Source: Escherichia phage CSP1C | Strand: one strand, 5' to 3' | Sequence record: PQ202980 | Length of the DNA: 55,550 nucleotides | Part shown: positions 1 to 55,550 of the stretch, one piece after another | Layout of the letters: the number at the start of each line of letters is the position of its first letter | Numbering within the stretch: the stretch's first letter is position 1 | Program-made: the position numbers and the translations under genes | The notes under the pieces: model-generated | What the model was told of the DNA's origin: nothing | Database searches by the model: none | What the model saw: the letters and a program-made list of their open reading frames with translations, nothing else

Positions 1-1416
1 ATGCGTTTCCGTAAGAATGTTGGCGTAGGGTACGGTAAATTCTGGAAGGGTATTATATTCGATCGTGAATATAAAAACCTTGATGACCTTGTAACCAAAT
101 CACAGCGTTGGTTTCCTGAATTTAAAGACGGTGCTAAATTCCTTAGTTCCAAGTCTGATTATAAATGGGTTTGGCCTACTGGGGAAGAATTGCTGTTCCG
201 TGTTGCTTGCAAAGAAAAGGATTATTGGTCTTATCATGGTCACGAATACCCGTTTATCGGATGGAACGAATTAACAAAGTATCCGGACGGGCGTTTGTTT
301 GAAGCAATGATGTCCTGTAACCGTTCATCCTTCCTACCCGAAGATAATCCAATCATCAATCCGGACGGTACTGTCACATATTTACCAGACATTCCTCTGG
401 AAGTATTTGCTACCAGTAACCCGTTTGGTGCGGGGCATAACTGGGTTAAGAAACGCTTCATTGACGCTGCACCGATGGGTAAGATACTCAGGAAAACTAC
501 GCGAGTGTTTAACCCGCGGACGCAGAAAGAGGAAGATGTGGTTACGACGCAATGCCATATCTTCGGATCTTACCGTGAGAACAAAAACCTGAGCCCGAAA
601 TATATTGCAGAGCTTATGTCCATCACAGACCCGAACAAACGCGCTGCATGGTTAGGCGGTAGCTGGGATATCACCTCCGGCGGTATGTTCGATGATCTGT
701 GGCGTAGCACTGTTCATAAAATACGCCCATTCCCAATCCCATCAAGCTGGAAGATTACACGTTCTTTCGACTGGGGTTCTTCAAAACCATTCTCCGTTGG
801 CTGGTGGGCTATTAGTGACGGTTCGGATGTTGTACGTGAAGATGGTACTACCTTCTCTACTGTTCGCGGTGACTTGTTCCGTATTAATGAATGGTACGGC
901 ACTAACGGTAAAACAAACGAAGGCCTACATTTGCTGGACTCAGAGATTGCAAGCGGTATACTGGAGCGGGAATTGGCCTGGGGTATACACGACCGTGTAG
1001 TTCCTGGACCTGCGGATAACTCTATTTGGGATTTGGAGAACAATAACTCTACCGCCGCAACAATGGCGAAGAAAATCCGTCTTAACGGCAAGCTGTATAA
1101 CGGTATCCATTGGAAGAGAAGTGATAAATCTGCTGGGTCGCGTAAACGCGGATGGCAGAAAATGCGTGAGTTTCTTAAAGCTGCATTGCGGGAAGATGCA
1201 AACGGTAAACCTTTGCCGGGACCACGTGAAAATCCAGCAATGTATGTTTTCGATAACTGCAATTATTTCTTTGAACTGGTTCCAAGTCTTCCGCGCGATG
1301 AAGTAGATCAGGACGACGTTGATACGGAATGTGAAGACCATATGGGCGATGAAGTACGTTATATGGTTCTGGATCAAGCTGTTTATACAGGTGTTGGTAA
1401 AACTATCGGTATTTAA
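1..1416 (+). CDS. terL: terminase large subunit, C-terminal portion (5' partial in window; N-terminus at 55434..55550)
   Basis: Long ORF in frame from position 1, immediately upstream of portal. Window ends exactly 39 codons after an ATG at 55434 whose product carries Walker A GTRGPGKT, in frame with position 1. Confidence 0.75.
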   Translation: MRFRKNVGVGYGKFWKGIIFDREYKNLDDLVTKSQRWFPEFKDGAKFLSSKSDYKWVWPTGEELLFRVACKEKDYWSYHGHEYPFIGWNELTKYPDGRLFEAMMSCNRSSFLPEDNPIINPDGTVTYLPDIPLEVFATSNPFGAGHNWVKKRFIDAAPMGKILRKTTRVFNPRTQKEEDVVTTQCHIFGSYRENKNLSPKYIAELMSITDPNKRAAWLGGSWDITSGGMFDDLWRSTVHKIRPFPIPSSWKITRSFDWGSSKPFSVGWWAISDGSDVVREDGTTFSTVRGDLFRINEWYGTNGKTNEGLHLLDSEIASGILERELAWGIHDRVVPGPADNSIWDLENNNSTAATMAKKIRLNGKLYNGIHWKRSDKSAGSRKRGWQKMREFLKAALREDANGKPLPGPRENPAMYVFDNCNYFFELVPSLPRDEVDQDDVDTECEDHMGDEVRYMVLDQAVYTGVGKTIGI

Positions 1417-1427
1417 CTGGAGGGTAT

Positions 1428-2924
1428 ATGGGTATTGATGCAACTCACCCGCTATATGACAAGTGGAAGGATGCATGGGTTAAGTGCAACGACTGCTATG
1501 AGGGTGAAGATAAAATTAAGGAAGAAGGTGTTAAATATCTACCACCTTTAGCTTCCATGATTATTGATGGGATGAATAATCCTAATGATTTGGGCTTTCA
1601 ACGTTGGCTCGCTTATCGTCTGCGTGCTAACTTCCCTGACGATTATTCAAGTGCTGTCACAAACAATTTAGGTCTGTTGCACCAGAAGCCTCCTACAATC
1701 CAGCTTCCCCCTGAAATGGAATACATGCGGGAGCTGTGTACTGCGGATGGTGAAGACATTATTGCTCTGCTACGTCGCATCAACGAAATGCAGTTAAAAA
1801 ATGGACGTTTGGGCCTGCTGCTGGACTTGCCAAAAGGTGAGGATGTAAATAACAGACCGTATATTAGCGTTTATGATGCTTTATCCATTATCAACTGGGA
1901 TGATGGTAAAGATGAATTAGGCAATATCAACTTGAACATGGTTGTTCTGGATGAAAGCGGGCCTGTACGTGTCAATCAGTTTGACTGGAAAGAAGAGAAG
2001 CGTTATCGCGTCCTGCAATTAGGCCCGATGGACACAGATGAAGTTGCAGGTGGAGCGGTCTACTCCCAGCATTTATTTATCAACAATACCAATTATGATG
2101 AAGGGCAAATGATTGCTCCTTATTATAAAGGTAATACGCTGGACGAAATACCTTTCCAGTTTGTTAATACGACAGATATTACACCAGCACCGGAAGCGCC
2201 TCCATTGTTGGGGCTAGCTAACATCTGCCTAAGCATGTACCGAAGCGACGCTGATTACCGTCAAAGTCTGCATATGCAGGGTCAGGACACGTTAGTTGTT
2301 GTTGGTGGCTTGGGTGAGAATGGAGATAAAGCCCCTCAGCGCATCGGTCCCGGAGCGGTCATTAACGTTGCTCTTGGGGGTGACGCTAAATATGTAGGCG
2401 TTAGCGGTGATGGTTTGTCCGAGCAACGCCTTGCATTGGCAGCGGATAAGCAGGAAGCTCAGATTAAAGCTGGGCAGATGGTAAACAACACCAAGAGCAC
2501 GCAGGAGTCAGGCGAAGCTATGAAAACGCGTATTGCTGCGCGTACCGCTAGCCTGATTCGAATTGCGTATACTGGTGCGGCAGGTTTGGAAAACTTGCTG
2601 AAGGTCTGCGCTAAATGGATGGGTGCTGATCCAGAGAAAGTTGTGGTTAAGCCTAATCTTGAATTTACCAAGAGCATGTTTAACGGTCAGGACTTTGTTC
2701 AAATTATTACTGCACGCAACCTTAAGGCCCCGATCAGCTTGCAGTCTATTCATGGCTGGCTTGTTGATCAGGGCTTGACCACACTAAGCTTTGAAGAAGA
2801 AATGGCAATTCTTGAAGAAGAGCTTAAGAAGTGGCCTCTGCCCGATGATGCTAAAGCTGATTTAAACGCAGAGCAGCAAGTAAACAAAGATCCTAAGGAA
2901 GACGACGCTTCCGATAAAGAATAG
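1428..2924 (+). CDS. portal protein
   Basis: 498 aa ORF directly after terL, SD GGAGGG upstream; size and position typical of portal. Confidence 0.75.
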   Translation: MGIDATHPLYDKWKDAWVKCNDCYEGEDKIKEEGVKYLPPLASMIIDGMNNPNDLGFQRWLAYRLRANFPDDYSSAVTNNLGLLHQKPPTIQLPPEMEYMRELCTADGEDIIALLRRINEMQLKNGRLGLLLDLPKGEDVNNRPYISVYDALSIINWDDGKDELGNINLNMVVLDESGPVRVNQFDWKEEKRYRVLQLGPMDTDEVAGGAVYSQHLFINNTNYDEGQMIAPYYKGNTLDEIPFQFVNTTDITPAPEAPPLLGLANICLSMYRSDADYRQSLHMQGQDTLVVVGGLGENGDKAPQRIGPGAVINVALGGDAKYVGVSGDGLSEQRLALAADKQEAQIKAGQMVNNTKSTQESGEAMKTRIAARTASLIRIAYTGAAGLENLLKVCAKWMGADPEKVVVKPNLEFTKSMFNGQDFVQIITARNLKAPISLQSIHGWLVDQGLTTLSFEEEMAILEEELKKWPLPDDAKADLNAEQQVNKDPKEDDASDKE

Positions 2925-3019
2925 TTGCAACTTCCAAATTGATTGGTTTATATTAACGAACACGGGGCTGGGACGGCTCAGCCCCAAAAACGTCACACGG
3001 GTGACAACGGAGATAAGAA

Positions 3020-3892
3020 ATGAAAAAGAGTTCTGTAGCTATTAATGTTGGTATGGCTTTAATTAATCCACGCGCTCGCGGTGAAGGTGATGTGGAACTG
3101 GAATACGAATATGCATCTGCGGAAGAGATTCCGGCAGAGTTTGCTGCTCTTTACGCAGAGCAGGGCGGTAAATACGTTCTTGCAAAAGTTAAAGGTGTAG
3201 CCCCTGCTGATAGCGTTCGTCGTCTGGAAAGTGCGTTAGCTAAAGAACGTAACGACCATCGTCAGGTGAAGCAACAGATTAGCGCACTTGGGCGTCCGGT
3301 TGAAGAAGTCCTTGCGGACCTTGATCGTATCCCTCAACTGGAAGCTGCCGCTAACGGTAAAGGTACTCCGGAAGACATCGAAAAGATGGTTAAAGCCCGT
3401 CTTGCTCCACTCGAGCGTCAATTGCAAACTGTAGCAGCTGAACGCGATTCCGTTAAACAGGAAATTGAAGGCTACCGCACTCGCGAAACTAAAGCGAAGA
3501 TTAAAGATGCAGTTATTGCCGCTGCTTCTGGTGCTAAATTGCGTCCATCCGCTATCGAAGACGCTGTAACTTATGCACAGTTGCAGATGACCGTCGACGA
3601 GAACGGCAATGTGGTTACGAAAGATGGGGCTGGTGTAACTCCTTACCTGACTCCGGCTGACTGGCTGAACGAAATCCTTCCGAAACGTCCGCACTGGGTT
3701 GAAGGATCTGCTGGTGGTGGTGCATCTGGTCCGGGCGCTGGTGGCCATCACGGTGAAGATCCATACAGCCACGACGGTTGGAACATCTCTAAGCAGATGA
3801 ACCTCTGGAAAACTAACCAATCTTTAGCTAAACGTTTAGCTGAAAAGAATGGCGTAGACCCGCTGAAGCCTGTACGTCCTGCTAAGAAATAA
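3020..3892 (+). CDS. putative scaffolding / head morphogenesis protein
   Basis: 290 aa, charged and helical with Gly-rich C-terminus, between portal and major capsid gene; SD GGAG. Confidence 0.4.
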   Translation: MKKSSVAINVGMALINPRARGEGDVELEYEYASAEEIPAEFAALYAEQGGKYVLAKVKGVAPADSVRRLESALAKERNDHRQVKQQISALGRPVEEVLADLDRIPQLEAAANGKGTPEDIEKMVKARLAPLERQLQTVAAERDSVKQEIEGYRTRETKAKIKDAVIAAASGAKLRPSAIEDAVTYAQLQMTVDENGNVVTKDGAGVTPYLTPADWLNEILPKRPHWVEGSAGGGASGPGAGGHHGEDPYSHDGWNISKQMNLWKTNQSLAKRLAEKNGVDPLKPVRPAKK

Positions 3893-4014
3893 GTTGACAT
3901 CCCGACGTCCCTGATGTTAAGTTTCAACACATCAGGGACACGGGTTCCTAAACAGCCTTCCACGGGGAAAGGCTACCAACAGTAAACAAATCAATCCTTT
4001 TCCTGGAGACAAGT

Positions 4015-5076
4015 ATGTCTAAATCTAAAATTATTCTACCATTTGGTCGTGGTGAAACTGACCTGACTCGTTTGAAGGATGTCATTGTCCCTGAGATCTT
4101 CACTGGTTATGTGCAGACGCAGACCGCTGAACTTTCTGCCCTGATCCAATCCGGTGCGGTTGTAATGGACGAGCGTTTATCTGCTAACCTTGCTGGTGCA
4201 GGTTTGACTTTTAACGAGCCGTTCTATAATGACCTGAAAGACGAAGACGAAGATATTGCGATCGATAAAGGTGCTCCGTCCAAACCGTCAAACATCACTA
4301 CCGGATCTGAAGTTCAGGTTCGTATGAGTCGCTCAAAATCCTGGGGTTCTGCGGATCTGGTATCTGCTTTGATTGGTAACGACCCAATGACCGCTATCGG
4401 TAATCGCGTGTCTGCGTGGTGGGTTCGCCGTCTGCAAGCTGCATACATTGCAACCTGGAAAGGTGTATTTGCTAATGCCAAGAAATCCCATTCGGACGAT
4501 CTGACGTTCGATATTTCCGGTTCTTCATTTGTAAACAACCAGACCAACTTTACCGCGTCTAACTTCATCAACGCAACTGCAACGATGGGTGATGCTGCTC
4601 GTGGTCTGACCATGATTATGGTACACTCTACCGTTCGTAATCGTATGCGTCAGCTGAACCTGATCGACTTCATTCCGGATGCTCGCGGTGAAACTCAGTT
4701 CGAGTATTATCAGGGTTTGCGTATTATTGAAGACGACTCCATGCCGCACGATCCGTCTACTGGTATCTTTGAAAGCTGGCTGTTCGGCCCGGGCGCGACT
4801 GCAATGGGTGCTGGTTCACCAAAAGTTCCGACCGCTGTGGTTCGTGACGAAGCTGCTAACAATGGCGCTGGTGAAGAAGTTCTTCACAACCGTGTTGAAT
4901 GGATTCTGCATCCGGTCGGTCATGCTTGGGCTGCTGCCCAAACTGCTAAAGGTGGTCCGTCTAACGCTGCTACCACTAACAACCTGGCCCATGAAGATTC
5001 CTGGCGTCGTGCGTTCCCTGAGCGCAAGCAGCTTAAAGTCGCACGCCTGATCACTCGTGAGTATCAGGGTTCCTAA
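4015..5076 (+). CDS. major capsid protein (HK97-fold type)
   Basis: 353 aa ORF with SD GGAG, followed by a strong terminator; position after portal/scaffold. Confidence 0.7.
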   Translation: MSKSKIILPFGRGETDLTRLKDVIVPEIFTGYVQTQTAELSALIQSGAVVMDERLSANLAGAGLTFNEPFYNDLKDEDEDIAIDKGAPSKPSNITTGSEVQVRMSRSKSWGSADLVSALIGNDPMTAIGNRVSAWWVRRLQAAYIATWKGVFANAKKSHSDDLTFDISGSSFVNNQTNFTASNFINATATMGDAARGLTMIMVHSTVRNRMRQLNLIDFIPDARGETQFEYYQGLRIIEDDSMPHDPSTGIFESWLFGPGATAMGAGSPKVPTAVVRDEAANNGAGEEVLHNRVEWILHPVGHAWAAAQTAKGGPSNAATTNNLAHEDSWRRAFPERKQLKVARLITREYQGS

Positions 5077-5107
5077 GGCTTCACTCAACGCCGCGCTGTA
5101 GTATTTT

Positions 5108-5133
5108 GGGGACATTTATGTCCCCTCTTTTTT
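5108..5133 (+). terminator. rho-independent terminator after major capsid gene
   Basis: GGGGACAT..ATGTCCCC stem followed by TCTTTTTT. Confidence 0.7.
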
Positions 5134-5145
5134 AGGAGAACAACC

Positions 5146-5469
5146 ATGCGTTATCAACGTTATGAACGACATGACTTGATGGAAAAATCGTTGCAGGTGG
5201 AGCCAATTTCGATTACTCTCGATCCTGCTAAGATTGACACCACAACTTCAGAAGTAAAGACGGTTACTGTTAAAATAAACTTTGTCCCAGGCGGAACTAC
5301 AAACAAAGCGTATAGCGCGTCAGTTGACGGTTCCTCTGCTACAATTAAAGACAACGGGGACGGTACAATTACCGTGACCACAACCGCAAGCAGTGGTACT
5401 TCAAACTTGACAGTAACGTCCAAGGCAAAGGATAGTGTTACTGGTACATGTGTTATTAATGTGACCTAA
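5146..5469 (+). CDS. Ig-like (Big_2-type) domain protein, possible capsid decoration protein
   Basis: 107 aa, Thr/Ser/Val-rich beta-strand pattern (TVTVKINF..GTITVTTTASSG..LTVTSKA) typical of bacterial Ig-like domains; SD AGGAGA. Confidence 0.5.
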   Translation: MRYQRYERHDLMEKSLQVEPISITLDPAKIDTTTSEVKTVTVKINFVPGGTTNKAYSASVDGSSATIKDNGDGTITVTTTASSGTSNLTVTSKAKDSVTGTCVINVT

Positions 5470-5486
5470 AAAATAAGGATTAAACA

Positions 5487-6140
5487 ATGAAGACATTAAT
5501 TGAAGCATTGTTAGAACTTGATCCGGATAACCCGAATCATTGGACTAGCGACGGTCTACCTAAAGTTGACGCTCTGCGTTTCGCTACTGCTAACCCGTCT
5601 TTAACCCGCGACGATATTACAACTGCTGCTCCGCTGTTTACCCGCGATAACCGCGTGCTGGAAGAGCCAGAGGCAGTGGAACCTGTTAAATCTGCTGATC
5701 CAGTTTTACATGAAGCTGTCAAACAGGAGAAAGCTCATGAAGAACAAAAGAAAGTCGCGGTTGCAACGATGCAAATCGAAGTTAAGATTAGCGAAGCACT
5801 GCGTGCTCTTCTGGAGCCGGAAAAAATCGGTGACACTTCCAGCCTAAGCGATGAAGAGCTAAAAGCGAAGCGTGAAAAGCTTAGCAATGTGGTTAAAGAG
5901 ATTGCCCACACTAAGCACGCGCTGGAGCTCGCTATTGCAGACGTTCAAGCGGATCTGGATAAGATTATCGTTGAGCAGGAAAGTCGTCGTCCTAAGTCCG
6001 GTCTTACTGCAACTCAGATGTATCTCGAGGCGCAGAAAAAACGTAAACCTGAAGACATGCTTTCTGACCATCGCTTCCAGAACCCTATTGACGATCCGGT
6101 TGCCCGTATGGTTGCACGTAATATGATGCGTCGAGGTTAA
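5487..6140 (+). CDS. hypothetical head-associated protein
   Basis: 217 aa ORF with SD AAGGA, located in head module. Confidence 0.45.
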   Translation: MKTLIEALLELDPDNPNHWTSDGLPKVDALRFATANPSLTRDDITTAAPLFTRDNRVLEEPEAVEPVKSADPVLHEAVKQEKAHEEQKKVAVATMQIEVKISEALRALLEPEKIGDTSSLSDEELKAKREKLSNVVKEIAHTKHALELAIADVQADLDKIIVEQESRRPKSGLTATQMYLEAQKKRKPEDMLSDHRFQNPIDDPVARMVARNMMRRG

Positions 6141-6278
6141 TCATGGAAATGAGCCATAGACAATATGTGTTGTGGCTCCTCCGACGTAATAGAAAACGGC
6201 GTCAAGAAGACGCCGTTTCTGTTCCTGAAGAAGAGCTCCCGCCACTTATCCCTACAACCATCGCAATGAGGAAGAAAG

Positions 6279-6785
6279 ATGGAGATTCCACTGATAGTTG
6301 AAGATGGTACTGGTGTACCGGACGCCAACAGTTATGTGACCATTGAACAAGTCCGCATGTATGCCGCAATGCGAGGTATTGTACTTCCAAGTGAAGATGA
6401 AGATCTAAAGACAAGGATCTTCGACGCTATGGATTTTGTGGAAGGGTACGGTCAACGGTTTAAGGGTTATAAAATGGACCCACAGCAACCGCTAAATTGG
6501 CCACGCTACGGGGTGTTTGTGGATGGGTTCGAGCTACCCCAAAGCCCCTTACCAAAGGCGCTTATAAACGCTGTTTGCCAGCTTACAGCGGACTCAGCTA
6601 CTGGTGGTCCTCTTAATGGGAAAACTACTGCATATGCAGTCAAAAGAACTAAAGTAGAAGGTCTTGAGATTGAATATGCAACTGGTAGCACAGCACAGTC
6701 AGGTCCAGCAAAAACATATGATAAAGCTATGACGTTTTTATCACCTTTGCTGGGTTATCAAATGGGTAACAGATTAATACGGTGA
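6279..6785 (+). CDS. putative head-tail adaptor / connector protein
   Basis: 168 aa ORF, SD GAGGAAG, position between head and tail genes. Confidence 0.4.
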   Translation: MEIPLIVEDGTGVPDANSYVTIEQVRMYAAMRGIVLPSEDEDLKTRIFDAMDFVEGYGQRFKGYKMDPQQPLNWPRYGVFVDGFELPQSPLPKALINAVCQLTADSATGGPLNGKTTAYAVKRTKVEGLEIEYATGSTAQSGPAKTYDKAMTFLSPLLGYQMGNRLIR

Positions 6786-6788
6786 TTT

Positions 6789-7169
6789 ATGAGCTTTCCT
6801 TATGAGCAGTTAGTTGAAGCTGCAAAGCAAATGATCAACGACGCTGGCGTGAACTGTACCCTTGTGGTCATGGAAAAAGGTGAAGGTCAAGATGAGTGGG
6901 ACGATCCTAGTGTTGAAAAACGTTACCCATTTATCGGAGCTTTTCTTTCTCCGAAGGAAAAAATGATCGGTGGGAGCCTTGTTGCTACTGGCGAATTGAA
7001 AGTCTTAACCTATCCGATGACTCCACCATTGACACGAGATAAAGCAATGACTGCACGCATTGAACGTATGTCTCCTGATGGTGAGTTGGAAGTATGGACA
7101 ATTAACGAGTTCGTTGATACAAGACCTGCTAATGTTTCTGTTCTTTATACTTTCAAGGTGACGCGATAA
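6789..7169 (+). CDS. putative head closure / connector protein
   Basis: 126 aa ORF tightly packed in the connector gene run. Confidence 0.4.
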   Translation: MSFPYEQLVEAAKQMINDAGVNCTLVVMEKGEGQDEWDDPSVEKRYPFIGAFLSPKEKMIGGSLVATGELKVLTYPMTPPLTRDKAMTARIERMSPDGELEVWTINEFVDTRPANVSVLYTFKVTR

Positions 7170-7576
7170 TGGGATTCGGGGCGGATATACGGCGTGCAAG
7201 TCAAAAGGTGCTTGTCCGGACTGGGGAGCAAGCCAAAAAGGTTGTTGTCAAGTTCACGGAGAATGTAATTCAGGATACTCCTGTTAAGACCGGACGTACA
7301 AAAGGCGGTTGGCGTTCATCCATTGGTGCACCATATGCGACGGAAACTATCCGCCTCGATCCTACTGGGGAATTAGCTAAAGCGGAAGCTAGGGTTATCG
7401 TAAGACAGTTGCCAGATGATAAAGACTGGACTTTCTACTTTAGCAACTTAACCCCGTATGCTCCGAAACTTGAATATCTTGGTTGGTCGCAGCAAGCGCC
7501 AAATGGCATGGTGCGTATTAACGTAGCGAAGCTACCAATGTTGATACGCCAAGCTATTGTAGAAGGAAAACTATAA
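7169..7576 (+). CDS. HK97 gp10-like neck / tail completion protein
   Basis: Motif DTPVKTGRTKGGW resembles the HK97 gp10 family signature; start overlaps upstream stop (TAATG). Confidence 0.5.
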   Translation: MGFGADIRRASQKVLVRTGEQAKKVVVKFTENVIQDTPVKTGRTKGGWRSSIGAPYATETIRLDPTGELAKAEARVIVRQLPDDKDWTFYFSNLTPYAPKLEYLGWSQQAPNGMVRINVAKLPMLIRQAIVEGKL

Positions 7577-8025
7577 TGCTGGGATACGATTTTATCAATG
7601 ACGCATTTAATAAGATGCTACGCGAAGCCGTTGGACCGGATATAGGTATAGCGTGGAAGAACAAGAAGTTTACACCTAAAGCGAATCAGATGTGGTTAAA
7701 GGCAATCAATGCACCTGCATCTACATACGCGGCAACGTTAGGTGACAACGGTCTGAATGAAATTCCAGGATTCTATCAAGTTACAGTGTACAGTCCGTTA
7801 AACACTGGAACGTCTAAACAGAATCAAATCTTGGATTCCATTCGGAAAAAGTTTAAACTGGGCTTGCGTATCCCGTGCCCGGATGACCACACGATACGAA
7901 TTGTCAGCTTAGACTTTTCGCAGGGTGGACAAACTTCGCTGAATGATTTTACCAGAGGCGGGGTTGAAGACAACTGGGACGTTAACTTTATTACAATCTA
8001 TTGGTCGGCTCGTGAGCCGAGGTAA
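7576..8025 (+). CDS. putative tail terminator protein
   Basis: 149 aa ORF immediately upstream of major tail protein; start overlaps previous stop. Confidence 0.4.
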   Translation: MLGYDFINDAFNKMLREAVGPDIGIAWKNKKFTPKANQMWLKAINAPASTYAATLGDNGLNEIPGFYQVTVYSPLNTGTSKQNQILDSIRKKFKLGLRIPCPDDHTIRIVSLDFSQGGQTSLNDFTRGGVEDNWDVNFITIYWSAREPR

Positions 8026-8039
8026 GAGAGGATCTAAAT

Positions 8040-8963
8040 ATGGCTACAGGTTCACGTTATTCGTGTTATTACGTCAAAGAAGATGTGAGCAACACAACTC
8101 CAGCAAGCGCGAAGTTTACCCCGTTTCGTGTAACGAGTTCCGGTCTGGATATTAACATTGCGACGCTGGAGTCTGAAGAACTGCGTGATGACGCAGAAAC
8201 CGCAGACTTCCGTCTTGGCGCTCGAAGCGTTGAAGGTACGGTAACAGGCGAAATGTCCTTCGGTACGTTTGACGACCTCATTGCGGCAGCACTGCGCGGT
8301 GAATGGCAGGACAACGTCCTTAAAGGTGGTATTGTTCGCCAGTCATTTACTTTTGTAGACTATAACGCAGATCTGCCATCAGGTAAATACACAATCTATC
8401 GCGGTTGTGAAGTTAACAGCATGACTTTCTCATTGTCTGCTGAAAACATGACCACAGTAGAGTTCGGCATTGTTGGTCGCTCGATGGAAATTGCTGAATC
8501 ACTTCCTGCTGGTGCTTCCATCAAAGCTCGTACAACTTCTTCACCGATGGACGGCTTCTCCGGTCGCTTGCTGGAAGGCGGTCAGGAAATTAGCGTTATT
8601 ACGGAAATCGGTCTTACCGTTGAAAACGATATCTCTCCGCGCTTCGTTGTTGGCTCGAAGTTCTCCATTGAACCGTCTGCTGGTCGCCGTGCTGTAACTG
8701 GTACAGCTAACGTTTACTTCCTGGATAACAAACTGCGTAAGAAGTATCTGGATGAAGTGGAAACTTCAATCAAGTTTGATCTGATTGACCCAAGCAATCC
8801 GCAACAAAAATACACTGTGGAAATCCCTCGCGTGAAATTCACAGAGGCTCCGCGTCCTATTGACGGTGAAGGCGATATCATGCTTAATATGGGCTACCGC
8901 GGATTGCTGGACCCAACAACCGCAAGTTCCATCAAAATTACCCGCGTTTTAGCGGCAGCATAA
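8040..8963 (+). CDS. major tail (tube) protein
   Basis: 307 aa ORF directly upstream of chaperone and tape measure genes. Confidence 0.6.
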   Translation: MATGSRYSCYYVKEDVSNTTPASAKFTPFRVTSSGLDINIATLESEELRDDAETADFRLGARSVEGTVTGEMSFGTFDDLIAAALRGEWQDNVLKGGIVRQSFTFVDYNADLPSGKYTIYRGCEVNSMTFSLSAENMTTVEFGIVGRSMEIAESLPAGASIKARTTSSPMDGFSGRLLEGGQEISVITEIGLTVENDISPRFVVGSKFSIEPSAGRRAVTGTANVYFLDNKLRKKYLDEVETSIKFDLIDPSNPQQKYTVEIPRVKFTEAPRPIDGEGDIMLNMGYRGLLDPTTASSIKITRVLAAA

Positions 8964-8972
8964 GGATAAGAA

Positions 8973-9380
8973 ATGACCGACACCAAAAAAGCCAAAGTTG
9001 CAGTAGCTAAAAGCTTCCGTGATTTTAAAACTGTGAGCCGGGCAAATGATCCGGCAAACACTAAGCCTATGAATGTGGTTATTCCTGGTGTAGGCGACAC
9101 TGGCGAAAAACTCTACATTCGTAGCCGTTACTGCACAGAGTATCGTGACGCAGAATTGAAAGCACAACGTCAACTGTTGGCACTTATGCAGGGTAAAGAC
9201 GGGGAAGTAACGGATGCTATGAAGGAAGACATCCTTACCCGTTCACTGTGTAATCTTGTAGCAGGTTGGACGTTTGACGAGCCTCCAACCGTTGACAACG
9301 TGTTTGAGTTCTTAACGGAGAACCCAACTGTCCGAGAAGACCTTAACGTATTTGCCGCTAAAGATAGTAATTTTTTCTAA
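8973..9380 (+). CDS. tail assembly chaperone (G-like)
   Basis: 135 aa ORF between major tail and tape measure; ends ...AAT TTT TTC TAA with slippery heptamer T_TTT_TTC. Confidence 0.6.
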   Translation: MTDTKKAKVAVAKSFRDFKTVSRANDPANTKPMNVVIPGVGDTGEKLYIRSRYCTEYRDAELKAQRQLLALMQGKDGEVTDAMKEDILTRSLCNLVAGWTFDEPPTVDNVFEFLTENPTVREDLNVFAAKDSNFF

Positions 9381-9778
9381 AAGCGCGCAGACAGTTAATT
9401 GATAAGAAGATCCTCCAATGGGAACTAAATAGTAAAGTCCCCGGCGGGGGATCTTCTTTATTATCGCAACTGCAAAAGGTTGAGGAACAGTCTGGTAAGA
9501 CGCCACCTAAGCTTAAAGAATATCGGGAAAAGGAAATACCGATTTGCTTCGAATATCTATCTACTTTATTTGATGATATCTACACTGGAGGAGATTTTAG
9601 TTATACAGAATTGCACAGCTATCAAGTGACAATGGGCTTACATCTTCAACCGTACGAATGCGAAATACTGCGGCAGCTATGGCTTGAAAAGCGCGTGTCA
9701 GAAGCTGAACAAAATGCTAAACTCATGGAAAGTCAAATGCAAAATCAAAATAAAGGTAGAAGAAAAAGGAGAAGATAA
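9371..9778 (+). CDS. tail assembly chaperone -1 frameshift extension (GT-like C-terminal part, no own start codon)
   Basis: Open -1 frame of about 135 codons with no ATG, starting at the slippery site and ending at TAA overlapping the tape-measure ATG (TAATG). Confidence 0.55.
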   Translation, partial: FFLKARRQLIDKKILQWELNSKVPGGGSSLLSQLQKVEEQSGKTPPKLKEYREKEIPICFEYLSTLFDDIYTGGDFSYTELHSYQVTMGLHLQPYECEILRQLWLEKRVSEAEQNAKLMESQMQNQNKGRRKRRR

Positions 9779-12700
9779 TGGCCGAAACCGCTTCGCTAGT
9801 AATCAGAGTTGACGCGAGAGGGATTAGTACCGCGGACTCTATGTTGCGGAACTTAGCGCGTACAGGTGACACAGCGGAGCGGTCTGCTCAACGTGTTACC
9901 TCCAGCTATAAAACATTGTCTAACACATCTAACGAACTTGCAACTGTCACAAGTCGTTTAGATGCTGCAATTGTAGGAATGATTAGCGTCGACACCATTA
10001 ACCGTGTTATTTCGCTATCGGACTCCTGGACCATCCTTACCAACAAACTTGAACTAGCTCGTATGGGTAATGAAACCGTTGCGGATTCCCAGCAACGCGT
10101 GTTTGATATTGCCCAGCGTTCGCGTACAAGCTTAGAAGCGACTGCAACTCTGTACTCCCGTCTCCAGCGTGCGATGAAGAATACTGGTATGACTGGTATG
10201 GAGCTTGGACGTATCACGGAAACAATCAACAAAGCAATGATCGTTTCTGGTGCAACATCCCATGAAGCAAGTGCTGCCCTTATTCAGTTTTCGCAAGCAA
10301 TGGCATCCGGTGTTCTGCGTGGGGATGAATTCCGTTCTGTTGCAGAACAAGCCCCGCGCTTAACTCAAATTATGTCCGATTCGTTAGGCGTTACCATTGG
10401 ACAATTGCGTGAACTGGCCTACAGCGGCAAGTTAACCGCAGATGTGGTTATCAAATCGTTGTCTGGTGCCGCGGATACAATTGATAAAGAATTCAGCCGC
10501 ACTATGCCAACGTTCAACCAGCAATGGACGGTTGCAACAAACAACTTGACTAAGTTTATGGGTGAATCCCAAAAGACTCAAGGTGCTGTTGCTGCATTGG
10601 GACAGACGTTTGTTGCTTTATCCGAAAACTTAGGAACGGTTGTAACGGTTGGTTCAGCTTTAGCCACAGTGATTACCGCCCGTATCATCACGGCAATGTT
10701 GGCCAAGACTAAAGCGTCTATAGCTGCTGCAAAAGCATCTCAGATGGAAGCTGCACAAACTGCGGCAACTACGGCGGTGATGCAAAGCTCTATTGGCGTT
10801 ACCGCACAGAAAGCGGCGGCGGATCGTGCTGCTTCGCTTGCATCTTTGCAGGTTGCACGCGGTGCGTTAGCGGTTGCTAAGGGTACGGCAGCGGAAGCAG
10901 GTGCTCGTCTTGCTCTTATTAATGCTACCCGTGCGCATTCCGCAGCAATTATGGCGGACGTACAAGCGCGGCAAGCACTCAATGCTGCGCTTAACGCAAC
11001 CGTACCAGCGGCAAGCCGGGCAGCTACAGCAATGAGCGTGCTGCGCGGGGCTATGGGGTTAATTGGTGGTCCTGTTGGTGTAGCAATGCTGGCAGCGGGT
11101 GCAATTTACTCCTATAAAGCGTCGCTGGAAGCTGGTCGTGCGGAAAACAATCAGTTTGCAGATAGTGTTGATAGTGTACGCGAAAAACTGATGCAAATGA
11201 CGGAAGCTCAGCTGGCAGCTAACGCTGTCAAAGCTAGAGCAATCCTTCCGGAACTTGAAGAGCAAATGAAGCGCGAGCAAACCGCTCTTAAATCTGCAAC
11301 GGAAACGCAGAAGTTCTATGAAGCACAATTGAAGCGTCGAGCTGCATCCGGTCGAGATACTGCTAGTGCGGAAAAGAACTTACAGATTGCTACGGATAAC
11401 GTCAAGCTAGCTGCTGAACGCGCGGAAGACGCACAACGTCGATATAACAATGTGCTTGAAATGACAAGCCCCGCTATCGAGAAGATAATCCCGTTAGCTC
11501 GTCAGCTTGCTGCTGATATGAAGGCTGTTCTTAACATCAAATCCGGTCCGCTTATTGACGAGAAAGTTCTTGATCGTTTTAAAACTCAGCTAGGTGACGT
11601 TAACCGTGAGATTGACGTTAACACTGTTAAGGGTGCTGGTAATGCTCGTCAATCTGCAATCCTTAGAGGTCTGTATCAAACACTAGGTAAAGATGCAGAC
11701 ACCTACGGAAGTCTGATTCGCAAAGTAGCTATGGGTCAGGACGTTAGCTCAGAGGCAACAAGCGAGTCCGCTAAAGAGCTTGTTAAATATGCTCAAGATT
11801 TAGCCCAAGCTCTTGGCAAAAACTACGATCTTGAAGAAGCAGAGAGAAACCGGACTAAAGCTACAAAAGACGCTATTAAGGCAGATCAACAAAACGCTAA
11901 GGTTATTGACGATTTACGAAACAAGCTTAACGAAGTAACCACAGGGGTTAAGGAAAACGCCAAAGCGAAAGCGCAAGCGGTAGCACTTAATAAGCTCAAT
12001 ACGTCTGCAACCGCCGTGGAAAAAGCGGAAGTTGTTAGACTTGCTGCTGCAATCTACGATGCAGAAGAAGCTCAAAAGAAACTGGACGAGCGTAAGAAGA
12101 ATCGTAAGTTTGCTCAGGGTCTGTTAGATGAAGGTATGACAGACTATGAAAAAATCGCGTACGAGCAAAATACAAAGATTGCAGAGCTTAATGCAAAACA
12201 GCGAGCTGATGATTTAGCTTACTATCAGCTTTACGAAGATGCTAAAACCCAAGTCCTGAAGAAAGCAAGCATGGAAAGGGAAAATCTGGATAAAGTTCTT
12301 ATGAACCGAATGATATCCTTTTCTCAGGAATCCTTAGGCATTATAATGGATGGACTGTCACAGGCTGTAAGCCAGCAGAACTTCTTTTATAAAGCTATGT
12401 TTGCAGCACAGAAAGCAATGCAAATCCCGTCAATCCTTGCCAACACGGAAACGGCAGCATCCGCGGCGCTTGCATGGGGTACACAGCAAGGCGGTGCTAC
12501 AATGGGCGCAACTATGGCGGCTATAGTGAAAACTATGGGTTATGCGTCAGCCGCTACTGTGGGTGGCTTAGCAATTGCTGGTATGGCTCACGACGGTATT
12601 GATAACGTTCCGCGTGAAGGTACATGGTTGCTGGATAAGGGTGAACGTGTACTTAATGCTCCGTCCAATGACAAGTTAAATCGCTTCCTGGATAGCCAAG

Positions 12701-12894
12701 CTTCACAACAAGGTGGCGTGAATATGTCCGGTGGTGTTAGCATTGTTCAGTATATCACGGTGCAAGGAAATGGCGATGCAGCACTCACACAAGCCATGCA
12801 AAAAGCAGCCCGTGATGGCGCTGAGCAGGGATATAATAAAGTTCTTAATGACTTTGCATCCCGAGGAACAATTCGTAGAACTGCAATGGGGTAA
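9778..12894 (+). CDS. tail tape measure protein
   Basis: 1038 aa, Ala/Gln-rich helical protein, SD AAGGAG, classical position. Confidence 0.85.
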   Translation: MAETASLVIRVDARGISTADSMLRNLARTGDTAERSAQRVTSSYKTLSNTSNELATVTSRLDAAIVGMISVDTINRVISLSDSWTILTNKLELARMGNETVADSQQRVFDIAQRSRTSLEATATLYSRLQRAMKNTGMTGMELGRITETINKAMIVSGATSHEASAALIQFSQAMASGVLRGDEFRSVAEQAPRLTQIMSDSLGVTIGQLRELAYSGKLTADVVIKSLSGAADTIDKEFSRTMPTFNQQWTVATNNLTKFMGESQKTQGAVAALGQTFVALSENLGTVVTVGSALATVITARIITAMLAKTKASIAAAKASQMEAAQTAATTAVMQSSIGVTAQKAAADRAASLASLQVARGALAVAKGTAAEAGARLALINATRAHSAAIMADVQARQALNAALNATVPAASRAATAMSVLRGAMGLIGGPVGVAMLAAGAIYSYKASLEAGRAENNQFADSVDSVREKLMQMTEAQLAANAVKARAILPELEEQMKREQTALKSATETQKFYEAQLKRRAASGRDTASAEKNLQIATDNVKLAAERAEDAQRRYNNVLEMTSPAIEKIIPLARQLAADMKAVLNIKSGPLIDEKVLDRFKTQLGDVNREIDVNTVKGAGNARQSAILRGLYQTLGKDADTYGSLIRKVAMGQDVSSEATSESAKELVKYAQDLAQALGKNYDLEEAERNRTKATKDAIKADQQNAKVIDDLRNKLNEVTTGVKENAKAKAQAVALNKLNTSATAVEKAEVVRLAAAIYDAEEAQKKLDERKKNRKFAQGLLDEGMTDYEKIAYEQNTKIAELNAKQRADDLAYYQLYEDAKTQVLKKASMERENLDKVLMNRMISFSQESLGIIMDGLSQAVSQQNFFYKAMFAAQKAMQIPSILANTETAASAALAWGTQQGGATMGATMAAIVKTMGYASAATVGGLAIAGMAHDGIDNVPREGTWLLDKGERVLNAPSNDKLNRFLDSQASQQGGVNMSGGVSIVQYITVQGNGDAALTQAMQKAARDGAEQGYNKVLNDFASRGTIRRTAMG

Positions 12895-12897
12895 TAT

Positions 12898-13482
12898 ATG
12901 CTCACTTGGCCCGAAGAAATTAGACCTTCCGAGATGGAATGGTATCTTGTTTCAAACTCTGTTGAATTTACAAGCCCCTTTAATGGGGCTTCACAAACTG
13001 TGTCCTATCCTGGGTCACGATGGGAAGCGACCTTAACATTTAGCAATTTAAATGACTGGCAATCCAGAAAGCTTGAATCAACGTTAGCTAAGCTTGACGG
13101 TAAAGCTGGTCGTATTATGCTTCAAGATTTTGGTCGTTGGGGACGAGCACCGATTGGATCACCTGTGGTTAATGGCGCAAACAATACAGGGACAACTTTA
13201 TCAACTAAAGGTTGGACACCTAACAGAAAGGTTTTATGGGAAGGGGATTACATCGCAGTAAATAATGAATTAAAATTAATAACCGAAGATGCTTGGAGCG
13301 ATTCTTCTGGTAACGTGATTTTAAATATTGCCCCAATGCTGAGGACCATTCCACCAAACGGGGCTAAAATTGAAACTCAAAAGCCACAAGGAGCTTTCCG
13401 TTTATCTGACAATACTAACGGAGTTAAGCGTCAACCAGCATTTAATAACTCATTTACTTTAAAATTCTCGGAGGCGTTCTAA
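12898..13482 (+). CDS. minor tail protein (M-like / distal tail)
   Basis: 194 aa ORF directly after tape measure. Confidence 0.5.
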   Translation: MLTWPEEIRPSEMEWYLVSNSVEFTSPFNGASQTVSYPGSRWEATLTFSNLNDWQSRKLESTLAKLDGKAGRIMLQDFGRWGRAPIGSPVVNGANNTGTTLSTKGWTPNRKVLWEGDYIAVNNELKLITEDAWSDSSGNVILNIAPMLRTIPPNGAKIETQKPQGAFRLSDNTNGVKRQPAFNNSFTLKFSEAF

Positions 13483-14066
13483 TGCTATTCAGTCCTTTCA
13501 GCGATACGCTTCTTAATGCAATGGAGCAGCCAAACGTTAGTTTGGTCCTTGCTGCGGAAATCGACTTTCCTTCTGGTGTAACGCGTGTACATACTGGGAC
13601 AGGTGTTGTTGTTATTAACGGTCAAACGTTCCTAGGCGTCGGCACACTTGGCGACGTAGGATCTGTAACGGAAGAAAACAGCACGAGTTCCAGCACAATG
13701 TCCATGGCGTTAAGCGGTCTGGACATGAGTCTTGTCGGGGAAACGTTAAACGAAGAAGTTATCGGGCGCAATGTTGTTTGTTATATTGCGGTAATGAACG
13801 ATCAAGGTAACGTTACCGCTGCCAATGTTTTATTTGAAGGTTTTATTACGGATACAGCGTTACAAGCAGGTCAACAGAATGCACTGAGTTATGTTATTTC
13901 CAACGTGTTTGAGCGTTGGTCACAAGGTTTACCGGATCGCTATACGGATGAAAGTCAACAGCGTTTATATCCGGGCGACCGTTTCTTTAGATATATTGCA
14001 CAAATGGCTGAACGTTCAATCTTTTGGGGGAGTAAAAAAGATGCGCCAGGGTTCTCCTATGAGTAA
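13482..14066 (+). CDS. minor tail protein (L-like)
   Basis: 194 aa ORF, SD GGAGG, start overlaps previous stop. Confidence 0.5.
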   Translation: MLFSPFSDTLLNAMEQPNVSLVLAAEIDFPSGVTRVHTGTGVVVINGQTFLGVGTLGDVGSVTEENSTSSSTMSMALSGLDMSLVGETLNEEVIGRNVVCYIAVMNDQGNVTAANVLFEGFITDTALQAGQQNALSYVISNVFERWSQGLPDRYTDESQQRLYPGDRFFRYIAQMAERSIFWGSKKDAPGFSYE

Positions 14067-14475
14067 GTTGCCAGGCTGGCAGACACGTTTATTAACCACA
14101 GTAAAGGAGTTGTCATCGACTCCTTTTTCTTGGGGTGAAAATGATTGCTGCACCTTCGCGGCAAAATGTGTTGATGCGCAATACGGAACAAATATCTACG
14201 AACAAGTCGCTGGAAAATATAGTACAGAGCTTGGAAGTAAAAAGTTCACTATTGAAAGAGTTGGAACCGCTTACCTTCCATTGTTATTGGATACATATCT
14301 GAGCGAACGCGTTGACAAGAACTATGCGCAAAGAGGCGATGTGGTTACATTTGAGGGAGCATTGGGCTTAACTGCTGGCATATTATGGACTGGATATGTA
14401 TGGGCTATGGGCCCGAACGGTGTGGAAACATTCCCGCTTAATAAGATCAAAATTACGGATATTTGGAGGGTCTAA
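14059..14475 (+). CDS. minor tail protein, putative NlpC/P60-like (K-like)
   Basis: Start ATG 14059 overlaps upstream stop; product begins MSKLPGWQ and contains WGENDCCTFAAKC with candidate catalytic Cys. The track's longer ORF from 13891 is rejected. Confidence 0.45.
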   Translation: MSKLPGWQTRLLTTVKELSSTPFSWGENDCCTFAAKCVDAQYGTNIYEQVAGKYSTELGSKKFTIERVGTAYLPLLLDTYLSERVDKNYAQRGDVVTFEGALGLTAGILWTGYVWAMGPNGVETFPLNKIKITDIWRV

Positions 14476-17400
14476 TGCCACCAGCAATAATTGGAGCAGC
14501 GATAGCTTTAGGTGCGTCGGCTGCTGCTGCGGCTAGTATTATTTCGGCTACTACCGCTCTCGTTATCGGTATTGCTGCAACTGCGGCAGGTGCTCTTTTA
14601 ACTAAGACACCAAATATGAACTTTGATGCTTACAAGGGGCAGCAAGAGCGTAAACAGGTTCTGCGTGCGGCTACAGCGTCACGCTCTGTTGTATATGGCA
14701 CGACCGTAGCGTCCGGACTATTAGCATTTGCGGAGGAAGAAGCTGGAGATCAAGATGAAGGTGAATGGATGCATCTTGTTGTTGTTCTTGCTAGTCATAA
14801 ATTGGAAGGTATTGAAACAATTTGGTTGGGTGATGACGGAATTGATTGGTTTGGTGAAAACGCTACTTGGGAGTTTCATAACGACCGTCAGACTGTTGAC
14901 CCATTCATGTTAAGACATTGTCCTTCCTGGAAGAATGATATGATTGGCAAGGGTATTGCATGGCTACGTTTAAGCTTAAAGTTTGATGCTGAAAAATTCC
15001 CATCTGGTTTGCCAAACGTCAAGGTGTTGAAAAAGGGACGTAGAGTCTATGACCCACGTTCCGGTCAAACTGTCTTTAGCGATAACGCTGCTCTTGTTAT
15101 TCTTGATTATTTCCGCACGTATTTGAAGCGCAAAGACGAGAATATTAACTGGGACCAATTCAAGGAAGCTGCTAACATCTGCGATGAGTTTGTTACTAAC
15201 GCAGATAACACTACGGAAAGACGCTACCGCATTAACGGTGAGTTTGAAGTGGATGAAGCACCTGCCAAAATCCTTGATGCTATGCTTGAAGCTTGCGGCG
15301 GGGAGCTTACCTATATTGGTGGTAAACACGGTCTGTTAGTTGGTGCTTATTACGGTCCAGCTACCATGACTCTGGATGAAAGCTGCATTGCTGGGGACAT
15401 TAAGATTATCCCTGAGACATCTTATAAAGAGCGCACCAATACCATTACAGGCACATTTGTTGACCCGAAGCAAACATACGCTGAAGCAGATTTCCCTCCA
15501 GTTGTGGTTAAGGAATGGGTGGAAAAAGATGGCGGCGAAATAACGCAAGACATGGATTTCCGCTTTGTTACAAGTGAATATCAAGCTCAACGTCTTGCTA
15601 ATATTATTTTACGTCGTAAGCGTGTTGGTCGAACAATTGAAGTGCCGTGTAACATGAAGGGGTATAAATTCCGCCCGGGCATGTATGTCAACGTGACAAT
15701 TTCAAATATTGGAATGAAAAATGTTGAGATGCGCGTCACTAAATGGTCATTCGATCCTAAAGGTGGGATTAATCTTGTCCTTCGTCAAGACTTCCTGGAA
15801 ATGTGGGACGACGCTATTGGTAAACCAATGGAGCGCCCGGATCTGGTAGACCTTCCGTCTGGTGCTATTGCTCAACCGCAAAACCTTCAGTATCAGGCAT
15901 TGCAGATTAGCGATGTTGTGCAGGGTGTTTTAACGTGGAGCAATATTGGACAGGTAGCGTATAACCGCGTAGCCGTGCGACAGGGAGGTACAACGGTTTG
16001 GACCGCACAAGTCCCTGGCCAAAATGTTCGCGTTACTGGGTTGCTGCGTGGCGCGTATACAGCGCATGTTCAAGCGGTAGCTTATAGCGGAGCAATATCG
16101 CCGGAAGCATATCTGGAATTCAATATTCAAGCACCACCTCCGCCAACTTCTATTGAAGTGCAACAGGGTTACTTTGCAATAACATTGATACCTAAATCCG
16201 CAGATATTGCAAACGTTAGCACGCAATATGATTTCTGGACGTCCGGTGAAACAAGATTGTCTTCCGTATCTACGGATATTGTGGAACGAGAAGCAACTCG
16301 TAAAGGTATGGGTACAACATGGACTTCAGAAGGCTTGAAGAATGACCACACTTATTACTGGTATGTTCGCACTATCAACGCTTTTGGATCGTCTGCATTT
16401 GTAGAAGTAGCTGCATTGTGCTTCACAACCGCTACAGACCTAATGCCACAGATTGATTCTGAGTTCAAGAAGACGGAGACTTATAAAGAGCTTACTGCTG
16501 AAATTACAGGTGTTAAAGACGGTGTTACCCAACTCAGCCAAACTGTAGTAGATACAGAAAAGCGTTTAAGTCAAAGTGTTAGCAACGTTCAGCAGAGTGT
16601 TATTACTTTGGACGGAGTTGTTCAGGATCAGGGTGTTACCATCAATGAGCAAGGGCAACTTATTGATGCACAGGGCCGATTGATTGATACGCAAGGTAAA
16701 ACTATTCAGCAAGTTAGCGCGACTGTACAGGAGACAAGTAAAGCAGTCGTAGATCTGGAAGGTAATGTTAACGCTCAATGGGGTGCTAAAGTACAGGTTG
16801 ACAGTAAAGGGCAAAAATACGTTGCTGGTATCCAGTTGGGTATGGAAGGTTCAGGCGGTGCTGTACAATCTTACTTCATGGTGAGCGCTAACAACTTTGC
16901 TATCTATAACCCGACAAACAGCGTAGCAGAACTGGCATTTGCTGTTAAGAACGGTCAAGTGTTCATGAAGGCTGCGTTTATTGAAAATGGTACTATTGAC
17001 AGCGCTAAAATTTCAAACCAAATTCAGTCAACCAACTACGCTAACAATAGCGCGGGTTGGATGATCAACAAGAACGGTAGCGCTCAGTTTAACAACGTGA
17101 CCATACGGGGTACGGTATACGCTAACAACGGATCTTTTACAGGAACAGTGAACGCAACAAGCGGTAAATTCACTGGTACTGTGGAAGCTACCAGTTTTGT
17201 GGGGGACGTTGCGAATATGTACACAGGATCTGACGTTAGCAGGTTAAAAGATGGCGTACTGGAAAAAACAATTACATACAACGATACATCTAACGCAGCG
17301 TACAGACGACACATCTGCGTTATGGCAAACGTTAAAGGTTTTGGTGGCTGCACAATAGCTATCGGAAGTTCAGAAAAATCCCTTTCTATGAGAGGCGACG

Positions 17401-17543
17401 AGCGCCTTGTTATGCATTCAGCGGCAATAACTACCAAGAGCGTTACAGTTAAAATTAAGGTATCCGCTCAAAATAGTAAGGGGGCTTATATAAATTCACC
17501 GACCGTCATTGTGTCGCGCGGTTCTGGTTCATTCTCAGGATAA
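14475..17543 (+). CDS. central tail fibre / host specificity protein (J-like)
   Basis: About 1020 aa ORF at the end of the tail module; ATG 14475 with SD GGAGGG (track start 14463 is TTG); hydrophobic Ala-rich N-terminus; followed by terminator. Confidence 0.7.
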   Translation: MPPAIIGAAIALGASAAAAASIISATTALVIGIAATAAGALLTKTPNMNFDAYKGQQERKQVLRAATASRSVVYGTTVASGLLAFAEEEAGDQDEGEWMHLVVVLASHKLEGIETIWLGDDGIDWFGENATWEFHNDRQTVDPFMLRHCPSWKNDMIGKGIAWLRLSLKFDAEKFPSGLPNVKVLKKGRRVYDPRSGQTVFSDNAALVILDYFRTYLKRKDENINWDQFKEAANICDEFVTNADNTTERRYRINGEFEVDEAPAKILDAMLEACGGELTYIGGKHGLLVGAYYGPATMTLDESCIAGDIKIIPETSYKERTNTITGTFVDPKQTYAEADFPPVVVKEWVEKDGGEITQDMDFRFVTSEYQAQRLANIILRRKRVGRTIEVPCNMKGYKFRPGMYVNVTISNIGMKNVEMRVTKWSFDPKGGINLVLRQDFLEMWDDAIGKPMERPDLVDLPSGAIAQPQNLQYQALQISDVVQGVLTWSNIGQVAYNRVAVRQGGTTVWTAQVPGQNVRVTGLLRGAYTAHVQAVAYSGAISPEAYLEFNIQAPPPPTSIEVQQGYFAITLIPKSADIANVSTQYDFWTSGETRLSSVSTDIVEREATRKGMGTTWTSEGLKNDHTYYWYVRTINAFGSSAFVEVAALCFTTATDLMPQIDSEFKKTETYKELTAEITGVKDGVTQLSQTVVDTEKRLSQSVSNVQQSVITLDGVVQDQGVTINEQGQLIDAQGRLIDTQGKTIQQVSATVQETSKAVVDLEGNVNAQWGAKVQVDSKGQKYVAGIQLGMEGSGGAVQSYFMVSANNFAIYNPTNSVAELAFAVKNGQVFMKAAFIENGTIDSAKISNQIQSTNYANNSAGWMINKNGSAQFNNVTIRGTVYANNGSFTGTVNATSGKFTGTVEATSFVGDVANMYTGSDVSRLKDGVLEKTITYNDTSNAAYRRHICVMANVKGFGGCTIAIGSSEKSLSMRGDERLVMHSAAITTKSVTVKIKVSAQNSKGAYINSPTVIVSRGSGSFSG

Positions 17544-17547
17544 AAAC

Positions 17548-17578
17548 AACCCCGCTTCGCGCGGGGGTTTCTTTTAGT
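17548..17578. terminator. bidirectional rho-independent terminator between tail fibre and lipoprotein genes
   Basis: CCCCGC ttcgc GCGGGG stem followed by GTTTCTTTT; convergent genes on both sides. Confidence 0.65.
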
Positions 17579-17807
17579 AGTTAGCTACACAGTTTGAAGG
17601 TGAACCAATTCGTCGGTATTCATGATCAATCTCATGGCACCATTGTCCAGTCATTGGAAGCTTTTCGGTATCATAAATTAAAGAACCGTTACCATCACGG
17701 TCTAACGGTTTTGGAATAACGCCGGAATTAGGTTTACCAGTATTCAGACCGTTACCACATGCAGCGAGGGATAAAGTTAATGCAAGCATAATTAAAGCGC
17801 GTTTCAT
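17574..17807 (-). CDS. small lipoprotein, candidate superinfection-exclusion protein
   Basis: ATG 17807 with SD AAGGAG; signal peptide MKRALIMLALTLSLAAC with lipobox LAAC; convergent with the fibre gene. Confidence 0.55.
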   Translation of the reverse strand: MKRALIMLALTLSLAACGNGLNTGKPNSGVIPKPLDRDGNGSLIYDTEKLPMTGQWCHEIDHEYRRIGSPSNCVANY

Positions 17808-17891
17808 TGGGAACTCCTTTTGTGTTGTTGTCAAGGTTCAATTCTAATATACTTGTTGTGTTGAGTAAGTCAAATAAATGTGGGAGATATT

Positions 17892-18062
17892 ATGGCAACT
17901 CGTTTACGTGGTACTTTAGTTGATGGTTTAAATAAACCAATTGTCAACGCTACAGTTGCGCTTTTAGCAAAAGGGAATAGCTTATTGGTATTGTCCGGCA
18001 GTGAAGCTATCTTTAAAACAAGTGCAACCGGAACAACCTGTAGAAGCTCGCGAACATATTAG
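17892..18062 (+). CDS. small ORF with transthyretin-like N-terminal signature (possible gene remnant)
   Basis: 56 aa starting MATRLRGTLVDGLNKPIVNATVAL; SD GGGAGA; another open frame continues to about 18165. Confidence 0.3.
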   Translation: MATRLRGTLVDGLNKPIVNATVALLAKGNSLLVLSGSEAIFKTSATGTTCRSSRTY

Positions 18063-18151
18063 TCCGTGGCCACCAATGATTGATCAGGAAGTTTTGCAGC
18101 CAAAGACCGCTCAAACGGTCCCTCAGAAACCGGAGCAGAAGGTAAAACCAA

Positions 18152-18436
18152 ATGACGAAGAATGAAGGTATTGATAAAGTTGTTGAAGGACTTTCTATTC
18201 GTGCTCATGTTATAGCAGATGAAGGTCATGATCAACTTACTATTATGAAATCCGCATTCAGCGATTTCAAGTCGCTTGGAAACTTAAGCGGGTTAATGAC
18301 TGTGGTGTCGACCGGAAAATTAACCCAGCAGCAAATCAGTCTAGCTCAGCGTATTGCTGTTAAAGTTATTGCGGTACTTGGGATGATTGAAGCTGAAAAG
18401 CCCAGTTCCAAGCAGGATAACGAAAGCGACCTTTAA
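18152..18436 (+). CDS. hypothetical protein
   Basis: 94 aa ORF with plausible SD. Confidence 0.45.
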   Translation: MTKNEGIDKVVEGLSIRAHVIADEGHDQLTIMKSAFSDFKSLGNLSGLMTVVSTGKLTQQQISLAQRIAVKVIAVLGMIEAEKPSSKQDNESDL

Positions 18437-18447
18437 GGAGGTCTACT

Positions 18448-18651
18448 ATGTGTGGTAATACTAACCGTTGCTGTTTAGGCAGTCCTGCAACACAAGCAGG
18501 TATACTTCAGGGGCAATTGGCTCAAGCAGCGTGTAATTGCAAGACGTTTCAACCAGTAGCGCCAACTCCGGTGTTTGTGAATGCTTTTGCACCGCCTGTT
18601 TTCAATACTTTTGGCGTATACCCATACGGTGCTTTCTTTCGTATATTCTAA
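18448..18651 (+). CDS. Cys-rich small protein
   Basis: 67 aa with 5 Cys and an aromatic/Pro-rich C-terminus; strong SD AAGGAGG; followed by terminator. Confidence 0.5.
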   Translation: MCGNTNRCCLGSPATQAGILQGQLAQAACNCKTFQPVAPTPVFVNAFAPPVFNTFGVYPYGAFFRIF

Positions 18652-18655
18652 GAAG

Positions 18656-18683
18656 AGAAAAGGGGCAAACGCCCCTTTCTTTA
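18656..18683. terminator. bidirectional rho-independent terminator
   Basis: AAAGGGGC aaac GCCCCTTT stem with flanking A/T runs between convergent genes. Confidence 0.65.
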
Positions 18684-18962
18684 ACGCTTATGAAAAGCTG
18701 ACAGGATTGCAAGTGTTACAGCACCCAATCCGACGACGGTAGCATAAGTGAGTTGATGTTGAACTTTAACAAAACCGTAATAGGTGCTAGGGATCTCCAC
18801 AATCCCAAACGCCATAGCAAAGCTGGTTCCAAGCAGTGCGACAGCAAGGGCGCGTAATAACGCCCTGCTCATTGCTGTGAAACCTTTCTCGTTACTGTCT
18901 CCGGTCATTATAACCACAATAATAAGAAACAGCGCAACAATTACTAGCAAGTATTCCATCAA
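18681..18962 (-). CDS. small membrane protein (2-3 predicted TM helices)
   Basis: 93 aa, hydrophobic stretches LLVIVALFLIIVVIM and AVALLGTSFAMAFGIV. Confidence 0.5.
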   Translation of the reverse strand: MMEYLLVIVALFLIIVVIMTGDSNEKGFTAMSRALLRALAVALLGTSFAMAFGIVEIPSTYYGFVKVQHQLTYATVVGLGAVTLAILSAFHKR

Positions 18963-19165
18963 CGTCTTCTCCTGTACATGTATTGATCATAAGTAGTTGC
19001 AATAATAGTGACTGGCCAGCAAGCGAGTATACATAGAAGACTTACAATCTTCTCCCAACGTTTCTTATAGGCTAGCGCATAATCATAGTTATTCCAACAA
19101 AAGAAATAAGTCATTGCTGCAATCACAGCACCAATAATGAAATAAATAACTACATATTCATTCAT
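18959..19165 (-). CDS. small membrane protein (2 predicted TM helices)
   Basis: 68 aa, hydrophobic helices, C-terminal RRRR; start overlaps downstream stop. Confidence 0.5.
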   Translation of the reverse strand: MNEYVVIYFIIGAVIAAMTYFFCWNNYDYALAYKKRWEKIVSLLCILACWPVTIIATTYDQYMYRRRR

Positions 19166-19353
19166 TTAGTAAACTCCCATTCTAAAGTATTACGATAGCT
19201 TGATGGTACATAACGCCCAGGGCGTGGATCAAAACTTTTCACTGAAAATTCCAGCGTTCCAGCGCTATATAGTTGTACTTTTTGCCCGTCCCACGGTCCA
19301 CCAATTAGCTTAAAAGTCTGTCTGTAACCTTTTGCTGCTCTAGCCATATTCAC
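19162..19353 (-). CDS. hypothetical protein
   Basis: 63 aa ORF in the same minus-strand run; overlapping start/stop. Confidence 0.4.
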   Translation of the reverse strand: MNMARAAKGYRQTFKLIGGPWDGQKVQLYSAGTLEFSVKSFDPRPGRYVPSSYRNTLEWEFTK

Positions 19354-19390
19354 TCCTTAAAATACCCGCGCGAACGCGGGTATTATTTTA

Positions 19391-19597
19391 TTACGCTTCC
19401 GGTGATTCCGGAGTTGGCTCATCTGGAACAACAATAACGTCGGCTAAAACCTTTAACGCTTCTTGTTGCTCAGCGGTCATATTATTCCAGTAATAGACGT
19501 GAATGTAAACTACTGGTTTGTCACCATGTTGCCACGGTTCGCGACTTACTACATCCACACCTAAATCGCTTGCTACGCTCTTTTCTTTACCAGCCAT
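19391..19597 (-). CDS. hypothetical protein
   Basis: 68 aa ORF; hairpin 19362-19385 downstream. Confidence 0.4.
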   Translation of the reverse strand: MAGKEKSVASDLGVDVVSREPWQHGDKPVVYIHVYYWNNMTAEQQEALKVLADVIVVPDEPTPESPEA

Positions 19598-19629
19598 GCT
19601 AATATACCCCTTTAAGGTTTTACACGCGG

Positions 19630-19923
19630 CTAGCCCCCAAAAGCACCCCTATGATCAAGGGTTCTAATGCGCTGCTCCAGCCAACGTGCGTTCTTTTCAA
19701 AATGTTTATTGGTACGCGCTGCTTTGCACGCATCAATAATACCTAACTCACATCCAAGCTGCGTTTGTCCCATCACGTAAGAATGAGTTAACATGCTGGA
19801 TACAAGGTCTTCACATTGTAACTTAATAGGATGGTCTTGGCATAGTTTCTTTGCTGCATCTTTTAAATCCACAGCTTGGACACCAGGCGCTATCAGCAAA
19901 GTTACGAGTAATAAACGTTTCAT
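19630..19923 (-). CDS. secreted/periplasmic Cys-containing protein
   Basis: N-terminal signal peptide MKRLLLVTLLIAPGVQA; 4 Cys in mature part. Confidence 0.5.
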   Translation of the reverse strand: MKRLLLVTLLIAPGVQAVDLKDAAKKLCQDHPIKLQCEDLVSSMLTHSYVMGQTQLGCELGIIDACKAARTNKHFEKNARWLEQRIRTLDHRGAFGG

Positions 19924-20207
19924 TATGCTTTCCCTTTACGACATAAGGCTTGAAGTTCCAGAAGCGCATCAATGTCTTCCTGTGGAGTTACACCAACGTG
20001 AATTGGATATTTAGCGCGACATTCGTAGCCAACTTCAACAGTGTGGTTAATGTAGCCGTAAACACATCCACCAATAACAATGAAGATAAGCGCAACAATC
20101 ATTGTAAGGTATTTACCTTGTTTGCGTTCTTCATTTTGTTTATTAAGCTGACGGTTAAGTTCCGCCGCGTCAATTTTACCTTTATTGTAATCGTCTACTA
20201 AGCTCAT
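19923..20207 (-). CDS. membrane-anchored protein (single TM)
   Basis: ATG 20207 with SD GGAG (track start 20279 rejected); TM helice LTMIVALFIVIGGCVYGYI. Confidence 0.45.
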   Translation of the reverse strand: MSLVDDYNKGKIDAAELNRQLNKQNEERKQGKYLTMIVALIFIVIGGCVYGYINHTVEVGYECRAKYPIHVGVTPQEDIDALLELQALCRKGKA

Positions 20208-20232
20208 TTTGCATCTCCTCTTGTTGTATGCA

Positions 20233-20261
20233 TATATTAAAACAGACCCGCGAAGGGTCTG
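20233..20261 (-). terminator. terminator-like hairpin after polymerase gene
   Basis: CAGACCC gcgaa GGGTCTG stem followed on the minus strand by TTTTAATAT. Confidence 0.45.
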
Positions 20262-20271
20262 CAAGTAGAAT

Positions 20272-22257
20272 TTAGGCATATCCCATGTCTTCGAGATACT
20301 TCTCTGCTTTAGCTATATAAGCATCATAATCTATGTCGTCCGGTATTTTATCCGGTAGCGTCATGATTGGGACACCTCCCGCGCTACCAGCTACACGGTT
20401 GCCCGAGTTAGCATAGATTATTTCGGGAGTTTCTTCATTGGTGCTTAAATACCAGCGTACAACCTTACCCAAAAATTCGCCATTCCATACCGCGCCGCCT
20501 TTCACCGCACGTAGGATAATGAATTTTCTAATATCGTTGCAATTGCGTATAGTACGAGAAACAGGCGTACCGTGGGCCAAACATTCACATACAGCTTCCA
20601 TAATAATTTCACCAGTACAGTTCTTTTGAAGCCCTGTTTTCGCGAACCAGCCTTTACGTTTAATTTCAACATTTCCTTCCTCATCAGGTTCTTTTACTGC
20701 AACATAGTTATTGACGTTAGCACTGTACAGCTTGTCATAGTAGTTGGATTCCATTTCAAAGCCTGTCACAGACTCCCACCACTTGATCATGTTATCAACG
20801 AAGTCCTGCATGTGGTCAGGATACTTAACCACAATACCATCCGTGTTAGCTGAAATTACTTTAACACCGTTCAGCTCAAACGCTTCAATGAGCATTAACA
20901 GCGATAGCTGTCCGGTGATAGTTACCTGTATCAATAATTGCGGCGCGTACAATACAGACCACATTGAACCCAATTTACCGAACGATCCGTTGATTACGAT
21001 CTTCAGCGTGTTGGCTGTGTTCTTGTCCCCTGAGTGCTTAGCCGCAATACGACGGTCTACAATGCTTTTATAAACACGAAGGAACGCTGGTCCCAACTGT
21101 TCGGGGTATAAGCCCTGATTAAGAATAATTGAAGGGTAATAGGACGTTACGTCAATGTCCCGCTTCTTAATACCGGGCTCTTTACCGTGACCAGCACACT
21201 CTTCGGAGCTATGCAAACCGCCAATACCCATACGGTACACACCGTCCGCAATCTTGATTTCAAGGCCTGTTAACGCTGGGGGCAAGCTAACGCCACCGTT
21301 ATCGCTAACAACAAAGCGGCAGTCCCGAACAATATCCAAAACACTATTCATCAGAGGTGTTTGAAAACGAATAAAGTCCGGTATGTTATACGCATACTTT
21401 GTTCCAGGATAAACTTGTGGACGCTGGGGACGCACACCAGTTAACGCTTGAATTTCGTGTTTAATTACGTCTTCTGCAATCTGCGCATCAGAACGTGAAC
21501 GCAGATCCACACCGTATTCTTGCGACATAATTTCACGAAGGTGCAAAGGCTCTTGCAATGCAATAAAACATTCTTCCGTCTGTACAAGGTCGTTAATACA
21601 GTACCAGCGTACAATCAACATCTGGTCCTGCGTCAACATTGTATTTGGCTTGAACGGTAAATCCTGCATACGGCGAGTATGTACACGTCCGCCATATTGT
21701 TTCAAACCACCGGACCCAGGCAGCACTTCCATAATATCAATGTGGTTAACGTTCTGCATACGCTTAAGGCGGTAACTCTTCAACACATCAGAAGGACGCC
21801 AGTCTTCAACGATTATCTTATCGGTTGCATCTTTAAGCTGAGCATTAGAGCAGCCGTTAAGCGCAAGCGTAGCAATTGGCATATCGTACCCGTTACCGTT
21901 AAAGCTTACGATAAGGAAGTTTGTCATTATCCAGTTAAGTAACAAGCAATTCAAACTACAACCGTGATACATTTCGAAGTAGACAACTTTCTTAGTCCGT
22001 ACTCCGCGAAACGCGATTAAGAAATAGTTTGGATAACATTCAATATCGTATACAAGCGGTTCGCGGTTAATCCATGCTTGAATAAGTTCGTCCTGCGTAT
22101 ACAGGTTGTATTGGAAGTTCCGCGCTTCCTCTAAGTTTGGCAGATAATCCGGACGTTCCCAAGTGCGCTCCGGCGGTAAACGCTTAACCTTTTCTTTCTT
22201 TGCTTTTGGCTCAGGCGGTAAGTCCTGCCAAAAGAAACCAATAGCATCTGTCCGCAT
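20272..22257 (-). CDS. DNA polymerase, family B
   Basis: Motifs DVTSYYPSIIL (motif A type), KIVINGSFGKLGS (motif B type), ISANTDGIVV (motif C type); ATG 22257 overlaps upstream stop. Confidence 0.8.
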   Translation of the reverse strand: MRTDAIGFFWQDLPPEPKAKKEKVKRLPPERTWERPDYLPNLEEARNFQYNLYTQDELIQAWINREPLVYDIECYPNYFLIAFRGVRTKKVVYFEMYHGCSLNCLLLNWIMTNFLIVSFNGNGYDMPIATLALNGCSNAQLKDATDKIIVEDWRPSDVLKSYRLKRMQNVNHIDIMEVLPGSGGLKQYGGRVHTRRMQDLPFKPNTMLTQDQMLIVRWYCINDLVQTEECFIALQEPLHLREIMSQEYGVDLRSRSDAQIAEDVIKHEIQALTGVRPQRPQVYPGTKYAYNIPDFIRFQTPLMNSVLDIVRDCRFVVSDNGGVSLPPALTGLEIKIADGVYRMGIGGLHSSEECAGHGKEPGIKKRDIDVTSYYPSIILNQGLYPEQLGPAFLRVYKSIVDRRIAAKHSGDKNTANTLKIVINGSFGKLGSMWSVLYAPQLLIQVTITGQLSLLMLIEAFELNGVKVISANTDGIVVKYPDHMQDFVDNMIKWWESVTGFEMESNYYDKLYSANVNNYVAVKEPDEEGNVEIKRKGWFAKTGLQKNCTGEIIMEAVCECLAHGTPVSRTIRNCNDIRKFIILRAVKGGAVWNGEFLGKVVRWYLSTNEETPEIIYANSGNRVAGSAGGVPIMTLPDKIPDDIDYDAYIAKAEKYLEDMGYA

Positions 22258-23210
22258 TAGACACGTTCTCCAATTAATACACCGCGAAGATTTTCCCCAA
22301 AGAATGCGCAAGGTTGCGGATATAAACTAAAGTCCGCAGTCTTAACCACATTTTCAAGCAATAGCAGGATATCAATATTGTACACTCCCGTTATTGTTCG
22401 GTCCTGTAATACGAAGCTTGCGCCTTCTGCATCGTCATAATGAGTACGCGCCAGACCGTTTTCAATATATACACGCGGTCGGTCTTCTGCGAACGGTTTA
22501 ATTTTATGTAAGCCTTCAAAAAGACCTGGATCAACAGGATGTGCATTGCATTGAACATTTAAAATACGACGTATATCGGGCCACTCTGCATCAATAAGCT
22601 GTGTGCGCAACCAGCGACCTTCCGGATAATGAAACGTTACGTTATTTTTACTGACCTGAATATGTGTCGGGTTAGCTTTAATACGCAGTATTTCTTTAAT
22701 TGCAACGGAAGGTATTATGCAATCGATAGGGAACTGATTACCAAACCAGTATTCCGCAATAGTGACGTTATTTGTAGCAAAAAGACTACCGTTATTAATC
22801 AGGATACCGCAAGCCCACGGACGGGAAGCATCGGACCCAACAAATGGAGCAACGGACTTTACACCATGCACGAAGCGAGCACCGTCTATTTCGTACAAAT
22901 CACCTTCAGGGAATACGTGAGGCGTTTCCTTGTCAATGCAGCGTATAGCAACACGAAACGGTCCGGACTTGATATTAAGTTTACCGTTAGCCATCATTGT
23001 TAACTGTACGGTTTCGTCACAGTTTGAAATAGCTTTAATCATAGGCCCAGCTTCGGGCTTGCAATCAATATCCAGCTCGATAGGGCTACCCAGTGCAATA
23101 ACACCGTTAAAGCCTTGAACCTGTCCGTCACGGATAAGAAAGCTAGTAAGCCCTTCTACCAGTTCCTTTTTAGCGACGGAGCCTTGAACAAATTTAAGAG
23201 CGTCTAACAT
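22257..23210 (-). CDS. DNA polymerase sliding clamp-like protein (DnaN-like)
   Basis: 317 aa; segment LIDAEWPDIRRIL resembles the beta-clamp LVDGRFPDYRRVL region; immediately upstream of and coupled to the polymerase gene. Confidence 0.55.
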   Translation of the reverse strand: MLDALKFVQGSVAKKELVEGLTSFLIRDGQVQGFNGVIALGSPIELDIDCKPEAGPMIKAISNCDETVQLTMMANGKLNIKSGPFRVAIRCIDKETPHVFPEGDLYEIDGARFVHGVKSVAPFVGSDASRPWACGILINNGSLFATNNVTIAEYWFGNQFPIDCIIPSVAIKEILRIKANPTHIQVSKNNVTFHYPEGRWLRTQLIDAEWPDIRRILNVQCNAHPVDPGLFEGLHKIKPFAEDRPRVYIENGLARTHYDDAEGASFVLQDRTITGVYNIDILLLLENVVKTADFSLYPQPCAFFGENLRGVLIGERV

Positions 23211-23437
23211 TAGCGATCCTCGATTGCTCTAATTGTGGTTAAATCTAATTCACAGGTTGGAGGGTATCCATAAAGTCCCATTTGTTTTCCTTGTGCATTA
23301 AACCATGTGCCTGACGGATCCTGCCACTGCTTAGGTGTCTTGTGGAGAAATACTACTCTGTTTTCACCGTAATAATTAATTCTTACGCCTGTGTGAGTAT
23401 ATTTACGTTTACCTTTTGGTCTTCTTAAGTTAGCCAT
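23210..23437 (-). CDS. hypothetical small basic protein
   Basis: 75 aa; ATG 23437 overlaps dpdA stop, its own stop overlaps the clamp ATG. Confidence 0.45.
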   Translation of the reverse strand: MANLRRPKGKRKYTHTGVRINYYGENRVVFLHKTPKQWQDPSGTWFNAQGKQMGLYGYPPTCELDLTTIRAIEDR

Positions 23438-24357
23438 CAAAATAACTCCATTACACGATCACGGAATGTGCCGTCATGGGTAGCGTTAATGTTTGCAGCA
23501 ATTACACCATACGCCCATAAGTTGAAGGCAGCACGTGATTCATAGATTGTTGATAAACGTTCGTAAGTGAAACCGTTTTGCTCAAGGTATTTAAGGACAG
23601 CGTCTTGTTCAATTTCAGTTAATGTTGACACATGTTTACCAAAATGATGGCGGTCCGGTGACTTATCTGATACGCGCATTGGTCCCCACGGAGGAGTAAC
23701 CACACTTCCAAACGCTGCCGCTTGAATCCAGGAGGATGAGTCGCAGCTATACCACGGGTAACGCTCCATAATGGTCGTAGACGTAATACCAAATGCATGA
23801 AGCTTAATCTTAGGGCGACCGCTACCATCGCAAATGTATTTGTCCCACATGCGGTCCAGCCAAGTCTTAAGCGTGTCCGTTGAACGCCCTACCATGCCCC
23901 CAATGGTGATATATTCGTAGTTCTTCATGTAGTATTCAAGATAGCGGAAGTCCTCACCAAAGTGAAAGCATGGTAACGGTTTGGCGCCTCGTGCTTCCAT
24001 TTCAAGCTGGTTACGGTAGGTTTGCAGTGGGTCCCCGATACCATCAAGTACCGATGCCATTACCGCACCATCTTCTACCCGCAGAATATCTTTGTTGCGC
24101 TTGATGTACTCGCAGTATTCAACAATATCAATATGAGCACCCAAAGAGTGCGCAGAGAATGCACCGGAGTCGAGAAACACTTTAGCCCCGTCCGCACGCA
24201 TTTGATCAACATACTTCTGACGCCCAACGTAGTGGTATGATTCCAAAATATGGGGCAGATTGCGCGTGATATTTTTCTCATGCTCCGACAGCTTTTCATA
24301 ACGCTGCTGTCCAGGCATATATCCGTTTGTGTAAACTGCTGCCATAAAAACGTTCAT
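23437..24357 (-). CDS. dpdA: DpdA-like tRNA-guanine transglycosylase homologue (7-deazaguanine DNA insertion)
   Basis: 306 aa; TGT-like protein sitting beside folE/queD/queC/queE. Confidence 0.65.
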   Translation of the reverse strand: MNVFMAAVYTNGYMPGQQRYEKLSEHEKNITRNLPHILESYHYVGRQKYVDQMRADGAKVFLDSGAFSAHSLGAHIDIVEYCEYIKRNKDILRVEDGAVMASVLDGIGDPLQTYRNQLEMEARGAKPLPCFHFGEDFRYLEYYMKNYEYITIGGMVGRSTDTLKTWLDRMWDKYICDGSGRPKIKLHAFGITSTTIMERYPWYSCDSSSWIQAAAFGSVVTPPWGPMRVSDKSPDRHHFGKHVSTLTEIEQDAVLKYLEQNGFTYERLSTIYESRAAFNLWAYGVIAANINATHDGTFRDRVMELF

Positions 24358-24360
24358 GAC

Positions 24361-24567
24361 TTACTCCACGTTGTTTAAAGCTACTACTTCAATGAGATAA
24401 TTTTCTTTCTTAAAGCATTGCTCGCTTAAGATTTGTTCAACTCTAACATGTAGATCCGCATGAATTTGTTTTGCGTTACTGCTTTCAGCAATACCGTCCA
24501 TACATAACAGAACTCTGAAAGTACCTTTTTCTACAGCTCGAACGTTGAAAAAGTATTGTCTTACCAT
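24361..24567 (-). CDS. hypothetical small protein
   Basis: 68 aa from ATG 24567 with SD GGAGG; between folE terminator and dpdA. Confidence 0.4.
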   Translation of the reverse strand: MVRQYFFNVRAVEKGTFRVLLCMDGIAESSNAKQIHADLHVRVEQILSEQCFKKENYLIEVVALNNVE

Positions 24568-24582
24568 ATTTCCTCCAATGAC

Positions 24583-24620
24583 TAAAAAGCCCATACCAGT
24601 ATTATGACCGATATGGGCTT
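24583..24620 (-). terminator. rho-independent terminator after folE
   Basis: 9 bp stem AAGCCCATA / TATGGGCTT followed on the minus strand by TTTTT. Confidence 0.55.
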
Positions 24621-24638
24621 GATCTGTAAAGCTATCTA

Positions 24639-25226
24639 TTATTTACAAGCTTCAAGGAACTCCCGGCGCCATTCTTTACCAATATCGCTACCATGCTCCA
24701 GTTCTGTAGCGCCCCGGAACGCTTTGGTAATAGTAGAGCTACCACATACCTGCTTAACTCCGCGCGACTCCATGCACATATGTTTGGCGTCAATATAAAC
24801 GCATACAGCTTTCGGATTTAGGTGCTCCACAATAGCATCCGCAATCTGGTTAGTAAGTCTTTCCTGTACTTGTAAGCGACGTGAAAAAGCATCCACCACG
24901 CGAGACAGCTTACTAAGACCGACAATGCGACCGTTGGGGACGTAGCCAACCACAGCACGCCCAATAATAGGGGCCATGTGATGCTCGCAATGACTGTATA
25001 CAGGAATATCGCGGACAATGACCATTTCATTCGAACCTTCCGCACCATCTTCAAAGGTTTTAAACAATCCAGCGATATTTACATCGTAACCACCGAACCA
25101 TGTAGCATAAGCTTTAGCTACACGTGACGGAGTTTCTTGTAAGCCTTGACGCAGAGTAGGTGAAGCATGGTCTTCAATATTAAACAACAGGGACATCACA
25201 GCGTTTTCAACAGCTTTAATATTCAT
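24639..25226 (-). CDS. folE: GTP cyclohydrolase I
   Basis: 195 aa with hallmark HCEHHMAP motif and overall FolE-like sequence. Confidence 0.85.
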   Translation of the reverse strand: MNIKAVENAVMSLLFNIEDHASPTLRQGLQETPSRVAKAYATWFGGYDVNIAGLFKTFEDGAEGSNEMVIVRDIPVYSHCEHHMAPIIGRAVVGYVPNGRIVGLSKLSRVVDAFSRRLQVQERLTNQIADAIVEHLNPKAVCVYIDAKHMCMESRGVKQVCGSSTITKAFRGATELEHGSDIGKEWRREFLEACK

Positions 25227-25261
25227 GGTTTGCAGTTTCCTTGTTTGTTAATGTGGTCATA

Positions 25262-25795
25262 TTACAGGCTATAGTTTACGTGACATTTCGAAGTTTCTTC
25301 GATGGTGCATTCTACAAGTTGAACACCATGTTCGTCAAGCAGTTGCGGCCCAATTACGTTAACCATATATGCAGCTAAATTTTCCGCAGTCGGGTTGAAC
25401 GGTAAAGACACCAGCGAGTTGTCAAAGTCCCTTACATCTTGACCCGTAGTTTCGTCACAAAGTTCACAATCAACCTGAAGAGCTTTAATCAAAGGATCTT
25501 CTTCCCAATGCAGGAACTTATGATCCCAATTATCTTCCAACCACTGGCAGAGTGTAGTTTTAACCACACTAAAGTCAATCACGCGCCCGACGCGGTCCAG
25601 CTTAGCGCGCTCTTTTACTTCAACGTTAACAAGACCTCCGCCCATTTCAATTGGTACTTCTTTGACTGTTTCTTTCGGTGCAACCTTAAAGTGAAACTTA
25701 TAGTTGTGACCGTGAAGGTGACGGCACTTGCTTTCATGACCAACAACACGATGCCCAGCGCAAATTTCATGTGAACGAATTACTGTATAGCTCAT
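25262..25795 (-). CDS. queD: 6-carboxy-5,6,7,8-tetrahydropterin synthase
   Basis: N-terminal CAGHRV..HGHNY motif characteristic of the PTPS/QueD family; longer than bacterial QueD. Confidence 0.8.
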   Translation of the reverse strand: MSYTVIRSHEICAGHRVVGHESKCRHLHGHNYKFHFKVAPKETVKEVPIEMGGGLVNVEVKERAKLDRVGRVIDFSVVKTTLCQWLEDNWDHKFLHWEEDPLIKALQVDCELCDETTGQDVRDFDNSLVSLPFNPTAENLAAYMVNVIGPQLLDEHGVQLVECTIEETSKCHVNYSL

Positions 25796-26382
25796 TTTAA
25801 TACCTCTTTAGACTGTTCAATTTCTAATGCACGCTGTGCGGATGCAATAATATCTTTCAAATCTTCTACCAGACTTTTATGACCACGTTCGCCCGGCTGC
25901 AACGCCTTTTTAATCAAATGTTGTAAAGCTGGGTTAGTTGTTTTCCAAGCTTCCAAGACATCATACACGTCCACGATGCATTTTACAACATTGCCGTTTT
26001 CATCTTTACCATAAATAATTTTCTGATATTTATTCATGGGAATTTTAGATGGTTCATATTTGGTAAAAACTGCACCATTAAATGTATTACTTATGCTTAT
26101 TCCAGAAGAAGGTTGATGGTACACTCCGGAGCGAGTGTTTTCGCTGGCTTGTTTGACGTAATCATCCGCAACGATATATCGCCAGGCTATAATATCTTGA
26201 ACTTTATAAGGGCTATATTCATCCATAGCTGAACGCCCTTCTATAGCCCAATCCCATCCATGTAATAAATTCTTAACGTGTGTGCCGTTGCGCAAACGAA
26301 CTTCAAACTTCTCATTACGAAGAAAAATAGGCATTCCTTTACCGTCGTGTTGGTGCCAAATTTTATTAAGATTATCTTTCAT
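25792..26382 (-). CDS. hypothetical protein embedded in 7-deazaguanine cluster
   Basis: About 196 aa; ATG 26382 couples to upstream stop, own stop overlaps queD ATG; no recognisable catalytic motif. Confidence 0.5.
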   Translation of the reverse strand: MKDNLNKIWHQHDGKGMPIFLRNEKFEVRLRNGTHVKNLLHGWDWAIEGRSAMDEYSPYKVQDIIAWRYIVADDYVKQASENTRSGVYHQPSSGISISNTFNGAVFTKYEPSKIPMNKYQKIIYGKDENGNVVKCIVDVYDVLEAWKTTNPALQHLIKKALQPGERGHKSLVEDLKDIIASAQRALEIEQSKEVLK

Positions 26383-26383
26383 T

Positions 26384-26863
26384 TTACGCTCTCGCTGTAC
26401 GTGAATGAACTTCGTAAACAACCCAAAGGATGGCAGATGCTGTGAACTTGCTTAAGCTCATTGCTACCATTGATCCCGGATTAACAATACCTATAATACT
26501 TAAGAACACAATGGAGTCAATCGGTACAGCTACCAAAGAGCTAATAAATACACGTTGATGAAACGGCTTCTTAGTAATCGTGTATACCGCATAGTCCGCA
26601 AACTCACTGAGGGCAAAAGACGCAACTGATGCAACTACAACAGCAGGATCCCCAAATACCCAGCTAAGGATACAACCGACAATCATTGCAGGGATAACAC
26701 CTTTACCTGCGTTACGCTGTGCATAGTCGCGCAACACAAAGATAATACCTACAAAGAAAGCCATCATTGGGACTACGCCAAGCGGCGTGTTAAGCATTGG
26801 AAGGTAGGAAAAGCCCAGGTTTACGAATGTAATTGCAGCCAGATAAGCAACGATAAATTTCAT
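26384..26863 (-). CDS. putative queuosine-precursor transporter (YhhQ/DUF165-like) membrane protein
   Basis: 159 aa polytopic membrane protein from ATG 26863 (SD GGAGAA); location inside the preQ0 gene cluster. Confidence 0.5.
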   Translation of the reverse strand: MKFIVAYLAAITFVNLGFSYLPMLNTPLGVVPMMAFFVGIIFVLRDYAQRNAGKGVIPAMIVGCILSWVFGDPAVVVASVASFALSEFADYAVYTITKKPFHQRVFISSLVAVPIDSIVFLSIIGIVNPGSMVAMSLSKFTASAILWVVYEVHSRTARA

Positions 26864-26983
26864 ACTTTTGTTCTCCAGTTTTAACAGCGTTATTCGCTGG
26901 TTGTTGGGTTTAAAAGCTTTAGTAGTATAGTTGGGTTCCCGCACCCTAAACAATGCGCTAGCGGTGCGGTTTTCGCGGTAAGA

Positions 26984-27691
26984 TCAAGCTTTGCTAATAA
27001 ATTCGCTGTACCCTTTAGCACGCAGTTTGCACGCAGGGCATTCACCGCAACCATAGCCCCAGTCATGCAGAGTGCGACGGACGCCGTTATAACACGTATG
27101 GGACTGCTCAATTACTGTGGTTAAGAAGCCAACCTTATCCGCCAGCTCAAACGTTTCTGCTTTATTTAAACGCATAAGCGGGGTAACAAAATGAATATCT
27201 GTTTCATATCCAACGTTTAACGTAGCTTCAAGAAGATCAACAAACTGCTGGCGACAATCCGGATAACCGCTATAGTCTGTTTCACAAACGCCTGTAACCA
27301 CATATCGGGCTCCAACTTTCTGCGCGTAGGCGTGCGCGGTAGTCAGGAAAAGAGCATTACGGTTTGGCACAAAGCTAGCCGGAAGGTTTTTGTGCTGTTC
27401 GTGATGTTCGTTAACATCACCTTCGTTCCCGATTAAAGCGCTATTACCAATCTGTTTCAAAGCAGGTAATTCAAAGACAACAAATGGGACATCGTGCTCT
27501 TTACAGATCTGTTCAGCGCAAGCCAATTCCACAGTGTGACGTTGACCGTATGCAAAACCAATAGCGTAAACCTTATCATAGTTATTAAGTGCAAGACCTA
27601 AACAGGTCACGCTGTCCTGGCCGCCAGACAGGACGACAACGGCGGAGTTATGATTTTTTACAGGGAATACCAGTTTATCTAATTTATTCAT
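26984..27691 (-). CDS. queC: 7-cyano-7-deazaguanine synthase
   Basis: PP-loop VVVLSGGQDS and C-terminal Zn-binding Cys cluster CYNG..CGECPAC; ATG 27691. Confidence 0.85.
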   Translation of the reverse strand: MNKLDKLVFPVKNHNSAVVVLSGGQDSVTCLGLALNNYDKVYAIGFAYGQRHTVELACAEQICKEHDVPFVVFELPALKQIGNSALIGNEGDVNEHHEQHKNLPASFVPNRNALFLTTAHAYAQKVGARYVVTGVCETDYSGYPDCRQQFVDLLEATLNVGYETDIHFVTPLMRLNKAETFELADKVGFLTTVIEQSHTCYNGVRRTLHDWGYGCGECPACKLRAKGYSEFISKA

Positions 27692-27692
27692 T

Positions 27693-27881
27693 TTAGAAAC
27701 CTTTAAGGCTAATATTAAGATTAACGACCACTTGTTCAACTACATCATCAGATGTCATCTGACGCTTATGAATTTCAAGCTCCGAATGTATGTTCTTGGA
27801 TGCAGCACGACAGATAGCGTCATTCAGCTCGTCTTGTAAACGTTGCATCTTCTGCATAAGAATCACAGTCTCTTCATTCAT
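27693..27881 (-). CDS. hypothetical small protein (paralogue of 27874..28086)
   Basis: 62 aa, SD AAGGTG; shares ELN.AI..A....EL.I pattern with neighbouring gene. Confidence 0.4.
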   Translation of the reverse strand: MNEETVILMQKMQRLQDELNDAICRAASKNIHSELEIHKRQMTSDDVVEQVVVNLNISLKGF

Positions 27882-28086
27882 CTTCTACACCTTTAATATC
27901 ACAAGGATTGATTGTTACAGTTGACATCACAATTGGATGATTGCGTGCCCCGATTGTACTAACGTGATTAATATCTAATTCTACATGCACTCCCTGCATG
28001 GTAGCGTGAGCAATTGCAGAATTAAGTTTTTCTACCAGCTCAGTGATCATTTCCTGATGCTGTTTCGCTTCTTCCAAAGTGATCAT
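27874..28086 (-). CDS. hypothetical small protein (paralogue of 27693..27881)
   Basis: 70 aa, SD GAAGGTG; alternative ATG at 28050. Confidence 0.4.
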   Translation of the reverse strand: MITLEEAKQHQEMITELVEKLNSAIAHATMQGVHVELDINHVSTIGARNHPIVMSTVTINPCDIKGVEDE

Positions 28087-28342
28087 TTCTTTTCACCTTC
28101 ACTAATGTTTGTTTATAATCCATACCTTCAAGGTCAACTTCTGCCATTTCACAAAAGTTATCATCTTCCCAGTATGATGTCCATTTAGTTTGACTGTCCA
28201 TCAACGTTGGCTCATACTCGAATCCGTAAACTGTACCGTCTTGATCCGTAGCCAGCCACCGTACCCATTCAGGGACATCAAGCTTATTGCCAAAGTATTC
28301 AACTTCTTTAGTATGAACAACCTGACTTAATACACGCATCAT
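28040..28342 (-). CDS. hypothetical protein, member of 3-copy paralogous family
   Basis: 100 aa; VPEWVRWLATDQDGTVYGFEYEPT and EVDLEGMDYKQTL shared with ORFs at 49334 and 50172. Confidence 0.45.
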   Translation of the reverse strand: MMRVLSQVVHTKEVEYFGNKLDVPEWVRWLATDQDGTVYGFEYEPTLMDSQTKWTSYWEDDNFCEMAEVDLEGMDYKQTLVKVKRNDHFGRSETASGNDH

Positions 28343-29046
28343 TCCACCCCGATATATTTGTGAACCTGAAGCTGCAACGTGTACCCGTGTTTCATACAGC
28401 TTTTGACAACCGCTTGGATGTTACTGTGGTTAAGGTCTTCATCCTGCTCGTCCATTGGCTGTAAATATATCTTACCCTTGAACCCCTTCGGAGGTCTAGC
28501 GATAAATGGTGTAGCTTGATGATCTAATGCTTGAAGAGGCAAACCATCTTCCACGTTTACACAGCACGCTTTAAGTACATATTTAAATGCATTAGCGCGG
28601 TACAGCACAGAAGGATGAATCTTTGAGGTCTTGGGGCTACATACAATGACAGGTAGCTGGGAAAAGTCCTTCGGTAAAGGCATAGACCCATTAGTTTCAA
28701 TCTGTACCAAATACCCGCGCGATAACAGTTGTTCGACAAAAGGGTTAATTTGCTGACGGAACGGTTCACCACCAGTGATAACCACAAGTGAGGTGCTATT
28801 GCCTGATTCCAGCTTACGGCTTTCGATTAAACGCATGATATCAACAATGTGGTAAAGAGAACGACCTACAGTATAATCAGTATCACAGCCCGGACATTGC
28901 AGGTTACACCCAGCAAGTCGCACAAATACAGCAGGCTGGCCGCAGAATGGACCTTCACCCTGAATGGTAGAGAATACCGAATGCACGTCTAAATACATAT
29001 CGTTTTCTTTAGAACGAGACTCGGGAGCTTGTTGATTAATATTCAT
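28339..29046 (-). CDS. queE: 7-carboxy-7-deazaguanine synthase (radical SAM)
   Basis: Cys motif CNLQCPGCDTDY and VVITGGEP typical of QueE. Confidence 0.85.
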   Translation of the reverse strand: MNINQQAPESRSKENDMYLDVHSVFSTIQGEGPFCGQPAVFVRLAGCNLQCPGCDTDYTVGRSLYHIVDIMRLIESRKLESGNSTSLVVITGGEPFRQQINPFVEQLLSRGYLVQIETNGSMPLPKDFSQLPVIVCSPKTSKIHPSVLYRANAFKYVLKACCVNVEDGLPLQALDHQATPFIARPPKGFKGKIYLQPMDEQDEDLNHSNIQAVVKSCMKHGYTLQLQVHKYIGVE

Positions 29047-29061
29047 CTTAAATCCTCTAGT

Positions 29062-29090
29062 GAAAAAGAAAGCGCCTCATTGGGCGCTTT
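29062..29090 (-). terminator. rho-independent terminator
   Basis: AAAGCGCC tcattg GGCGCTTT stem followed on the minus strand by TTTCTTTTTC. Confidence 0.6.
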
Positions 29091-29115
29091 CATTATAACG
29101 TGATATGTTTTGATA

Positions 29116-29919
29116 TTACAAGCCGTTCAGGGCTTCCGGTACTGGTACAGGTACGCGACCAGTCACACCATTAAATTTCTTCCAGCGTGCATACTGGGTT
29201 TTAACGGTATCTTCGTTCAAACCATGGCGACCAGCCAGGTTCAGAACATAAGAGATCGGAGCAGGCTGACCCAGCGTAGCGCTAATCTGGTCCATCAGAG
29301 CCCAGGCACGACCGCAGGAAGTTTCCGGTTGTGGACGACGAACACCGTTCTGTTCCGGCATACGATTAGCTTCTTTTTCTTTCTCGCGGAGCTCTTTAGC
29401 GCGTGCTTTTTCCGCTTCTTTTTCTGCCTGTTTTGCAGCACGGATCTTGTCTTTGAAGCCTTTAATAGTAGCTTCCAGACCATCCACCAGACCCTGGGCA
29501 GAAGTTACAGCACCGGACAGGTCTTCACCTTTAGACTTCTTAACGACAGCTTTCAGCTCTTTCAGAGCTTCTTTAATGGTCTTCAGGTTTGCAGATCCCT
29601 GAGTTTCTGCTTCCGTGATTTGTTCAACAGTGCTTTCGTCGGTGACGGTAGCTAAAGAGTTTTTCAGGATTTCAGCAGCGTTAGCAATCGCATTAAATTT
29701 GTTTTCCGCTTCAGTGCGGATTTCAGCTTGTTTCTTTTCAGCGGCAGCTTTTTTCTCTGCTTCTTTTTTCTCTTTTGCTACGCGTGCAGCTTCAGCGGCA
29801 GCGGCTTTCTTAGCTTCTGTATCATTCACAGTAGCTTCTTTCTTTGCAGGTTTAGCAGATTTTGCAGCGGCAGCAGCGGCAGCAGCGGCAGCGGCTTTTT
29901 TATCTTCAATGTTGCTCAT
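29116..29919 (-). CDS. Ala/Lys-rich low-complexity protein with conserved C-terminal domain (histone-like / DNA-binding candidate)
   Basis: ATG 29919 (track start 29928 is GTG); polyAla run plus KKAAAEK repeats; C-terminal TVKTQYARWKKFNG domain shared with ORF 45820..46434. Confidence 0.5.
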   Translation of the reverse strand: MSNIEDKKAAAAAAAAAAAKSAKPAKKEATVNDTEAKKAAAAEAARVAKEKKEAEKKAAAEKKQAEIRTEAENKFNAIANAAEILKNSLATVTDESTVEQITEAETQGSANLKTIKEALKELKAVVKKSKGEDLSGAVTSAQGLVDGLEATIKGFKDKIRAAKQAEKEAEKARAKELREKEKEANRMPEQNGVRRPQPETSCGRAWALMDQISATLGQPAPISYVLNLAGRHGLNEDTVKTQYARWKKFNGVTGRVPVPVPEALNGL

Positions 29920-30046
29920 TCTCTTCACTCCGAATTGTTATGGGTTCGTTTGTTACCAACGGGGTTAAATGTACCAAAGGATTTTGTGACACGCAACCCC
30001 TTATCCGAACATTTTTAAAAATATTTTTGATCAAGCTTAGAACTTA

Positions 30047-30541
30047 TTAGCTCTTTGCCCCTCTGCCCGGCGTCCATGCAGCTTGCAATGCGGGTCGCTC
30101 ACAAATGACCCTGGCACCGGAAATAATACCACCCTCCCGTTCAGCATCGTATTTGACACGGGCAGGTTTCCAAAGTCCTTCATCCATTGACGGAACGTAT
30201 TGCCCAATTTGAGGTGAGCAAAAGCCTTGGATATCGTATTCCACACAGAATTCGGCTTGTGCGCTGATTTGGGCGTGATCCAGGATTGTTTCTGGAAGTT
30301 GCGTAAAGTAATCAAACAAAATGCGCTCAACGATTTCCCGTTCATAAGGTGCAGCTCCTAAGTTTTCTGTCAAGTTAATATAAAGCATTTGAAGATCAAC
30401 ATCTTCAAGATTGTGTAAATCGTCTACTGGTGTTACCAGTGTTGACTCAGGGCAACAAATAATTCCAAGTTGGTGTAGTGTCAGCCAATTGGGATGCTTT
30501 GCCAAGAGTTCAAATTTATCTGTGTCAATTAGGACGTACAT
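30047..30541 (-). CDS. hypothetical protein
   Basis: 164 aa ORF downstream of helicase. Confidence 0.45.
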   Translation of the reverse strand: MYVLIDTDKFELLAKHPNWLTLHQLGIICCPESTLVTPVDDLHNLEDVDLQMLYINLTENLGAAPYEREIVERILFDYFTQLPETILDHAQISAQAEFCVEYDIQGFCSPQIGQYVPSMDEGLWKPARVKYDAEREGGIISGARVICERPALQAAWTPGRGAKS

Positions 30542-30600
30542 TGCAATCCCCTATAAATAAGTAATGCCCCAATAGTAGGGGCATTAGATGTTGAAGTCAA

Positions 30601-32577
30601 TTAGAACGGAACGTAATCCGGATCATCTACTTGTACAGGGTTAACCACATTGTTCACCGTTATGCCTTGCGTATTCTGTGAAACAATATCATCCCAGCTC
30701 ACATCATCATTATAGCTTGGACCTTCTGTTGTTCCATCCTGCCCGTATACTTTAACTTGAATAGCTTCGTCGTCCTGTGGAGCTTCAAACTTACCGAAAC
30801 ACGTACCATCATAATCGTAGTTCAATATCTCAGGCCATTTCTTATTGGTATGAACTTTGATGTATTTCGGTGTTTTAAGCATTGCAGCAACATCAAGAGC
30901 TTCTTCAATAGTTTGTGGTAAAGGAAGATGCGTCCTTTTCTTCCACCATGCAACCGCTTTACGACCTGCCCAGTCACCATGAAGTAGAGCTACCCATTCG
31001 CTGAATATTTTACTACCGCAATAATAAGTCACCTTCATTGTTGGAGGTTTGGAGCTGTCATTGCGTTTAGTGTGCTTCGCATAAGTAACATGCGTAACTT
31101 TAAAGTCTTCAACTACAGGAATGTCCTGCTTAATCAATGCTTCGGTACTTGCTGCCTTTTTAAGTTTGGTTTGGAACTTAAACTCATGACCGCAAAATCC
31201 TTCTTTAACATAATCCGTTCCACGTAGTCTGAATCCCTTCAAATATAATTGTTGAACTTGTTCCTGTGTAACGCTGTCCATAGGAATTGGTGCAAAGCCA
31301 CCGCAATAGCGAGCAGATGCATGATTATACGACCCGCACACATCGCATTCTTTAACCGGAGCAGTACCAGCACCTTTTTCGCCCGGGCGCTTGGGTTTAA
31401 CAGGGTCGTTAATAGGTCCCAAACGGCGCGTATTACCGCTGAAATCCAGTACAAGGCAGTTCTGCTTAGGACTTGCTGCAATAGCTTGCAAGCGACCTTC
31501 CTGCGTGGAAAGATCAAAGCCCTCCGCATATACCGGACGCGTACCGCGACCCAACATCTGAACCCATAGCACCGCCGAGGCAGTTGGGCGAAGCATGATA
31601 ATCAGATCAAGCATTGGATGGTCGAAACCTGTGGTTAAGACGTTGTTGTTTGTCAGCGCTCGAAACTCTCCACGCTTGAACTTTTCAATAATTTCATCAC
31701 GCTCTTTTGCATCAAGCTTTGAGTGAATACATCCGCAACTAATACCCATATCGTTCAGCATATCACACGCATCTTTAGCGTGTTCAATACCAGAACAAAA
31801 TATAAGCCAGCTTTGACGGTCTTCACCACATTCAATGGCTTCCTCAAGTGCGCGGAGTGTTGCGTCGTCGCGGTTTACCGCACTTTGTAGCTCACTCTGG
31901 ATAAACTCACCGCCGCGTTTCCCTACACCATTGAGGTCTAGTTCCATCTTTGTACGCTTTGGCACAACCGGAAGCAAATAGCCTTGCTCCAGGAACCAGT
32001 TAAAGGCTTCAGGGGTAGTTGCATCAAACGTTACTTTATCAAATAAAGCATCATCGTCTTTGTTTTCCTTAACAATTGAACCGTAACCCAGTCGGTAAGG
32101 TGTAGCAGTAAGACCGATAATTTTTAAATACGGGTTAACTTCACGCAATGCTGCAAAGAACTTCTTATACATTGTTGCATCACGCGGACTAATAAGGTGC
32201 GCTTCATCCACAAAGATTAGATCAACCTTGCCGAACTTTTTAGGATGCTTAGCAACAGATGCAATCCCCGCAAATGTGATAAGATTATAGACTTCTTTAC
32301 GCTTCAAACCTGCGCTGTAAATACCTGCTGGCGCTTCAGGCCAGACTTTCATTAATTTATCATAGTTTTGTGCAATTAACTCTTTGACGTGAGTTAACAT
32401 CATTACGCGCTGGTTTGGATACCATTTATAAAGCAGATCGAGGAACCCCGCGATAACGAGCGATTTTCCTGTCCCTGTTGGTAACAGGATCAAAGGGTTC
32501 CCCGCGTTACCCTTTTCAGCATCAAAATAGCGGAATACGCTATAAACTGCTTCCTGTTGATAATCGCGGAGCTGCAT
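30601..32577 (-). CDS. SF2 DEAH-type DNA helicase
   Basis: Walker A PTGTGKSL and DEAH box FVDEAHL; ATG 32577 (track start is TTG); C-terminal Cys-rich region. Confidence 0.8.
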   Translation of the reverse strand: MQLRDYQQEAVYSVFRYFDAEKGNAGNPLILLPTGTGKSLVIAGFLDLLYKWYPNQRVMMLTHVKELIAQNYDKLMKVWPEAPAGIYSAGLKRKEVYNLITFAGIASVAKHPKKFGKVDLIFVDEAHLISPRDATMYKKFFAALREVNPYLKIIGLTATPYRLGYGSIVKENKDDDALFDKVTFDATTPEAFNWFLEQGYLLPVVPKRTKMELDLNGVGKRGGEFIQSELQSAVNRDDATLRALEEAIECGEDRQSWLIFCSGIEHAKDACDMLNDMGISCGCIHSKLDAKERDEIIEKFKRGEFRALTNNNVLTTGFDHPMLDLIIMLRPTASAVLWVQMLGRGTRPVYAEGFDLSTQEGRLQAIAASPKQNCLVLDFSGNTRRLGPINDPVKPKRPGEKGAGTAPVKECDVCGSYNHASARYCGGFAPIPMDSVTQEQVQQLYLKGFRLRGTDYVKEGFCGHEFKFQTKLKKAASTEALIKQDIPVVEDFKVTHVTYAKHTKRNDSSKPPTMKVTYYCGSKIFSEWVALLHGDWAGRKAVAWWKKRTHLPLPQTIEEALDVAAMLKTPKYIKVHTNKKWPEILNYDYDGTCFGKFEAPQDDEAIQVKVYGQDGTTEGPSYNDDVSWDDIVSQNTQGITVNNVVNPVQVDDPDYVPF

Positions 32578-32579
32578 AA

Positions 32580-33488
32580 TCAATCTTTCCCGTAATAGTT
32601 AGCCACTTGATAGTTTTGACAACCAACTTTTTGACCCTGCGTATCTACTGCAACGGAATGGAAATTGCAATACCATGTTCCATCATCTTTTGGCTCAAGA
32701 AATTGACATGTGCGACAGTTTACTTCCGGCATAGTTTTACGCCAGCACAATGAGGCGTGATCGCACCATTTGCATTCGAAGAAGGTAGAGTCTTTGAATG
32801 CACGGTCAGGAATATCCGTAGCAATAGCAATCTGCACACCACGATCAATATACATGTCCGCAGTGACCGGATCAAATGGAATAATTTCTGCGTAAACTTC
32901 ATCATCGTTCTTGTTTACAGCAAGATATAACGCTGCGCCAAGTCCTAGCTTTCGCATGTACACGTTCATCTGTACATAGTGCTCAGGTTTAGCTTCTTTG
33001 ACACCTTTAGCTTTCAGTTTCTTGAAAGACTTATCGTTGTGGGTCTTCATTTCAGTAAGCACAGGCATCCCAGGCTGAACGTCCGGACAACCTATAACCA
33101 CACCATCGCAGGAACCGCCAAAGTGTCCGCCAGCTTCGCTAATACGGAACTGGTGTCCGTTTTCATCCTGCTGGTAGACCTGCATACCTGCCGCAAGAAG
33201 CATAGCAATGAAACGCGCTTCTTCCAGATGTCCGCGGTTAAATAGGCGGAGCTGGCGTCCATCGAACTCTTTACGAGTAGCCCAGCGATACCCGTAGAAC
33301 AGCTTGCGAGCACATTGTTGTCCAATAAGGGAAGCACCTAAGTGACTGCGGTTGCCGCTTTCGGGGCGATATGCGTCTTCAATTGTGGGAATGACTACGC
33401 CAAGATATTTACGGTAAGTCCCACCCTGATCTTTTTGCACACCGTCATTGATTGCTTGAAGTGTTTTTTCTGCAATATAAATAGCCAT
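32580..33488 (-). CDS. PD-(D/E)xK nuclease with C-terminal Cys cluster (Cas4/RecB-like exonuclease)
   Basis: DGVV...LTEMKTH D/E-K arrangement plus four C-terminal Cys (CKWCDHASLC, CRTC). Confidence 0.55.
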   Translation of the reverse strand: MAIYIAEKTLQAINDGVQKDQGGTYRKYLGVVIPTIEDAYRPESGNRSHLGASLIGQQCARKLFYGYRWATRKEFDGRQLRLFNRGHLEEARFIAMLLAAGMQVYQQDENGHQFRISEAGGHFGGSCDGVVIGCPDVQPGMPVLTEMKTHNDKSFKKLKAKGVKEAKPEHYVQMNVYMRKLGLGAALYLAVNKNDDEVYAEIIPFDPVTADMYIDRGVQIAIATDIPDRAFKDSTFFECKWCDHASLCWRKTMPEVNCRTCQFLEPKDDGTWYCNFHSVAVDTQGQKVGCQNYQVANYYGKD

Positions 33489-33499
33489 TGGAGTACCTT

Positions 33500-33527
33500 A
33501 GAAAAATAAGCCGTCTTTCGACGGCTT
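33500..33527 (-). terminator. rho-independent terminator
   Basis: AAGCCGT ctttcg ACGGCTT stem followed on the minus strand by TTATTTTTC. Confidence 0.55.
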
Positions 33528-33552
33528 AGGGACACTACAGAGGGAGGTTAAC

Positions 33553-34422
33553 TTACTGCTGCCACGGCGGGACTGCTGCTTGTGCCGGATGCGGTTCAGC
33601 TTGCTGCTGTGGCTGCGCTTGCTGCTGCGGTGCTGCTGCCTGACCCGGCTGTGCTACCTGCTGCGCCCATGGCTGCTGAGCTGCTTCCGGCGCTACTGGC
33701 TGTTGTACCGGAGCTTGCTGAACTGGCTGCTGCGGCGCTGCGTTTTGAGCAGGATTATCCCACGGCTGCGGTGCGGCATTCTGCCACGGTTGAGCTGCTG
33801 CGCCCTGCTGCGGTGCTGGTTGCTGAACAGGCTGCTGTTGCTGTACCGGAGCTTGCTGCTGTACAGGTGCTTGCTGTTGCTGAGCAAACGGGTTAGCTGC
33901 TGGCTGCTGCGGCGCTGCGCCCGGGAAAGTTGGCTGCTGTGCTGGCGCACCTGCACCGAACGGGTTAGCTACTGCTGGAGCGCCCATTGATGGAGCCTCT
34001 GCTGCTTTTTCTGCATACTTAACCGGATCGTTGATGTTAGCGTAACCGTTCGGCTCGTTGCTGTCTTCATAACCTTCCTGAGAACGAACTTTCAGACGCA
34101 GGTTCAGCGGAATGTTATGCAGTTGAGCAGGAGTATCCCAGCGAATTACACCTACTGCGTGGGAAAGTGCGCCCAGTTGCTCATAAGCGATACGCACAGT
34201 ATCTTCATTGTCGTTGATGACGTTGTAGCGAGCGAAGATTTTACGACCTTTAGCAAAACCGTCAATGATGCTAAACGTTACCTGGATCGCCATACCGCCA
34301 TTTTTGGTCGGTTTAAATTCAGATGCTTCAATTACTGCTTTATACCAACCTTTCGGCAATGCGCCGTAAGAAGGTGCTTGATAGCTGCTCGCGTCAAAGT
34401 GGAAATTAGTTGGCATAGTCAT
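33553..34422 (-). CDS. SSB-like (DUF669-type) protein with Q/P/A-rich C-terminal tail
   Basis: Globular N-terminal ~150 aa, then ~140 aa low-complexity tail with repeated PW motifs; adjacent and coupled to Sak4-like ATPase. Confidence 0.5.
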   Translation of the reverse strand: MTMPTNFHFDASSYQAPSYGALPKGWYKAVIEASEFKPTKNGGMAIQVTFSIIDGFAKGRKIFARYNVINDNEDTVRIAYEQLGALSHAVGVIRWDTPAQLHNIPLNLRLKVRSQEGYEDSNEPNGYANINDPVKYAEKAAEAPSMGAPAVANPFGAGAPAQQPTFPGAAPQQPAANPFAQQQQAPVQQQAPVQQQQPVQQPAPQQGAAAQPWQNAAPQPWDNPAQNAAPQQPVQQAPVQQPVAPEAAQQPWAQQVAQPGQAAAPQQQAQPQQQAEPHPAQAAVPPWQQ

Positions 34423-35150
34423 TAGTTGATACCTTTCATTTTGTTGATAACAGAACCTAAGTGTGGGACTTCAACCGCATCTAAACGTCCCGAACGATCC
34501 TTAGCGATTGTATTAAAGTCCGGTTGAGTTTGCAAGTAACGATATGAGTTACCTTGCTGATCCTTATTTACATTCAGACGAAACACTTCGTCGAAGAAGT
34601 AAGGGAGCATTTGCCCCAATTTGGACCCAGGCATAGATGGAGCATACGCGGTAACACCGGAGACTTCATCTTTGTCTTTGCCCATTTTAGCAGACATATA
34701 AACATGTTTGCCAGGAATATCGCGAAATTTACGGATCAGATCTTGCATCTTTTCAAGCAAAGTACCATAAGCTTGACGAGGATCTTTTGTTCCTTTTTTC
34801 GCATTGTTTAAACATTGTTCAGCAATTTCGCTCAAGCTGTCAAGCGCAATAGAATCGAAATACTGCTGGTTAGCTGGAGTTATACACCACTGATAAGCAG
34901 CTTCAACGTCCTCCAGACATTTAACTTCAATAACTGGGATATCATAAACGATCGGCAATCCCATGTTACCATAAACGCGATTAAGGTTTTCCGCTGCAAT
35001 AGATAACAGACCGGACTCTGCGCTGATCAAAATTGGTTTAGGTAGTGTGGCTACAAGGCTGGTTTTACCCATACCCGCTTCACCGTAAACCAGAATTTTA
35101 ACGCCTGTGTCTTGCACTACTTGTGAAGACATTTTAATTTCAATGGCCAT
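34422..35150 (-). CDS. Sak4-like RecA-fold ATPase (single-strand annealing / recombination)
   Basis: Walker A GEAGMGKTS near N-terminus, ~240 aa, typical pairing with a DUF669/SSB-like gene. Confidence 0.65.
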   Translation of the reverse strand: MAIEIKMSSQVVQDTGVKILVYGEAGMGKTSLVATLPKPILISAESGLLSIAAENLNRVYGNMGLPIVYDIPVIEVKCLEDVEAAYQWCITPANQQYFDSIALDSLSEIAEQCLNNAKKGTKDPRQAYGTLLEKMQDLIRKFRDIPGKHVYMSAKMGKDKDEVSGVTAYAPSMPGSKLGQMLPYFFDEVFRLNVNKDQQGNSYRYLQTQPDFNTIAKDRSGRLDAVEVPHLGSVINKMKGIN

Positions 35151-35215
35151 TTAACGCCTCTCTTTTAAGTTCGTGCTCATTGTAACGTAATATACTTTGA
35201 ACCCTCAATTACTTT

Positions 35216-36130
35216 TTAATCTAATGCCTGATCACTTTCATCGCGGAAATGCATAAAGTTAGCAAAACGCGGTTTATCTTTAACGCCATGAGGAAAGTGT
35301 TTATATGAAATAGTCCGACCTTTAATCTTGTCAGGGTTATTCCAATAATAAATCTTATCCTCTTGCGTTAGTTTACCAGGACTAACGTTGATTGTATTGC
35401 CAGTCTTAACGTCTTTACAAACAAGCGTCCCAATCATACCGTTAGGAACTTTATTTTCCTGATGTGAAGATCGTGTAGTCCTTCCCAGCTCGTTAACGGT
35501 AGCTTCATTAAGATTAGTTTCACCCTCAATAATATCGAGGACAATAGCGTCTTCCTGAATAAAGCGTTTAATACGAAGATATCCACCTTCGCGAACTGTA
35601 CCTCGCCCATGCTTATAAGGCTTTTCAGGATCGCGGATAATAATACCTTCATAACCCATATCAAGCCAGATGTTTTCCCAGTAGAGCAACTCTTGCAAAG
35701 ACTTAACCACATACATTGGCACAACTTGCAGATCGAGCAGTTCACCTTTCGCGTGCTGTGTGGTTATAAAATCTTTCATCATGTTGTAGCGTGCTTCATA
35801 GCCCATCTCTGCAACACTTTCAGCACACAGATCAAAAATGTGCCATTTCAGGAACGGTTCGCCTTCAATTGTGTTTACCGCACTGGTTGTTTTACGGCAC
35901 AGGTCGGGATCTGTTTCAACTCCGGCCGCAAGCTCACCGTCATAGCCCATGTACTGTGGACCACTGAAAATCGCGCTTGTATGGCGGTTTTTAAACAGCT
36001 TTAAGCTGCGCCCTACTATCTGCCCGTCCGGATTTAAACCGCGCACACCGTCGATTTTAGGCAGTATGCAGCACGGAAACTTAATCTTTTCTTCAACCGC
36101 GTCAGTTGCTAAATGTGGTTTAAAAGACAT
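35216..36130 (-). CDS. ATP-dependent DNA ligase
   Basis: Adenylation motif KIDGVRG near N-terminus; ~300 aa. Confidence 0.75.
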   Translation of the reverse strand: MSFKPHLATDAVEEKIKFPCCILPKIDGVRGLNPDGQIVGRSLKLFKNRHTSAIFSGPQYMGYDGELAAGVETDPDLCRKTTSAVNTIEGEPFLKWHIFDLCAESVAEMGYEARYNMMKDFITTQHAKGELLDLQVVPMYVVKSLQELLYWENIWLDMGYEGIIIRDPEKPYKHGRGTVREGGYLRIKRFIQEDAIVLDIIEGETNLNEATVNELGRTTRSSHQENKVPNGMIGTLVCKDVKTGNTINVSPGKLTQEDKIYYWNNPDKIKGRTISYKHFPHGVKDKPRFANFMHFRDESDQALD

Positions 36131-36131
36131 A

Positions 36132-36755
36132 CTACAACCTCATCCAAGTTTGATAGTCAGCTTCTGTATAATGCTGTTCACGCTCACGTTTAGTAAGCAT
36201 ATCAGCTTTCTCCTTCATACGGGTATTACGACGTAAATGCCCGCTACCCTTTTTAGGTCTGTTTTCCTTTTTCTTTGCTTCGGAAATAAGCTCTTTGCAT
36301 TCCTGCAAACGGATCTTGCTTCTTTCCAATCGCATAGCAGAACGCGCACGTTCATCACAAAATCTTTGAGCTTTGCTACGCTGGTCCTGATTACTTGTAT
36401 GACCTTTAACGTGGCGAAACTCAATAGTAAGGTTATATTTACGAAGTTGATCGTTCAACCATTTGAAAGCTGTACCTTCCTGTTCGCTTTTCCAGCTTGC
36501 CTCTTTATACACTTTAATAGCTGTTGAACAATCTGTTTGCACAATTAAATGATCACCCAATTGAATTAAATTAGCTTTCAATCCTTCCCAAATAACATTA
36601 CAGATTGCCATTGTTTCAGCTGCATTGTTATCCGGAGCACCGCGTAATGGGCCACCATTAGCATTATTTCCACGGTTACAGACTACCCATCCACCATATC
36701 CTGCGGCTTTTGTATTTGGGCAAAAACTTGCATCAGAAATAATTGTTACTCTCAT
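36132..36755 (-). CDS. ribonuclease H
   Basis: ISDASF...GYGGW...ETMAI...TDC...HVKGH pattern of RNase H catalytic residues. Confidence 0.65.
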   Translation of the reverse strand: MRVTIISDASFCPNTKAAGYGGWVVCNRGNNANGGPLRGAPDNNAAETMAICNVIWEGLKANLIQLGDHLIVQTDCSTAIKVYKEASWKSEQEGTAFKWLNDQLRKYNLTIEFRHVKGHTSNQDQRSKAQRFCDERARSAMRLERSKIRLQECKELISEAKKKENRPKKGSGHLRRNTRMKEKADMLTKREREQHYTEADYQTWMRL

Positions 36756-36799
36756 TGTTTTTCCTTAATAAACAGGGGGTCGAAAGACCCCCTTGTAAG

Positions 36800-37030
36800 T
36801 TATGCAGGAATAGATTCTTCCGGTTCTTCAGGGATCACGATTTCAATCTCTTCTTCATTTTGGAAGGTTAGACGGAAACCATCTCCTGGGCGCCCGAAAG
36901 CAAAGGTAAGGGCTATCGTATTATCCTGCTCGTAATGACAGATACTTTCTACTTTCATTTCGTTACCGTAAAAGTCACGGTAAATCATTCCAGGAAGCGC
37001 ATCGGTCGCTTTGATCTTTCTTACAGCCAT
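36800..37030 (-). CDS. hypothetical acidic small protein
   Basis: 76 aa ORF followed by terminator-like hairpin (36766-36793). Confidence 0.4.
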   Translation of the reverse strand: MAVRKIKATDALPGMIYRDFYGNEMKVESICHYEQDNTIALTFAFGRPGDGFRLTFQNEEEIEIVIPEEPEESIPA

Positions 37031-37041
37031 TATTCCCCCGT

Positions 37042-37833
37042 TTACAGTTTGTCTTTGAACTCTTCGATATATTGCTCGATCGGATACTGCTTGCGCTTGA
37101 AACGATCAAACAAGATTTTAGCAGATTCTACGTCTTCGTCGCTCTCTTTACTTGCGCCCGGTGCCATAAAATCACGCCATGTAAAACCGTTCAGATTATG
37201 CATCTTAGCGATGTGTTTATTGTAACGACTTTCCCAGTCCACACGCGGACCTTCCATCTTGCGTAAACCGCGCCCAAGCACCTGTACATATAAATCTTTC
37301 TGACGTTGTACAGCTTCGCCATTATAAGGTCCGGTTTTAAACTCAACAACACTACCGTTAAGATCTGCACCATCCGCAAAGTTGTGTAGCATAGTTTCAA
37401 TAACGTCATTCAATGTTGGAACCGTCACTTTGCCCTGGGCAATACCTGCCAAATAACCGACATTTTCTTCACCGTACAACTCGATCAGTTCTTTCTTGGT
37501 CGCTTCTGCTTCTTTGTTTGCGGACAAAGCCAACATCTGTTGTTCGAACATGTGTTCCTGTTCCAGGAAGTGAGCATAGCGCTCTTCGTCCACTTTGCAC
37601 ACAATCCATTTATATTCAACATCCTTGCTGAAGTCCGGATACTGATCCACTTCTACTACTTCCGTAGTAAAGAACTTGCCGTTATATTGAATAACAACAG
37701 TATCGCCCGGTTGTAGTTCGTCGCTTTCCAGGGCACGGTAGGTATAAAGACGACCACCTGCTTCAAACTTAACTTTGACAGTTACAACACCTTTTAACAG
37801 GGTATGATAAGCTTTCTGAAATTCTTTACGCAT
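37042..37833 (-). CDS. hypothetical protein
   Basis: 263 aa ORF in replication module. Confidence 0.45.
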   Translation of the reverse strand: MRKEFQKAYHTLLKGVVTVKVKFEAGGRLYTYRALESDELQPGDTVVIQYNGKFFTTEVVEVDQYPDFSKDVEYKWIVCKVDEERYAHFLEQEHMFEQQMLALSANKEAEATKKELIELYGEENVGYLAGIAQGKVTVPTLNDVIETMLHNFADGADLNGSVVEFKTGPYNGEAVQRQKDLYVQVLGRGLRKMEGPRVDWESRYNKHIAKMHNLNGFTWRDFMAPGASKESDEDVESAKILFDRFKRKQYPIEQYIEEFKDKL

Positions 37834-37874
37834 TTTAGTTTCCTCTTGGGCGGATTGACCGCCCGTTAATGTGG

Positions 37875-38285
37875 TTAAGCTTTATTTGGAACGATTTCCA
37901 GTGACGCAGATCCAACTTTAGATTCAACGCACTGGTTGAAGACTGCGGCTTGCTCCGCTGTAAGTTTACGCCAAGCCGCAACTTTCAATACAGGTTTATT
38001 TTCCACAAGCTGATCAACGTTAACACCAACTTTAATCAGATCGCCCAGGATTCCGTTAAGGCTTGGAAGATCAATCTTACGATCAATCTTGTGGGTCATT
38101 TTCATAACCCCGCCAGTAATTTCAACTTTATTAGTCCCCTCAGACGGCGCTGGGAAATAGGACTTAATAATCTTATCACGGAGTGCTCGCTCGCGAGCTT
38201 GCAGCTTCTGCAATTCCGCTTTAGTTTTATACCACTCAATTACATCTGCTTCTGTTGCTTGTACTGCTTTATCTGCGTCGAACAT
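37875..38285 (-). CDS. hypothetical protein
   Basis: 136 aa from ATG 38285 with SD GAGGA. Confidence 0.45.
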   Translation of the reverse strand: MFDADKAVQATEADVIEWYKTKAELQKLQARERALRDKIIKSYFPAPSEGTNKVEITGGVMKMTHKIDRKIDLPSLNGILGDLIKVGVNVDQLVENKPVLKVAAWRKLTAEQAAVFNQCVESKVGSASLEIVPNKA

Positions 38286-38348
38286 TTTTCTGTCCTCTGT
38301 TGTGTTTCGATGTATGTATAATAGCACATCCATGTGCTTAGGCAAGAC

Positions 38349-38939
38349 TTATTTTTTATCTAAATGACGTGAAGTCATGATCGGATGCGTAGCAGCTTCT
38401 TCCTCTGCTGTAACCACATTGGCAGATGTACCAGTTGACCCGAAACCATTAGCACCGCGCTCAGTGATCTTGAGCTCGTCTACTTCTACCAGTTGCACGC
38501 AAGGCACCTTAATAAGCATAGCTTGCGCGACACGACTACCGTGCTCAACAATGAAGCCTTCTTCATTATCAATGGTAAGCTTAATCTTAACTTCCCCAGT
38601 GTAATCGCTGTCAATAACGCCCACGCAGTTAGCTAGTCGCACGTCATTTTTAAATCCGTGCCCGCTGCGGGAATAGATCATAAGCGCGTAGCCTTCAGGG
38701 ATATCAAATGCTAATCCTGTGCGAATAACTTCACTTTCTCTGAAGTACACCTGATTATACCCATCCGCACGTAGATCCGCGTGCAGGTCAAAGCAAGCTG
38801 CCCCGGCAGTAGCGAACGCTGGTAGAATTGCGGTGTCTGTTAAGCGCTTCACACCGACCGGAATTGTGCTTAATGATGTGGCAAATTTTTCAACATCAAT
38901 TGCAAAAGAATTTTTTGTGATATTTAATACGTCAGTCAT
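38349..38939 (-). CDS. dut: dUTP diphosphatase
   Basis: Motifs GVIDSDYTGEV and RGANGFGSTG typical of trimeric dUTPases. Confidence 0.8.
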   Translation of the reverse strand: MTDVLNITKNSFAIDVEKFATSLSTIPVGVKRLTDTAILPAFATAGAACFDLHADLRADGYNQVYFRESEVIRTGLAFDIPEGYALMIYSRSGHGFKNDVRLANCVGVIDSDYTGEVKIKLTIDNEEGFIVEHGSRVAQAMLIKVPCVQLVEVDELKITERGANGFGSTGTSANVVTAEEEAATHPIMTSRHLDKK

Positions 38940-38948
38940 AATTTCACC

Positions 38949-39416
38949 TTATTGAATTGAACCGCGATCAATTAACCATTGTTTCGCGTGAGCTTTAAAA
39001 ATAATGCGATAGTCATCAAGACTAATCTCCGCGCGGATGGAATCTTTAACTTCGTACCACTGCCACTCACCATTGCTAAAGACAACTGGATTGAGTGGTA
39101 GAACAACCTTCCATCCTTTACGTTCTATTTTATACATCAGAACTGGATATCTGCCAATCTCTTTAGCGGATTGAACAGTCTGCTTCCACCATGTGTTCAC
39201 CTGTGGCGTAGCATGGTTTTTTACTTCAACCGCATGGTGGCATGTATTGCTAATATCGCAACCACCGACCGCACTTTGATTCTGGTTACGCTGAGCAATA
39301 GGTTTCTCCGGTAACTGCATCCCCAGCTCTGCGTAGATTTCGGCATAAATTGCATTAAAGAAATCGCATACTTCCCGCTCACCGCGTTGACCTTTAGCGC
39401 GAATATTTACTGCCAT
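38949..39416 (-). CDS. putative PD-(D/E)xK Holliday-junction resolvase-like nuclease
   Basis: ATG 39416 with SD GGAG; N-terminal AKGQRGERE followed by D...EVK arrangement. Confidence 0.45.
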   Translation of the reverse strand: MAVNIRAKGQRGEREVCDFFNAIYAEIYAELGMQLPEKPIAQRNQNQSAVGGCDISNTCHHAVEVKNHATPQVNTWWKQTVQSAKEIGRYPVLMYKIERKGWKVVLPLNPVVFSNGEWQWYEVKDSIRAEISLDDYRIIFKAHAKQWLIDRGSIQ

Positions 39417-39489
39417 GTTTGTCTCCATAACTTTAATGTAAAACACTTCATAAAGAATTTTATATTGAAGTTCTGTTGATCTCAAGGAA

Positions 39490-39520
39490 CAAAAAAGCCC
39501 AGGCATAAGGATTCCTGGGC
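39490..39520 (-). terminator. rho-independent terminator
   Basis: GCCCAGG cataaggatt CCTGGGC stem followed on the minus strand by TTTTTT. Confidence 0.65.
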
Positions 39521-39833
39521 TCTCTTGATTGTCGGATAGCTTACTTTGACTGCCGTCTTCGTCTATCCTGGCCTACTTGTACAGCCTCGCCAAAGGCTGG
39601 TGACGGTTTGGTACATCTGGCGCCGTCGAGTTAAACATCGTTCACGTCGTTCAGTAAGTTGCGGGTTTATCCTGTCCGCTCCAGGAAGCCCAGCGAAAGT
39701 AGTTGCTGTAAGGAGGTACAGCTACCGCTTTCAAGGGCTTGAGTTAAGCATCGTTCACTAAGTTAATGTTGTTAAATTGTTAAACCTCGTTAACTGTGGT
39801 TATCTTAAAGGATGCAGTCTTGAATGGCAAGCT

Positions 39834-40148
39834 TCAATTTTGCGCGGTTCCCTTTGCCGCTTTTGGTGCTAAAGTACCATCATTTAACATCAACTCAAAA
39901 CCTGTTACTTGATCGGTTGGAACAATAGGGTAATTCATGATAGCCATGTGGATACGACACCCTCCATCACATTCGTCAATGTATTCACTACCCCAATAGT
40001 ATAAATGACCATCTCTTCGAATATCCATTGCTGTAGGGAAATCTACAAGAATTCTTTTGATTTCTTTTCGTCCTTCTTTATGCAGATTAGTTTCAATACG
40101 GATAAGCTCCGCATAAATTGCTTCACAGATAGTATTTACAATACTCAT
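39834..40148 (-). CDS. hypothetical protein
   Basis: 104 aa ORF; start overlaps upstream gene stop. Confidence 0.45.
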   Translation of the reverse strand: MSIVNTICEAIYAELIRIETNLHKEGRKEIKRILVDFPTAMDIRRDGHLYYWGSEYIDECDGGCRIHMAIMNYPIVPTDQVTGFELMLNDGTLAPKAAKGTAQN

Positions 40149-40552
40149 TTTTCATTCCTTACAATTTCATTAGCTTCGTTCCACATAATTTCCCCGTACT
40201 TGTCAATGCAAGATCGAGCAAAATACCCATCACCATAGCAGAAATTCATCATGCTGCGATACTTACCCTTACCCTGAATGCGACGAGCATCGTCCAGACA
40301 CTTAGCGGACGGCATTCTTTTACCCGAGGCAGCTTTTTGGACCTTTTCTTCCGTGGCAGCTTTTTGGTCTTTTATTTTACCGTTCATAAAGCGATAGCCG
40401 TTTTTTCTAGCAACGGAACGGGCTTCATCTTCAGTAATCATAAATACTGTATGATACCCTGGCTCCAGAATTTCCGTCTCGGTTACGCAACCATAACCGA
40501 CTTTCATATGAAGATGACCAATATTCATTTCAAAGTAATGTAAGTATTTCAT
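40145..40552 (-). CDS. hypothetical protein
   Basis: 135 aa from ATG 40552 with SD GAGGTG. Confidence 0.45.
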   Translation of the reverse strand: MKYLHYFEMNIGHLHMKVGYGCVTETEILEPGYHTVFMITEDEARSVARKNGYRFMNGKIKDQKAATEEKVQKAASGKRMPSAKCLDDARRIQGKGKYRSMMNFCYGDGYFARSCIDKYGEIMWNEANEIVRNEK

Positions 40553-40793
40553 TTTACACCTCATAATATATACATAAACCAGAAATAACCAGCTACGAAA
40601 ATGATTCCAGCGAATAATTTTAAGATCTCGAACATTGTTCCCTCCGTTAACTTTATGCTGTAAGTATAGCAGGACTTGAGATGTATGCAACAACTTTAGA
40701 CTTGAAATGCATCTATAAAATAGCACGATTTGCCTTTACATCTGATCAGTCTAACTGTACTATTAACTCATAAGCAAAACGGAGGATTACAAA

Positions 40794-41018
40794 ATGGTCA
40801 TGCTGAATAAAGTATATAGCACAATGGGCGCGGATTATAAAGTTGTACGTCACCCGCGTACTGGCAAATTTGAAGCATATATCCGTCCAATGGGTGAAGG
40901 TTGGATGTATTACGGTACTTATGACGACGCTGAGCAAGCTTATGAAGAAGCGGAAAGTGCAGCGGAAGCATCCGAAATTATGGCAAGGTACGACGTCGAT
41001 GATTACTATCTCAACTAA
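40794..41018 (+). CDS. AP2-like DNA-binding domain protein
   Basis: YKVVRHPRTGKFEAYIRPMGEGWMYYGTYDDAEQA matches the AP2 pattern; SD GGAGG; lone + strand gene inside minus block. Confidence 0.5.
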   Translation: MVMLNKVYSTMGADYKVVRHPRTGKFEAYIRPMGEGWMYYGTYDDAEQAYEEAESAAEASEIMARYDVDDYYLN

Positions 41019-41050
41019 CAATAAAGGGCCGAAAGGCCCTTTATTTATTT
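41018..41050. terminator. bidirectional rho-independent terminator
   Basis: AAGGGCC gaaa GGCCCTT stem with flanking T-tracts on both strands; convergent genes. Confidence 0.7.
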
Positions 41051-43381
41051 GCTTAAGTCTTTGAAAACACTCTCAATTGACTCGTCTATATACCATCCCA
41101 ACCCCCTGAAATTACGCTTCAATGCATCCTCACGCGTAACCGGAACAAGCGCGCCCATGTCTACAAGTTGTTTGATAGTGAGGTCTGTTGCAGTACCTGC
41201 TCCCATCCTGTGATTCTTGAATGCTGCTAACCCGTAGGTTCTGCGTGTGATAGTTGCCTTCGGAATAATACCGTCAACTCGCAGCTCCTTACGATCACAT
41301 GCAATTTTACCGCCAAGATAATCTTTGCAGACCTGACAGATAGCCTTCACACGCGTTTCATCATCACCGCCAATAGTACCTTTTTCCCATGCATTGATCA
41401 TGATGTCCTGTCCATGCGTAACAAAATCTACCGCCCATTGCATGTGATTGGGCTGAACGACAGGATTGATCCAGTTTTCCCCAACTGCTAACAGGGATGC
41501 AAGACGCAGAGCTTTAAGGTGCGCACGGTTCCACGGCTGACGGATAGCTTCGTCTTTAGTTGCGTTAATGTGTTCATCACACAGCAAGTTAAACTCCCGT
41601 TCAATCCTTTCCGCTTCAGGGCTTAACTGGACGGTAACGGTCTGGAACTTCGCCATTGTCACTAACGTGTGGTTAACAAGATGGCACACCATGTCCTTTA
41701 ATTGCTGTGGCATTGTGATTTCAGGATTTTCGTTTGCAGGAACACGATCCCCTTCATATTGCACAATGTGGAAACGGGACAAGAAACCGTCTTCCATCAT
41801 TTCACGTGTTAACGCTTCAAAGAATGTGTCCGGTGTTGTTTCGCCCAGTATGCTGAACGCCACCCCTTCCATTGTCTTGGTATTATTAGCCTTATCAGAA
41901 TACCCAATACCGCCAACAACATCCATCGCACCAGATTTTTGATACACATCTGTAATAGTTTGCTTCAGGGTATAGTTTGCAGTGCCAGGTTGAGCCGTTG
42001 CCATACCTTTAATGGTTTTACCAAACTCACCGTTAATATTCACAAACGAAGTATGATCCGCAAAACTTTTACGCAAGGCAGGACCGGAAGCATAGTTAGT
42101 CATGTCTACAAATTCATGCACTTGCGGTAATTGCTCGCCTACTTGCTTGCAGATATAGCTGGGCCCGGCGTGAAGCATTTCTTTGCCCACACCTGATCGG
42201 GCAATGAGCACAAAGTAACCGTTCAGCCCTGTGTTGGTGATAGTATTCCACACCTTGCCGCATACGCCTGACAAGAATGCTAACGATGCAGTGATTGCAA
42301 TTTCTTTCACCGGACGCTGCGATGCTTTGTAGATATACTTCGCAAGCTCACCAGCAAGTCCCGGCGGCCATTCAATAGCTGTTGCATCAATGGACGTGCT
42401 TTCTGCAACTACTATTTCACCGGACGGGCTGACTGTGGTTACAGGCATTTCCGTTACCTGCTGCATTGCACTGTGTGCGGCTTGCATACGAGCAGCGTAA
42501 TCCCGCGCCAGCGCCGCTACGTTTTCCTGGGCAATGCGCTCACGCTCCATGCGACCGCGGCACATACGCAAACAACGGTCAATATGAACATTGTTCTTAT
42601 TAGCCTTCTCACGTTTACCCAGTGCACTGTAACGGAACAGACGACGACATTGCTCATTACTTTCTGTGTAGAATGCATACATAGAGATAAGAGCAAGGTC
42701 TGCTTCAGACTGGGACGGGAATCCCATTTCAACCCATTCACCATTGAATAGGCGTGCATACTTATCGCCGTTGTCTGCTTCAAGCGCACGCTGGTGAATG
42801 GTTGCATCGTCTTCTACCGGATCTTTTTCTACCAGTTCAATTTCATATGTCTTGCGCTGAAGATCAATTTCATTCACAAGCATAGTAAGGTAATGATCAC
42901 GTTCGGCAACTGGTTTATTGTAGACAGGATTGCCCGTGCAGATAATAAAACGCTCCTGACTATAAACCTCGACACCATCACGTCGGCGACCTTTACCGAT
43001 CTTCCCTCTTAACCACAGGTGGACGCCCAAGCCTGAGCGACTTACTTCGGTGTAAGTATCGAACGCGGTCATGATCTGTTCGAAGCGGCGCAACTGTTCC
43101 GGCGTCGTGTGCTTCTTGGGATCAGGTTCATTGGTAGCGTTCTTCACATCCAGGTCGATGCAGGTGAACGGGTCTTGCGCAGTAAGCACGAAGCCAATAT
43201 AAGGTTTATTGAAATGAGCGGCGCAACCTTTGGCAGCTTCAAACGTCATAAGCATATCCGGATCGGTAACGTCCGCCGCCATCAAACGTCCAATATCGTT
43301 GTCCCATACAAGCGGCTTTTTATCCGCATCGGCGACCGCCCATTGGGGGAAAGCTTTAATTTCAGCGGGAAACAGTTCCAT
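41045..43381 (-). CDS. DNA primase (primase-polymerase-type N-terminal domain) with C-terminal P-loop NTPase domain
   Basis: 778 aa; size and position in replication module; putative P-loop around ARSGVGKE. Domain assignment by eye only. Confidence 0.55.
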   Translation of the reverse strand: MELFPAEIKAFPQWAVADADKKPLVWDNDIGRLMAADVTDPDMLMTFEAAKGCAAHFNKPYIGFVLTAQDPFTCIDLDVKNATNEPDPKKHTTPEQLRRFEQIMTAFDTYTEVSRSGLGVHLWLRGKIGKGRRRDGVEVYSQERFIICTGNPVYNKPVAERDHYLTMLVNEIDLQRKTYEIELVEKDPVEDDATIHQRALEADNGDKYARLFNGEWVEMGFPSQSEADLALISMYAFYTESNEQCRRLFRYSALGKREKANKNNVHIDRCLRMCRGRMERERIAQENVAALARDYAARMQAAHSAMQQVTEMPVTTVSPSGEIVVAESTSIDATAIEWPPGLAGELAKYIYKASQRPVKEIAITASLAFLSGVCGKVWNTITNTGLNGYFVLIARSGVGKEMLHAGPSYICKQVGEQLPQVHEFVDMTNYASGPALRKSFADHTSFVNINGEFGKTIKGMATAQPGTANYTLKQTITDVYQKSGAMDVVGGIGYSDKANNTKTMEGVAFSILGETTPDTFFEALTREMMEDGFLSRFHIVQYEGDRVPANENPEITMPQQLKDMVCHLVNHTLVTMAKFQTVTVQLSPEAERIEREFNLLCDEHINATKDEAIRQPWNRAHLKALRLASLLAVGENWINPVVQPNHMQWAVDFVTHGQDIMINAWEKGTIGGDDETRVKAICQVCKDYLGGKIACDRKELRVDGIIPKATITRRTYGLAAFKNHRMGAGTATDLTIKQLVDMGALVPVTREDALKRNFRGLGWYIDESIESVFKDLSK

Positions 43382-43387
43382 ATTTAA

Positions 43388-43591
43388 TTAAGACCTCCGA
43401 CGCTTATCGCCTTGCATCTTTTCCAGGACGGGTTCTGCTAATGAACGTTTATAGATGTACACGCTACCGATTTTAATAGCGCCGGGAATGCATTCGCGCA
43501 TTCTGGAGAGCTTAAATTTTGAAATACCGAACCGGTTTTCAATTTCGGTAGTTGTTATATAGTTGTGATTAAATTCTTCGACGTGGGTCAT
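43388..43591 (-). CDS. HTH DNA-binding protein (excisionase/AlpA-like HTH_17)
   Basis: ITTTEIENRFGISKFKLSRM...IKIGSVYIYKRSL matches the Xis/AlpA-type helix-turn-helix pattern; SD AAGGAGG. Confidence 0.55.
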   Translation of the reverse strand: MTHVEEFNHNYITTTEIENRFGISKFKLSRMRECIPGAIKIGSVYIYKRSLAEPVLEKMQGDKRRRS

Positions 43592-43652
43592 AGCTCCTCC
43601 TTTGTCCGCACACTATACACAGATAAGAGGAGCCATTGCAATGCGTTTTGCG

Positions 43653-44399
43653 TTACAGGATATGGGGGCAATAATATTTATCCATAACAAACTGAAAAAC
43701 TTCTTCAGGTGTGCGGTCATTACGAAGTTCAATCATATGATTGTCCAGCCATTGCAAACTCTCCTCAGCCTTATCTCTATTATTAAAGTGCAATAGCGCT
43801 GAAGGTGTATCGCCATGAGGTATAACTTCAAGTCTAAATACACCTGTTTCCAGATGAGTTATGTTGCAAGTCGGCCAAACGCCACGGTTTTCCCATATAG
43901 AAGGCGCATCCTCAAACCTGCATGAGCTATACCATTTATTGCGAAGAGATGTGATCTCCTTACTTGTTAACGGGGCACCCTTAACCCTTTCATGCTCCTC
44001 CAGCCAGGCTTTAAATTTTGGGTTAGGTTTGCGCCCGGGCTTCCCACCTTTCGCCTTTGCGCTTTCTTTAAACGCTTGCTCATACGGGTCTGATCCCTTG
44101 CCCATGTGGTAATTGAATTTGCCCGTATAGCTGCGAAGCTCTTTGGCATCCAGCTCACGCCCCAACTTATCGCTCACCCATGTAAGGAAAGCCTCCCGCT
44201 CTGCATCCAGCTTACCAGCTTTCGGTCTTACAGATTTTTTAACTGGCTGCTCCACATCCTCGTTGAAGTAATCTTCTACCATAGCAAGCGCCTGTGATTT
44301 GGTTGGTGCGCCACGCAACCGTGAGCACGCTTGCACAACCCAAGCCGCGAAGCACATATCTTTAACCACAGTGTTGGAGGTAATAATTTCTTCACTCAT
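43653..44399 (-). CDS. hypothetical protein
   Basis: About 248 aa from ATG 44399 with SD AGGTGGA. Confidence 0.45.
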   Translation of the reverse strand: MSEEIITSNTVVKDMCFAAWVVQACSRLRGAPTKSQALAMVEDYFNEDVEQPVKKSVRPKAGKLDAEREAFLTWVSDKLGRELDAKELRSYTGKFNYHMGKGSDPYEQAFKESAKAKGGKPGRKPNPKFKAWLEEHERVKGAPLTSKEITSLRNKWYSSCRFEDAPSIWENRGVWPTCNITHLETGVFRLEVIPHGDTPSALLHFNNRDKAEESLQWLDNHMIELRNDRTPEEVFQFVMDKYYCPHIL

Positions 44400-44441
44400 A
44401 ATCCACCTATACGCGTAGAAAGAAAGGTAATCATATAACAA

Positions 44442-45105
44442 AGTTTTTGTAATCGCAAAACCTTCGCAAAACTTTGTCTTTCCTGCATTATATTAAACGA
44501 TAGTGCTAGTGGCCAGCATAGTGGCATCACCTCTTATAGTGCGCCGTTACTGGCTTCGCTATAGTGTGCCACTATACGCTCACTATACACTAATAACTAA
44601 TTTTATTTTGTTTAGTGGTAATAAAGTTTTGGGTTTTTGGGGGGGACCCCTATATATCCCGGGAAAAACAAAGAAATAGTAGTAGTAGTGAAAAACATAG
44701 TGAAATGCCACTATCCTCACTATCACTACCAATTTAATGTAATTCATGGGGGTGTCTATGTACCAAAAACCTAAAACTTTCAGTCAACAGGCTAAAAACG
44801 GATAGAAACTAAAAGTTAATAAGTAATAACATAAATATATATAAAATAAGGATTTATTAGTAATGTATATAGTACCTATTGATATTATTTGAATGTTTTT
44901 GGGTCATTGTTAAAAAGTCCCAAAACTCGCAAAACCTGAACGGATGCAGATCAAAAATGAGAAATCAAGTGCTTTTGAGGGAAATTTATTGAACTATTGT
45001 GATCGGAAGGTATATCAAGCTATAATGCGCTTAATCGCGGGATATTGGAGGAGGACTTTATTGCGCGGTTAACCGGACCAGTAGGAGGGCTGGCCCGGAA
45101 GTAGT
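44442..45105. promoter_or_regulatory. AT-rich repeat-dense non-coding region (candidate operator cluster / origin)
   Basis: About 660 bp without credible ORF; at least 6 CACTATA/TATAGTG heptamers, 3 copies of TCGCAAAAC, (AGT)4, a G7 run and a TATAAT-like box. Confidence 0.5.
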
Positions 45106-45432
45106 TTAGAGTTGTACAGGTGTGAAGTGGGCTAGCGTATCGTCGGACATAATACCCGACAGTTTTTCGCTTATCCAGTCGGACCAAATGCTATCCGGTT
45201 CCTGGCGGTGCACAAACCAGATTTCGGATGTGCCTTCTTTGCGCATCGGTTGCACTTCTGCAAGGAACTTGTCCTGCATAAGGCGGGTGAAGCAGACGCT
45301 GGTCATTGGAACCGGCTTTTCGTCTTTATTGTAATAAGGGAATAATATTTTATTTCCGAAGTCGGCAACTTCATAAACCGTTCCTTTACGAAGGCCTCTG
45401 ATGTCAGTGTAAGAGCGAATGAACTTTTTCAT
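45106..45432 (-). CDS. hypothetical protein
   Basis: 108 aa ORF. Confidence 0.45.
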   Translation of the reverse strand: MKKFIRSYTDIRGLRKGTVYEVADFGNKILFPYYNKDEKPVPMTSVCFTRLMQDKFLAEVQPMRKEGTSEIWFVHRQEPDSIWSDWISEKLSGIMSDDTLAHFTPVQL

Positions 45433-45434
45433 AT

Positions 45435-45611
45435 TTATTTCCTTACGAACACAGAGCCGACGAATAATGTTGACTGAGTGGCAGCTTGCTCGATTAATTC
45501 GCCAACAAGCTGGGACTGGTTTAGAGGTTTGAGGCCTTCTTTGGCGCGTGCTTCATTTACACGACGTTGAAGGTCTTTTAAGTATTGAGTTGCGAAGCTA
45601 TCTAATTGCAT
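45435..45611 (-). CDS. hypothetical small protein (58 aa, below ORF-track cutoff)
   Basis: ATG 45611 with SD AAGGA; tightly packed with neighbours. Confidence 0.35.
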   Translation of the reverse strand: MQLDSFATQYLKDLQRRVNEARAKEGLKPLNQSQLVGELIEQAATQSTLFVGSVFVRK

Positions 45612-45659
45612 CTTCTTATCCTTAGGGCTCCTGCAGAAGCCCGTCAGTGTGGTTATAGA

Positions 45660-45809
45660 TTATAGCGCTGCAAACATAAGCAGACGAATATTAACTGAAG
45701 TTTGGCTATTAAAGTCTTGACATTCTTTGATAATCTCTTCTTCACTTTTACCACTAAGTTTAGAATATTCTGTGATTGCTTGTTTTAATACAGAATCAAA
45801 ATTGTTCAT
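45660..45809 (-). CDS. hypothetical small protein (49 aa, below ORF-track cutoff)
   Basis: ATG 45809 with strong SD AAGGAGG at optimal spacing. Confidence 0.4.
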   Translation of the reverse strand: MNNFDSVLKQAITEYSKLSGKSEEEIIKECQDFNSQTSVNIRLLMFAAL

Positions 45810-45819
45810 TTTATCCTCC

Positions 45820-46434
45820 TTATGCGTCCAGGCCGTTATATTTGCGCCAGGCGTAGAACTGAATGGCTACCGTCGTCCCGTTGTAAGAAGGCATTGCAGC
45901 TTTCATCTCTTTCAGTTCCGGCGTGCGGCCCAGTTCCTTCAGAAGCTTGTCACCCATTGCCCACACTTCGGCAGTTTTTCCTTTCAGAGGCTTGCGAGCG
46001 CCATTTTTGAAATCACAGCGAGCAGCTTTTACATCTTGTTTTGGCGCGGCAGCTTTTGGCTCTTCAATTTTAATTTCAGAAACCGGCTTGGCAGCTTTTT
46101 CGTGTTTCATATCTTTCTCTTCCTCCTGCTCCAAAGCTTCGAGGCAGCTTTTGACGATTTCCGGATTTACCATCGGGCGCAGTACCGAGACGCTAGCAGC
46201 TGGCGCGGCGGTCGGTGCTGGGACTTTCTGCTCGGGCTTTTGAGCTTTTTCGTGATCGCGCAGCACCTGAAGGACTTCCTTTTCGACGATGTAAAAACCG
46301 ATATCGTCCTGATGGATTAACTGTTCGTGTGCGTCGCGTGCAACCTGACCCCAGCGAGTTTTAAGGGCGCGGCGTGCATTGGTCTTCATGGTGTAACGCA
46401 TTTTGTCCTGTTCGCGGTGAGTTACTTTAGACAT
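45820..46434 (-). CDS. hypothetical protein with Lys/Ala-rich linker and conserved C-terminal domain (paralogue of 29116..29919 C-terminus)
   Basis: ATG 46434 with SD AAAGGAG; C-terminal TVAIQFYAWRKYNG matches TVKTQYARWKKFNG. Confidence 0.5.
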   Translation of the reverse strand: MSKVTHREQDKMRYTMKTNARRALKTRWGQVARDAHEQLIHQDDIGFYIVEKEVLQVLRDHEKAQKPEQKVPAPTAAPAASVSVLRPMVNPEIVKSCLEALEQEEEKDMKHEKAAKPVSEIKIEEPKAAAPKQDVKAARCDFKNGARKPLKGKTAEVWAMGDKLLKELGRTPELKEMKAAMPSYNGTTVAIQFYAWRKYNGLDA

Positions 46435-46507
46435 GGTATAGCTCCTTTCGTTAAAGTTAGTTTGCTTATTATTGCCTACCGTGATAGTAGGCAAGGTATA
46501 AGAAAAC

Positions 46508-46756
46508 TTATTGCACGATTGCTACGAAATCGGCGGTTGCGATATCCATGCTTGCGAAAGCAACGATGCTATAGTCGGTGTCGTTTTCGGCGTTAAACGC
46601 TTTGAGGAACTGCTGTACCGCTGCTTTATGGTTAAGCGTTACGTCGATAGCATAGTCCCAGCTATAGACTTTGCGCTTGCCAAAACCTTTAACTGCAATG
46701 CGCGCGCCTTTGGTGTTAGTTGGTGCCAAAAATTTGGTGATGATAGAAGTAGCCAT
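46508..46756 (-). CDS. hypothetical protein
   Basis: 82 aa ORF preceded by a palindromic promoter-like element. Confidence 0.45.
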   Translation of the reverse strand: MATSIITKFLAPTNTKGARIAVKGFGKRKVYSWDYAIDVTLNHKAAVQQFLKAFNAENDTDYSIVAFASMDIATADFVAIVQ

Positions 46757-46829
46757 GATGTATATCCTCGTTTTGTTTAAGTTGACTTATTATTGCCCAG
46801 TCAGATCAACTAGGCAAGATATAAATCAC

Positions 46830-46979
46830 TTAATTTGTAATTTTATCTACACAGTAGTCAGCATCAAATTCCGCCGGACTAATGCCCAATTTGTCAATTG
46901 CAGCCGCTTCAGCTTCAACGAAATTGTTGGCTTCAATGAACGCGACGATAACACCGTATTTATTAATAACTTCGTACAT
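46830..46979 (-). CDS. hypothetical small protein (49 aa)
   Basis: ATG 46979; product MYEVINKYGVIVAFIEANNFVEAEAAAIDK resembles the adjacent small ORF. Confidence 0.35.
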   Translation of the reverse strand: MYEVINKYGVIVAFIEANNFVEAEAAAIDKLGISPAEFDADYCVDKITN

Positions 46980-46982
46980 GGT

Positions 46983-47138
46983 CTAGCCCTTAATTTGTAC
47001 CAAATCGTATTCCTTGTAAATTTCGCTAATGTACATATCGAACTGGCCCATTAAGAAGATTTCGGCCTCCTCCCAGCTTGGAGCAGATACATAACCAGCT
47101 ATTTTACCGGACGCGAGTTCCACTAATTTAAATTCCAT
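46983..47138 (-). CDS. hypothetical small protein (51 aa)
   Basis: ATG 47138 with SD AAGGGT; product MEFKLVELASGKIAGYVSAPSWEEAEIFLMG. Confidence 0.4.
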   Translation of the reverse strand: MEFKLVELASGKIAGYVSAPSWEEAEIFLMGQFDMYISEIYKEYDLVQIKG

Positions 47139-47350
47139 GATGCAACCCTTAATGTGGTTAAGCAGTATTGCTTTGTTGAAGTAATAATAGCCTTGCATCG
47201 TGATATTGAATAGGCCAAAAGTGCTATTTTGATATTGTTTTGCATCTAGTGAAAATTATGCTTGCCCTGCATGTTTAGCACAAACGGCCTAATTAACATC
47301 ACATCATCTGGAGTATTCGCGCGGGCGCACACATGCTTATAAGGTGGTGC

Positions 47351-47466
47351 CGGATCGACCAGGTGGGAGCGGTGCACAGGATCGACCAGGGGCATCCGGC
47401 GCCCTGCGTGCGCGGAGCCTACCAGGTGGAAGCAGCTCCTGCGTGTGCCGGAAATACCAGGGGCGC
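47351..47466. repeat. GC-rich degenerate direct repeats containing ACCAGG(T)GG (4 copies)
   Basis: ACCAGG cores at 47358, 47385, 47421 and 47456, each in a related 15-20 nt context, inside an otherwise AT-rich intergenic region. Confidence 0.55.
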
Positions 47467-47516
47467 GCGAGCCCATGCACTTTACAAAATATTTTTATAA
47501 AAAGTGCAAAAAGGTG

Positions 47517-47560
47517 TAGACACATGATCGGTCTAGCACTACTATATACACATACCGCAA
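47517..47560 (+). promoter_or_regulatory. promoter/operator-like element TAGACACATGATCGGTCTAG
   Basis: Palindromic AGAC-N-GTCT element with GATC core about 60 nt upstream of the ATG at 47597; near-identical copy at 48357. Confidence 0.45.
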
Positions 47561-47596
47561 GGGTACTACAAATTAACTAATTCACGGGGGTACAAA

Positions 47597-47860
47597 ATGG
47601 TCCGCATCCTGGAACGTTATAAAAACGAAGCTACTGGCGCTATTGCATTCAAACGTATGTTAGTAAAACAAATCGACGGTTTATACCGTGTTGTTAAAGA
47701 AGTCGATTACGGCAACGGCGCAGGGGTGAGCACCACTATCGTCCCGGGCATTAAAGCGTATAAAACTTTAAAAGGTGCCGAGAAAGCCTTAGCCGCCTGG
47801 AAACCTGCTCGTTATCAAATGTCTCGTGTCGAAGGGCTTATGCAGGAAGGTAAAATCTAA
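47597..47860 (+). CDS. hypothetical protein
   Basis: 87 aa, first gene of the + strand block. Confidence 0.5.
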   Translation: MVRILERYKNEATGAIAFKRMLVKQIDGLYRVVKEVDYGNGAGVSTTIVPGIKAYKTLKGAEKALAAWKPARYQMSRVEGLMQEGKI

Positions 47861-47925
47861 GTTTGTTTATACAATGGGCATTAATACAGTGCCCATTAAG
47901 CTAACTAATCATATCGAGGTGTATT

Positions 47926-48210
47926 ATGTCCATCGTTACTATGTCGTTCTTCGACCATTGCAATAACGAAAAACAAATTATTGTTAACCTGCAAAAAGGG
48001 CTGGTTATCGCACGCAATGCTAACCGCCAATGCATCGCGCTAACCGATTTTGCTTTCCGCCTTAACGTGGACAACACCACCGCCAAAAATATCGTTCACG
48101 ATACAGCGATGGAAGCCGCTCATGCTGCGAAGGATAAAGGTATCCGCGCAGCACGCGAAATCATGCACAAAGCGCTCGGCATCACGTTCTTCGTTGGCAT
48201 TAAGGGGTAA
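47926..48210 (+). CDS. hypothetical protein
   Basis: 94 aa ORF. Confidence 0.45.
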   Translation: MSIVTMSFFDHCNNEKQIIVNLQKGLVIARNANRQCIALTDFAFRLNVDNTTAKNIVHDTAMEAAHAAKDKGIRAAREIMHKALGITFFVGIKG

Positions 48211-48215
48211 CTACT

Positions 48216-48359
48216 ATGGCACGCAAATACTCGCTTACACGCGCACAGCACGCGTTATTATTGCAGGTTATGCGCATGAAGTACGAAAAGACTACATGGG
48301 CGCAAGCCATGCAGACAGGGCGCGAGTTCTACGCGCAATTAATAGCACAAAATGCCTAG
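48216..48359 (+). CDS. hypothetical small protein (47 aa)
   Basis: ATG 48216 six nt after the upstream stop; product MARKYSLTRAQHALLLQVMRMKYEK. Confidence 0.35.
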   Translation: MARKYSLTRAQHALLLQVMRMKYEKTTWAQAMQTGREFYAQLIAQNA

Positions 48360-48400
48360 ACAACATGATCGGTCTGGTGGATACTACACACATCAACCAA
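48357..48400 (+). promoter_or_regulatory. second copy of TAGACA-CATGATCGGTCT promoter/operator-like element
   Basis: TAGACAACATGATCGGTCTGG about 60 nt upstream of the ATG at 48418. Confidence 0.45.
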
Positions 48401-48417
48401 ACAACGGGGTAAACAAA

Positions 48418-48657
48418 ATGCGTAGTTTCAAATGTGTAAGCGTAAACGATAATGCTAAGGCTAGTGCTAAGGGTCTGTTCACAGTAGGTAAAGTGTATGA
48501 CTTCAACATGGAAAGTTATATACACATAACCCTCACGGGCGTAATGTTCGGCGACGTTGGTGCTGTACGCTGCGATTTAAACAAGTACACGGAAAAGGAA
48601 TATGCTCTTATCAGCCGCTACACGGGCGAGCCGTTAGCTGTGTTCCATGCAGCTTAA
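48418..48657 (+). CDS. hypothetical protein
   Basis: 79 aa from ATG 48418; the track's upstream extension is rejected. Confidence 0.45.
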   Translation: MRSFKCVSVNDNAKASAKGLFTVGKVYDFNMESYIHITLTGVMFGDVGAVRCDLNKYTEKEYALISRYTGEPLAVFHAA

Positions 48658-48729
48658 GCTATAACGCACACAGCGCCACGCTAGCGAGCTAATGTACATA
48701 GGCAATGGTAATGCATTAGCTCGGGCGAA

Positions 48730-48920
48730 ACAGGCGCACAGCGTCGCGCACAGCTCGCACAGCGCACACCGACCCACGCAGGCCCAGCCGCGCGACCCGA
48801 CCCATCCTTTTCCAGGTACTTGGAGCGCCGGGGCGTGCCCTGTCCATCCTGATAGTAAGTGCTTGTCTAAATCTCACCCATCACATAGCCTATCCACCTA
48901 CATCCATGACCCCACCTACC
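48730..48920. repeat. GC-rich short tandem repeats (CGCACAGC x3; CCACCTAC x2)
   Basis: gcgcacagcgtcgcgcacagctcgcacagcgcacacc and ccacctacatccatgaccccacctacc within a 430 bp gene-free interval. Confidence 0.5.
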
Positions 48921-49091
48921 TTCTTTTTGAATATATTGCGCTCATCCTTTCTAAATATATGGATTTTGGTAGTAAATTCTGAGTCGTCAACGTATAATTC
49001 GTCTTGTAGCTGCTCCATAGCTACCATCTTTAAGCGGATGCAACCAATTTCTATCAATTCTTACCAGTTTTACAGCATCAAGGAGGTATTT

Positions 49092-49343
49092 ATGTGCGAC
49101 TCCAGTGCAAGCACCACGACAAACTCCTCCAGCAATGTGGTTACAGAGGTAAATGCAATGCGATTAGGTCCATATCGCGGCTATTATGGTCGTGCTGCAT
49201 GGAATGACGCTACTCAACGTTTTGAAGGCTGGATTATCTGCCCGGAACGTGTTAAATTTCACTCCGTAAAAGAGAAAAATATCGTTCTTAATTTTCAAAA
49301 ATGTGTCACTAAATATGTAGAGGAGCAAGAAGAATGCGTGTAG
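49092..49343 (+). CDS. hypothetical protein
   Basis: 83 aa from ATG 49092 with strong SD AAGGAGG. Confidence 0.45.
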   Translation: MCDSSASTTTNSSSNVVTEVNAMRLGPYRGYYGRAAWNDATQRFEGWIICPERVKFHSVKEKNIVLNFQKCVTKYVEEQEECV

Positions 49344-49585
49344 GGGAGGGTGAAAAGGTTGTTAACTATTTCGGGACTCAGGTTATAGTACCTGCCTGGG
49401 TTAATTGGCTCGCGGTTGATAAATGTGAAGAGCTCTATGCTTACGAAAACGAGCCTTATATAGACGAATGCGACGATTACGACAAATGGTATGAGGATAC
49501 GGGTAAATCCATCTTTATTGGCGAGTTTCCTTTCGAAGAAGGTTGTTGGGTAAATTCTTTAGTTAATGTTAGTTCGGAGGCTTAA
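49334..49585 (+). CDS. hypothetical protein, member of 3-copy paralogous family
   Basis: VPAWVNWLAVDKCEELYAYENEPY matches ORFs 50172 and 28040. Confidence 0.45.
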   Translation: MRVGEGEKVVNYFGTQVIVPAWVNWLAVDKCEELYAYENEPYIDECDDYDKWYEDTGKSIFIGEFPFEEGCWVNSLVNVSSEA

Positions 49586-49876
49586 ATGCGTGTAGAAGAG
49601 ATTGTTGAAGGTAAAGAGTATCGTTTACTGACCGATATTGGTGGTGTTGGGTATACTCCTGATGATGCAGCTTGTTTTAACGTCCTTCCGCAAGGCGCTA
49701 TCGTAACAGTTAACAAGGTTGTTACCGATTTATACAGCGTTCATGACGGCAGATGGCCACATGCAGTTATTGTTACCTTCGGTAAAGATGGATATGTGGA
49801 TCTTGACGGCGAAGATGACGCTTACGAAGTTGCTTATACCGGTCTTGTAAGCCCCAATTTCCTGGAGGAAGTGTAA
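49586..49876 (+). CDS. hypothetical protein
   Basis: 96 aa ORF. Confidence 0.45.
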   Translation: MRVEEIVEGKEYRLLTDIGGVGYTPDDAACFNVLPQGAIVTVNKVVTDLYSVHDGRWPHAVIVTFGKDGYVDLDGEDDAYEVAYTGLVSPNFLEEV

Positions 49877-49926
49877 TTATCAATCTATAATGGGCTCTAC
49901 GGAGCCCTTAATTATCTGGAGGAGAT

Positions 49927-50169
49927 GTGTTTCCGCGGAATGGTTTAAAGTGGACTGCAAGGGATCTTGCTTTGCTAAAGGTTAACGCTGGAAAGATATC
50001 GGCGGAAGAAATAGCTTACTACCTTAGAAGAGACGTTGAATCTGTACATATCAAAGCAAGTAGGCTAAAGTTGTCCTTAGTAACAAACAGATGCAAGCGC
50101 GGGCACGAACGGGTGTACCGCAAAGGGCGCTGGCGCTGCAATGAATGCCGTAAACTTAAAGGATACTGA
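49927..50169 (+). CDS. putative small DNA-binding protein (HTH-like plus C-terminal Cys/His zinc-ribbon-like motif)
   Basis: 80 aa; C-terminal CKRGHERVYRKGRWRCNEC. Confidence 0.35.
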   Translation: MFPRNGLKWTARDLALLKVNAGKISAEEIAYYLRRDVESVHIKASRLKLSLVTNRCKRGHERVYRKGRWRCNECRKLKGY

Positions 50170-50171
50170 CT

Positions 50172-50468
50172 ATGTTATATTTAGGAATGGACGAAACTGG
50201 ACACGCAATTCCTTCTGTTAACAAAGAAACGCAAGTATTTACAGACTATTACGGGTCTGCTATCCCTGTAGAGCCCTGGGCTAACTTTATCGCTGTAGAT
50301 GCAGACGGTAAAGTACATTGTTATGATGCAAAACCTTCTTGCTATGAATCTGGTAAGCAATGGATGCTTGGCGTATACGGTTTGCATGTGCGCTACTGCG
50401 GTGAAGTTGACCTTGAAGGTGTGGACTGGCGCGATACGCTAAGGGAGATTAAACATGTCCGCGGCTGA
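50172..50468 (+). CDS. hypothetical protein, member of 3-copy paralogous family
   Basis: VEPWANFIAVDADGKVHCYDAKPS and EVDLEGVDWRDTL shared with ORFs 49334 and 28040. Confidence 0.45.
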   Translation: MLYLGMDETGHAIPSVNKETQVFTDYYGSAIPVEPWANFIAVDADGKVHCYDAKPSCYESGKQWMLGVYGLHVRYCGEVDLEGVDWRDTLREIKHVRG

Positions 50469-50544
50469 AGTTACGACATTTATAATAGCTTTTGTAATTG
50501 CTTTATTTCTTCTAGCTAAGTTAGATTTATTTATGGGGTGACTT

Positions 50545-50736
50545 ATGCAAAGACTGTCAGATGATCGTGTTGCTAAGCTTGCGGAATATGACTGTGCAAG
50601 CAATGACGAAGTTATGTCGTTGGCACAAGAAGTAAAGGAACTTCGAGCTGTAGCAAAGGACTTCCTGCGTCGTAATAAATATGGTCCTTTGTTCTATCGT
50701 GATTTGTATAACCGTTTTAAGGAGATTGTGAAATGA
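50545..50736 (+). CDS. hypothetical protein
   Basis: 63 aa ORF. Confidence 0.4.
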   Translation: MQRLSDDRVAKLAEYDCASNDEVMSLAQEVKELRAVAKDFLRRNKYGPLFYRDLYNRFKEIVK

Positions 50737-51002
50737 TTACCGCTCAAGAAGCTCGTGAATTAAGTGATAAGCTGGATATTAGCGAAGATATTGAATTTAT
50801 CAGTGATAGCATTCGCGTAGCTGCTACAAAGGGATACAATAAAGTATCACTTGTAACTAAATACGGGGCTGTTGGCAATCCTGACACTCAAGACCCAACC
50901 ATTATGAAGATTGCTAAATGGTTAGCTGATTCTGGTTTTACTGTCCTATACTATCCTTCAATGGACCAACGGGATAACGAGCGTACTGAGGTGGCCTGGT
51001 GA
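50733..51002 (+). CDS. hypothetical protein
   Basis: 89 aa ORF overlapping upstream stop. Confidence 0.4.
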   Translation: MITAQEARELSDKLDISEDIEFISDSIRVAATKGYNKVSLVTKYGAVGNPDTQDPTIMKIAKWLADSGFTVLYYPSMDQRDNERTEVAW

Positions 51003-51069
51003 TTGAAGAAAATATCAAATATTGGAAAGGTTTTATTGACGAAATGCTGAAACCATTGGAGAAGAAATA

Positions 51070-51462
51070 ATGCTATTAGTCGTCACCGGAGGGCGTAATT
51101 TTAAACATGTAGAGTATATTTATGCTCAACTTGATAAGTTGCATACGCAAAGAAGGATAACCACACTTCGCCACGGTGACGCTTCCGGTGTTGACCGGAT
51201 TTGCGCACATTGGGCAGAGCGCAACGGTATTAAGACAGAAGCGTTCCCTGCGCCGTGGGGCAATCTTTCCTTACCAAATACCAAGATACGGTATAACGCC
51301 AGAGGTGCTTATAATGCACAAGCGGGCGCTTACCGTAATCAATTAATGCTGGATACTGATCCTAGACCAGATCACGCTATTGTGTTTCCGGGCGGAGCTG
51401 GTACTATGGATATGTACAGACGGATTAAAGCATCCGGTATCCCTTACACATTAGCGGAGTAA
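51070..51462 (+). CDS. SLOG/DUF2493-like Rossmann-fold protein (predicted nucleotide-binding)
   Basis: Gly-rich motifs VVTGGRNF, HGDASGVDRI and FPGGAGTMDM in LOG/DprA-like order; SD GGAGAAG. Confidence 0.45.
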   Translation: MLLVVTGGRNFKHVEYIYAQLDKLHTQRRITTLRHGDASGVDRICAHWAERNGIKTEAFPAPWGNLSLPNTKIRYNARGAYNAQAGAYRNQLMLDTDPRPDHAIVFPGGAGTMDMYRRIKASGIPYTLAE

Positions 51463-51465
51463 ATA

Positions 51466-51936
51466 ATGGCTGACGTTAAAACTATTGTTGATGCAATGGA
51501 CGAATCCAAAGACTGCCAACTGAAGAAGTCGTTTGAAGTAAAACAGGTTACAGAGACTCAGTTAATAGCAAGATTCGCACGTCATTGCGGCTTGGGGCGC
51601 GGGAAAGACTGGAACGGGCTTATTGTTATGCCTACATCACAGATCCTTGTCTATGTCCGTAATGTTGTAGAAGATGTTCTGCGTCTTCAGGTTGAAATCG
51701 GTGATGTAGAAATTAACATGACCGCGAGCTCTACCATTGTGGTTAAATGGCAGACGGGCGAGACACTTCGTTTAGAAGCGTGCCATTGCGCTAAGAGCTT
51801 GCATCACCTACGCGGTTGTCACTACCAGTTTGTTGGCTTTGTGCATCTACAAGGGTTAAGCGGGCGTACGGCGATGGTAGCGCGTTTGCTGCTGCGTCCT
51901 TATAATAACGAGCCGGAAGTCATATACGAGGCATAA
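51466..51936 (+). CDS. hypothetical protein with Cys/His cluster
   Basis: 156 aa; ACHCAKSLHHLRGCH suggests metal binding. Confidence 0.4.
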   Translation: MADVKTIVDAMDESKDCQLKKSFEVKQVTETQLIARFARHCGLGRGKDWNGLIVMPTSQILVYVRNVVEDVLRLQVEIGDVEINMTASSTIVVKWQTGETLRLEACHCAKSLHHLRGCHYQFVGFVHLQGLSGRTAMVARLLLRPYNNEPEVIYEA

Positions 51937-51937
51937 G

Positions 51938-52360
51938 ATGATTAAACATGTCAAACAGCCAACTTTAAATACATGCGTTTCTGCGTGTTTGGCAATGATC
52001 CTTAATAGACCTGTAGAAGAAGTAATTGCGGAATTTCATGATCGATATTACAACAACTGGGAAATAACAATTTCCGAATATTTAGTACAAAACAATGTTG
52101 ACCACATCTGTTCTGTGGGCGGTGGGCGTGAGACTATATACATGGGTGGTTTGTTTTTGTGCACTGTCCCAAGTCTCAATGTTCCTGGAGCACTGCATCA
52201 GGTTGTGATCGATACAACTAATCACAAGTTTATTGTACATGACCCAATTAAAGGTTGGGAAGGTAAAAAGTTCTACGTTGGCCCGGATCAAGATCCTGAA
52301 CAGCCAGGAGCATTTATCATTCATACTTGGGTTAAAGACGTTGAGATTGTGCTTAATTAA
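51938..52360 (+). CDS. papain-fold cysteine peptidase, C39-like
   Basis: N-terminal KQPTLNTCVSACLAMIL matches the C39 Q-x5-C..ACLAMI signature; downstream HQVVID and IVHDP give candidate His/Asp. Confidence 0.5.
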   Translation: MIKHVKQPTLNTCVSACLAMILNRPVEEVIAEFHDRYYNNWEITISEYLVQNNVDHICSVGGGRETIYMGGLFLCTVPSLNVPGALHQVVIDTTNHKFIVHDPIKGWEGKKFYVGPDQDPEQPGAFIIHTWVKDVEIVLN

Positions 52361-52422
52361 AAACCTTGCTATCAGATAACCCTTCATTGTATTGTGTACC
52401 CATCGAATAAGAGGGGTACACA

Positions 52423-52608
52423 ATGACCAAACTATACGCCGGATTGTTTTTATTTGCGACGTTAATGTTCGCTGGGCTTTATACCTATACAGTAGTCGAA
52501 CAACCTTCCACGGTTATCCGAATCTTTGCAAGTACAGGGCTTTGTATCTGTCTTATTCTATTTGTTTTATGCATTGTTATTATCCAAGACCAAAGGAAAA
52601 TTAAATGA
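52423..52608 (+). CDS. small membrane protein (2 TM)
   Basis: 61 aa with two hydrophobic helices; stop overlaps next ATG (ATGA). Confidence 0.45.
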   Translation: MTKLYAGLFLFATLMFAGLYTYTVVEQPSTVIRIFASTGLCICLILFVLCIVIIQDQRKIK

Positions 52609-53069
52609 CCACAATTGCGTTTGATGGAAAAGTATTAGCTGCGGACCGTGGAGTTATGCGCGGGGAAGTTGTGACTGCATATAAGAAAGTTCACAGCGTA
52701 AATGGGCATCGTGGACGGTTTTTACTGGGTCTGTGCGGCCTTACAGCATTCACCGATCAAGTGCTGCGTTATTTTAATAGCGCTGAACCTGTTAAGTTCC
52801 CAGATATTAAAGTTTACAGCAAAGATGATGATTACGGGCAAACTTGCGGTCTTGCGGTTACTCCGGAAGGTACTTGCCATTTTATTTACAATGATGGTAC
52901 GTTGAGCGAGCCTATGCTGGACGGCTGGGGGTCGGATGGTAGCGGTTGTGTGTTTGCTGCGGGAGCTCTGGCTGCTGGTGCAAGCGCACGCGAAGCTATC
53001 GAGCTAGCAATCAAGCATACCACATGTGCATTTCTTGGCGTTGATACAATATCGTTTGAGGGTTTTTAA
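52605..53069 (+). CDS. Ntn-hydrolase, proteasome beta / HslV-like peptidase
   Basis: N-terminus MTTIAFDGKVLAADRG (Thr directly after Met) and later GSDGSG motif fit the proteasome/HslV fold. Confidence 0.5.
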   Translation: MTTIAFDGKVLAADRGVMRGEVVTAYKKVHSVNGHRGRFLLGLCGLTAFTDQVLRYFNSAEPVKFPDIKVYSKDDDYGQTCGLAVTPEGTCHFIYNDGTLSEPMLDGWGSDGSGCVFAAGALAAGASAREAIELAIKHTTCAFLGVDTISFEGF

Positions 53070-53330
53070 ATGACTACATTCAGTCACCTGATCCCACCTG
53101 CTTATCACAGCAAGGTAGTTGACCACGGGACGCATGTTGTAATTGGTGGCGAAATCTTTATCACAGATAACGAGGAAATCGCCATTGCAATTATTGACAG
53201 CACTCAGCATGACTTTATGGTTATCCTGCAACACGAACCCGATAACTTCACTTTTTACTCCAGCTACGGGGTCGATAAAGGTGGAAAAAGCCTTGTTAGC
53301 TGGTACATTAGCGAGTGGTTTGACGGGTAA
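53070..53330 (+). CDS. hypothetical protein
   Basis: 86 aa; ATG directly after upstream stop, SD GAGGG. Confidence 0.45.
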   Translation: MTTFSHLIPPAYHSKVVDHGTHVVIGGEIFITDNEEIAIAIIDSTQHDFMVILQHEPDNFTFYSSYGVDKGGKSLVSWYISEWFDG

Positions 53331-53412
53331 TCTCCTTAGATCAATTCTCCTTGCGCCGTATCAAGTTTCTCTGTTACCCTTGAGTGGTTCATGTCAAGCG
53401 GAGGAACTCGAT

Positions 53413-53850
53413 ATGGCACTTCAACCTCGTGGTATTCGTAATAACAATCCAGGCAATATTCGCTGGGGTGACAATTGGCAGGGCTTAGTTCCTGCTGATA
53501 AGCGGACCGATAAATCTTTTGCTCAATTCACGCAACCGATTTACGGCATCCGCGCTCTGGCGAAAGTCCTGACCAACTACACCAAACGTGAAGGCTTACC
53601 CAATGTGGGTAAGAAAAACATCGACACTGTACGTGAAATTATCTCTCGCTGGGCTCCGCCTAACGAAAACGATACGGAAGCGTATATTCGTTCTGTTGCC
53701 AAAGCAATTGGTGTTGAACCTAACGATCCAATCAATGTCTTCGACAAGACGATAATGTCAGGTTTGGTAAAAGCAATCATTCGTCATGAAAATGGCATGA
53801 TGCCTTACACGGACGACGTAATCAACCGCGCTATTGCAATGGTAATTTAA
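53413..53850 (+). CDS. putative endolysin / cell-wall hydrolase (family unassigned)
   Basis: 145 aa from ATG 53413 (SD GGAGGA) with N-terminal RNNNPGNIRWGDNWQG motif; assignment is positional (immediately upstream of holin and spanins). Confidence 0.4.
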   Translation: MALQPRGIRNNNPGNIRWGDNWQGLVPADKRTDKSFAQFTQPIYGIRALAKVLTNYTKREGLPNVGKKNIDTVREIISRWAPPNENDTEAYIRSVAKAIGVEPNDPINVFDKTIMSGLVKAIIRHENGMMPYTDDVINRAIAMVI

Positions 53851-53855
53851 CTGAT

Positions 53856-53877
53856 GGGGCGTCAGCCCCTTTTTATT
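53856..53877 (+). terminator. terminator/attenuator-like hairpin between endolysin-like gene and holin
   Basis: GGGGC gtca GCCCC followed by TTTTTATT. Confidence 0.5.
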
Positions 53878-53886
53878 GGAGGGAAC

Positions 53887-54231
53887 ATGTTCAACTCATC
53901 AAACGAACATTGGGCAGTTCTAGCGGGGTTTGCTCTGATTTCCCTCATTGGGGGAGCTCTCGGTTACGTCATGCGTACGATTGACGCTGGTAAGAAGGTA
54001 CGGATAAGCATTGCATGTCTTGAAGGTTTATCCGCCGCGTTCTTTGGCGTTATAATGTACGCGATCTACAGGGAGTTTAATATCAGCCTTTGGTTCGCTT
54101 TTGGCCTTGCTGGCCTATTCGCTTGGGCGGGTTCACGTGCTACGCTAAAAGCTCTAAAGTCGCTTCTAGCATCGCGGACAGGGATCAAACTCGACTCAGA
54201 GGACTGCAAACATGAAAATGATTCTAAATAA
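53887..54231 (+). CDS. holin (3 predicted TM helices)
   Basis: 114 aa from ATG 53887 with SD GGAGGG; three hydrophobic helices and charged C-terminus. Confidence 0.6.
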   Translation: MFNSSNEHWAVLAGFALISLIGGALGYVMRTIDAGKKVRISIACLEGLSAAFFGVIMYAIYREFNISLWFAFGLAGLFAWAGSRATLKALKSLLASRTGIKLDSEDCKHENDSK

Positions 54232-54688
54232 CTTCTTCAGTTTTATAAAAGCTAAACCGCGTCTATTTATCGAGTACCTGATGATTGGCGCGGTGGTGTT
54301 TCTATGCGGAGTGGCCGCTTACCTGTGGTCACAAAACGAGCTTAACAAATCAAATTTAAGCTTGGCTGAAGAACGTTTAACCGTTGTGGAGAAGGACAAT
54401 GCTAAGCTGAGCGAAGCTGTTGTATTTCTTGCTGCACAAAGGGAGAAAGATACGGACTCTTTCAAGAAACTAACTTCTGCAATTCAGGACGAACAACATA
54501 ACCACAAGTTGCTTCAGGACAAGTTGCAGACACTGGAGAAAAGCAATGCCGACGTCAAAGCTTATCTTAACGAGCGTATTCCTGATGATTTGCGCAGGTT
54601 GCTCGACGCAGACTCAACCTCCCCCAGCTCCACAGATAGTGAAGGTAAGACTACCCGCGCATCTACTGGTGGAATGTCGGGAAGTTGA
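54212..54688 (+). CDS. i-spanin (Rz-like)
   Basis: N-terminal TM helix then coiled-coil-rich periplasmic domain; overlaps the o-spanin gene. Confidence 0.6.
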   Translation: MKMILNNFFSFIKAKPRLFIEYLMIGAVVFLCGVAAYLWSQNELNKSNLSLAEERLTVVEKDNAKLSEAVVFLAAQREKDTDSFKKLTSAIQDEQHNHKLLQDKLQTLEKSNADVKAYLNERIPDDLRRLLDADSTSPSSTDSEGKTTRASTGGMSGS

Positions 54689-54851
54689 GAAAATTCCTTT
54701 GGTTTACACAAGAGATATTATCCGACGTTTACAGGATACAGAAACTGCTCTGACTGAATGTAAGCTAAGGGTTAAGGAAATCATACGCTATGAAGCTGAA
54801 AATGTTTCGCTTGATTTTGTAGGATCAAGCAATTATATTCAGCCTAAATAG
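54546..54851 (+). CDS. o-spanin (Rz1-like outer-membrane lipoprotein), partly embedded in the i-spanin gene
   Basis: Signal peptide ending LMICAGC followed by Pro-rich QTQPPPAPQ; starts in the +1 frame inside the i-spanin gene. Confidence 0.55.
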   Translation: MPTSKLILTSVFLMICAGCSTQTQPPPAPQIVKVRLPAHLLVECREVEKIPLVYTRDIIRRLQDTETALTECKLRVKEIIRYEAENVSLDFVGSSNYIQPK

Positions 54852-54871
54852 CAATAAGAAGGGGAGCTTCC

Positions 54872-55429
54872 ATGAACGGGGCAAGTCAAGAGCAATATGA
54901 TCGTGACTGGACGAACTATATCCAGTATGCAAATAGCTTGTCCGCTGACGAGATGGCAATACGTGACAAAGTTGTTGCTGAGTATATGTTCGACTACAAT
55001 TGGACTAACGCTTGCATGAGATGCGGGTTCAATGCTATGTTTGCACAGGAGCTTGGCCAACGCTTTGCCACGGACTGTTACGTTCGATGGAAGCTCAAGG
55101 AGATTGAAAGATCCCGTGTTCAACGTACTTCTGAGCAAGCTAACATTGAAGCAGACCTAGAGCGTCAGCATATCATTGAAGCATTAAAACGTGAAGCTCA
55201 TTATACAGGACCGGGATCTTCTCAAGCTGCTAGAGTAGCCGCATTGGGCAAGCTTGCACAAATTTATGATTTGGATGCTCCCAAGAAGGCTAAAATTGAT
55301 GTTACTAACAGAGGCGGCGTAATGATAGTCCCTGCTGTAGCAAATATTGACGAATGGGAAAAAACTGCATCCGAGTCTCAACAACGACTAGTTAAAGAGA
55401 CTGAAGATGGAGCTAAACCGACAACCTGA
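54872..55429 (+). CDS. terS: terminase small subunit
   Basis: 185 aa ORF with SD AAGGGGAG directly upstream of the terL N-terminus; assignment positional. Confidence 0.5.
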   Translation: MNGASQEQYDRDWTNYIQYANSLSADEMAIRDKVVAEYMFDYNWTNACMRCGFNAMFAQELGQRFATDCYVRWKLKEIERSRVQRTSEQANIEADLERQHIIEALKREAHYTGPGSSQAARVAALGKLAQIYDLDAPKKAKIDVTNRGGVMIVPAVANIDEWEKTASESQQRLVKETEDGAKPTT

Positions 55430-55433
55430 TAAC

Positions 55434-55550
55434 ATGCCGCGAGTAGTCTGGAAGCCACATCCAGGTTCACAGACGCTCGCTTTATCCTGCCCTGCTGATA
55501 CCATTTTATACCACGGTACTCGCGGTCCTGGAAAGACGGACTGCCAGCTT
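55434..55550 (+). CDS. terL: terminase large subunit, N-terminal 39 codons (3' partial; continues at position 1)
   Basis: ATG 55434; product MPRVVWKPHPGSQTLALSCPADTILYHGTRGPGKTDCQL with Walker A; reading frame ends exactly at window end. Confidence 0.6.
   Translation, partial: MPRVVWKPHPGSQTLALSCPADTILYHGTRGPGKTDCQL

What the first reader, a model, noticed from the sequence alone, without database searches (positions are those of the whole stretch)
9360..9778. Programmed -1 ribosomal frameshift in the tail assembly chaperone
The chaperone ORF ends AAT TTT TTC TAA, giving a canonical slippery heptamer T_TTT_TTC right before the stop. The -1 frame is open for ~135 codons with no start codon and ends in TAATG at the tape-measure start, the conserved G/GT arrangement.
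Basis: partly seen in the sequence, partly recalled or inferred. Interest (0 to 1): 0.45.

Follow-up and report, generated by a model that had tools for sequence, protein, structure and literature searches.

The report
Tail chaperone G/GT -1 frameshift site
This is the usual programmed -1 ribosomal frameshift that lets a tailed phage make a short and a long tail-assembly chaperone from one gene; it is real and well conserved, and it is already annotated in a near-identical phage, so it is ordinary.

Summary
The window is Cronobacter phage CSP1, a Seuratvirus. The 135-codon chaperone ORF (8973-9380) ends AAT TTT TTC TAA. The in-phase heptamer T_TTT_TTC lies at 9371-9377. The -1 frame is closed by TAG TAA just before the heptamer and then stays open for 133 codons to a TAATG overlap with the tape-measure gene (9778), so the heptamer is the only place the two frames can be joined. 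Among close relatives, the frame in which substitutions are synonymous switches from 0 to -1 at the heptamer. All 12 GenBank lineages examined in detail and all 55 IMG/VR metagenomic loci where both parts were found carry T in the -1 frame, mostly with TTTTTTC. One clade has A_AAA_AAG two codons downstream instead. PHROG 569 spans both halves, and Pfam Phage_TAC_18 matches T. The GenBank record of phage Seurat (95.5% identical) already annotates this join as ribosomal slippage; CSP1's own record leaves the region blank. One addition: a stable hairpin (9400-9463) with suppressed synonymous variation starts 22 nt after the heptamer, too far for a canonical stimulator, and its role is unresolved.

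The parts
8040..8963 (+). Major tail (tube) protein gene, directly upstream of the chaperone gene
   Evidence: Pfam PF18906 Phage_tube_2, E 2e-43; PHROG 290
8962..8966 (+). Shine-Dalgarno-like AAGGA, 6 nt before the G start codon
   Evidence: Read from the sequence; function inferred
8973..9380 (+). G: tail assembly (tape-measure) chaperone, the 135-aa product of normal decoding
   Evidence: ORF list and translation. PHROG 569 E 3e-26 on profile positions 11-126 of 256; PHROG 313 'tail assembly chaperone' E 3e-11. 31 of 35 variable sites are synonymous in this frame.
9365..9370 (+). TAG TAA in the -1 frame, which closes that frame immediately 5' of the heptamer
   Evidence: the -1 frame opens at 9371
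9371..9377 (+). Slippery heptamer T_TTT_TTC, in phase with G (codons TTT 9372-9374 and TTC 9375-9377)
   Evidence: The same in-phase heptamer occurs in 39 of 55 IMG/VR loci and in 11 of 12 GenBank lineages. U_UU.U_UU.C is a shift-prone motif in E. coli (PMC4066793).
9378..9380 (+). 0-frame stop TAA of G, abutting the heptamer; a possible 'shifty stop' contribution
   Evidence: A stop directly after the heptamer is also found in Nonagvirus and in the Klebsiella-phage lineages, but not in PSTCR4 or the Pseudomonas-type lineages. Any stimulatory role is inferred.
9377..9778 (+). T: the -1 frame extension (133 codons plus TAA), reached only by frameshifting. GT = 8973..9377 joined to 9377..9778, 268 aa.
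   Evidence: PHROG 569 E 7e-47 on profile positions 130-256; Pfam PF23812 Phage_TAC_18 at 37.7 bits against a cut-off of 27. 12 of 14 variable sites in 9381-9610 are synonymous in this frame. tblastn finds T in 85 phage records.
9400..9463 (+). Long hairpin inside the T coding sequence: a 17-bp outer stem with one bulge (core GAUCCUCC/GGGGGAUC) plus an inner stem. It starts 22 nt after the heptamer.
   Evidence: MFE -29 kcal/mol, z -3.6 to -4.3. Rank 36 of 11096 among 70-nt windows of the window. Substitutions in relatives with 71-81% identical G fall in the apical loop and at the stem base. Synonymous variation is suppressed in T codons 1-29 (10 of 28 against 71 of 100, p = 0.0015). Function not established.
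9767..9771 (+). Shine-Dalgarno AGGAG for the tape-measure gene, inside the end of T
   Evidence: Read from the sequence; annotated as an RBS in the Seurat record
9778..12894 (+). Tape measure protein gene; its ATG overlaps the T stop (TAATG)
   Evidence: PHROG 339 E 2e-179; Pfam TMP_3 E 5e-59

Best explanation
Genes G and T of this Seuratvirus (Cronobacter phage CSP1) encode the two forms of the tail assembly, or tape-measure, chaperone. Most ribosomes translate G (8973-9380) and terminate at TAA 9378, giving a 135-aa protein. A minority slip back one nucleotide on U_UUU_UUC (9371-9377). The two Phe-tRNAs can re-pair from UUU-UUC to UUU-UUU, or the P-site tRNA can slip alone while the adjacent stop codon waits in the A site. 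These ribosomes then read CUA AAA GCG... in the -1 frame for 133 further codons, giving a 268-aa GT fusion (...DSNFF-LKARRQ...) that ends at the TAATG overlap with the tape-measure gene. By analogy with lambda gpG/gpGT, the G part binds the tape-measure protein, the T part recruits the tail tube protein, and the frameshift frequency fixes a high G:GT ratio. Shown here: the sequence anatomy, the frame switch of purifying selection, conservation of the arrangement, and family membership. Inferred: that ribosomes rather than RNA polymerase do the slipping, the efficiency, the protein function, and any role of the adjacent stop codon or of the hairpin at 9400-9463 in setting the rate.
For: Anatomy: the two frames overlap only at the heptamer. 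Selection: in 11 close Seuratviruses, 31 of 35 variable sites in G are synonymous in frame 0. In 9381-9610, which has no start codon, 12 of 14 are synonymous in frame -1 and only 2 of 14 in frame 0. T has no stop codon in any of 13 genomes, against 4-9 stops in frame 0 and 15-17 in frame +1. Conservation: T is in the -1 frame in all 12 divergent GenBank lineages (Seuratvirus, Nonagvirus, Vidquintavirus, Craquatrovirus, Amoyvirus, Abidjanvirus and others) and in 55 of 55 IMG/VR loci that could be scored. 51 of those 55 have an in-phase X_XXY_YYZ heptamer in the overlap. One clade lost TTTTTTC and has A_AAA_AAG two codons further on, so it is shiftiness that is selected rather than the Phe-Phe sequence. 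Fused sequences align without gaps across the junction, with F134 invariant. Homology: the 256-position PHROG 569 profile is covered by G (11-126) plus T (130-256), and Pfam Phage_TAC_18 matches T above its cut-off. Context: the pair lies between the tail tube and tape-measure genes. Prior annotation: phage Seurat KM236243 carries a joined CDS 'tape measure chaperone, ribosomal slippage (10236)', which corresponds to window 9374. Literature: U_UU.U_UU.C is among the shift-prone heptamers in E. coli (PMC4066793), and the lambda G/GT paradigm is described in PMC5009743.
Against: No protein or RNA data exist for this phage or its close relatives in the sources searched. There is no stimulatory structure at the canonical 5-9 nt spacing: the only strong hairpin begins at +23. 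RNAalifold finds no column-wise consensus structure across lineages. A run of six T could in principle also support RNA polymerase slippage, which would give the same protein. The match of G alone to Pfam TAC families is below the cut-off (PF08748, 14.3 against 21.1 bits). The AlphaFold model of G was too poor (pLDDT 53) to test the fold.
Confidence: 0.9

Rival explanations
1. Transcriptional slippage. RNA polymerase adds one extra U while copying the T6 run (9371-9376). A fraction of mRNAs then carries U7 and encodes GT in a single frame, and the ribosome decodes normally.
For: All slip sites in the family are homopolymer-rich (T6-T7, A6). The product (…NFFLK…) would be identical to that of ribosomal slippage. 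Such slippage is known in bacteria and in IS elements (PMC5009743).
Against: From established knowledge (Baranov et al. 2005, cited in PMC4066793), efficient bacterial slippage needs runs of about 8-9 or more, and this run has 6. The run is always in the X_XXY_YYZ phase, including the independently placed A_AAA_AAG sites, which polymerase slippage does not require. Four loci have only AAT_TTT_A, a run of four T. TTTTTTC sites are accompanied by downstream RNA structure and suppressed synonymous change, as expected for ribosomal stimulators.
Confidence: 0.06
2. T is a separate gene translated on its own, by internal initiation or by re-initiation after termination at TAA 9378, and no fusion protein is made.
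For: Several GenBank records annotate stand-alone ORFs inside T, for example ATG 9632-9778 and homologues in yong3, Vid5 and EC151. In-frame TTG, GTG and ATG exist from 9611 on.
Against: There is no ATG, GTG or TTG in the first 78 codons and no Shine-Dalgarno sequence there. That start-less part is nevertheless under purifying selection in the -1 frame. It is conserved as protein right from the junction in distant phages and holds most of the Pfam and PHROG match (residues 6-133 and 35-104). The -1 relation to G and the slippery site are conserved everywhere, which an independent gene would not need.
Confidence: 0.03
3. Artefact or decay: a single chaperone gene broken by a sequencing error or by a recent frameshift mutation in a T run.
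For: Homopolymer runs are prone to indel errors.
Against: The same frame break is present in 35 independently sequenced close relatives and in every distant lineage examined. Stops bracket the heptamer in both frames.
Confidence: 0.01

Closest known systems
Phage lambda gpG/gpGT tail assembly chaperones (-1 PRF at G_GGA_AAG), and the conserved frameshift in tail assembly genes of dsDNA phages (Levin et al. 1993; Xu, Hendrix & Duda 2004; reviewed in PMC5009743)
   Same: Position between the major tail and tape-measure genes. A short ORF plus a start-less -1 extension of similar size. An in-phase slippery heptamer near the end of G. T ends at the start of the tape-measure gene.
   Different: The heptamer is different (T_TTT_TTC). 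The 0-frame stop abuts the heptamer, so the overlap is only 7 nt. No sequence similarity to lambda G/T was detected; the family matches are PHROG 569/313 and Pfam Phage_TAC_18.
Escherichia phage Seurat CPT_Seurat13/14 'tape measure chaperone' (KM236243.1, joined CDS with ribosomal slippage)
   Same: The region is 95.5% identical, with an identical heptamer, stop codon and downstream 100 nt. T is 99% identical.
   Different: None of substance. CSP1's own record (KY982929) simply does not annotate the join.
Phage P2 E/E+E' tail chaperone frameshift on a T-rich heptamer (recalled from memory: Christie et al. 2002; not checked here)
   Same: A -1 shift on a run of T near the end of the chaperone ORF.
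   Different: P2 is a myovirus with a different protein family. The comparison rests on memory only.
E. coli dnaX and IS3/IS911-type -1 PRF cassettes (heptamer, 5-9 nt spacer, then hairpin or pseudoknot, sometimes with an upstream Shine-Dalgarno sequence)
   Same: A slippery heptamer of the X_XXY_YYZ type, and a stable downstream hairpin with suppressed synonymous variation.
   Different: The hairpin starts 22 nt after the heptamer instead of 5-9 nt. There is no Shine-Dalgarno-like element upstream. A stop codon directly follows the heptamer.

Membership tests
G/GT-type phage tail assembly chaperone with programmed -1 frameshift | The gene pair lies between the major tail (tube) gene and the tape-measure gene | tested here: met
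   Phage_tube_2 at 8040-8963, G/T at 8973-9778, TMP_3 at 9778-12894
G/GT-type phage tail assembly chaperone with programmed -1 frameshift | The second ORF is in the -1 frame, overlaps the end of the first, and has no initiation signal of its own | tested here: met
   The -1 frame is open 9371-9778. The first in-frame start codon is TTG 9611, and no Shine-Dalgarno sequence is present.
G/GT-type phage tail assembly chaperone with programmed -1 frameshift | An in-phase slippery heptamer X_XXY_YYZ lies inside the overlap | tested here: met
   T_TTT_TTC at 9371-9377; the overlap consists of exactly this heptamer
G/GT-type phage tail assembly chaperone with programmed -1 frameshift | The arrangement is conserved in related phages, and both parts are under purifying selection in their own frames | tested here: met
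   55 of 55 IMG/VR loci and 12 of 12 GenBank lineages have T in the -1 frame. Synonymous to non-synonymous counts are 31:4 for G in frame 0 and 12:2 for the start-less part of T in frame -1.
G/GT-type phage tail assembly chaperone with programmed -1 frameshift | Sequence membership in curated tail-assembly-chaperone families | tested here: met
   T matches Pfam PF23812 Phage_TAC_18 at 37.7 bits (cut-off 27). G and T together cover PHROG 569. G matches PHROG 313 'tail assembly chaperone' at 3e-11. G against Pfam PF08748 scores only 14.3 bits, below the 21.1 cut-off.
G/GT-type phage tail assembly chaperone with programmed -1 frameshift | Chaperone fold of G | tested here: inconclusive
   The AlphaFold2 model built from a 9-sequence alignment has mean pLDDT 53.4 and was not searched. 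There is no meaningful PDB sequence hit.
G/GT-type phage tail assembly chaperone with programmed -1 frameshift | The fusion protein is made at a low fixed ratio, is needed for tail assembly, and is absent from virions | not testable with these tools
   Needs proteomics and genetics. No such data for Seuratviruses were found in the library.
Canonical -1 PRF cassette (heptamer + short spacer + 3' structure) | A stable stem-loop or pseudoknot begins 5-9 nt 3' of the heptamer | tested here: not met
   The first stable helix starts at +23 (9400). The 22-nt spacer is predicted to be unpaired, and candidate closing helices (GCG/CGC, CAGUU/AACUG) are not conserved. Pseudomonas-type relatives do have hairpins at +6 to +8.
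Programmed transcriptional slippage | A long homopolymer run (about 8-9 or more A or T in bacteria; from established knowledge), with no dependence on reading phase | tested here: not met
   The run is T6 here. Its phase is conserved, including at the replaced A_AAA_AAG sites.
Rfam RNA families | A match to a curated covariance model at its gathering score | tested here: not met
   Only sub-threshold matches to generic long hairpins (miRNA precursors) in 9250-9600

The most novel reading that the evidence does not exclude
The conserved hairpin that starts 22 nt (23-36 nt in sister lineages) after a U_UUU_UUC heptamer with an abutting stop codon could be a functional long-spacer modulator of the frameshift, or a pause site that acts on ribosomes already shifted. 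That would be a PRF cassette geometry different from the canonical 5-9 nt spacing, shared by the enterobacterial relatives examined (Seuratvirus, Nonagvirus, the EC151-like and Klebsiella-phage lineages, Vid5).
Probability: 0.25. Interest if true: 0.4.

Novelty: already known. Interest (0 to 1): 0.15.

Why it matters
The practical value is for annotation. CSP1's GenBank record, like many Seuratvirus and Nonagvirus records, leaves the T region blank or calls spurious fragments. The correct gene model is join(8973..9377, 9377..9778). The biology (a G:GT ratio set by recoding) is textbook. The one point that could repay an experiment is the hairpin with suppressed synonymous change at a non-canonical distance from the slip site. 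Set beside sister clades that carry hairpins at the canonical distance, or A_AAA_AAG with no structure, it offers a natural series for asking how the strength of the slippery site, an adjacent stop codon and the position of the structure trade off.

Tried and rejected
- **Consensus structure:** RNAalifold on the codon-register alignment of 16 lineages predicted no pairs. Each lineage's hairpin uses a different register (i+j = 135, 137, 140 or about 155), so no column-wise covariation statistic could be given. Only a few true double compensatory changes were seen, for example 48-87 A-U to G-C and 45-90 C-G to U-A between Nonagvirus and the Klebsiella-phage group.
- **Helices that would bring the structure closer to the heptamer:** GCG 9385-9387 with CGC 9465-9467, and CAGUU 9392-9396 with AACUG 9468-9472, are broken in STP-SP5, yong3 and L092. 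They were rejected.
- **Intrinsic terminator:** the scan flags GTCCCCGGCGGGGGAT followed by a T-rich tail. The sister lineages keep a hairpin without any U tract, so a terminator is unlikely to be the conserved function.
- **Rfam:** nothing reached a gathering score.
- **PDB sequence search with the GT profile:** only a meaningless hit to a designed protein.
- **Structure prediction:** G with 9 sequences gave pLDDT 53, so no fold search was run.
- **Other TTTTTTC copies:** the two at 29749 and 29764 with long open frames lie antisense to a 270-aa minus-strand ORF and are irrelevant.
- **Literature:** no paper on CSP1 was found, and the Seuratvirus papers found do not discuss the frameshift.

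Full report
**Identity of the window.** Bases 8000-10500 are 100% identical to Cronobacter phage CSP1 (KY982929.1, reverse strand). They are 92-98.5% identical to about 30 Escherichia phages of the genus Seuratvirus (Queuovirinae), including Seurat and CAjan.

**Check of the observation.** The ORF 8973..9380 (135 aa) ends AGT AAT TTT TTC TAA.
- The heptamer T_TTT_TTC occupies 9371-9377 and is in the X_XXY_YYZ phase.
- The -1 frame reads TAG TAA at 9365-9370, so it opens exactly at the heptamer.
- It then runs without a stop to the TAA at 9776-9778, whose last A is the first base of the ATG of the 1038-aa tape-measure ORF (TAATG).
- The two frames therefore overlap only across the heptamer and the G stop codon, which pins the recoding site to these seven bases.

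TTG 9611, GTG 9626 and ATG 9632 follow.

TTTTTTC on its own is not unusual: there are 12 copies in the window against 19 +/- 3.8 expected. No other copy combines an in-phase position at the end of a long ORF with a long open -1 frame. The two apparent exceptions, at 29749 and 29764, are antisense to a minus-strand gene.

**What the genes are.**
- The upstream neighbour (8040-8963) is a tail tube protein (Pfam Phage_tube_2, E 2e-43).
- Before it lies a tail terminator (7576-8025; Pfam Phage_tail_terminator_5, PHROG 179).
- The downstream neighbour is the tape-measure protein (Pfam TMP_3, PHROG 339).
- G matches PHROG 569 (E 3e-26, profile positions 11-126 of 256) and PHROG 313 'tail assembly chaperone'.
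- The -1 extension matches the rest of the same PHROG 569 profile (positions 130-256, E 7e-47), so that family is built from fused proteins. It also matches Pfam PF23812 Phage_TAC_18 above its gathering score.

**Selection.** In 11 close Seuratviruses, 30 of 35 variable sites in G fall on the third codon position of frame 0. In T, 20 of 27 fall on the third position of frame -1.

| Region | Variable sites | Synonymous in frame 0 | Synonymous in frame -1 |
|---|---|---|---|
| G (8976-9370) | 35 | 31 | 3 |
| T, start-less part (9381-9610) | 14 | 2 | 12 |

T has no stop codon in any of 13 genomes. The other two frames carry 4-9 stops (frame 0) and 15-17 stops (frame +1). So a stretch that has no initiation codon is translated in the -1 frame.

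**Conservation.** tblastn with T finds 85 phage records at down to about 27% identity. I examined 12 lineages in detail: Seuratvirus, STP-SP5, yong3, Vid5, EC151, Nonagvirus, PSTCR4, a Klebsiella phage, Amoyvirus, Abidjanvirus, ZQG1 and Baskent_P4_1.
- In every one T is in the -1 frame relative to G, with TTTTTTC (TTTTTTA in EC151) in phase inside the overlap.
- The conceptual fusions align end to end without a gap at the junction, with F134 invariant and F135 nearly so.

A scan of IMG/VR with that alignment gave 68 loci. Both parts could be located in 55 of them, and T was in the -1 frame in all 55. Of these, 39 have TTTTTTC, 8 have AAAAAAG, 4 have TTTTTTA/TTTAAAG, and 4 have no canonical heptamer.
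- The AAAAAAG sites lie two codons 3' of the old Phe-Phe position (…FFSKK|V…). That is an independent replacement of the slip site, which argues that the shift itself is what selection maintains.
- The four exceptions have AAT_TTT_ATC, a U_UUU tetramer, in a 22-25 nt overlap.

**Prior knowledge.** That position corresponds to window 9374, inside the T run, and the genome announcement lists the chaperone (PMC4342423). CSP1's own record leaves 9381-9777 unannotated. Other records call fragments instead.

The lambda G/GT paradigm and its conservation are reviewed in PMC5009743. U_UU.U_UU.C is listed among the shift-prone heptamers in E. coli, and U_UU.C is second only to A_AA.G among tetramers (PMC4066793).

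**Search for a stimulator.**
- *Upstream:* no Shine-Dalgarno-like element precedes the heptamer.
- *Stop codon:* the 0-frame stop directly follows the heptamer here and in Nonagvirus and the Klebsiella-phage lineages, but lies 40-94 nt away in others. A 'shifty stop' contribution is therefore possible but is not universal.
- *Hairpin:* the 93 nt after the heptamer fold into a long hairpin at 9400-9463. It has a 17-bp outer stem with one bulge and an inner stem, at -29 kcal/mol with z -3.6 (z -4.3). It ranks 36th of 11096 70-nt windows in the whole window, and about a dozen other places fold as well or better.
- *Nucleotide conservation:* in five further metagenomic relatives whose G proteins are only 71-81% identical, the stem arms are invariant at the nucleotide level. 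Substitutions pile up in the apical loop and at the stem base. The single arm change (A to G at 9451 in L099) keeps a U-G pair.
- *Synonymous variation:* across 18 sequences it is seen at 10 of 28 degenerate codons in T codons 1-29. The figures are 71 of 100 in the rest of T (Fisher p = 0.0015) and 103 of 130 in G (p = 1e-5).
- *Sister lineages:* Nonagvirus, the Klebsiella phages, the EC151-like phages, L021 and Vid5 each have a strong hairpin of their own whose 5' arm sits at about the same place (+29 to +36). The pairing registers differ, so RNAalifold finds no consensus.
- *Local background:* measured against neighbouring coding sequence in the same locus, these regions fall in the top 1.5-32% of blocks.
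- *Other clades:* Pseudomonas-type relatives have hairpins at the canonical +6 to +8. The AAAAAAG clade shows no structure, with z about -1.
- *Rfam:* there is no matching family.

I conclude that an RNA element overlaps the start of T and is probably selected. Because it begins 22 nt after the heptamer, it would not touch a ribosome sitting on the slip site, so its role as a frameshift stimulator is unproven. Candidate closing helices that would shorten the spacer are not conserved. The terminator-like inner hairpin has no U tract in the sister lineages.

**Rival explanations.**
- *Transcriptional slippage on T6* would give the same protein and cannot be excluded by computation. The run is short, the phase is conserved even at the replaced sites, and four loci have only four T.
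- *Independent translation of T* is contradicted by the selected, conserved, start-less first 78 codons.
- *Sequencing error or pseudogene* is excluded by the universal conservation of the frame break.

**Verdict.** The feature is the standard tail-chaperone -1 frameshift and is already annotated in a 95.5%-identical phage. It is of low interest, apart from a correction to the annotation of CSP1 and the unexplained hairpin at a non-canonical distance.

Noticed in passing
window 9381-9777: CSP1's own GenBank record (KY982929) has no feature here. Other Seuratvirus records call fragments instead of the join: ATG 9632-9778 as 'putative tape measure chaperone', and a 0-frame TTG ORF at 9480-9629 as 'hypothetical protein'.
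   Followed up: yes
L023-L026, L029, L034, L051, L060 (IMG/VR loci): A clade of the same chaperone family has replaced T_TTT_TTC by A_AAA_AAG two codons further 3'. It shows no unusual downstream RNA structure.
   Followed up: partly
L066 1438-1462, L073, L074, L081: These four loci have a 22-25 nt overlap with no X_XXY_YYZ heptamer. The only slippery candidate is AAT_TTT_ATC, a U_UUU tetramer.
   Followed up: partly
L012 1154-1210, L014 1145-1165, L015 1151-1190: Pseudomonas-type relatives carry a G+C-rich hairpin starting 6-8 nt after TTTTTTC, the canonical spacing. The enterobacterial lineages have theirs at +23 to +36.
   Followed up: partly
window 52911-53015, 33546-33650, 10771-10900, 47336-47460, 45031-45100, 16026-16095: These 70-nt windows fold as well as or better than the hairpin at 9400-9463 (-29 to -33 kcal/mol). 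Their nature was not examined.
   Followed up: no
whole window: TTTTTTC is under-represented: 12 copies on both strands against 19 +/- 3.8 in dinucleotide-preserving shuffles.
   Followed up: no
window 8000-10500 against GenBank: Phages named for Cronobacter (CSP1) and Aeromonas (SD04) are 96-100% identical in this region to E. coli Seuratviruses. Either the host range is broad or the host labels need a check.
   Followed up: no
L011 1589-2697 (phage HdK1): The tape-measure gene is annotated as two overlapping CDS in the HdK1 record. This may be a frameshift error or an indel in that genome.
   Followed up: no

What the first reader, a model, noticed from the sequence alone, without database searches (positions are those of the whole stretch)
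17574..17807. Lipoprotein gene convergent with the tail fibre gene: superinfection-exclusion candidate
A 77-aa lipoprotein with lipobox LAAC and a strong SD is encoded on the opposite strand just downstream of the J-like fibre gene, sharing its terminator. This placement is typical of Llp/Cor-like proteins that block the phage's own receptor.
Basis: partly seen in the sequence, partly recalled or inferred. Interest (0 to 1): 0.55.

Follow-up and report, generated by a model that had tools for sequence, protein, structure and literature searches.

The report
Receptor-shielding lipoprotein next to tail-tip gene

Summary
A 77-aa lipoprotein gene lies at 17574-17807 (-), with lipobox LAAC, an AAGGAG Shine-Dalgarno site, its own sigma-70-like promoter, and a bidirectional terminator shared with the convergent J-like gene.

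The window is a Seuratvirus, identical to Cronobacter phage CSP1 except for a 4,672-bp deletion.

The protein is a full-length member of phrog_12984. It is 57% identical to Lpp010 (gp116 of temperate phage mEp010). Plasmid-expressed Lpp010 was shown in 2025 to exclude LamB-dependent phages, lambda included (PMC11893012).

In 50,697 phage records, 41 of the 43 that carry the gene also carry one of two related J-tip types. These tips occur in phages shown to depend on LamB. The window's tip is 92% identical to that of LamB-dependent mEp554. LptD-targeting relatives lack the gene.

Only the signal peptide aligns with T5 Llp or T1 Cor, and neither an Llp nor an Rtp45 chain came up in the PDB sequence searches. 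It is therefore a functional analogue of these proteins, not a homologue.

A 2022 paper had already flagged the 96%-identical Bas23 gene as a likely exclusion lipoprotein.

How it blocks LamB remains open; binding to the periplasmic face is an inference. Verdict: interpretation supported, already known, modest interest.

The parts
17574..17807 (-). Lipoprotein precursor CDS, 77 aa (stop codon TAA at 17574-17576)
   Evidence: ORF list and translation; phrog_12984 E 6e-53; identical to CSP1_011; purifying selection
17760..17807 (-). Signal peptide, residues 1-16 (MKRALIMLALTLSLAA). The lipobox L-A-A-C ends at Cys17 (codon 17757-17759), the predicted lipidated N-terminus.
   Evidence: Regex and hydrophobicity tests. 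Cys17 is invariant in 29-31 homologues, while the rest of the signal peptide varies.
17577..17759 (-). Mature 61-aa domain with conserved motifs PNSGV and DTEKLPxTGQWC and a C-terminal NC. Cys57 and Cys73 are a predicted disulfide pair.
   Evidence: Alignments A1/A3: P26 N27 S28 G29 V30 T47 E48 G54 Q55 W56 N72 C73 invariant, C57 present in at least 90%
17814..17819 (-). Shine-Dalgarno AAGGAG, 6 nt upstream of the ATG
   Evidence: Read directly from the sequence; conserved in WildeMaa and KurtStettler
17846..17873 (-). Sigma-70-like promoter TTGACT-16 nt-TATATT (10 of 12 matches) in the 84-nt gap between the lipoprotein gene and the divergent lateral-fibre gene
   Evidence: Consensus scan. The scan alone is weak: 2 sites found against 1.5 expected. 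Both hexamers are conserved in WildeMaa and in the 72%-identical KurtStettler region.
17550..17566 (.). Bidirectional intrinsic terminator hairpin CCCCGC-ttcgc-GCGGGG. An A-run precedes it and a T-run follows it, so both convergent genes can use it.
   Evidence: Terminator scan hits on both strands. mEp010 and mEp554 have an annotated terminator at the same position.
14475..17543 (+). J-like central tail fibre / tail-tip gene, convergent partner of the lipoprotein gene
   Evidence: Homology to lambda J structures 8iyk/8xcj; CSP1_012 annotation
17221..17540 (+). C-terminal tip of J (about the last 107 aa), the predicted LamB-binding domain. It is of the mEp554 / mEp010 / KurtStettler / 9g / HK97 type.
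   Evidence: 92% aa identity to the tip of LamB-dependent mEp554 and 58% to LamB-dependent KurtStettler. Receptor data from PMC11893012 and the BASEL S5 table.

Best explanation
The gene encodes a superinfection-exclusion (lytic-conversion) lipoprotein directed at the phage's own terminal receptor, predicted to be the maltoporin LamB.

Proposed sequence of events:
1. Host RNA polymerase transcribes the gene from its own sigma-70-type promoter, independently of the late tail operon in which it is embedded in the opposite orientation.
2. The 77-aa precursor is exported and lipidated at Cys17, and its signal peptide is removed by signal peptidase II. Because residue +2 is Gly, the Lol pathway sorts it to the inner leaflet of the outer membrane.
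3. There the 6.7-kDa mature domain, probably stabilised by a Cys57-Cys73 disulfide, binds LamB and makes it unusable by J-type tail tips.
4. Infected cells and their debris therefore no longer take up or waste phages that use LamB. In prophages carrying the same gene, the lysogen becomes resistant to lambda-like LamB phages.

Shown here: the gene, its lipoprotein signal, its homology to Lpp010, and its linkage to LamB-type J tips.
Shown in the literature for a homologue: the exclusion phenotype.
Inferred: outer-membrane/periplasmic location, direct LamB binding, and a block at adsorption. The last three rest on analogy with T5 Llp-FhuA and Rtp45-LptD.
For: 1. Anatomy: lipobox, SD site, own promoter, bidirectional terminator.

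2. Homology: phrog_12984 E 6e-53. 57% identity (E 8e-33) to mEp010 gp116 = Lpp010. Lpp010 excluded LamB-dependent mEp010, mEp044, mEp554 and lambda when expressed alone (PMC11893012).

3. Receptor linkage:
- The window's J tip is 92% identical to that of mEp554, which cannot infect a lamB knockout.
- BASEL Seuratviruses Bas21-24 are LamB-dependent and all carry the gene at 84-96% identity. LptD-dependent Bas25 and Bas20 lack it.
- Of 43 phage records with the gene, 41 carry one of two related J-tip types. Of 44 records with such tips, 41 carry the gene.

4. The lipoprotein does not co-vary with tip type. Window and WildeMaa have different tips (28% identity) but lipoproteins that are 96% identical. 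Lpp010 also excludes lambda, whose tip is unrelated (22%). This points to action on the shared receptor rather than on the tip.

5. The convergent-with-J synteny is conserved in Seuratvirus, Dhillonvirus, mEpimmI phages and an E. coli Nissle prophage.

6. Strong purifying selection acts on the mature domain only (dN/dS 0.06-0.2).

7. Precedents: T5 Llp binds the periplasmic face of FhuA (PMC9586334). Rtp45 binds the periplasmic side of LptD and displaces extracellular loops (PMC12685063).
Against: - No experiment exists on this protein or on any Seuratvirus copy. The tested homologue is only 57% identical.
- The mEp study measured plating, not adsorption, so the blocked step is unknown.
- Lpp010 did not exclude LamB-dependent mEp013.
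- LamB has no plug and no known allostery, so a periplasmic binder blocking an extracellular site lacks an obvious mechanism (PMC9586334).
- HK97 has the same tip type without the lipoprotein.
- E. coli Nissle carries an 88%-identical copy, yet lambda reportedly still binds its LamB (PMC5987069). If that copy is expressed, this argues against an adsorption block.
- The AF2 model is low-confidence (pLDDT 63.8, pTM 0.35), so there is no structural support.
- The promoter call is a consensus match only.
- The recorded host of the identical phage CSP1 is Cronobacter sakazakii, and LamB use by this phage has not been tested.
Confidence: 0.75

Rival explanations
1. Same biological role (exclusion of LamB-dependent phages), but the block comes after adsorption. 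The lipoprotein would prevent irreversible triggering, tail-tip penetration or DNA passage through the periplasm, and the J tip would still bind LamB.
For: - The Lpp010 study scored only plaque formation.
- E. coli Nissle has a prophage with the same J-tip/lipoprotein module (88% identical lipoprotein).
- That strain is fully lambda-resistant, yet it still removes lambda from suspension in a LamB-dependent way. The authors inferred an unidentified factor blocking DNA entry (PMC5987069).
- LamB has no known allostery.
Against: - Both structurally solved analogues, Llp and Rtp45, abolish RBP binding.
- For a virulent phage, the main benefit is usually thought to be keeping progeny from adsorbing to debris (PMC11990801). 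That requires an adsorption block.
- Expression of the Nissle copy has not been shown.
Confidence: 0.2
2. The lipoprotein is flipped to the cell surface and masks LamB's extracellular loops directly from outside.
For: Raised as a possibility for SE lipoproteins of non-TBDT receptors in PMC9586334. LamB has no plug to transmit a periplasmic signal.
Against: - The later Rtp45-LptDE structure showed a periplasmic location for the non-TBDT case that prompted the idea.
- Nothing in the sequence suggests surface export. The mature domain is a 61-aa hydrophilic peptide with Gly at +2.
Confidence: 0.04
3. It is not an exclusion factor. It would instead be an outer-membrane spanin subunit, a Bor/Lom-like moron, or a FhuA-directed Cor/Llp homologue.
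For: - Weak PHROG hit to an Rz-like spanin family (E 0.0025), restricted to residues 1-32, which cover little more than the signal peptide.
- The slot downstream of J often holds morons, such as lambda lom.
Against: - The phage has its own lysis cassette 36 kb away, with an Rz-like gene and an overlapping Rz1-like gene at 54212-54851.
- There is no Pfam, NCBIfam or PADLOC hit beyond the signal peptide.
- Only the signal peptide aligns with Cor or Llp.
- The J tip is of the LamB type, not the FhuA type.
- The homologue has a demonstrated exclusion phenotype.
Confidence: 0.01

Closest known systems
Lpp010 (gp116 of Escherichia phage mEp010; 'type-C' exclusion lipoprotein of mEpimmI phages; PHROG family phrog_12984)
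   Same: - Homologous over the whole mature domain: 57% identity, with all conserved motifs and all three Cys.
- Same size class, 77 vs 82 aa.
- Same position, convergent with J and sharing a terminator.
- Same J-tip type, of LamB-dependent phages.

   Different: - The host phage here is a virulent Seuratvirus (Queuovirinae), not a temperate mEpimmI phage.
- The linker after the lipidated Cys is 3 residues shorter and unrelated in sequence.
- The signal peptide differs.
- The window copy itself is untested.
T5 Llp (lytic conversion lipoprotein, blocks FhuA)
   Same: - Identical precursor length, 77 aa, with a mature part of about 61 aa.
- Lipobox, plus two further Cys.
- Encoded next to the receptor-binding protein gene with its own promoter.
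- Role: disabling the phage's own receptor.

   Different: - Only the signal peptide aligns, and no Llp chain came up in the PDB sequence searches.
- Llp's disulfide ties the two termini together (Cys11-Cys58), whereas here the Cys pair is 16 residues apart.
- Llp works through the FhuA plug, which LamB lacks.
- llp is divergent from oad, whereas this gene is convergent with J.
Cor of T1 / phi80 / N15 (FhuA-directed exclusion lipoprotein)
   Same: - A 75-aa lipoprotein encoded on the opposite strand, directly after the J/RBP locus, with a terminator between them.
- Same logic of blocking the phage's own receptor.
   Different: - No alignment at E <= 100, and hhalign aligns only the 21-column signal peptide.
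- The receptor is FhuA.
Rtp45 of phage Rtp (LptD-directed exclusion lipoprotein, PDB 9RPS)
   Same: - A lipoprotein of about 6 kDa with a short-range disulfide, encoded in the RBP locus downstream of gpJ.
- It blocks a receptor that is not a TonB-dependent transporter, by binding the periplasmic side and pushing a hairpin up the barrel lumen (PMC12685063).
- This makes it the best mechanistic template for a LamB blocker.
   Different: - No detectable sequence similarity: the PDB sequence searches found nothing.
- Different receptor.
- Rtp-type phages carry a separate RBP gene, whereas here the J tip itself is the RBP.

Membership tests
Lpp010 / type-C mEpimmI exclusion lipoprotein family (phrog_12984) | Sequence homology across the mature domain | tested here: met
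   phrog_12984 E 6e-53, residues 1-77 aligned to profile positions 1-77. BLASTP against mEp010 gp116: 57% identity, E 8e-33. Motifs PNSGV, DTEKLPxTGQWC and NC are conserved.
Lpp010 / type-C mEpimmI exclusion lipoprotein family (phrog_12984) | Lipoprotein signal peptide with lipobox [LVI][ASTVI][GAS]C | tested here: met
   LAAC at residues 14-17, and three regex tests are positive. Cys17 is invariant in the family. No SignalP/LipoP tool was available.
Lpp010 / type-C mEpimmI exclusion lipoprotein family (phrog_12984) | Gene located directly after and convergent with the J gene, within the tail gene cluster | tested here: met
   Window, mEp010 and mEp554, WildeMaa and KurtStettler, EP23, Nissle prophage
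Lpp010 / type-C mEpimmI exclusion lipoprotein family (phrog_12984) | Carried by phages that use LamB | tested here: inconclusive
   The window's J tip is 92% identical to LamB-dependent mEp554. All four LamB-dependent BASEL Seuratviruses carry the gene and LptD-dependent ones do not. The receptor of this particular phage (CSP1-like) is predicted, not measured.
Lpp010 / type-C mEpimmI exclusion lipoprotein family (phrog_12984) | Expression alone excludes LamB-dependent phages | not testable with these tools
   Shown only for Lpp010 (PMC11893012). Needs a plating/adsorption experiment.
T5 Llp family | Sequence homology of the mature lipoprotein to Llp | tested here: not met
   BLASTP found no alignment at E <= 100. 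hhalign aligned only the 20-column signal peptide. phmmer and profile searches of PDB, assumed (not checked) to hold the FhuA-Llp entry, returned no Llp chain.
T5 Llp family | Blocks FhuA via the plug domain | not testable with these tools
   Not expected: the J tip is of the LamB type, and LamB has no plug.
Cor family (T1, phi80, N15) | Sequence homology of the mature lipoprotein to Cor | tested here: not met
   BLASTP against T1 Cor found no alignment at E <= 100. hhalign aligned only the signal peptide. No Pfam or NCBIfam family matched beyond the signal peptide.
Cor family (T1, phi80, N15) | Small lipoprotein gene on the opposite strand, directly after the J/RBP locus | tested here: met
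   T1 layout compared with the window. This is a positional analogy only.
Rz1-type outer-membrane spanin | Lipoprotein gene embedded in, or overlapping, an Rz gene within the lysis cassette | tested here: not met
   The lysis cassette with Rz-like and overlapping Rz1-like genes lies at 53143-54851. The gene at 17.6 kb has no Rz partner. The PHROG spanin hit (E 0.0025) is confined to residues 1-32, little more than the signal peptide.

The most novel reading that the evidence does not exclude
The family disables LamB by a mechanism unlike Llp's plug-mediated allostery. Either it threads part of the 61-aa peptide into the maltoporin lumen from the periplasm, or it blocks a step after J binding.

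The second option would also identify the unexplained 'other factor' that makes E. coli Nissle 1917 fully lambda-resistant while lambda still binds its LamB. Nissle's prophage carries an 88%-identical copy next to a LamB-type J tip.

Either way, this would answer the question posed in PNAS 2022: how can a lipoprotein block a receptor with no known allostery?
Probability: 0.3. Interest if true: 0.6.

Novelty: already known. Interest (0 to 1): 0.27.

Why it matters
For annotation: this gene, and its many copies labelled 'hypothetical protein' or left unannotated (CSP1, BASEL Bas21-24, EP23, PNS1, E. coli Nissle), can be named a LamB-associated superinfection-exclusion lipoprotein. Together with the J tip, it is a marker that predicts LamB use.

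For phage biology and therapy:
- It predicts cross-exclusion among otherwise unrelated LamB phages (Seuratvirus, Nonagvirus, Dhillonvirus, mEpimmI, lambda).
- Prophage copies, found in 47 of 5,426 complete E. coli genomes, may make strains resistant to such phages.

The open scientific point is the mechanism, not the existence of the gene: how does a 6.7-kDa lipoprotein disable a plug-less porin?

Tried and rejected
- Pfam, NCBIfam and PADLOC scans gave only signal-peptide-level hits or nothing.
- PDB sequence searches with the protein and with the family profile found nothing relevant, so no solved homologue exists.
- AlphaFold2 on a 29-sequence alignment gave a low-confidence, mostly coil model (pLDDT 63.8, pTM 0.35). 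Foldseek against PDB then gave zero matches. This is uninformative and was not pursued. Published AF models of Llp and Rtp45 were also wrong.
- Direct and profile comparisons with T1 Cor and T5 Llp aligned only the signal peptide.
- The o-spanin idea was rejected after locating the real lysis cassette.
- The DruSM1 knockout-library preprint was checked for dispensability of the homologous ORF, but the text does not list it.
- The alternative TTG start at 17834 (86 aa) was rejected. All homologues start at the MK... ATG, which has the SD site.

Full report
**1. Observation**

The - strand ORF 17574..17807 encodes a 77-aa protein, MKRALIMLALTLSLAAC|GNGLNTGKPNSGVIPKPLDRDGNGSLIYDTEKLPMTGQWCHEIDHEYRRIGSPSNCVANY.

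- The N-terminus has a +2 n-region, a 12-residue hydrophobic core and the lipobox L-A-A-C. Two published-style lipoprotein regexes and the strict lipobox pattern match.
- In a six-frame scan of the whole window, this ORF is the only convincing match.
- The mature part is 61 aa and 6.7 kDa. It has Gly at +2, so there is no inner-membrane retention signal under the E. coli +2 rule (established knowledge). It has two further Cys.
- AAGGAG lies 6 nt upstream of the ATG.
- A 6-bp all-GC hairpin at 17550-17566 sits between the stop of the upstream gene (17543) and the lipoprotein stop (17574). It scores as an intrinsic terminator on both strands.
- The upstream 1026-aa ORF is a true lambda-J homologue (PDB 8iyk, E 1.9e-30).

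**2. Where the window comes from**

The region is 100% identical to Cronobacter phage CSP1 (KY982929), and the first 25 kb of the window are 95-97% identical to Escherichia Seuratviruses (Queuovirinae) such as RCIP0359, KS_W4, WildeMaa (Bas23) and SeppeHuegi (Bas24). In these records the gene is annotated 'hypothetical protein' or 'lipoprotein'.

**3. The gene is real and under selection**

- It matches PHROG family phrog_12984 ('lipoprotein') end to end, E 6e-53.
- Thirty relatives were found among 5.8 billion proteins, from phages and from E. coli and Salmonella chromosomes.
- Signal-peptide sequences vary freely. The lipidated Cys, the motifs PNSGV and DTEKLPxTGQWC, and the C-terminal N-C are invariant or nearly so.
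- On the mature domain, dN/dS is 0.09 against WildeMaa and 0.06 against KurtStettler (dS 0.86). It is 0.1-0.2 against the mEp copies, where synonymous sites are close to saturated.

**4. What family it belongs to**

- No Pfam, NCBIfam or PADLOC model matches beyond the signal peptide, and no PDB chain matches by sequence or profile.
- tblastn found the gene in 43 of 50,697 phage records. These are Seuratvirus, Nonagvirus 9g, Dhillonvirus (EP23, PNS1, Maverick, HH3), MagusPhagus, a Salmonella phage, an Enterobacter phage, and the temperate mEpimmI phages mEp010, 013, 044 and 554.
- The mEp010 copy is gp116 (mEp010_116). It too lies convergent with J, with an annotated terminator between the two genes.
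- Negrete-Mendez et al. 2025 (PMC11893012) cloned exactly this gene as 'Lpp010'. Its expression excluded LamB-dependent mEp010, mEp044 and mEp554 and, unexpectedly, lambda, but not mEp013.
- The window protein is 57% identical to Lpp010 (E 8e-33).

**5. Link to LamB**

- The last ~110 aa of the window's J are 92% identical to mEp554, 90% to mEp044 and 68% to mEp010, all of which cannot infect a lamB knockout. They are 58-60% identical to KurtStettler (Bas22, LamB, complemented), 9g, Dru_SM1 and HK97.
- Most other Seuratviruses and the Dhillonviruses carry a second, related tip type with an insertion. This type occurs in WildeMaa, SeppeHuegi and GottfriedDienst.
- The BASEL S5 table lists Bas21, 22, 23 and 24 as LamB-dependent, and Bas25 (VogelGryff) and Bas20 as LptD-dependent. 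The first four carry the lipoprotein and the LptD phages do not. VogelGryff has a shorter J and a 321-aa gene in the same slot.
- Across the phage collection, all 32 records with the second tip type and 9 of 12 with the first carry the lipoprotein. The exceptions are two HK97 records and a 34%-identical hit. Conversely, 41 of 43 lipoprotein records carry one of these tips.
- The lipoprotein follows the receptor, not the tip type. Window and WildeMaa differ in tip (28% identity) but their lipoproteins are 96% identical. Lpp010 also excludes lambda, whose tip is only 22% identical.

**6. Expression signals**

- The gene is a lone reverse-strand gene inside the forward late tail operon.
- The 84-nt gap to the divergent lateral-fibre gene contains TTGACT-16-TATATT (10/12) on the - strand. 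Both hexamers are conserved in WildeMaa and in the otherwise 72%-identical KurtStettler region.
- The consensus scan alone is not significant (2 sites against 1.5 expected), so early, host-polymerase-driven expression is an inference. It parallels T5 llp, which has its own promoter next to oad.

**7. Mechanism**

Most likely, the lipoprotein is exported, lipidated, Lol-sorted to the inner leaflet of the outer membrane, and bound to LamB so that J-type tips can no longer use it.

- For the plug-less LptD, the ~6-kDa lipoprotein Rtp45 binds at the periplasmic rim, sends a disulfide-braced hairpin up the lumen and displaces loops EL4/5 (PMC12685063). Rtp45 is the better template for LamB.
- That Lpp010 fails against mEp013, which differs in J, fits an altered receptor surface rather than a missing one.
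- Not shown: location, direct binding, and which step is blocked.
- A post-adsorption block is a live rival. The Lpp010 work scored only plaques. E. coli Nissle 1917 carries the same module in a prophage: an 88%-identical lipoprotein convergent with a J whose tip is 60% identical to the window's. That strain is fully lambda-resistant although lambda still binds its LamB, and the authors postulated an unidentified factor blocking DNA entry (PMC5987069). Whether the Nissle copy is expressed is unknown.

**8. Comparison with known systems**

- T5 Llp is also a 77-aa precursor with two extra Cys. T1 Cor is a 75-aa lipoprotein on the opposite strand directly after the J/RBP locus.
- BLASTP finds no alignment at E <= 100 with either, and profile-profile comparison aligns only the 20-21 columns of the signal peptide.
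- The Cys pattern differs too. Llp and Cor tie the N- and C-terminal ends together, whereas here the Cys pair is 16 residues apart.
- The protein therefore works like Llp, Cor and Rtp45 but is not a member of those families. It is a member of the Lpp010/phrog_12984 family.
- The spanin alternative is excluded. The phage's lysis cassette lies at 53143-54851 and comprises endolysin, holin, an Rz-like gene and an overlapping Rz1-like gene.

**9. Structure**

AlphaFold2 on the 29-sequence alignment gave pLDDT 63.8 and pTM 0.35, mostly coil. Foldseek against PDB returned nothing. This is uninformative. Published predictions for Llp and Rtp45 were also unlike the experimental structures.

**10. Novelty and verdict**

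- It is already in the literature. PMC8594841 described RBP/exclusion loci downstream of gpJ in these genera. PMC9586334 noted that LamB-targeting Bas23 likely has an SE lipoprotein there, and asked how it could work without allostery. PMC11893012 demonstrated exclusion for a homologue.
- What this analysis adds: the explicit family assignment, the tip/lipoprotein co-occurrence numbers, evidence that the lipoprotein tracks the receptor rather than the tip type, and the Nissle lead.
- Interest is modest. The open question is mechanistic.

Noticed in passing
window 18022-18035 (junction); remnant ORF 17892-18062: The window equals the CSP1 genome minus 4,672 bp (60,222 vs 55,550). One copy of a 14-bp direct repeat, GTGCAACCGGAACA, remains at the junction. 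The deletion removes the lateral tail fibre gene after about codon 48, plus CSP1_009, CSP1_008 and part of CSP1_007. This phage would therefore lack side fibres, like lambda PaPa, and depend on the J tip alone.
   Followed up: partly
window 17221-17586: Mosaic joint. Homology to other Seuratviruses (WildeMaa, 96-97%) stops at 17220 and resumes at 17587. In between lie the J tip, the terminator and the last four codons of the lipoprotein gene (C-terminus ANY instead of IDY). This stretch is 86-90% identical to temperate phage mEp554. A receptor-binding tip has thus been exchanged between virulent and temperate phages, with one crossover inside the lipoprotein gene.
   Followed up: partly
L011 6001-6234 (E. 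coli Nissle 1917 chromosome NZ_CP058217 2214449-2214682): A Nissle 1917 prophage carries an 88%-identical 77-aa copy, convergent with a J gene whose tip is 60% identical to the window's. In all, 47 of 5,426 complete E. coli genomes have a copy. Nissle's complete lambda resistance is only partly explained in the literature, and lambda still binds its LamB. This gene is an untested candidate for the missing factor.
   Followed up: partly
HK97 (NC_002167 18699-19028): The HK97 J tip is 59% identical to the window's tip, but HK97 has no homologue of the lipoprotein. It is the one clear exception to the tip/lipoprotein linkage.
   Followed up: no
L006 4486-4728 (Shigella phage EP23) and PNS1 (NC_073063 9759-9983): Homologues of the lipoprotein gene are present but unannotated in the EP23 and PNS1 records. 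The EP23 copy is an 80-aa ORF, convergent with the tail fibre gene.
   Followed up: partly
window 53143-54851: Lysis cassette: a transglycosylase-type endolysin (53143-53850), a holin (53854-54231), an Rz-like i-spanin (54212-54688) and an overlapping Rz1-like gene (54546-54851).
   Followed up: partly
window J residues 752-944 (about 16716-17294): PDB entries 9wca/9wcb are named 'A8 gpJ 713' (428-aa chain). They match the window's J and may be the C-terminal part of J from Seuratvirus KS_A8. If so, an experimental structure of the second LamB-type tip exists. Partner chains were not checked.
   Followed up: no
L008 3828-4793 (VogelGryff, Bas25): In the LptD-dependent Seuratvirus, the slot convergent with a shorter J (879 aa) holds a 321-aa gene instead of the 77-aa lipoprotein gene. 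This illustrates that the slot is the exchangeable receptor-specificity locus.
   Followed up: no

Follow-up and report, generated by a model that had tools for sequence, protein, structure and literature searches.

The region between the tail and replication modules of Escherichia phage CSP1C: a probable meeting point of two convergent transcription units, with a deletion scar

Genes and terminators of the region

The window, by which we mean the whole stretch of DNA analysed, is the complete 55,550-bp genome of CSP1C, a clear-plaque mutant of the Seuratvirus CSP1. Between its tail and replication modules lie two short plus-strand ORFs left behind by a deletion, the plus-strand genes CSP1_024 and CSP1_025 and, facing them, six small minus-strand genes homologous to Seurat gp24-gp29. 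A bidirectional intrinsic terminator at 17550-17566 forms the left boundary: it follows the J tail-tip gene and a lipoprotein gene, its hairpin (-13 to -16 kcal/mol, z -2.7 and -3.5) is flagged on both strands, and its equivalent in Seurat is annotated as a bidirectional terminator. The right boundary is an intrinsic terminator after the DNA polymerase gene (20242-20262, minus strand only, -13.6 kcal/mol, z -3.6). A sequence-only reading had seen here a single accessory island flanked by strong bidirectional terminators. The left terminator is bidirectional indeed, but it lies 240 nt outside the island as then delimited, with the lipoprotein gene in between, and in the right one only the minus strand shows a T-run. 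Nor is the island a single one: another bidirectional terminator at 18658-18679 (-16 to -19 kcal/mol, z -3.3 and -4.3) divides it into a plus-strand and a minus-strand unit. This terminator was called on the minus strand, possesses T-runs on both strands, is annotated for both strands in Seurat and coincides with a change of sign in the GC skew. We interpret the region as the place where two convergent transcription units, one of which carries the CSP1C deletion scar, meet with their distal ends, and assign this reading a probability of about 85%.

The minus-strand genes fall into three translationally coupled groups and would form the tail of the DNA-polymerase operon beyond a bidirectional terminator. 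Eight promoter-like sites were found, as against 9.8 expected in shuffled sequence, and none is convincing upstream of gp29. The first group comprises gp29 (inferred CSP1_031; 19923-20207, 94 aa), predicted to consist of a conserved cytoplasmic N-terminal domain, one transmembrane (TM) segment and a periplasmic C-terminal domain with two conserved Cys, and gp28 (inferred CSP1_030; 19630-19923, 97 aa), whose start is overlapped by the gp29 stop by 1 nt. The gp28 product is predicted to be a helical periplasmic protein with a cleavable signal peptide (MKRLLLVTLLIAPGVQA/VD) and four Cys, which are kept even in a 30%-identical homolog from a Hafnia phage. Its AF2 model is poor (pLDDT 55) and its family is tiny, with only three clusters in 5.8 billion proteins, and with three genuine clusters and one spurious match among 1.8 billion representatives; the gp29 family is confined to Seuratvirus-like contigs. 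For the minus-strand products, an envelope location is predicted from the signal peptide, the TM segments and the Cys pairs conserved on the periplasmic side.

The second group is CSP1_029 alone (Seurat gp27; 19391-19597, minus strand), which encodes an acidic protein of 68 aa with a net charge of -7. A comparison with ten other Seuratviruses identifies the 68-aa form, intact in the window, as the consensus and the CSP1 record as carrying a +1 T frameshift, in contrast to the published account, which takes the 68-aa allele for the mutant form (PMC13577005). CRISPR deletion of this gene left plaque turbidity unchanged (PMC13577005). A GC-rich hairpin (19361-19384; -16 kcal/mol, z only -1.5) separates gp27 from gp26, directly next to the ribosome-binding site of the latter, and is possibly an attenuator or stability element.

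The third group starts with gp26 (inferred CSP1_028; 19162-19353), a basic, soluble protein of 61-63 aa with an invariant LIGGP.DG motif, whose stop overlaps the start of gp25 (inferred CSP1_027; 18959-19165), a 68-aa protein with two TM segments and an RRRR C-terminus. The gp25 stop in turn overlaps the start of gp24 (inferred CSP1_026; 18681-18962; 92-93 aa), which has three TM segments, a conserved YYGFVK.QHQLTYA motif and the C-terminus HKR. By these features, four of the six minus-strand products appear to be exported or membrane-inserted.

On the plus strand, CSP1_024 (Seurat gp22; 18152-18436, 94 aa) encodes a soluble protein modelled by AF2 as four helices (pLDDT 90), for which a fold search gave no significant match. 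CSP1_025 (Seurat gp23; 18448-18651, 67 aa, five Cys) has a strong Shine-Dalgarno sequence (AAGGAGGT), a conserved N-terminal MCG..CCLGSP.TQ.G.LQ motif and a Pro/Phe-rich tail, and matches phrog_25697, a family of unknown function. Sequence analysis confirmed all features that had been predicted for the small proteins, i.e. two multi-TM proteins, a signal-peptide protein with four Cys, a single-TM protein and a Cys-rich peptide.

The deletion scar

CSP1C has been published as a mutant of the virulent Seuratvirus CSP1 that arose spontaneously and forms clear plaques (Kim & Ryu, J Microbiol 2025, PMC13577005), and the locus, as far as this mutant and its deletion are concerned, is mostly already known. 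That study deals with the identical object, since genome length, repeat, deletion size, scar ORF sizes and the CSP1_029 base difference all agree; apart from the CSP1_029 knockout, it leaves out the surviving neighbours, namely 024, 025 and the six minus-strand genes. Positions 13303-18035 are 100% and positions 18022-19629 are 99.9% identical to CSP1 (KY982929). The deletion junction is a 14-bp direct repeat, GTGCAACCGGAACA (18022-18035, plus strand), which is present once in the window and twice in CSP1, exactly 4,672 bp apart; the same repeat and the same deletion size are given for CSP1C in PMC13577005. The 4,672 bp were lost by slippage or illegitimate recombination between the two repeats.

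The deletion removed most of CSP1_020 (the lateral tail fibre gene), CSP1_021, CSP1_022 and most of CSP1_023, and left a 274-bp scar with two junk ORFs, whose sizes agree with the 171-bp, 56-aa ORF and the 90-bp ORF reported in PMC13577005. The larger one (CSP1C_020; 17892-18062, plus strand, within a GTG ORF from 17880) consists of the 44 N-terminal codons of CSP1_020, the repeat and an out-of-frame run into CSP1_023. Besides the published description, it is recognised by its 100% identity with CSP1 up to 18035 and by the match of residues 1-48 to the tail fibre family phrog_4128 (E=4.9e-14); full-length CSP1_020 matches PF08400 (phage_tail_N, E=4.9e-22). The ORF thus retains an N-terminal tail-attachment domain homologous to Stf-type fibres, but with 44 native codons left it lacks the complete shaft, the receptor-binding part and the C-terminal chaperone domain. 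The smaller one (CSP1C_021; 18076-18165, plus strand) comprises the last 29 codons of CSP1_023 with an identical C-terminal sequence, and its stop still overlaps the 024 start at 18152. All nine small ORFs listed in the sequence-only reading are present, and eight are real genes, but the first is the larger of these stumps. Because it derives from a lateral tail fibre gene, the statement that none of the nine resembles core phage functions is wrong for this ORF. The left of the region is the scar of a laboratory deletion that removed a virion component, the lateral tail fibre, together with the published lysis-suppression genes, which touches on the condition under which the sequence-only reading was to be given up.

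According to the phenotype and complementation data, CSP1C has lost both lysis suppression and its side fibres through the deletion, and no fibres were seen in TEM of CSP1C, while adsorption, latent period and burst size are unaffected (PMC13577005). Comparable events have occurred elsewhere in the genus: at least seven public Seuratvirus genomes, including that of Seurat itself, carry independent microhomology deletions in the tail-fibre locus. A well-known parallel is the stf frameshift that distinguishes lambda PaPa from Ur-lambda and deprives laboratory lambda of its side tail fibres. In both phages a dispensable lateral fibre gene became inactive in the course of growth on K-12, a strain without O-antigen, and the N-terminus of CSP1_020 belongs to the same phage_tail_N family as the lambda side fibre. 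Unlike the lambda mutation, however, the event in CSP1C is a 4.7-kb repeat-mediated deletion, which also removed lysis-timing genes and altered the plaque type.

Selection and distribution

Could the small ORFs have arisen by accident, as open frames in spacer DNA that codes for nothing? With 63-97 aa they are short, and no database assigns them a function, but for the eight genes the probability of this is negligible. Measured against nine E. coli Seuratviruses, their summed pN/pS ratios, with many synonymous changes, range from 0.02 to 0.31 (polB: 0.02), with values of 0.02 for both 024 and 025, 0.07 for gp24, 0.21 for gp25 and 0.17 for gp26; by this measure all eight are shown to be under purifying selection. 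Salmonella, Hafnia and 9NA-like phages retain the frames although amino-acid identity is down to 30-79%, all eight have end-to-end PHROG family matches, and Shine-Dalgarno sequences and start/stop overlaps are present. Junk is limited to the two scar ORFs.

The six-gene minus-strand set occurs in about 35 Seuratvirus records and is missing as a whole from the sister genus Nonagvirus, in which the 024 homolog abuts the DNA polymerase gene. Presence/absence variation, for which the sequence-only reading had proposed to check, is confirmed for 024, 025, gp24 and gp25 but not, within the genus, for gp26-gp29. The 3-TM gene gp24 is absent in VogelGryff, which has only a truncated copy of the 2-TM gene gp25; STP-SP5 and yong3 have no gp25 at all. 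By contrast, gp26 was found in all Seuratviruses examined, as were gp27-gp29, except that gp27 was undetected in yong3; this genus-wide presence, together with 79-100% identity among E. coli members, marks gp26-gp29 as genus-conserved rather than variable. Between host genera, identities to the Salmonella and Hafnia phage homologs are 67% and 30% for gp28, and 47% and 42% for gp29, compared to 92% and 80% for polB, from which we infer that the minus-strand genes evolve faster than polB. They also appear to be found only in virulent phages; gp24 homologs occur in 9NA-like phages, Sashavirus and eiAU, where they are convergent to the 024 homolog.

The plus-strand genes 024 and 025 belong, as surviving distal genes, to a post-fibre cassette of Seuratvirus, Nonagvirus, Tlsvirus and Eiauvirus, the proximal genes of which are those published as suppressing lysis. 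Homologs of 024 are present in 161 phage records, and the order tail fibre-021-022-023-024 is retained in CAjan, SLUR76, STP-SP5 and yong3 as well as in the Nonagvirus JenP1, the Tlsvirus DanielBernoulli and the Eiauvirus eiAU-183. In all of these and in CSP1, 024 follows 023 on the same strand with a start/stop overlap. Homologs of 025 were found in STP-SP5, yong3 and 9NA; VogelGryff and KS_A3 lack both genes, and in phiG7 the gene 024 is missing together with the initial codons of 025. The position directly 3' of the fibre gene in four phage groups and the very strong conservation (pN/pS as low as that of polB) would suit chaperones for the assembly of the lateral tail fibre, or parts of this fibre. 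However, this fibre carries its own Peptidase_S74 intramolecular chaperone domain, KS_A3 has a full-length fibre gene of 3,087 nt and yet no 021-024, in 9NA the genes 023-025 lie between terminase and portal, where a fibre gene, 021 and 022 are all missing from their surroundings, and the small four-helix protein 024 has no similarity to known Tfa-type chaperones. A role in fibre assembly is therefore very unlikely, and 024 and 025 are probably partners of 023 instead.

The idea of one horizontally acquired, moron-type island, encoding defence, anti-defence or exclusion as a unit, draws on the small, membrane-bound or secreted products of no known function, on the terminators that flank the region, on the absence of the six-gene set from Nonagvirus and the variable presence of some genes, and on the recurrence of the block of 023-024-025 and convergent gp24 in unrelated 9NA-like phages. 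Against it stand the two convergent units with their internal bidirectional terminator, the deletion scar of a tail fibre gene on the left, the genus-wide presence of gp26-gp29 and the absence of PADLOC matches. The GC content of 0.42-0.44 equals that of the genome (about 0.44) and thus gives no hint of foreign DNA. Furthermore, a search of 5,426 E. coli genomes found no match right of 17950, the sole match on chromosomes or plasmids being the neighbouring lipoprotein gene, which argues against a prophage-type moron island. We consider such an island quite unlikely.

The full moron layout is found only for the lipoprotein gene itself (17574-17807, minus strand; Seurat gp20, inferred CSP1_019), the other terminators being those at 18658-18679 and 20242-20262. 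It encodes 77 aa with the lipobox LAAC/G, matches phrog_12984 ('lipoprotein', E=6e-53), has its own sigma70-like promoter at 17873-17846 and a pN/pS of 0.13, and has counterparts in lambdoid mEp phages and in the prophages of 50 of the 5,426 E. coli genomes. Exclusion factors are encoded at the receptor-binding locus according to the BASEL papers, and the lipoprotein gene, which lies at this locus, is a moron that probably encodes a receptor-blocking exclusion factor.

Lysis timing and superinfection exclusion

CSP1C possesses a separate lysis cassette at 53.1-54.9 kb with an endolysin, a 3-TM holin and nested spanins, as had been stated, and the view of small, non-structural, envelope-directed accessory genes outside this cassette is supported. 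None of the surviving genes has a match in Pfam, NCBIfam or PADLOC, and no homology or fold match assigns a function to any of the eight. The export and TM features, the fast evolution, the restriction to virulent phages and the loss of multi-TM genes in relatives make it most likely that the minus-strand products act on the envelope of the infected cell as dispensable accessory factors. As to dispensability, natural losses occur in relatives, and the CSP1_029 knockout is without a plaque phenotype. They may serve to adjust the timing of lysis or to protect against superinfection, a tentative assignment which we hold at clearly less than even odds and in which neither is preferred.

Several virulent phages are well known to prevent secondary infection by means of small proteins in the envelope, such as Imm and Sp of T4, Llp of T5 and Cor of T1. 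The products of gp24-gp29 are of similar size class, predicted envelope location and virulent-phage origin, but have no homology to any described exclusion protein in PHROG, Pfam, PADLOC or NCBIfam; it is the lipoprotein gene that occupies the locus where Llp/Cor-type factors are encoded. In contrast to such factors, gp28 and gp29 do not co-vary with the receptor module, and the near-invariance of gp26-gp29 across E. coli Seuratviruses with differing receptor modules argues against receptor-specific exclusion.

With respect to lysis timing, the antiholins RI and RIII of T4 and LydB of P1 are the obvious models, as their loss, in the r (rapid-lysis) mutants and in P1, results in clear plaques. 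In CSP1, too, small TM or periplasmic proteins control the holin, although they share no sequence or fold similarity with those antiholins. Lysis suppression in CSP1 also differs from that by T4 rI/rIII in that superinfection is not required and three genes are (PMC13577005). Accordingly, the 3-TM and 2-TM proteins could be holin/antiholin paralogs, and gp29/gp28 a sensor pair similar to T4 RI, that cooperate with the deleted antiholin cassette. In size and layout the two multi-TM proteins are reminiscent of class I and class II holins: gp24 fits an N-out/C-in arrangement and has a short basic C-terminus, and gp25 ends in RRRR. Moreover, the multi-TM genes adjoin the published antiholin genes, and the 3-TM gene accompanies 023-025 in three phage groups. 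On the other hand, neither protein is similar to the phage's own holin (53854-54231; BLASTP gave nothing below E=12) or to any Pfam, PHROG or NCBIfam holin family, the lysis cassette is about 34 kb away, the MM double start is limited to E. coli phages, and VogelGryff lacks the 3-TM gene and has a truncated 2-TM gene. CSP1_021 is a 1-TM protein that binds the holin, and in a co-expression test 020, 021 and 022 alone, without 024/025, suffice to suppress holin-endolysin lysis in BL21 (PMC13577005). CSP1C, which retains the multi-TM genes and indeed all eight, lyses on time with a latent period of 25 min and forms clear plaques (PMC13577005), so these genes alone do not delay lysis. On balance, a role of the membrane proteins as lysis regulators of this kind appears unlikely. 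Since clear plaques are also reported for SLUR phages with an intact 020-025 cassette, suppression of lysis by the cassette may vary with the allele or the host.

A more speculative proposal, which we regard as doubtful, is that the Seuratvirus-specific minus-strand set, with the gp29/gp28 pair and gp26-gp25-gp24, constitutes an undescribed envelope system for lysis timing or exclusion, and that a mobile module of 023-024-025 and the 3-TM gene cooperates with the CSP1_021 antiholin. If this were true, gp29 would be a membrane-anchored protein with a periplasmic Cys pair, and gp28 its translationally coupled, secreted partner with two disulfides.

The interval between the tail and the replication genes

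The small ORFs that the sequence-only reading had described at 17807-20207 are present with the features assigned to them. Encoded on the minus strand are gp24 (18681-18962; 93 aa, three hydrophobic segments), gp25 (18959-19165; 68 aa, two hydrophobic segments, RRRR at the end), gp28 (19630-19923; 97 aa, signal peptide, four cysteines) and gp29 (19923-20207; 94 aa, a single TM segment); on the plus strand, 025 (18448-18651) codes for 67 aa with five cysteines. The lysis cassette, too, is found where it had been placed, at 53.4-54.9 kb. Of the nine ORFs, all but the first are genuine genes: their frames are retained in phages of Salmonella and Hafnia and in 9NA-like phages, where the amino-acid identity is 30-79%, and pN/pS, summed over nine E. 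coli Seuratviruses, amounts to 0.02 for 024, 0.02 for 025 and 0.07, 0.21, 0.17, 0.10, 0.27 and 0.31 for the six minus-strand genes (polB: 0.02).

The concept of one island bounded by bidirectional terminators does not hold in this form, so that the observation as a whole is confirmed, and its interpretation supported, only in part. An internal terminator hairpin at 18658-18679, with T-runs on both strands and annotated on both strands in phage Seurat, terminates two units that run towards each other, one on the plus strand from the tail genes and one on the minus strand from the replication genes, and the sign of the GC skew switches at this hairpin. The left terminator (17550-17566) is bidirectional as proposed but lies outside the proposed start of the island, and the right one, at polB (20242-20262), is restricted to the minus strand. 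The base composition of the region is the same as that of the remainder of the genome. A perfect 10-bp GC-rich hairpin between gp27 and gp26 (19361-19384), immediately 5' of the gp26 Shine-Dalgarno sequence, was scored as a plus-strand terminator although its two neighbouring genes are both minus-strand genes; its z-score for folding is just -1.5. A repeat scan of the region yielded chance-level pairs only, and neither tRNA genes (tRNA scan) nor Rfam families at the gathering threshold were found in the whole 55.5-kb genome. Elsewhere, a GC bump at 33-34 kb (0.555 vs ~0.44) is due to a 289-aa ORF (33553-34422, minus strand), whose long C-terminal tail is of low complexity and rich in Gln, Ala and Pro.

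The deletion scar and the tail fibre cassette

In megablast, 17000-21000 matched the genus Seuratvirus (Queuovirinae), with KS_W4 (97.9%), GottfriedDienst and Seurat as top matches; every match was in pieces, across which the relative has 1.5-2.5 kb more DNA than the window. CSP1C arose spontaneously from phage CSP1 and forms clear plaques; its genome, of 55,550 bp, lacks 4,672 bp that were lost between two 14-bp direct repeats (GTGCAACCGGAACA), and the 274-bp scar contains two new ORFs, one of 171 bp (56 aa), the other of 90 bp (29 aa) (Kim & Ryu 2025, PMC13577005). The repeat is present in the window as a single copy (18022-18035), the flanking stretches 13303-18035 and 18022-19629 are 100% and 99.9% identical to CSP1 (KY982929), and in the latter record the spacing of the two repeat copies is exactly 4,672 bp. 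The window is accordingly CSP1C itself or identical to it in sequence. The first scar ORF (17892-18062) is a tail-fibre stump with weak phage_tail_N similarity, and its PHROG tail fibre match (E=5e-14) contradicts the earlier statement that none of the nine ORFs resembles core phage functions. The second (18076-18165) consists of the last 29 codons of 023, which still precede 024. In part, what looked like a gene island is a laboratory artefact, the origin of which is known; the central object, the CSP1C deletion, is published already, and the other genes are catalogued hypothetical proteins.

In intact relatives (CSP1, CAjan, SLUR76, Salmonella phage STP-SP5 and Hafnia phage yong3) the lateral tail fibre gene is followed by 021 (~700 nt), 022 (~360), 023 (~530), 024 (285 nt) and 025 (204 nt). 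Homologs of 021-024 were found by tblastn in the same order behind the tail fibre gene in three further groups, represented by Nonagvirus JenP1 (60-79% amino-acid identity), Tlsvirus DanielBernoulli (59-72%) and Edwardsiella phage eiAU-183 (42-56%), and the 024 family comprises 161 phage records. Since the full cassette is common to other genera it is the ancestral state, and 024 and 025 in the window are orphans of this cassette. The fibre gene (020), 021 and 022 are necessary and sufficient for lysis suppression, and 021 binds the holin (PMC13577005). In 9NA-like phages (9NA, locus L006, 4947-6108) 023, 024, 025 and a convergent gene for the 3-TM protein form one block in the terminase-portal interval, with up to 79% amino-acid identity and without the fibre gene, 021 or 022; a 024 homolog and the 3-TM gene are convergent neighbours in eiAU-183 as well (locus L016, 2502-3485). 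These arrangements point to either a mobile block or a functional link.

A role of 024 and 025 as tail-fibre chaperones was rejected on context: the lateral fibre possesses, besides phage_tail_N, its own Peptidase_S74 intramolecular chaperone domain, KS_A3 combines a full-length fibre gene with the absence of 021-024, and the 9NA block has no fibre gene. A four-helix fold is confidently predicted for 024 (AlphaFold, pLDDT 90). The model found no significant match in PDB or BFVD except its own family; weak matches to NTP-pyrophosphatase-like four-helix and ribosomal L29-like folds were non-significant.

CSP1C is not the only phage with a loss at this place. When twelve loci from Seuratviruses were set against the intact locus of CSP1 over the interval corresponding to 17892-18651, independent deletions with distinct end points came to light in at least seven public genomes (KS_W4, Seurat, SHIN8, KS_A3, phiG7, WildeMaa and VogelGryff). 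The break points of each show an imperfect microhomology of 6-19 nt. Seurat gp21, annotated as 'tail fiber protein', is an in-frame fusion of the N-terminal part of the fibre with the last 58 residues of 023; in SHIN8 the fibre gene is fused to 021, and in GottfriedDienst 021 is also absent and the fibre gene fragmented. The stretch that begins with the tail fibre gene and ends with 025 is thus a hotspot of deletion. K-12 is devoid of O-antigen and the fibre is dispensable there, and the loss of lysis suppression results in clear plaques (PMC13577005); therefore it is plausible that the cassette was lost while phages were isolated and propagated. SLUR76 retains an intact fibre-021-022-023-024-025 cassette (locus L019, 8555-13807), whereas consistently clear plaques were reported for SLUR phages (PMC5758909). 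Given this discrepancy, it may be the allele of the fibre, or the host, that decides whether the published lysis suppression is seen.

The minus-strand genes

The six genes following the polB terminator fall into three groups, whose members are joined by start/stop overlaps: gp29 (single-TM) with gp28 (secreted, four cysteines), the acidic gp27 (CSP1_029), and the basic soluble gp26 with gp25 (2-TM) and gp24 (3-TM). In a concatenated tblastn search the set was recovered from ~35 Seuratvirus records and nowhere else, save for the 3-TM protein, of which 9NA-like, Sashavirus and eiAU phages have homologs as well. A convergent DNA polymerase gene directly follows the 024 homolog in Nonagvirus JenP1, and the six-gene set is therefore genus-specific. 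No match to the sequence right of 17950 was found in any of 5,426 complete E. coli genomes. Word-indexed homolog searches at multi-billion-protein scale showed both the gp28 and the gp29 family to be tiny, with three and nine clusters respectively, and an exhaustive HMMER profile search among 1.8 billion representatives gave four matches for gp28; one gp28 match, P0057 (998 aa), is a spurious repetitive ORF without a Pfam domain. As to presence/absence variation within the genus, the 2-TM gene is absent from STP-SP5 and yong3 and truncated in VogelGryff, from which the 3-TM gene is absent, whereas gp26-gp29 are present in all Seuratviruses examined, apart from gp27, which was undetected in yong3. 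Between host genera the minus-strand genes evolve faster than polB, and the four cysteines of gp28 and the two periplasmic ones of gp29 are conserved throughout the homologs.

Within the nine E. coli Seuratviruses, 19500-20600 (from the 5' part of gp27 through gp28, gp29 and the polB terminator to the final 330 nt of polB) shows 97-99% identity, its flanks 92-95%, and the synonymous divergence of gp28 and gp29 (pS 0.035-0.05) is 4-6 times below that of polB (0.23). The low divergence is indicative of either a recent recombinational sweep or nucleotide-level constraint.

CSP1_029 differs by one base between CSP1C and CSP1, which was counted as a mutation of CSP1C (PMC13577005). The 68-aa allele of the window (19391-19597, minus strand) represents the consensus among all other Seuratviruses, to which it is 94-100% identical over its full length, and it is the CSP1 record KY982929 that contains an additional T (TTGTTTGC vs TTGTTGC, around 19464-19470), which leaves a protein of just 59 aa. 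The alternatives are a frameshift (or sequencing error) in CSP1 and a reversion in CSP1C; the direction of the reported mutation is corrected accordingly, the CSP1C allele being the consensus form.

Candidate functions and implications

Scans of all nine proteins against Pfam, NCBIfam and PADLOC gave nothing above threshold, and the eight genes belong to PHROGs of 'unknown function' only. The gp28 profile found no match among PDB sequences, and the poor AF2 model of gp28 (pLDDT 55) rendered Foldseek matches meaningless. The idea of a dual-start (MM) antiholin for the 3-TM protein was dropped, the second methionine being confined to E. coli phages, and a literature search for virion proteomics of CAjan brought up unrelated papers only. 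CSP1C shows normal adsorption, a latent period of 25 min, a burst of ~170 and clear plaques, and deletion of CSP1_029 leaves plaque turbidity unchanged (PMC13577005). As CSP1C keeps all eight genes and yet has a normal latent period and clear plaques, and as the CSP1_029 deletion has no effect on turbidity, the eight genes alone do not delay lysis and can be dispensed with at least in part. Their export signals, rapid evolution, confinement to virulent phages and natural losses suggest, with a chance of roughly one in three, that these are accessory factors with a target in the envelope of the infected cell, where they would either fine-tune lysis or block secondary infection.

Exclusion specific for a receptor is opposed by the near-invariance of the genes across phages with different receptor modules, and fits a neighbouring gene rather than the minus-strand ones. 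Between the left terminator and the proposed start of the island lies a gene for a 77-aa lipoprotein (17574-17807, minus strand) with a promoter-like site at 17873-17846. The segment 17089-17676 (J C-terminal domain, bidirectional terminator and lipoprotein 3' end) has 75-90% nucleotide identity to lambdoid mEp phages, and 17570-17950 (lipoprotein gene, promoter region and first ~60 nt of the fibre gene) recurs at 60-95% identity in prophages of 50 of the 5,426 E. coli genomes, including Nissle 1917. By these similarities, 17089-17950 is made up of receptor-module pieces swapped between virulent and temperate phages. The receptor is LamB (PMC13577005), and the lipoprotein is likely a receptor-blocking exclusion factor.

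The six ORFan genes of the minus strand represent a compact and tractable set for seeking new envelope-directed phage functions. Many reference Seuratviruses probably are without native side fibres, lysis-suppression genes, or both, which bears on comparisons of host range and plaque phenotype and on those made for phage therapy.

Follow-up and report, generated by a model that had tools for sequence, protein, structure and literature searches.

Escherichia phage CSP1C, a virulent siphophage of the genus Seuratvirus (Queuovirinae), has a genome of 55,550 bp. The whole of its sequence record (PQ202980) was analysed and is referred to below as the window. The gene under study, designated E, occupies positions 18448 to 18651 on the + strand, begins with ATG and encodes a 67-aa protein (MCGNTNRCCLGSPATQAGILQGQLAQAACNCKTFQPVAPTPVFVNAFAPPVFNTFGVYPYGAFFRIF) that belongs to PHROG 25697. 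It is the same gene as Seurat gp23, CAjan gp25 and the old CSP1_005, and its counterpart in phage 9NA is gp15. Translation gave exactly the product described in the original prediction, with Cys at positions 2, 8, 9, 29 and 31, i.e. five within the first 31 residues. The Pro/Phe-rich C-terminus described there was likewise confirmed, as the second half of the protein includes 7 Pro and 8 Phe; it is free of charged residues between K32 and R65. The whole protein contains no Asp or Glu, only three K/R residues, and has a pI of 8.8. No other start codon lies between the E ATG and the in-frame stop before it; hence an upstream extension of the gene is impossible.

The strong ribosome-binding site proposed for E was identified as the Shine-Dalgarno sequence AAGGAGG at 18435 to 18441 (+ strand), which was read directly and lies 6 nt before the ATG. 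A Shine-Dalgarno sequence (AAGGAGG, AGGGGG or poly-G) precedes E in 15 of 15 distinct nucleotide variants. A pattern scan of the + strand upstream of E revealed no sigma-70-like promoter.

A hairpin at 18654 to 18682 begins three nucleotides past the E stop codon. Its predicted stability is -18.8 kcal/mol (z = -3.65), and none of 200 shuffled sequences was equally stable. A consensus pattern scan found a terminator-like sequence on the minus strand only (18679 to 18658), and the equivalent hairpin site in the Seurat record is annotated as a terminator on both strands. From the fold, the scan and the Seurat annotation, the hairpin was assigned as a bidirectional terminator, at which the rightward late block (1 to 18651) meets a leftward block (18681 to 45432). 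The terminator is not private to E, as it serves the entire rightward late block as well as F, the convergent gene of the leftward block. Thus, a stable hairpin does lie directly 3' of E, as had been predicted, but it is not a terminator of its own, and E is not an independent unit. E is the last cistron of the rightward late operon, lacks a separate promoter and runs up to the bidirectional terminator.

Gene D (18152 to 18436, + strand), which was assigned to PHROG 7239 by a profile match and encodes a protein of 94 aa, lies immediately upstream of E. The structural model of D is a confident four-helix bundle (pLDDT 89.6), for which no informative fold neighbour was found. Gene F (18681 to 18962, minus strand; phrog_15669) converges on E and encodes a very hydrophobic protein of 93 aa with a maximum 19-residue hydropathy of 2.92 and, by inspection, probably three membrane segments. 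Further along, at 19391 to 19597 on the minus strand, there is a 68-aa ORF that agrees with the published description of CSP1C (PMC13577005).

CSP1C is a spontaneous clear-plaque mutant of Cronobacter phage CSP1 that has lost 4,672 bp, including CSP1_020 (the lateral tail fibre), CSP1_021, CSP1_022 and most of CSP1_023 (PMC13577005). The two phages are 99.9% identical over a 2-kb query around E, which matched 36 phage records, nearly all of them from Seuratvirus Escherichia phages. The deletion junction (PMC13577005) is marked by the single remaining copy of a 14-bp repeat, GTGCAACCGGAACA, which has a unique match in the window at 18022 to 18035 (+ strand). A 56-codon N-terminal stump of the lateral tail-fibre gene CSP1_020 (CSP1C_020) is retained at 17892 to 18062 (+ strand) and matches phage_tail_N and positions 1-48 of phrog_4128. 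A 29-codon C-terminal stump of CSP1_023 (CSP1C_021 in PMC13577005) at 18076 to 18165 (+ strand) matches positions 129-165 of PHROG 8329. With CSP1_021, CSP1_022 and CSP1_023 designated A, B and C, respectively, the deletion removed A, B and most of C from an A-B-C-D-E cassette, together with the lateral tail fibre.

Coding capacity and conserved features of E

The E protein is 100% identical in 22 phage records, while the DNA of the region is 91-98% identical. The nucleotide differences within E are all synonymous in comparisons with Seurat (7), CAjan (5) and slur01 (4). For unsaturated pairs, dN/dS is 0.06-0.17, including 0.15 against SA126VB, 0.11 against L008 and, within the 9NA group, 0.064 for 9NA against a related contig. 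Some 15 variants, 49-67 aa long, were collected from two unrelated phage groups, and the ORF, the Shine-Dalgarno sequence and the position are kept in them. In yong3 and 9NA, the E DNA is saturated with changes and the N-terminal peptide motif is still kept, many of the changes within it in yong3 being synonymous. Real expression, for which the original prediction had argued, is therefore supported, indirectly but well, by purifying selection and by this conservation, and the lack of conservation that was named as grounds for rejecting the ORF was not seen. Comparative sequence data thus indicate that E is almost certainly a genuine, translated protein-coding gene. It is not new as an object: more than 20 phage genomes list it as a 'hypothetical protein', and it has a PHROG of its own. 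The literature searched yielded no proteomic and no functional data for Seurat gp23, CAjan gp25 or 9NA gp15.

An alternative is that the ORF is fortuitous and that the constraint acts at the nucleotide level, on a terminator, an RNA element or a recombination hotspot. The ORF is short, was skipped by the annotators of PLYYY01, Skure, ECP2304 and Hafnia phage yong3, and contains recombination junctions in phiG7, KS_A3 and SA126VB. Its Cys density is also within the range of spurious frames, since, among the 325 ORFs with 45 aa or more in the six frames of the CSP1C window, 13 reach at least 5 Cys in 31 residues. However, the substitutions in E are overwhelmingly synonymous in frame, which largely refutes this reading, and the amino-acid motif has outlasted saturation of the DNA in yong3 and 9NA. 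Given also the conserved length and Shine-Dalgarno sequence and the lack of an Rfam match for E, a non-coding explanation is essentially excluded, with only a very slight chance of being correct.

Residues M1, C2, C8-C9, L10, G11, P13, T15, Q16, G18, L20, Q21, Q23 and A25 are invariant or nearly so, Q23 being replaced by Met in one variant. They define a conserved core, MC...CCLGSPATQxGxLQxQxA, and the family is matched by the motif M-C-[GC]-x(2-4)-C-C-L-G-x-P-x-T-Q-x-G-x-L-Q-x-[QM]-x-A followed by an acid-free Pro/Phe-rich tail, in a gene located directly after D. None of the variants departs from C2 or the C8-C9 pair, and it is this conservation, not the Cys density of a single sequence, that exceeds chance. 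C29 and C31 occur only within the E. coli Seuratvirus clade; hence the five-Cys signature of the original prediction did not hold for the family, in which three Cys are conserved and two are lineage-specific. Other variants have an extra Cys at position 3 or 7 (MCCRTSCC, MCCGTPCC and MCGNTNCCC), R7C recurs in several of them, and the first 9 residues can include up to five Cys.

The CC/CxC spacing in E resembles that of metallothionein-like vicinal-Cys sites, and the 9NA-type variants resemble the tetracysteine motif CCxxxCC. Unlike such sites, E has only three invariant Cys, and it has no family match.

The C-terminal half of E is much more variable, with 25-36% identity where the N-terminal 27 residues share 62-80% and the neighbours D and F 54-78%. 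It retains its composition, being Pro/Phe-rich and, in the six variants analysed, acid-free, and it ends in F, W, Y or L. Membrane helices were assessed by simple hydropathy only. The maximum 19-residue Kyte-Doolittle value is 0.98 for E and 0.88-1.58 over the six variants, values that do not reach the usual threshold of 1.6, and 7 Pro fall within the segment; accordingly, hydropathy indicated no membrane helix or SAR domain in any of the six. The AlphaFold2 model of E is of low confidence (pLDDT 52.5) and includes one helix at residues 13-33, with coil elsewhere.

Taken together, E would consist of a 9-residue N-terminal thiol cluster (C2 and the vicinal CC, often with one or two extra Cys), followed by an invariant LGSPATQ turn and a single Gln-rich helix at about residues 13-33. 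The protein would end in a Pro/Phe-rich, acid-free, non-helical hydrophobic tail of 20-35 residues that terminates in an aromatic residue or Leu. The C-terminal sequences FFRIF, RIW, FVFY and LFFL were also compared by eye with OMP beta-signals, clamp-binding motifs and SSB-tail-like ends, and fit none of these; E has no export signal.

Distribution of E and organisation of the cassette

PHROG 25697, which is of unknown function, was the sole family match for E (E-value 3.2e-49, 166.6 bits, residues 1-67 aligned to positions 1-67 of the 67-position profile). The members Seurat gp23 (AIW03886.1) and CAjan gp25 (AJT60510.1) are 100% identical to CSP1C E, whereas the 54-aa types, represented by 9NA gp15 (AIB07018.1) and KarinMuster Bas82_0006, are about 42-45% identical. 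All of them occupy the same place as E, after D and before the bidirectional terminator, and all are annotated as 'hypothetical protein'. Searches of Pfam, NCBIfam, PADLOC, PDB sequences and Rfam gave nothing significant for E, D, F, A, B or C. For E, there was no PADLOC match at an E-value of 0.1 or below, though this is a weak test because the PADLOC models cover defence and not anti-defence.

A search of 5.8 billion proteins with E returned 9 clusters. The matches in this search and in a search of 1.84 billion representatives were small proteins of 54-67 aa only, apart from truncated and frameshifted copies of 36 and 81 aa. Alignment searches added variants from yong3 and the metagenomic phages P0006, P0007 and P0009. 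The 54-aa form occurs in Salmonella phage 9NA and in Sasha, Sergei, Solent and E. coli phage KarinMuster. Nine E loci are metagenomic and lie mostly on contigs of about 60 kb. The apparent distant relatives P0010-P0013, which came from the profile search of the 1.84 billion representatives, are long tandem-repeat proteins that gather weak stretches of similarity and were rejected as artefacts. No copy of E was found in 185,579 bacterial and archaeal species genomes (GTDB); therefore, there are no prophage copies among them. On this sampling, the family is very narrow and is restricted to virulent Seuratvirus and 9NA-like phages.

In the intact Seuratvirus genomes of CAjan, SA126VB, yong3, L018 and L019, the lateral tail-fibre gene is followed by A-B-C-D-E, the terminator and the convergent gene F. 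The A product (about 235 aa) has a Gly/Ala-rich N-terminus, an invariant CCCET and a C-terminal PTPPTPPTGCC. The B product (about 122 aa) includes a His-rich stretch and CTC, and that of C is about 176 aa. D, E and F are adjacent in all 18 of the 18 loci with long enough flanks. D was found in 161 phage records (Drexlerviridae, Nonagvirus, Eiauvirus and others), most of them without E. In T1-like phages, Nonagvirus and eiAU, A-D again lie behind a lateral tail fibre, and D abuts the next convergent gene with no E between them; in eiAU, an F homologue directly follows D. As A-D, and in eiAU also F, occur widely without E and with D abutting the convergent gene, E must have joined the 3' end of a cassette that is older than itself. 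Because the A-D cassette in the 161 records is mostly without E, D does not need E. It may also be that the D-E adjacency marks only where E was inserted.

The E family is shared with phages in which the cassette lies elsewhere. KarinMuster carries A-B-C-D-E and then F between its terminase and portal genes. At the same location, 9NA has a decayed block in which A is cut to 62 aa, B is absent and C is shortened. Comparison of 9NA with CSP1C revealed 72% identity for D, 56% for the C stump, 53% for F (52-53% for 9NA gp16 and KarinMuster Bas82_0007) and 42% for E, whereas the dUTPase, DNA polymerase, helicase, primase and tape measure proteins share 22-35%, and no match was detectable for TerL and the portal protein. 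Since C-D-E and F are common to phages that are otherwise almost unrelated, the block has moved horizontally between Seuratvirus and 9NA/Sasha-like phages.

Several genomes have lost parts of the block. D and E are intact in Seurat, 9NA and CSP1C, where deletions affect A-C. In phiG7, recombination has joined a shortened A to E near codon 9, leaving E without its start and first 8 codons, and D is gone. In KS_A3 and KS_S4, the last 22 codons of E are left and D is again gone. In SA126VB, nucleotide identity drops to 68-84% in a patch that is restricted to the terminator and the 3' half of E, and the flanks are at least 96% identical. These rearrangements point to the E locus as a recombination-prone junction and suggest that E travels with D, the co-loss of D and E being supported by two or three independent loss events only. 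As viable phages with a truncated E exist, E is very probably a non-essential accessory gene that is dispensable for plaque formation.

Two further relationships within the locus were considered. A resemblance seen by eye between E and the C-terminal region of A (QLAQTAGLTCKINQ...PTPPTP versus QLAQAACNCKTFQ...PTP) was rejected as homology, given that hhalign of the family alignments returned a probability of 1.8%. The Smith-Waterman score of E against A was 43, compared with 26.5 +/- 4.5 for shuffled sequences, 9 of 2000 of which reached 43, and the BLASTP E-value was 1.1. An assignment of C as a tail-fibre tip domain was also rejected. It was suggested by Seurat gp21, a 'tail fiber' protein that ends with the last 63 residues of C, but this fusion is best explained as the product of a CSP1C-like deletion and does not argue for C, D or E as fibre components.

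Lysis suppression and possible roles of E

The only functional data for the locus come from CSP1, in which A, B and the tail fibre (CSP1_020, CSP1_021 and CSP1_022) together suppress lysis (Kim and Ryu 2025, PMC13577005). In the same study, A was shown to bind the holin, CSP1_092, in a two-hybrid assay, collapse of the PMF released the lysis block, and the holin, endolysin and spanin genes were located elsewhere in the genome (CSP1_091-093) (PMC13577005). A is thus an experimentally supported holin-binding antiholin, alongside which B is required. In E. coli BL21, CSP1_020-022 together with the holin and the endolysin were enough to reconstitute lysis suppression, without D or E, and CSP1C, which retains both and was the strain used for complementation, lyses normally (PMC13577005). 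E is therefore neither necessary nor sufficient for lysis suppression as measured, and a role specifically in lysis timing is accordingly rated as improbable.

Comparison with known phage proteins gave partial likenesses to E. CSP1_021 and CSP1_022 belong to the same cassette and, like E, have clustered Cys (CCC and a C-terminal GCC in A, CTC in B); however, E lies outside the minimal gene set, is kept in the clear-plaque mutant and has no predicted membrane segment. Holins and antiholins of the T4 RI, P1 LydB and CSP1_021 type have a transmembrane or SAR domain, which E, judged by hydropathy, lacks. Rz1-type o-spanins resemble E in being Pro-rich proteins of about 60 aa from lytic phages of Gram-negative hosts, with Cys for possible intermolecular bonds. 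In contrast to them, E has no signal peptide or lipobox ([LVI][ASTVI][GAS]C), the latter being excluded because the first Cys is residue 2, and E is neither embedded in nor adjacent to an i-spanin gene. A RiPP or bacteriocin precursor would be expected beside maturation, export or immunity genes, and neither such families nor enzyme-like domains were found in its neighbours D, F, A, B and C.

The best explanation overall, put forward tentatively and at somewhat below an even chance, is that E is a non-essential late accessory protein that works with D. That E functions together with D or with the cassette as a whole is a possibility held with the same reserve. A partner-dependent adaptor is suggested by the thiol cluster, the LGSPATQ segment, the Gln-rich helix and the sticky tail, combined with the constant adjacency to D. 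E would be a small adaptor, synthesised late and in the cytoplasm, that the four-helix-bundle D binds or stabilises. Association through its cysteine cluster would depend on a metal or on redox state, and the tail would attach E to a partner near the membrane. In this way, E would adjust the envelope/lysis programme that is served by the rest of the cassette. The modulatory role in lysis is a guess made because lysis suppression is the sole functional handle on the locus.

The main rival explanation regards E as a stand-alone moron that acts alone on a host target, as a membrane-active or growth-inhibiting peptide or an anti-defence factor, the link to the cassette being positional only. E does resemble morons at the 3' ends of late operons in being small, dispensable and lineage-restricted and in lying between the last conserved late gene and the terminator, and the convergence of two transcription blocks is a classic position for such genes. 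It is an add-on, since Drexlerviridae, Nonagvirus and Eiauvirus have A-D but no E, and eiAU has F as well. The protein is basic, hydrophobic and, in the six variants analysed, acid-free, and the known phenotype of the cassette does not require it. However, a classic moron comes with a promoter and a terminator of its own and typically belongs to a temperate phage, whereas E lacks a promoter, is found in virulent phages only and is absent from the prophages and bacterial genomes in which morons usually circulate. Moreover, E has never been found apart from D, has no membrane helix (0.88-1.58, as above) and gave no match to PADLOC or any other family. An independent moron is therefore considered unlikely, though it comes closest to the preferred reading of E as an accessory protein that works with D.

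A place for E in the virion, as a disulfide- or metal-cross-linking cap or other minor component, or as an assembly factor for the lateral fibre, is less probable again. Such a role would fit the location of E at the end of the structural operon and, in every Seuratvirus genome, behind the locus of the lateral tail fibre, and the A-D genes lie behind lateral tail-fibre genes in T1-like phages, Nonagvirus and eiAU as well. The tail fibre is also genetically required with A and B for lysis suppression, and the Cys clusters could cross-link outside the cell. The gene order of the 9NA type makes this reading less likely: in 9NA and KarinMuster, terminase and portal genes flank the block, which is far from the tailspike, and linkage to a tail fibre is not obligatory. 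Further, E is 100% identical across phages with quite different fibres, and the CSP1/CAjan fibre is equipped with an intramolecular chaperone, the domain Peptidase_S74. E lacks a signal peptide, and none of the Pfam, NCBIfam and PDB searches matched it to families that assemble tail fibres, including chaperones such as lambda Tfa, T4 gp38/gp57A and Caudo_TAP, and phiG7 and KS_A3 form plaques without E.

The analysis places E in a context of strong selection, of a cassette with its leading genes, A and B, lately tied to a new type of lysis suppression, and of exchange of C-D-E/F between unrelated phage lineages, with E itself as a late and lineage-restricted arrival that is always accompanied by D. 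A mechanism of an unusual kind is not indicated, and E is otherwise one more small phage ORFan. It is a long shot that E is a thiol- or metal-dependent part of a hitherto unrecognised, horizontally mobile late-gene module (A-E plus F) that decides when or whether the cell lyses in T1-like, Queuovirinae, Eiauvirus and 9NA-like siphophages. In that event, E would represent a new acid-free Cys-cluster class that couples redox or metal state or acts alone on a host envelope target. The minimal set of CSP1_020, CSP1_021 and CSP1_022 was defined with D and E present in every phage-based assay, as CSP1C keeps both, and D and E are the obvious remaining members of the CSP1 lysis-suppression locus for follow-up.

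Gene D, its junction with E and other small ORFs

Gene D (PHROG 7239; window 18152-18436, + strand), which lies directly 5' of the gene for the 67-aa Cys-rich protein E, is predicted with confidence to encode a four-helix bundle (pLDDT 89.6). It is present in 161 phage records from Drexlerviridae, Queuovirinae, Eiauvirus and 9NA-like phages, and no informative relative was found by structure or by sequence. A small palindrome, GACCTTTAAGGAGGTC (window 18428-18443), contains both the Shine-Dalgarno site of E and the stop codon of D. From this arrangement in the sequence, translation of E might be coupled to termination of D. Neither yong3 nor the 9NA-type phages, which are distant carriers of E, keep the palindrome.

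A 68-aa ORF (window 19391-19597, - strand) fits the frameshifted CSP1_029 of CSP1C, in which deletion of one T lengthens the protein from 59 aa to 68 aa; plaque turbidity was unaltered on deletion of CSP1_029 (PMC13577005). A small lipoprotein gene (PHROG 12984; window 17574-17834, - strand) lies between the terminator at 17550-17566 and the tail-fibre stump, antisense within the late block and 3' of the J-like tail tip gene. In the Seurat record, the gene is labelled 'apparent moron' and has a bidirectional terminator; the product is plausibly a superinfection-exclusion lipoprotein of the Cor/Llp type.

Cassette proteins A and B

The genes for cassette proteins A (CAjan gp21, corresponding to CSP1_021; L014:4450-5157) and B (CAjan gp22, corresponding to CSP1_022; L014:5229-5597) are not in the window and were considered in the related phage CAjan. 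Alignment of the copies of A (A4) showed an invariant CCCET motif and a C-terminal end of PTPPTPPTGCC, or a close variant, in every copy except that of eiAU. The N-terminal segment of A is Gly/Ala-rich and weakly hydrophobic, and in its sequence resembles a signal-arrest-release domain more closely than a classical membrane helix. Such a releasable anchor would fit the PMF-sensitive antiholin behaviour reported for CSP1_021 (PMC13577005).

In protein B, there is a CTC motif as well as a His-rich stretch, GEHHHEHEKEEYKHAHSYARDHEH; a Pfam match to PRA-PH (MazG-like) is weak and sub-threshold. Cys clusters are carried by cassette proteins A, C and E; together with the His-rich stretch and CTC motif of B, they hint at metal handling in the cassette.

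Disrupted and mosaic copies of E

Naturally disrupted copies of E were found in phiG7 (L017:1240-1700), where a truncated and frameshifted A gene runs into E at about codon 9, and in KS_A3 (L004:2960-3070) and KS_S4, where codon 46 of E directly abuts an upstream intergenic, promoter-like region. Gene D is absent from all three phages. In SA126VB (L005), nucleotide identity falls to 68-84% in a mosaic patch equivalent to window 18518-18700, which spans only the terminator and the 3' half of E; the flanks are at least 96% identical. A patch of low identity inside near-identical flanks indicates recombination within E.

Deletions at the tail-fibre/C locus

The window sequence is that of the deletion mutant CSP1C, and a single copy of a 14-bp repeat, GTGCAACCGGAACA, marks its 4,672-bp deletion (junction at window 18022-18035, within the region 17892-18165). 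The deletion joined what is left of the lateral tail-fibre gene, an N-terminal stump of 56 codons, to a C-terminal stump of CSP1_023 (29 codons), the gene for cassette protein C. Therefore, CSP1_020-022, which have been shown to cause lysis suppression (PMC13577005), are missing from the window sequence.

In Seurat, the final 63 residues of the 602-aa gp21 'tail fiber protein' (L001:835-2643) match the C-terminal end of cassette protein C at 97% identity. Hence, an independent deletion fused the fibre gene to C and removed A and B. An event of this type also gave rise to CSP1C, and the locus is therefore a recurrent deletion hotspot.
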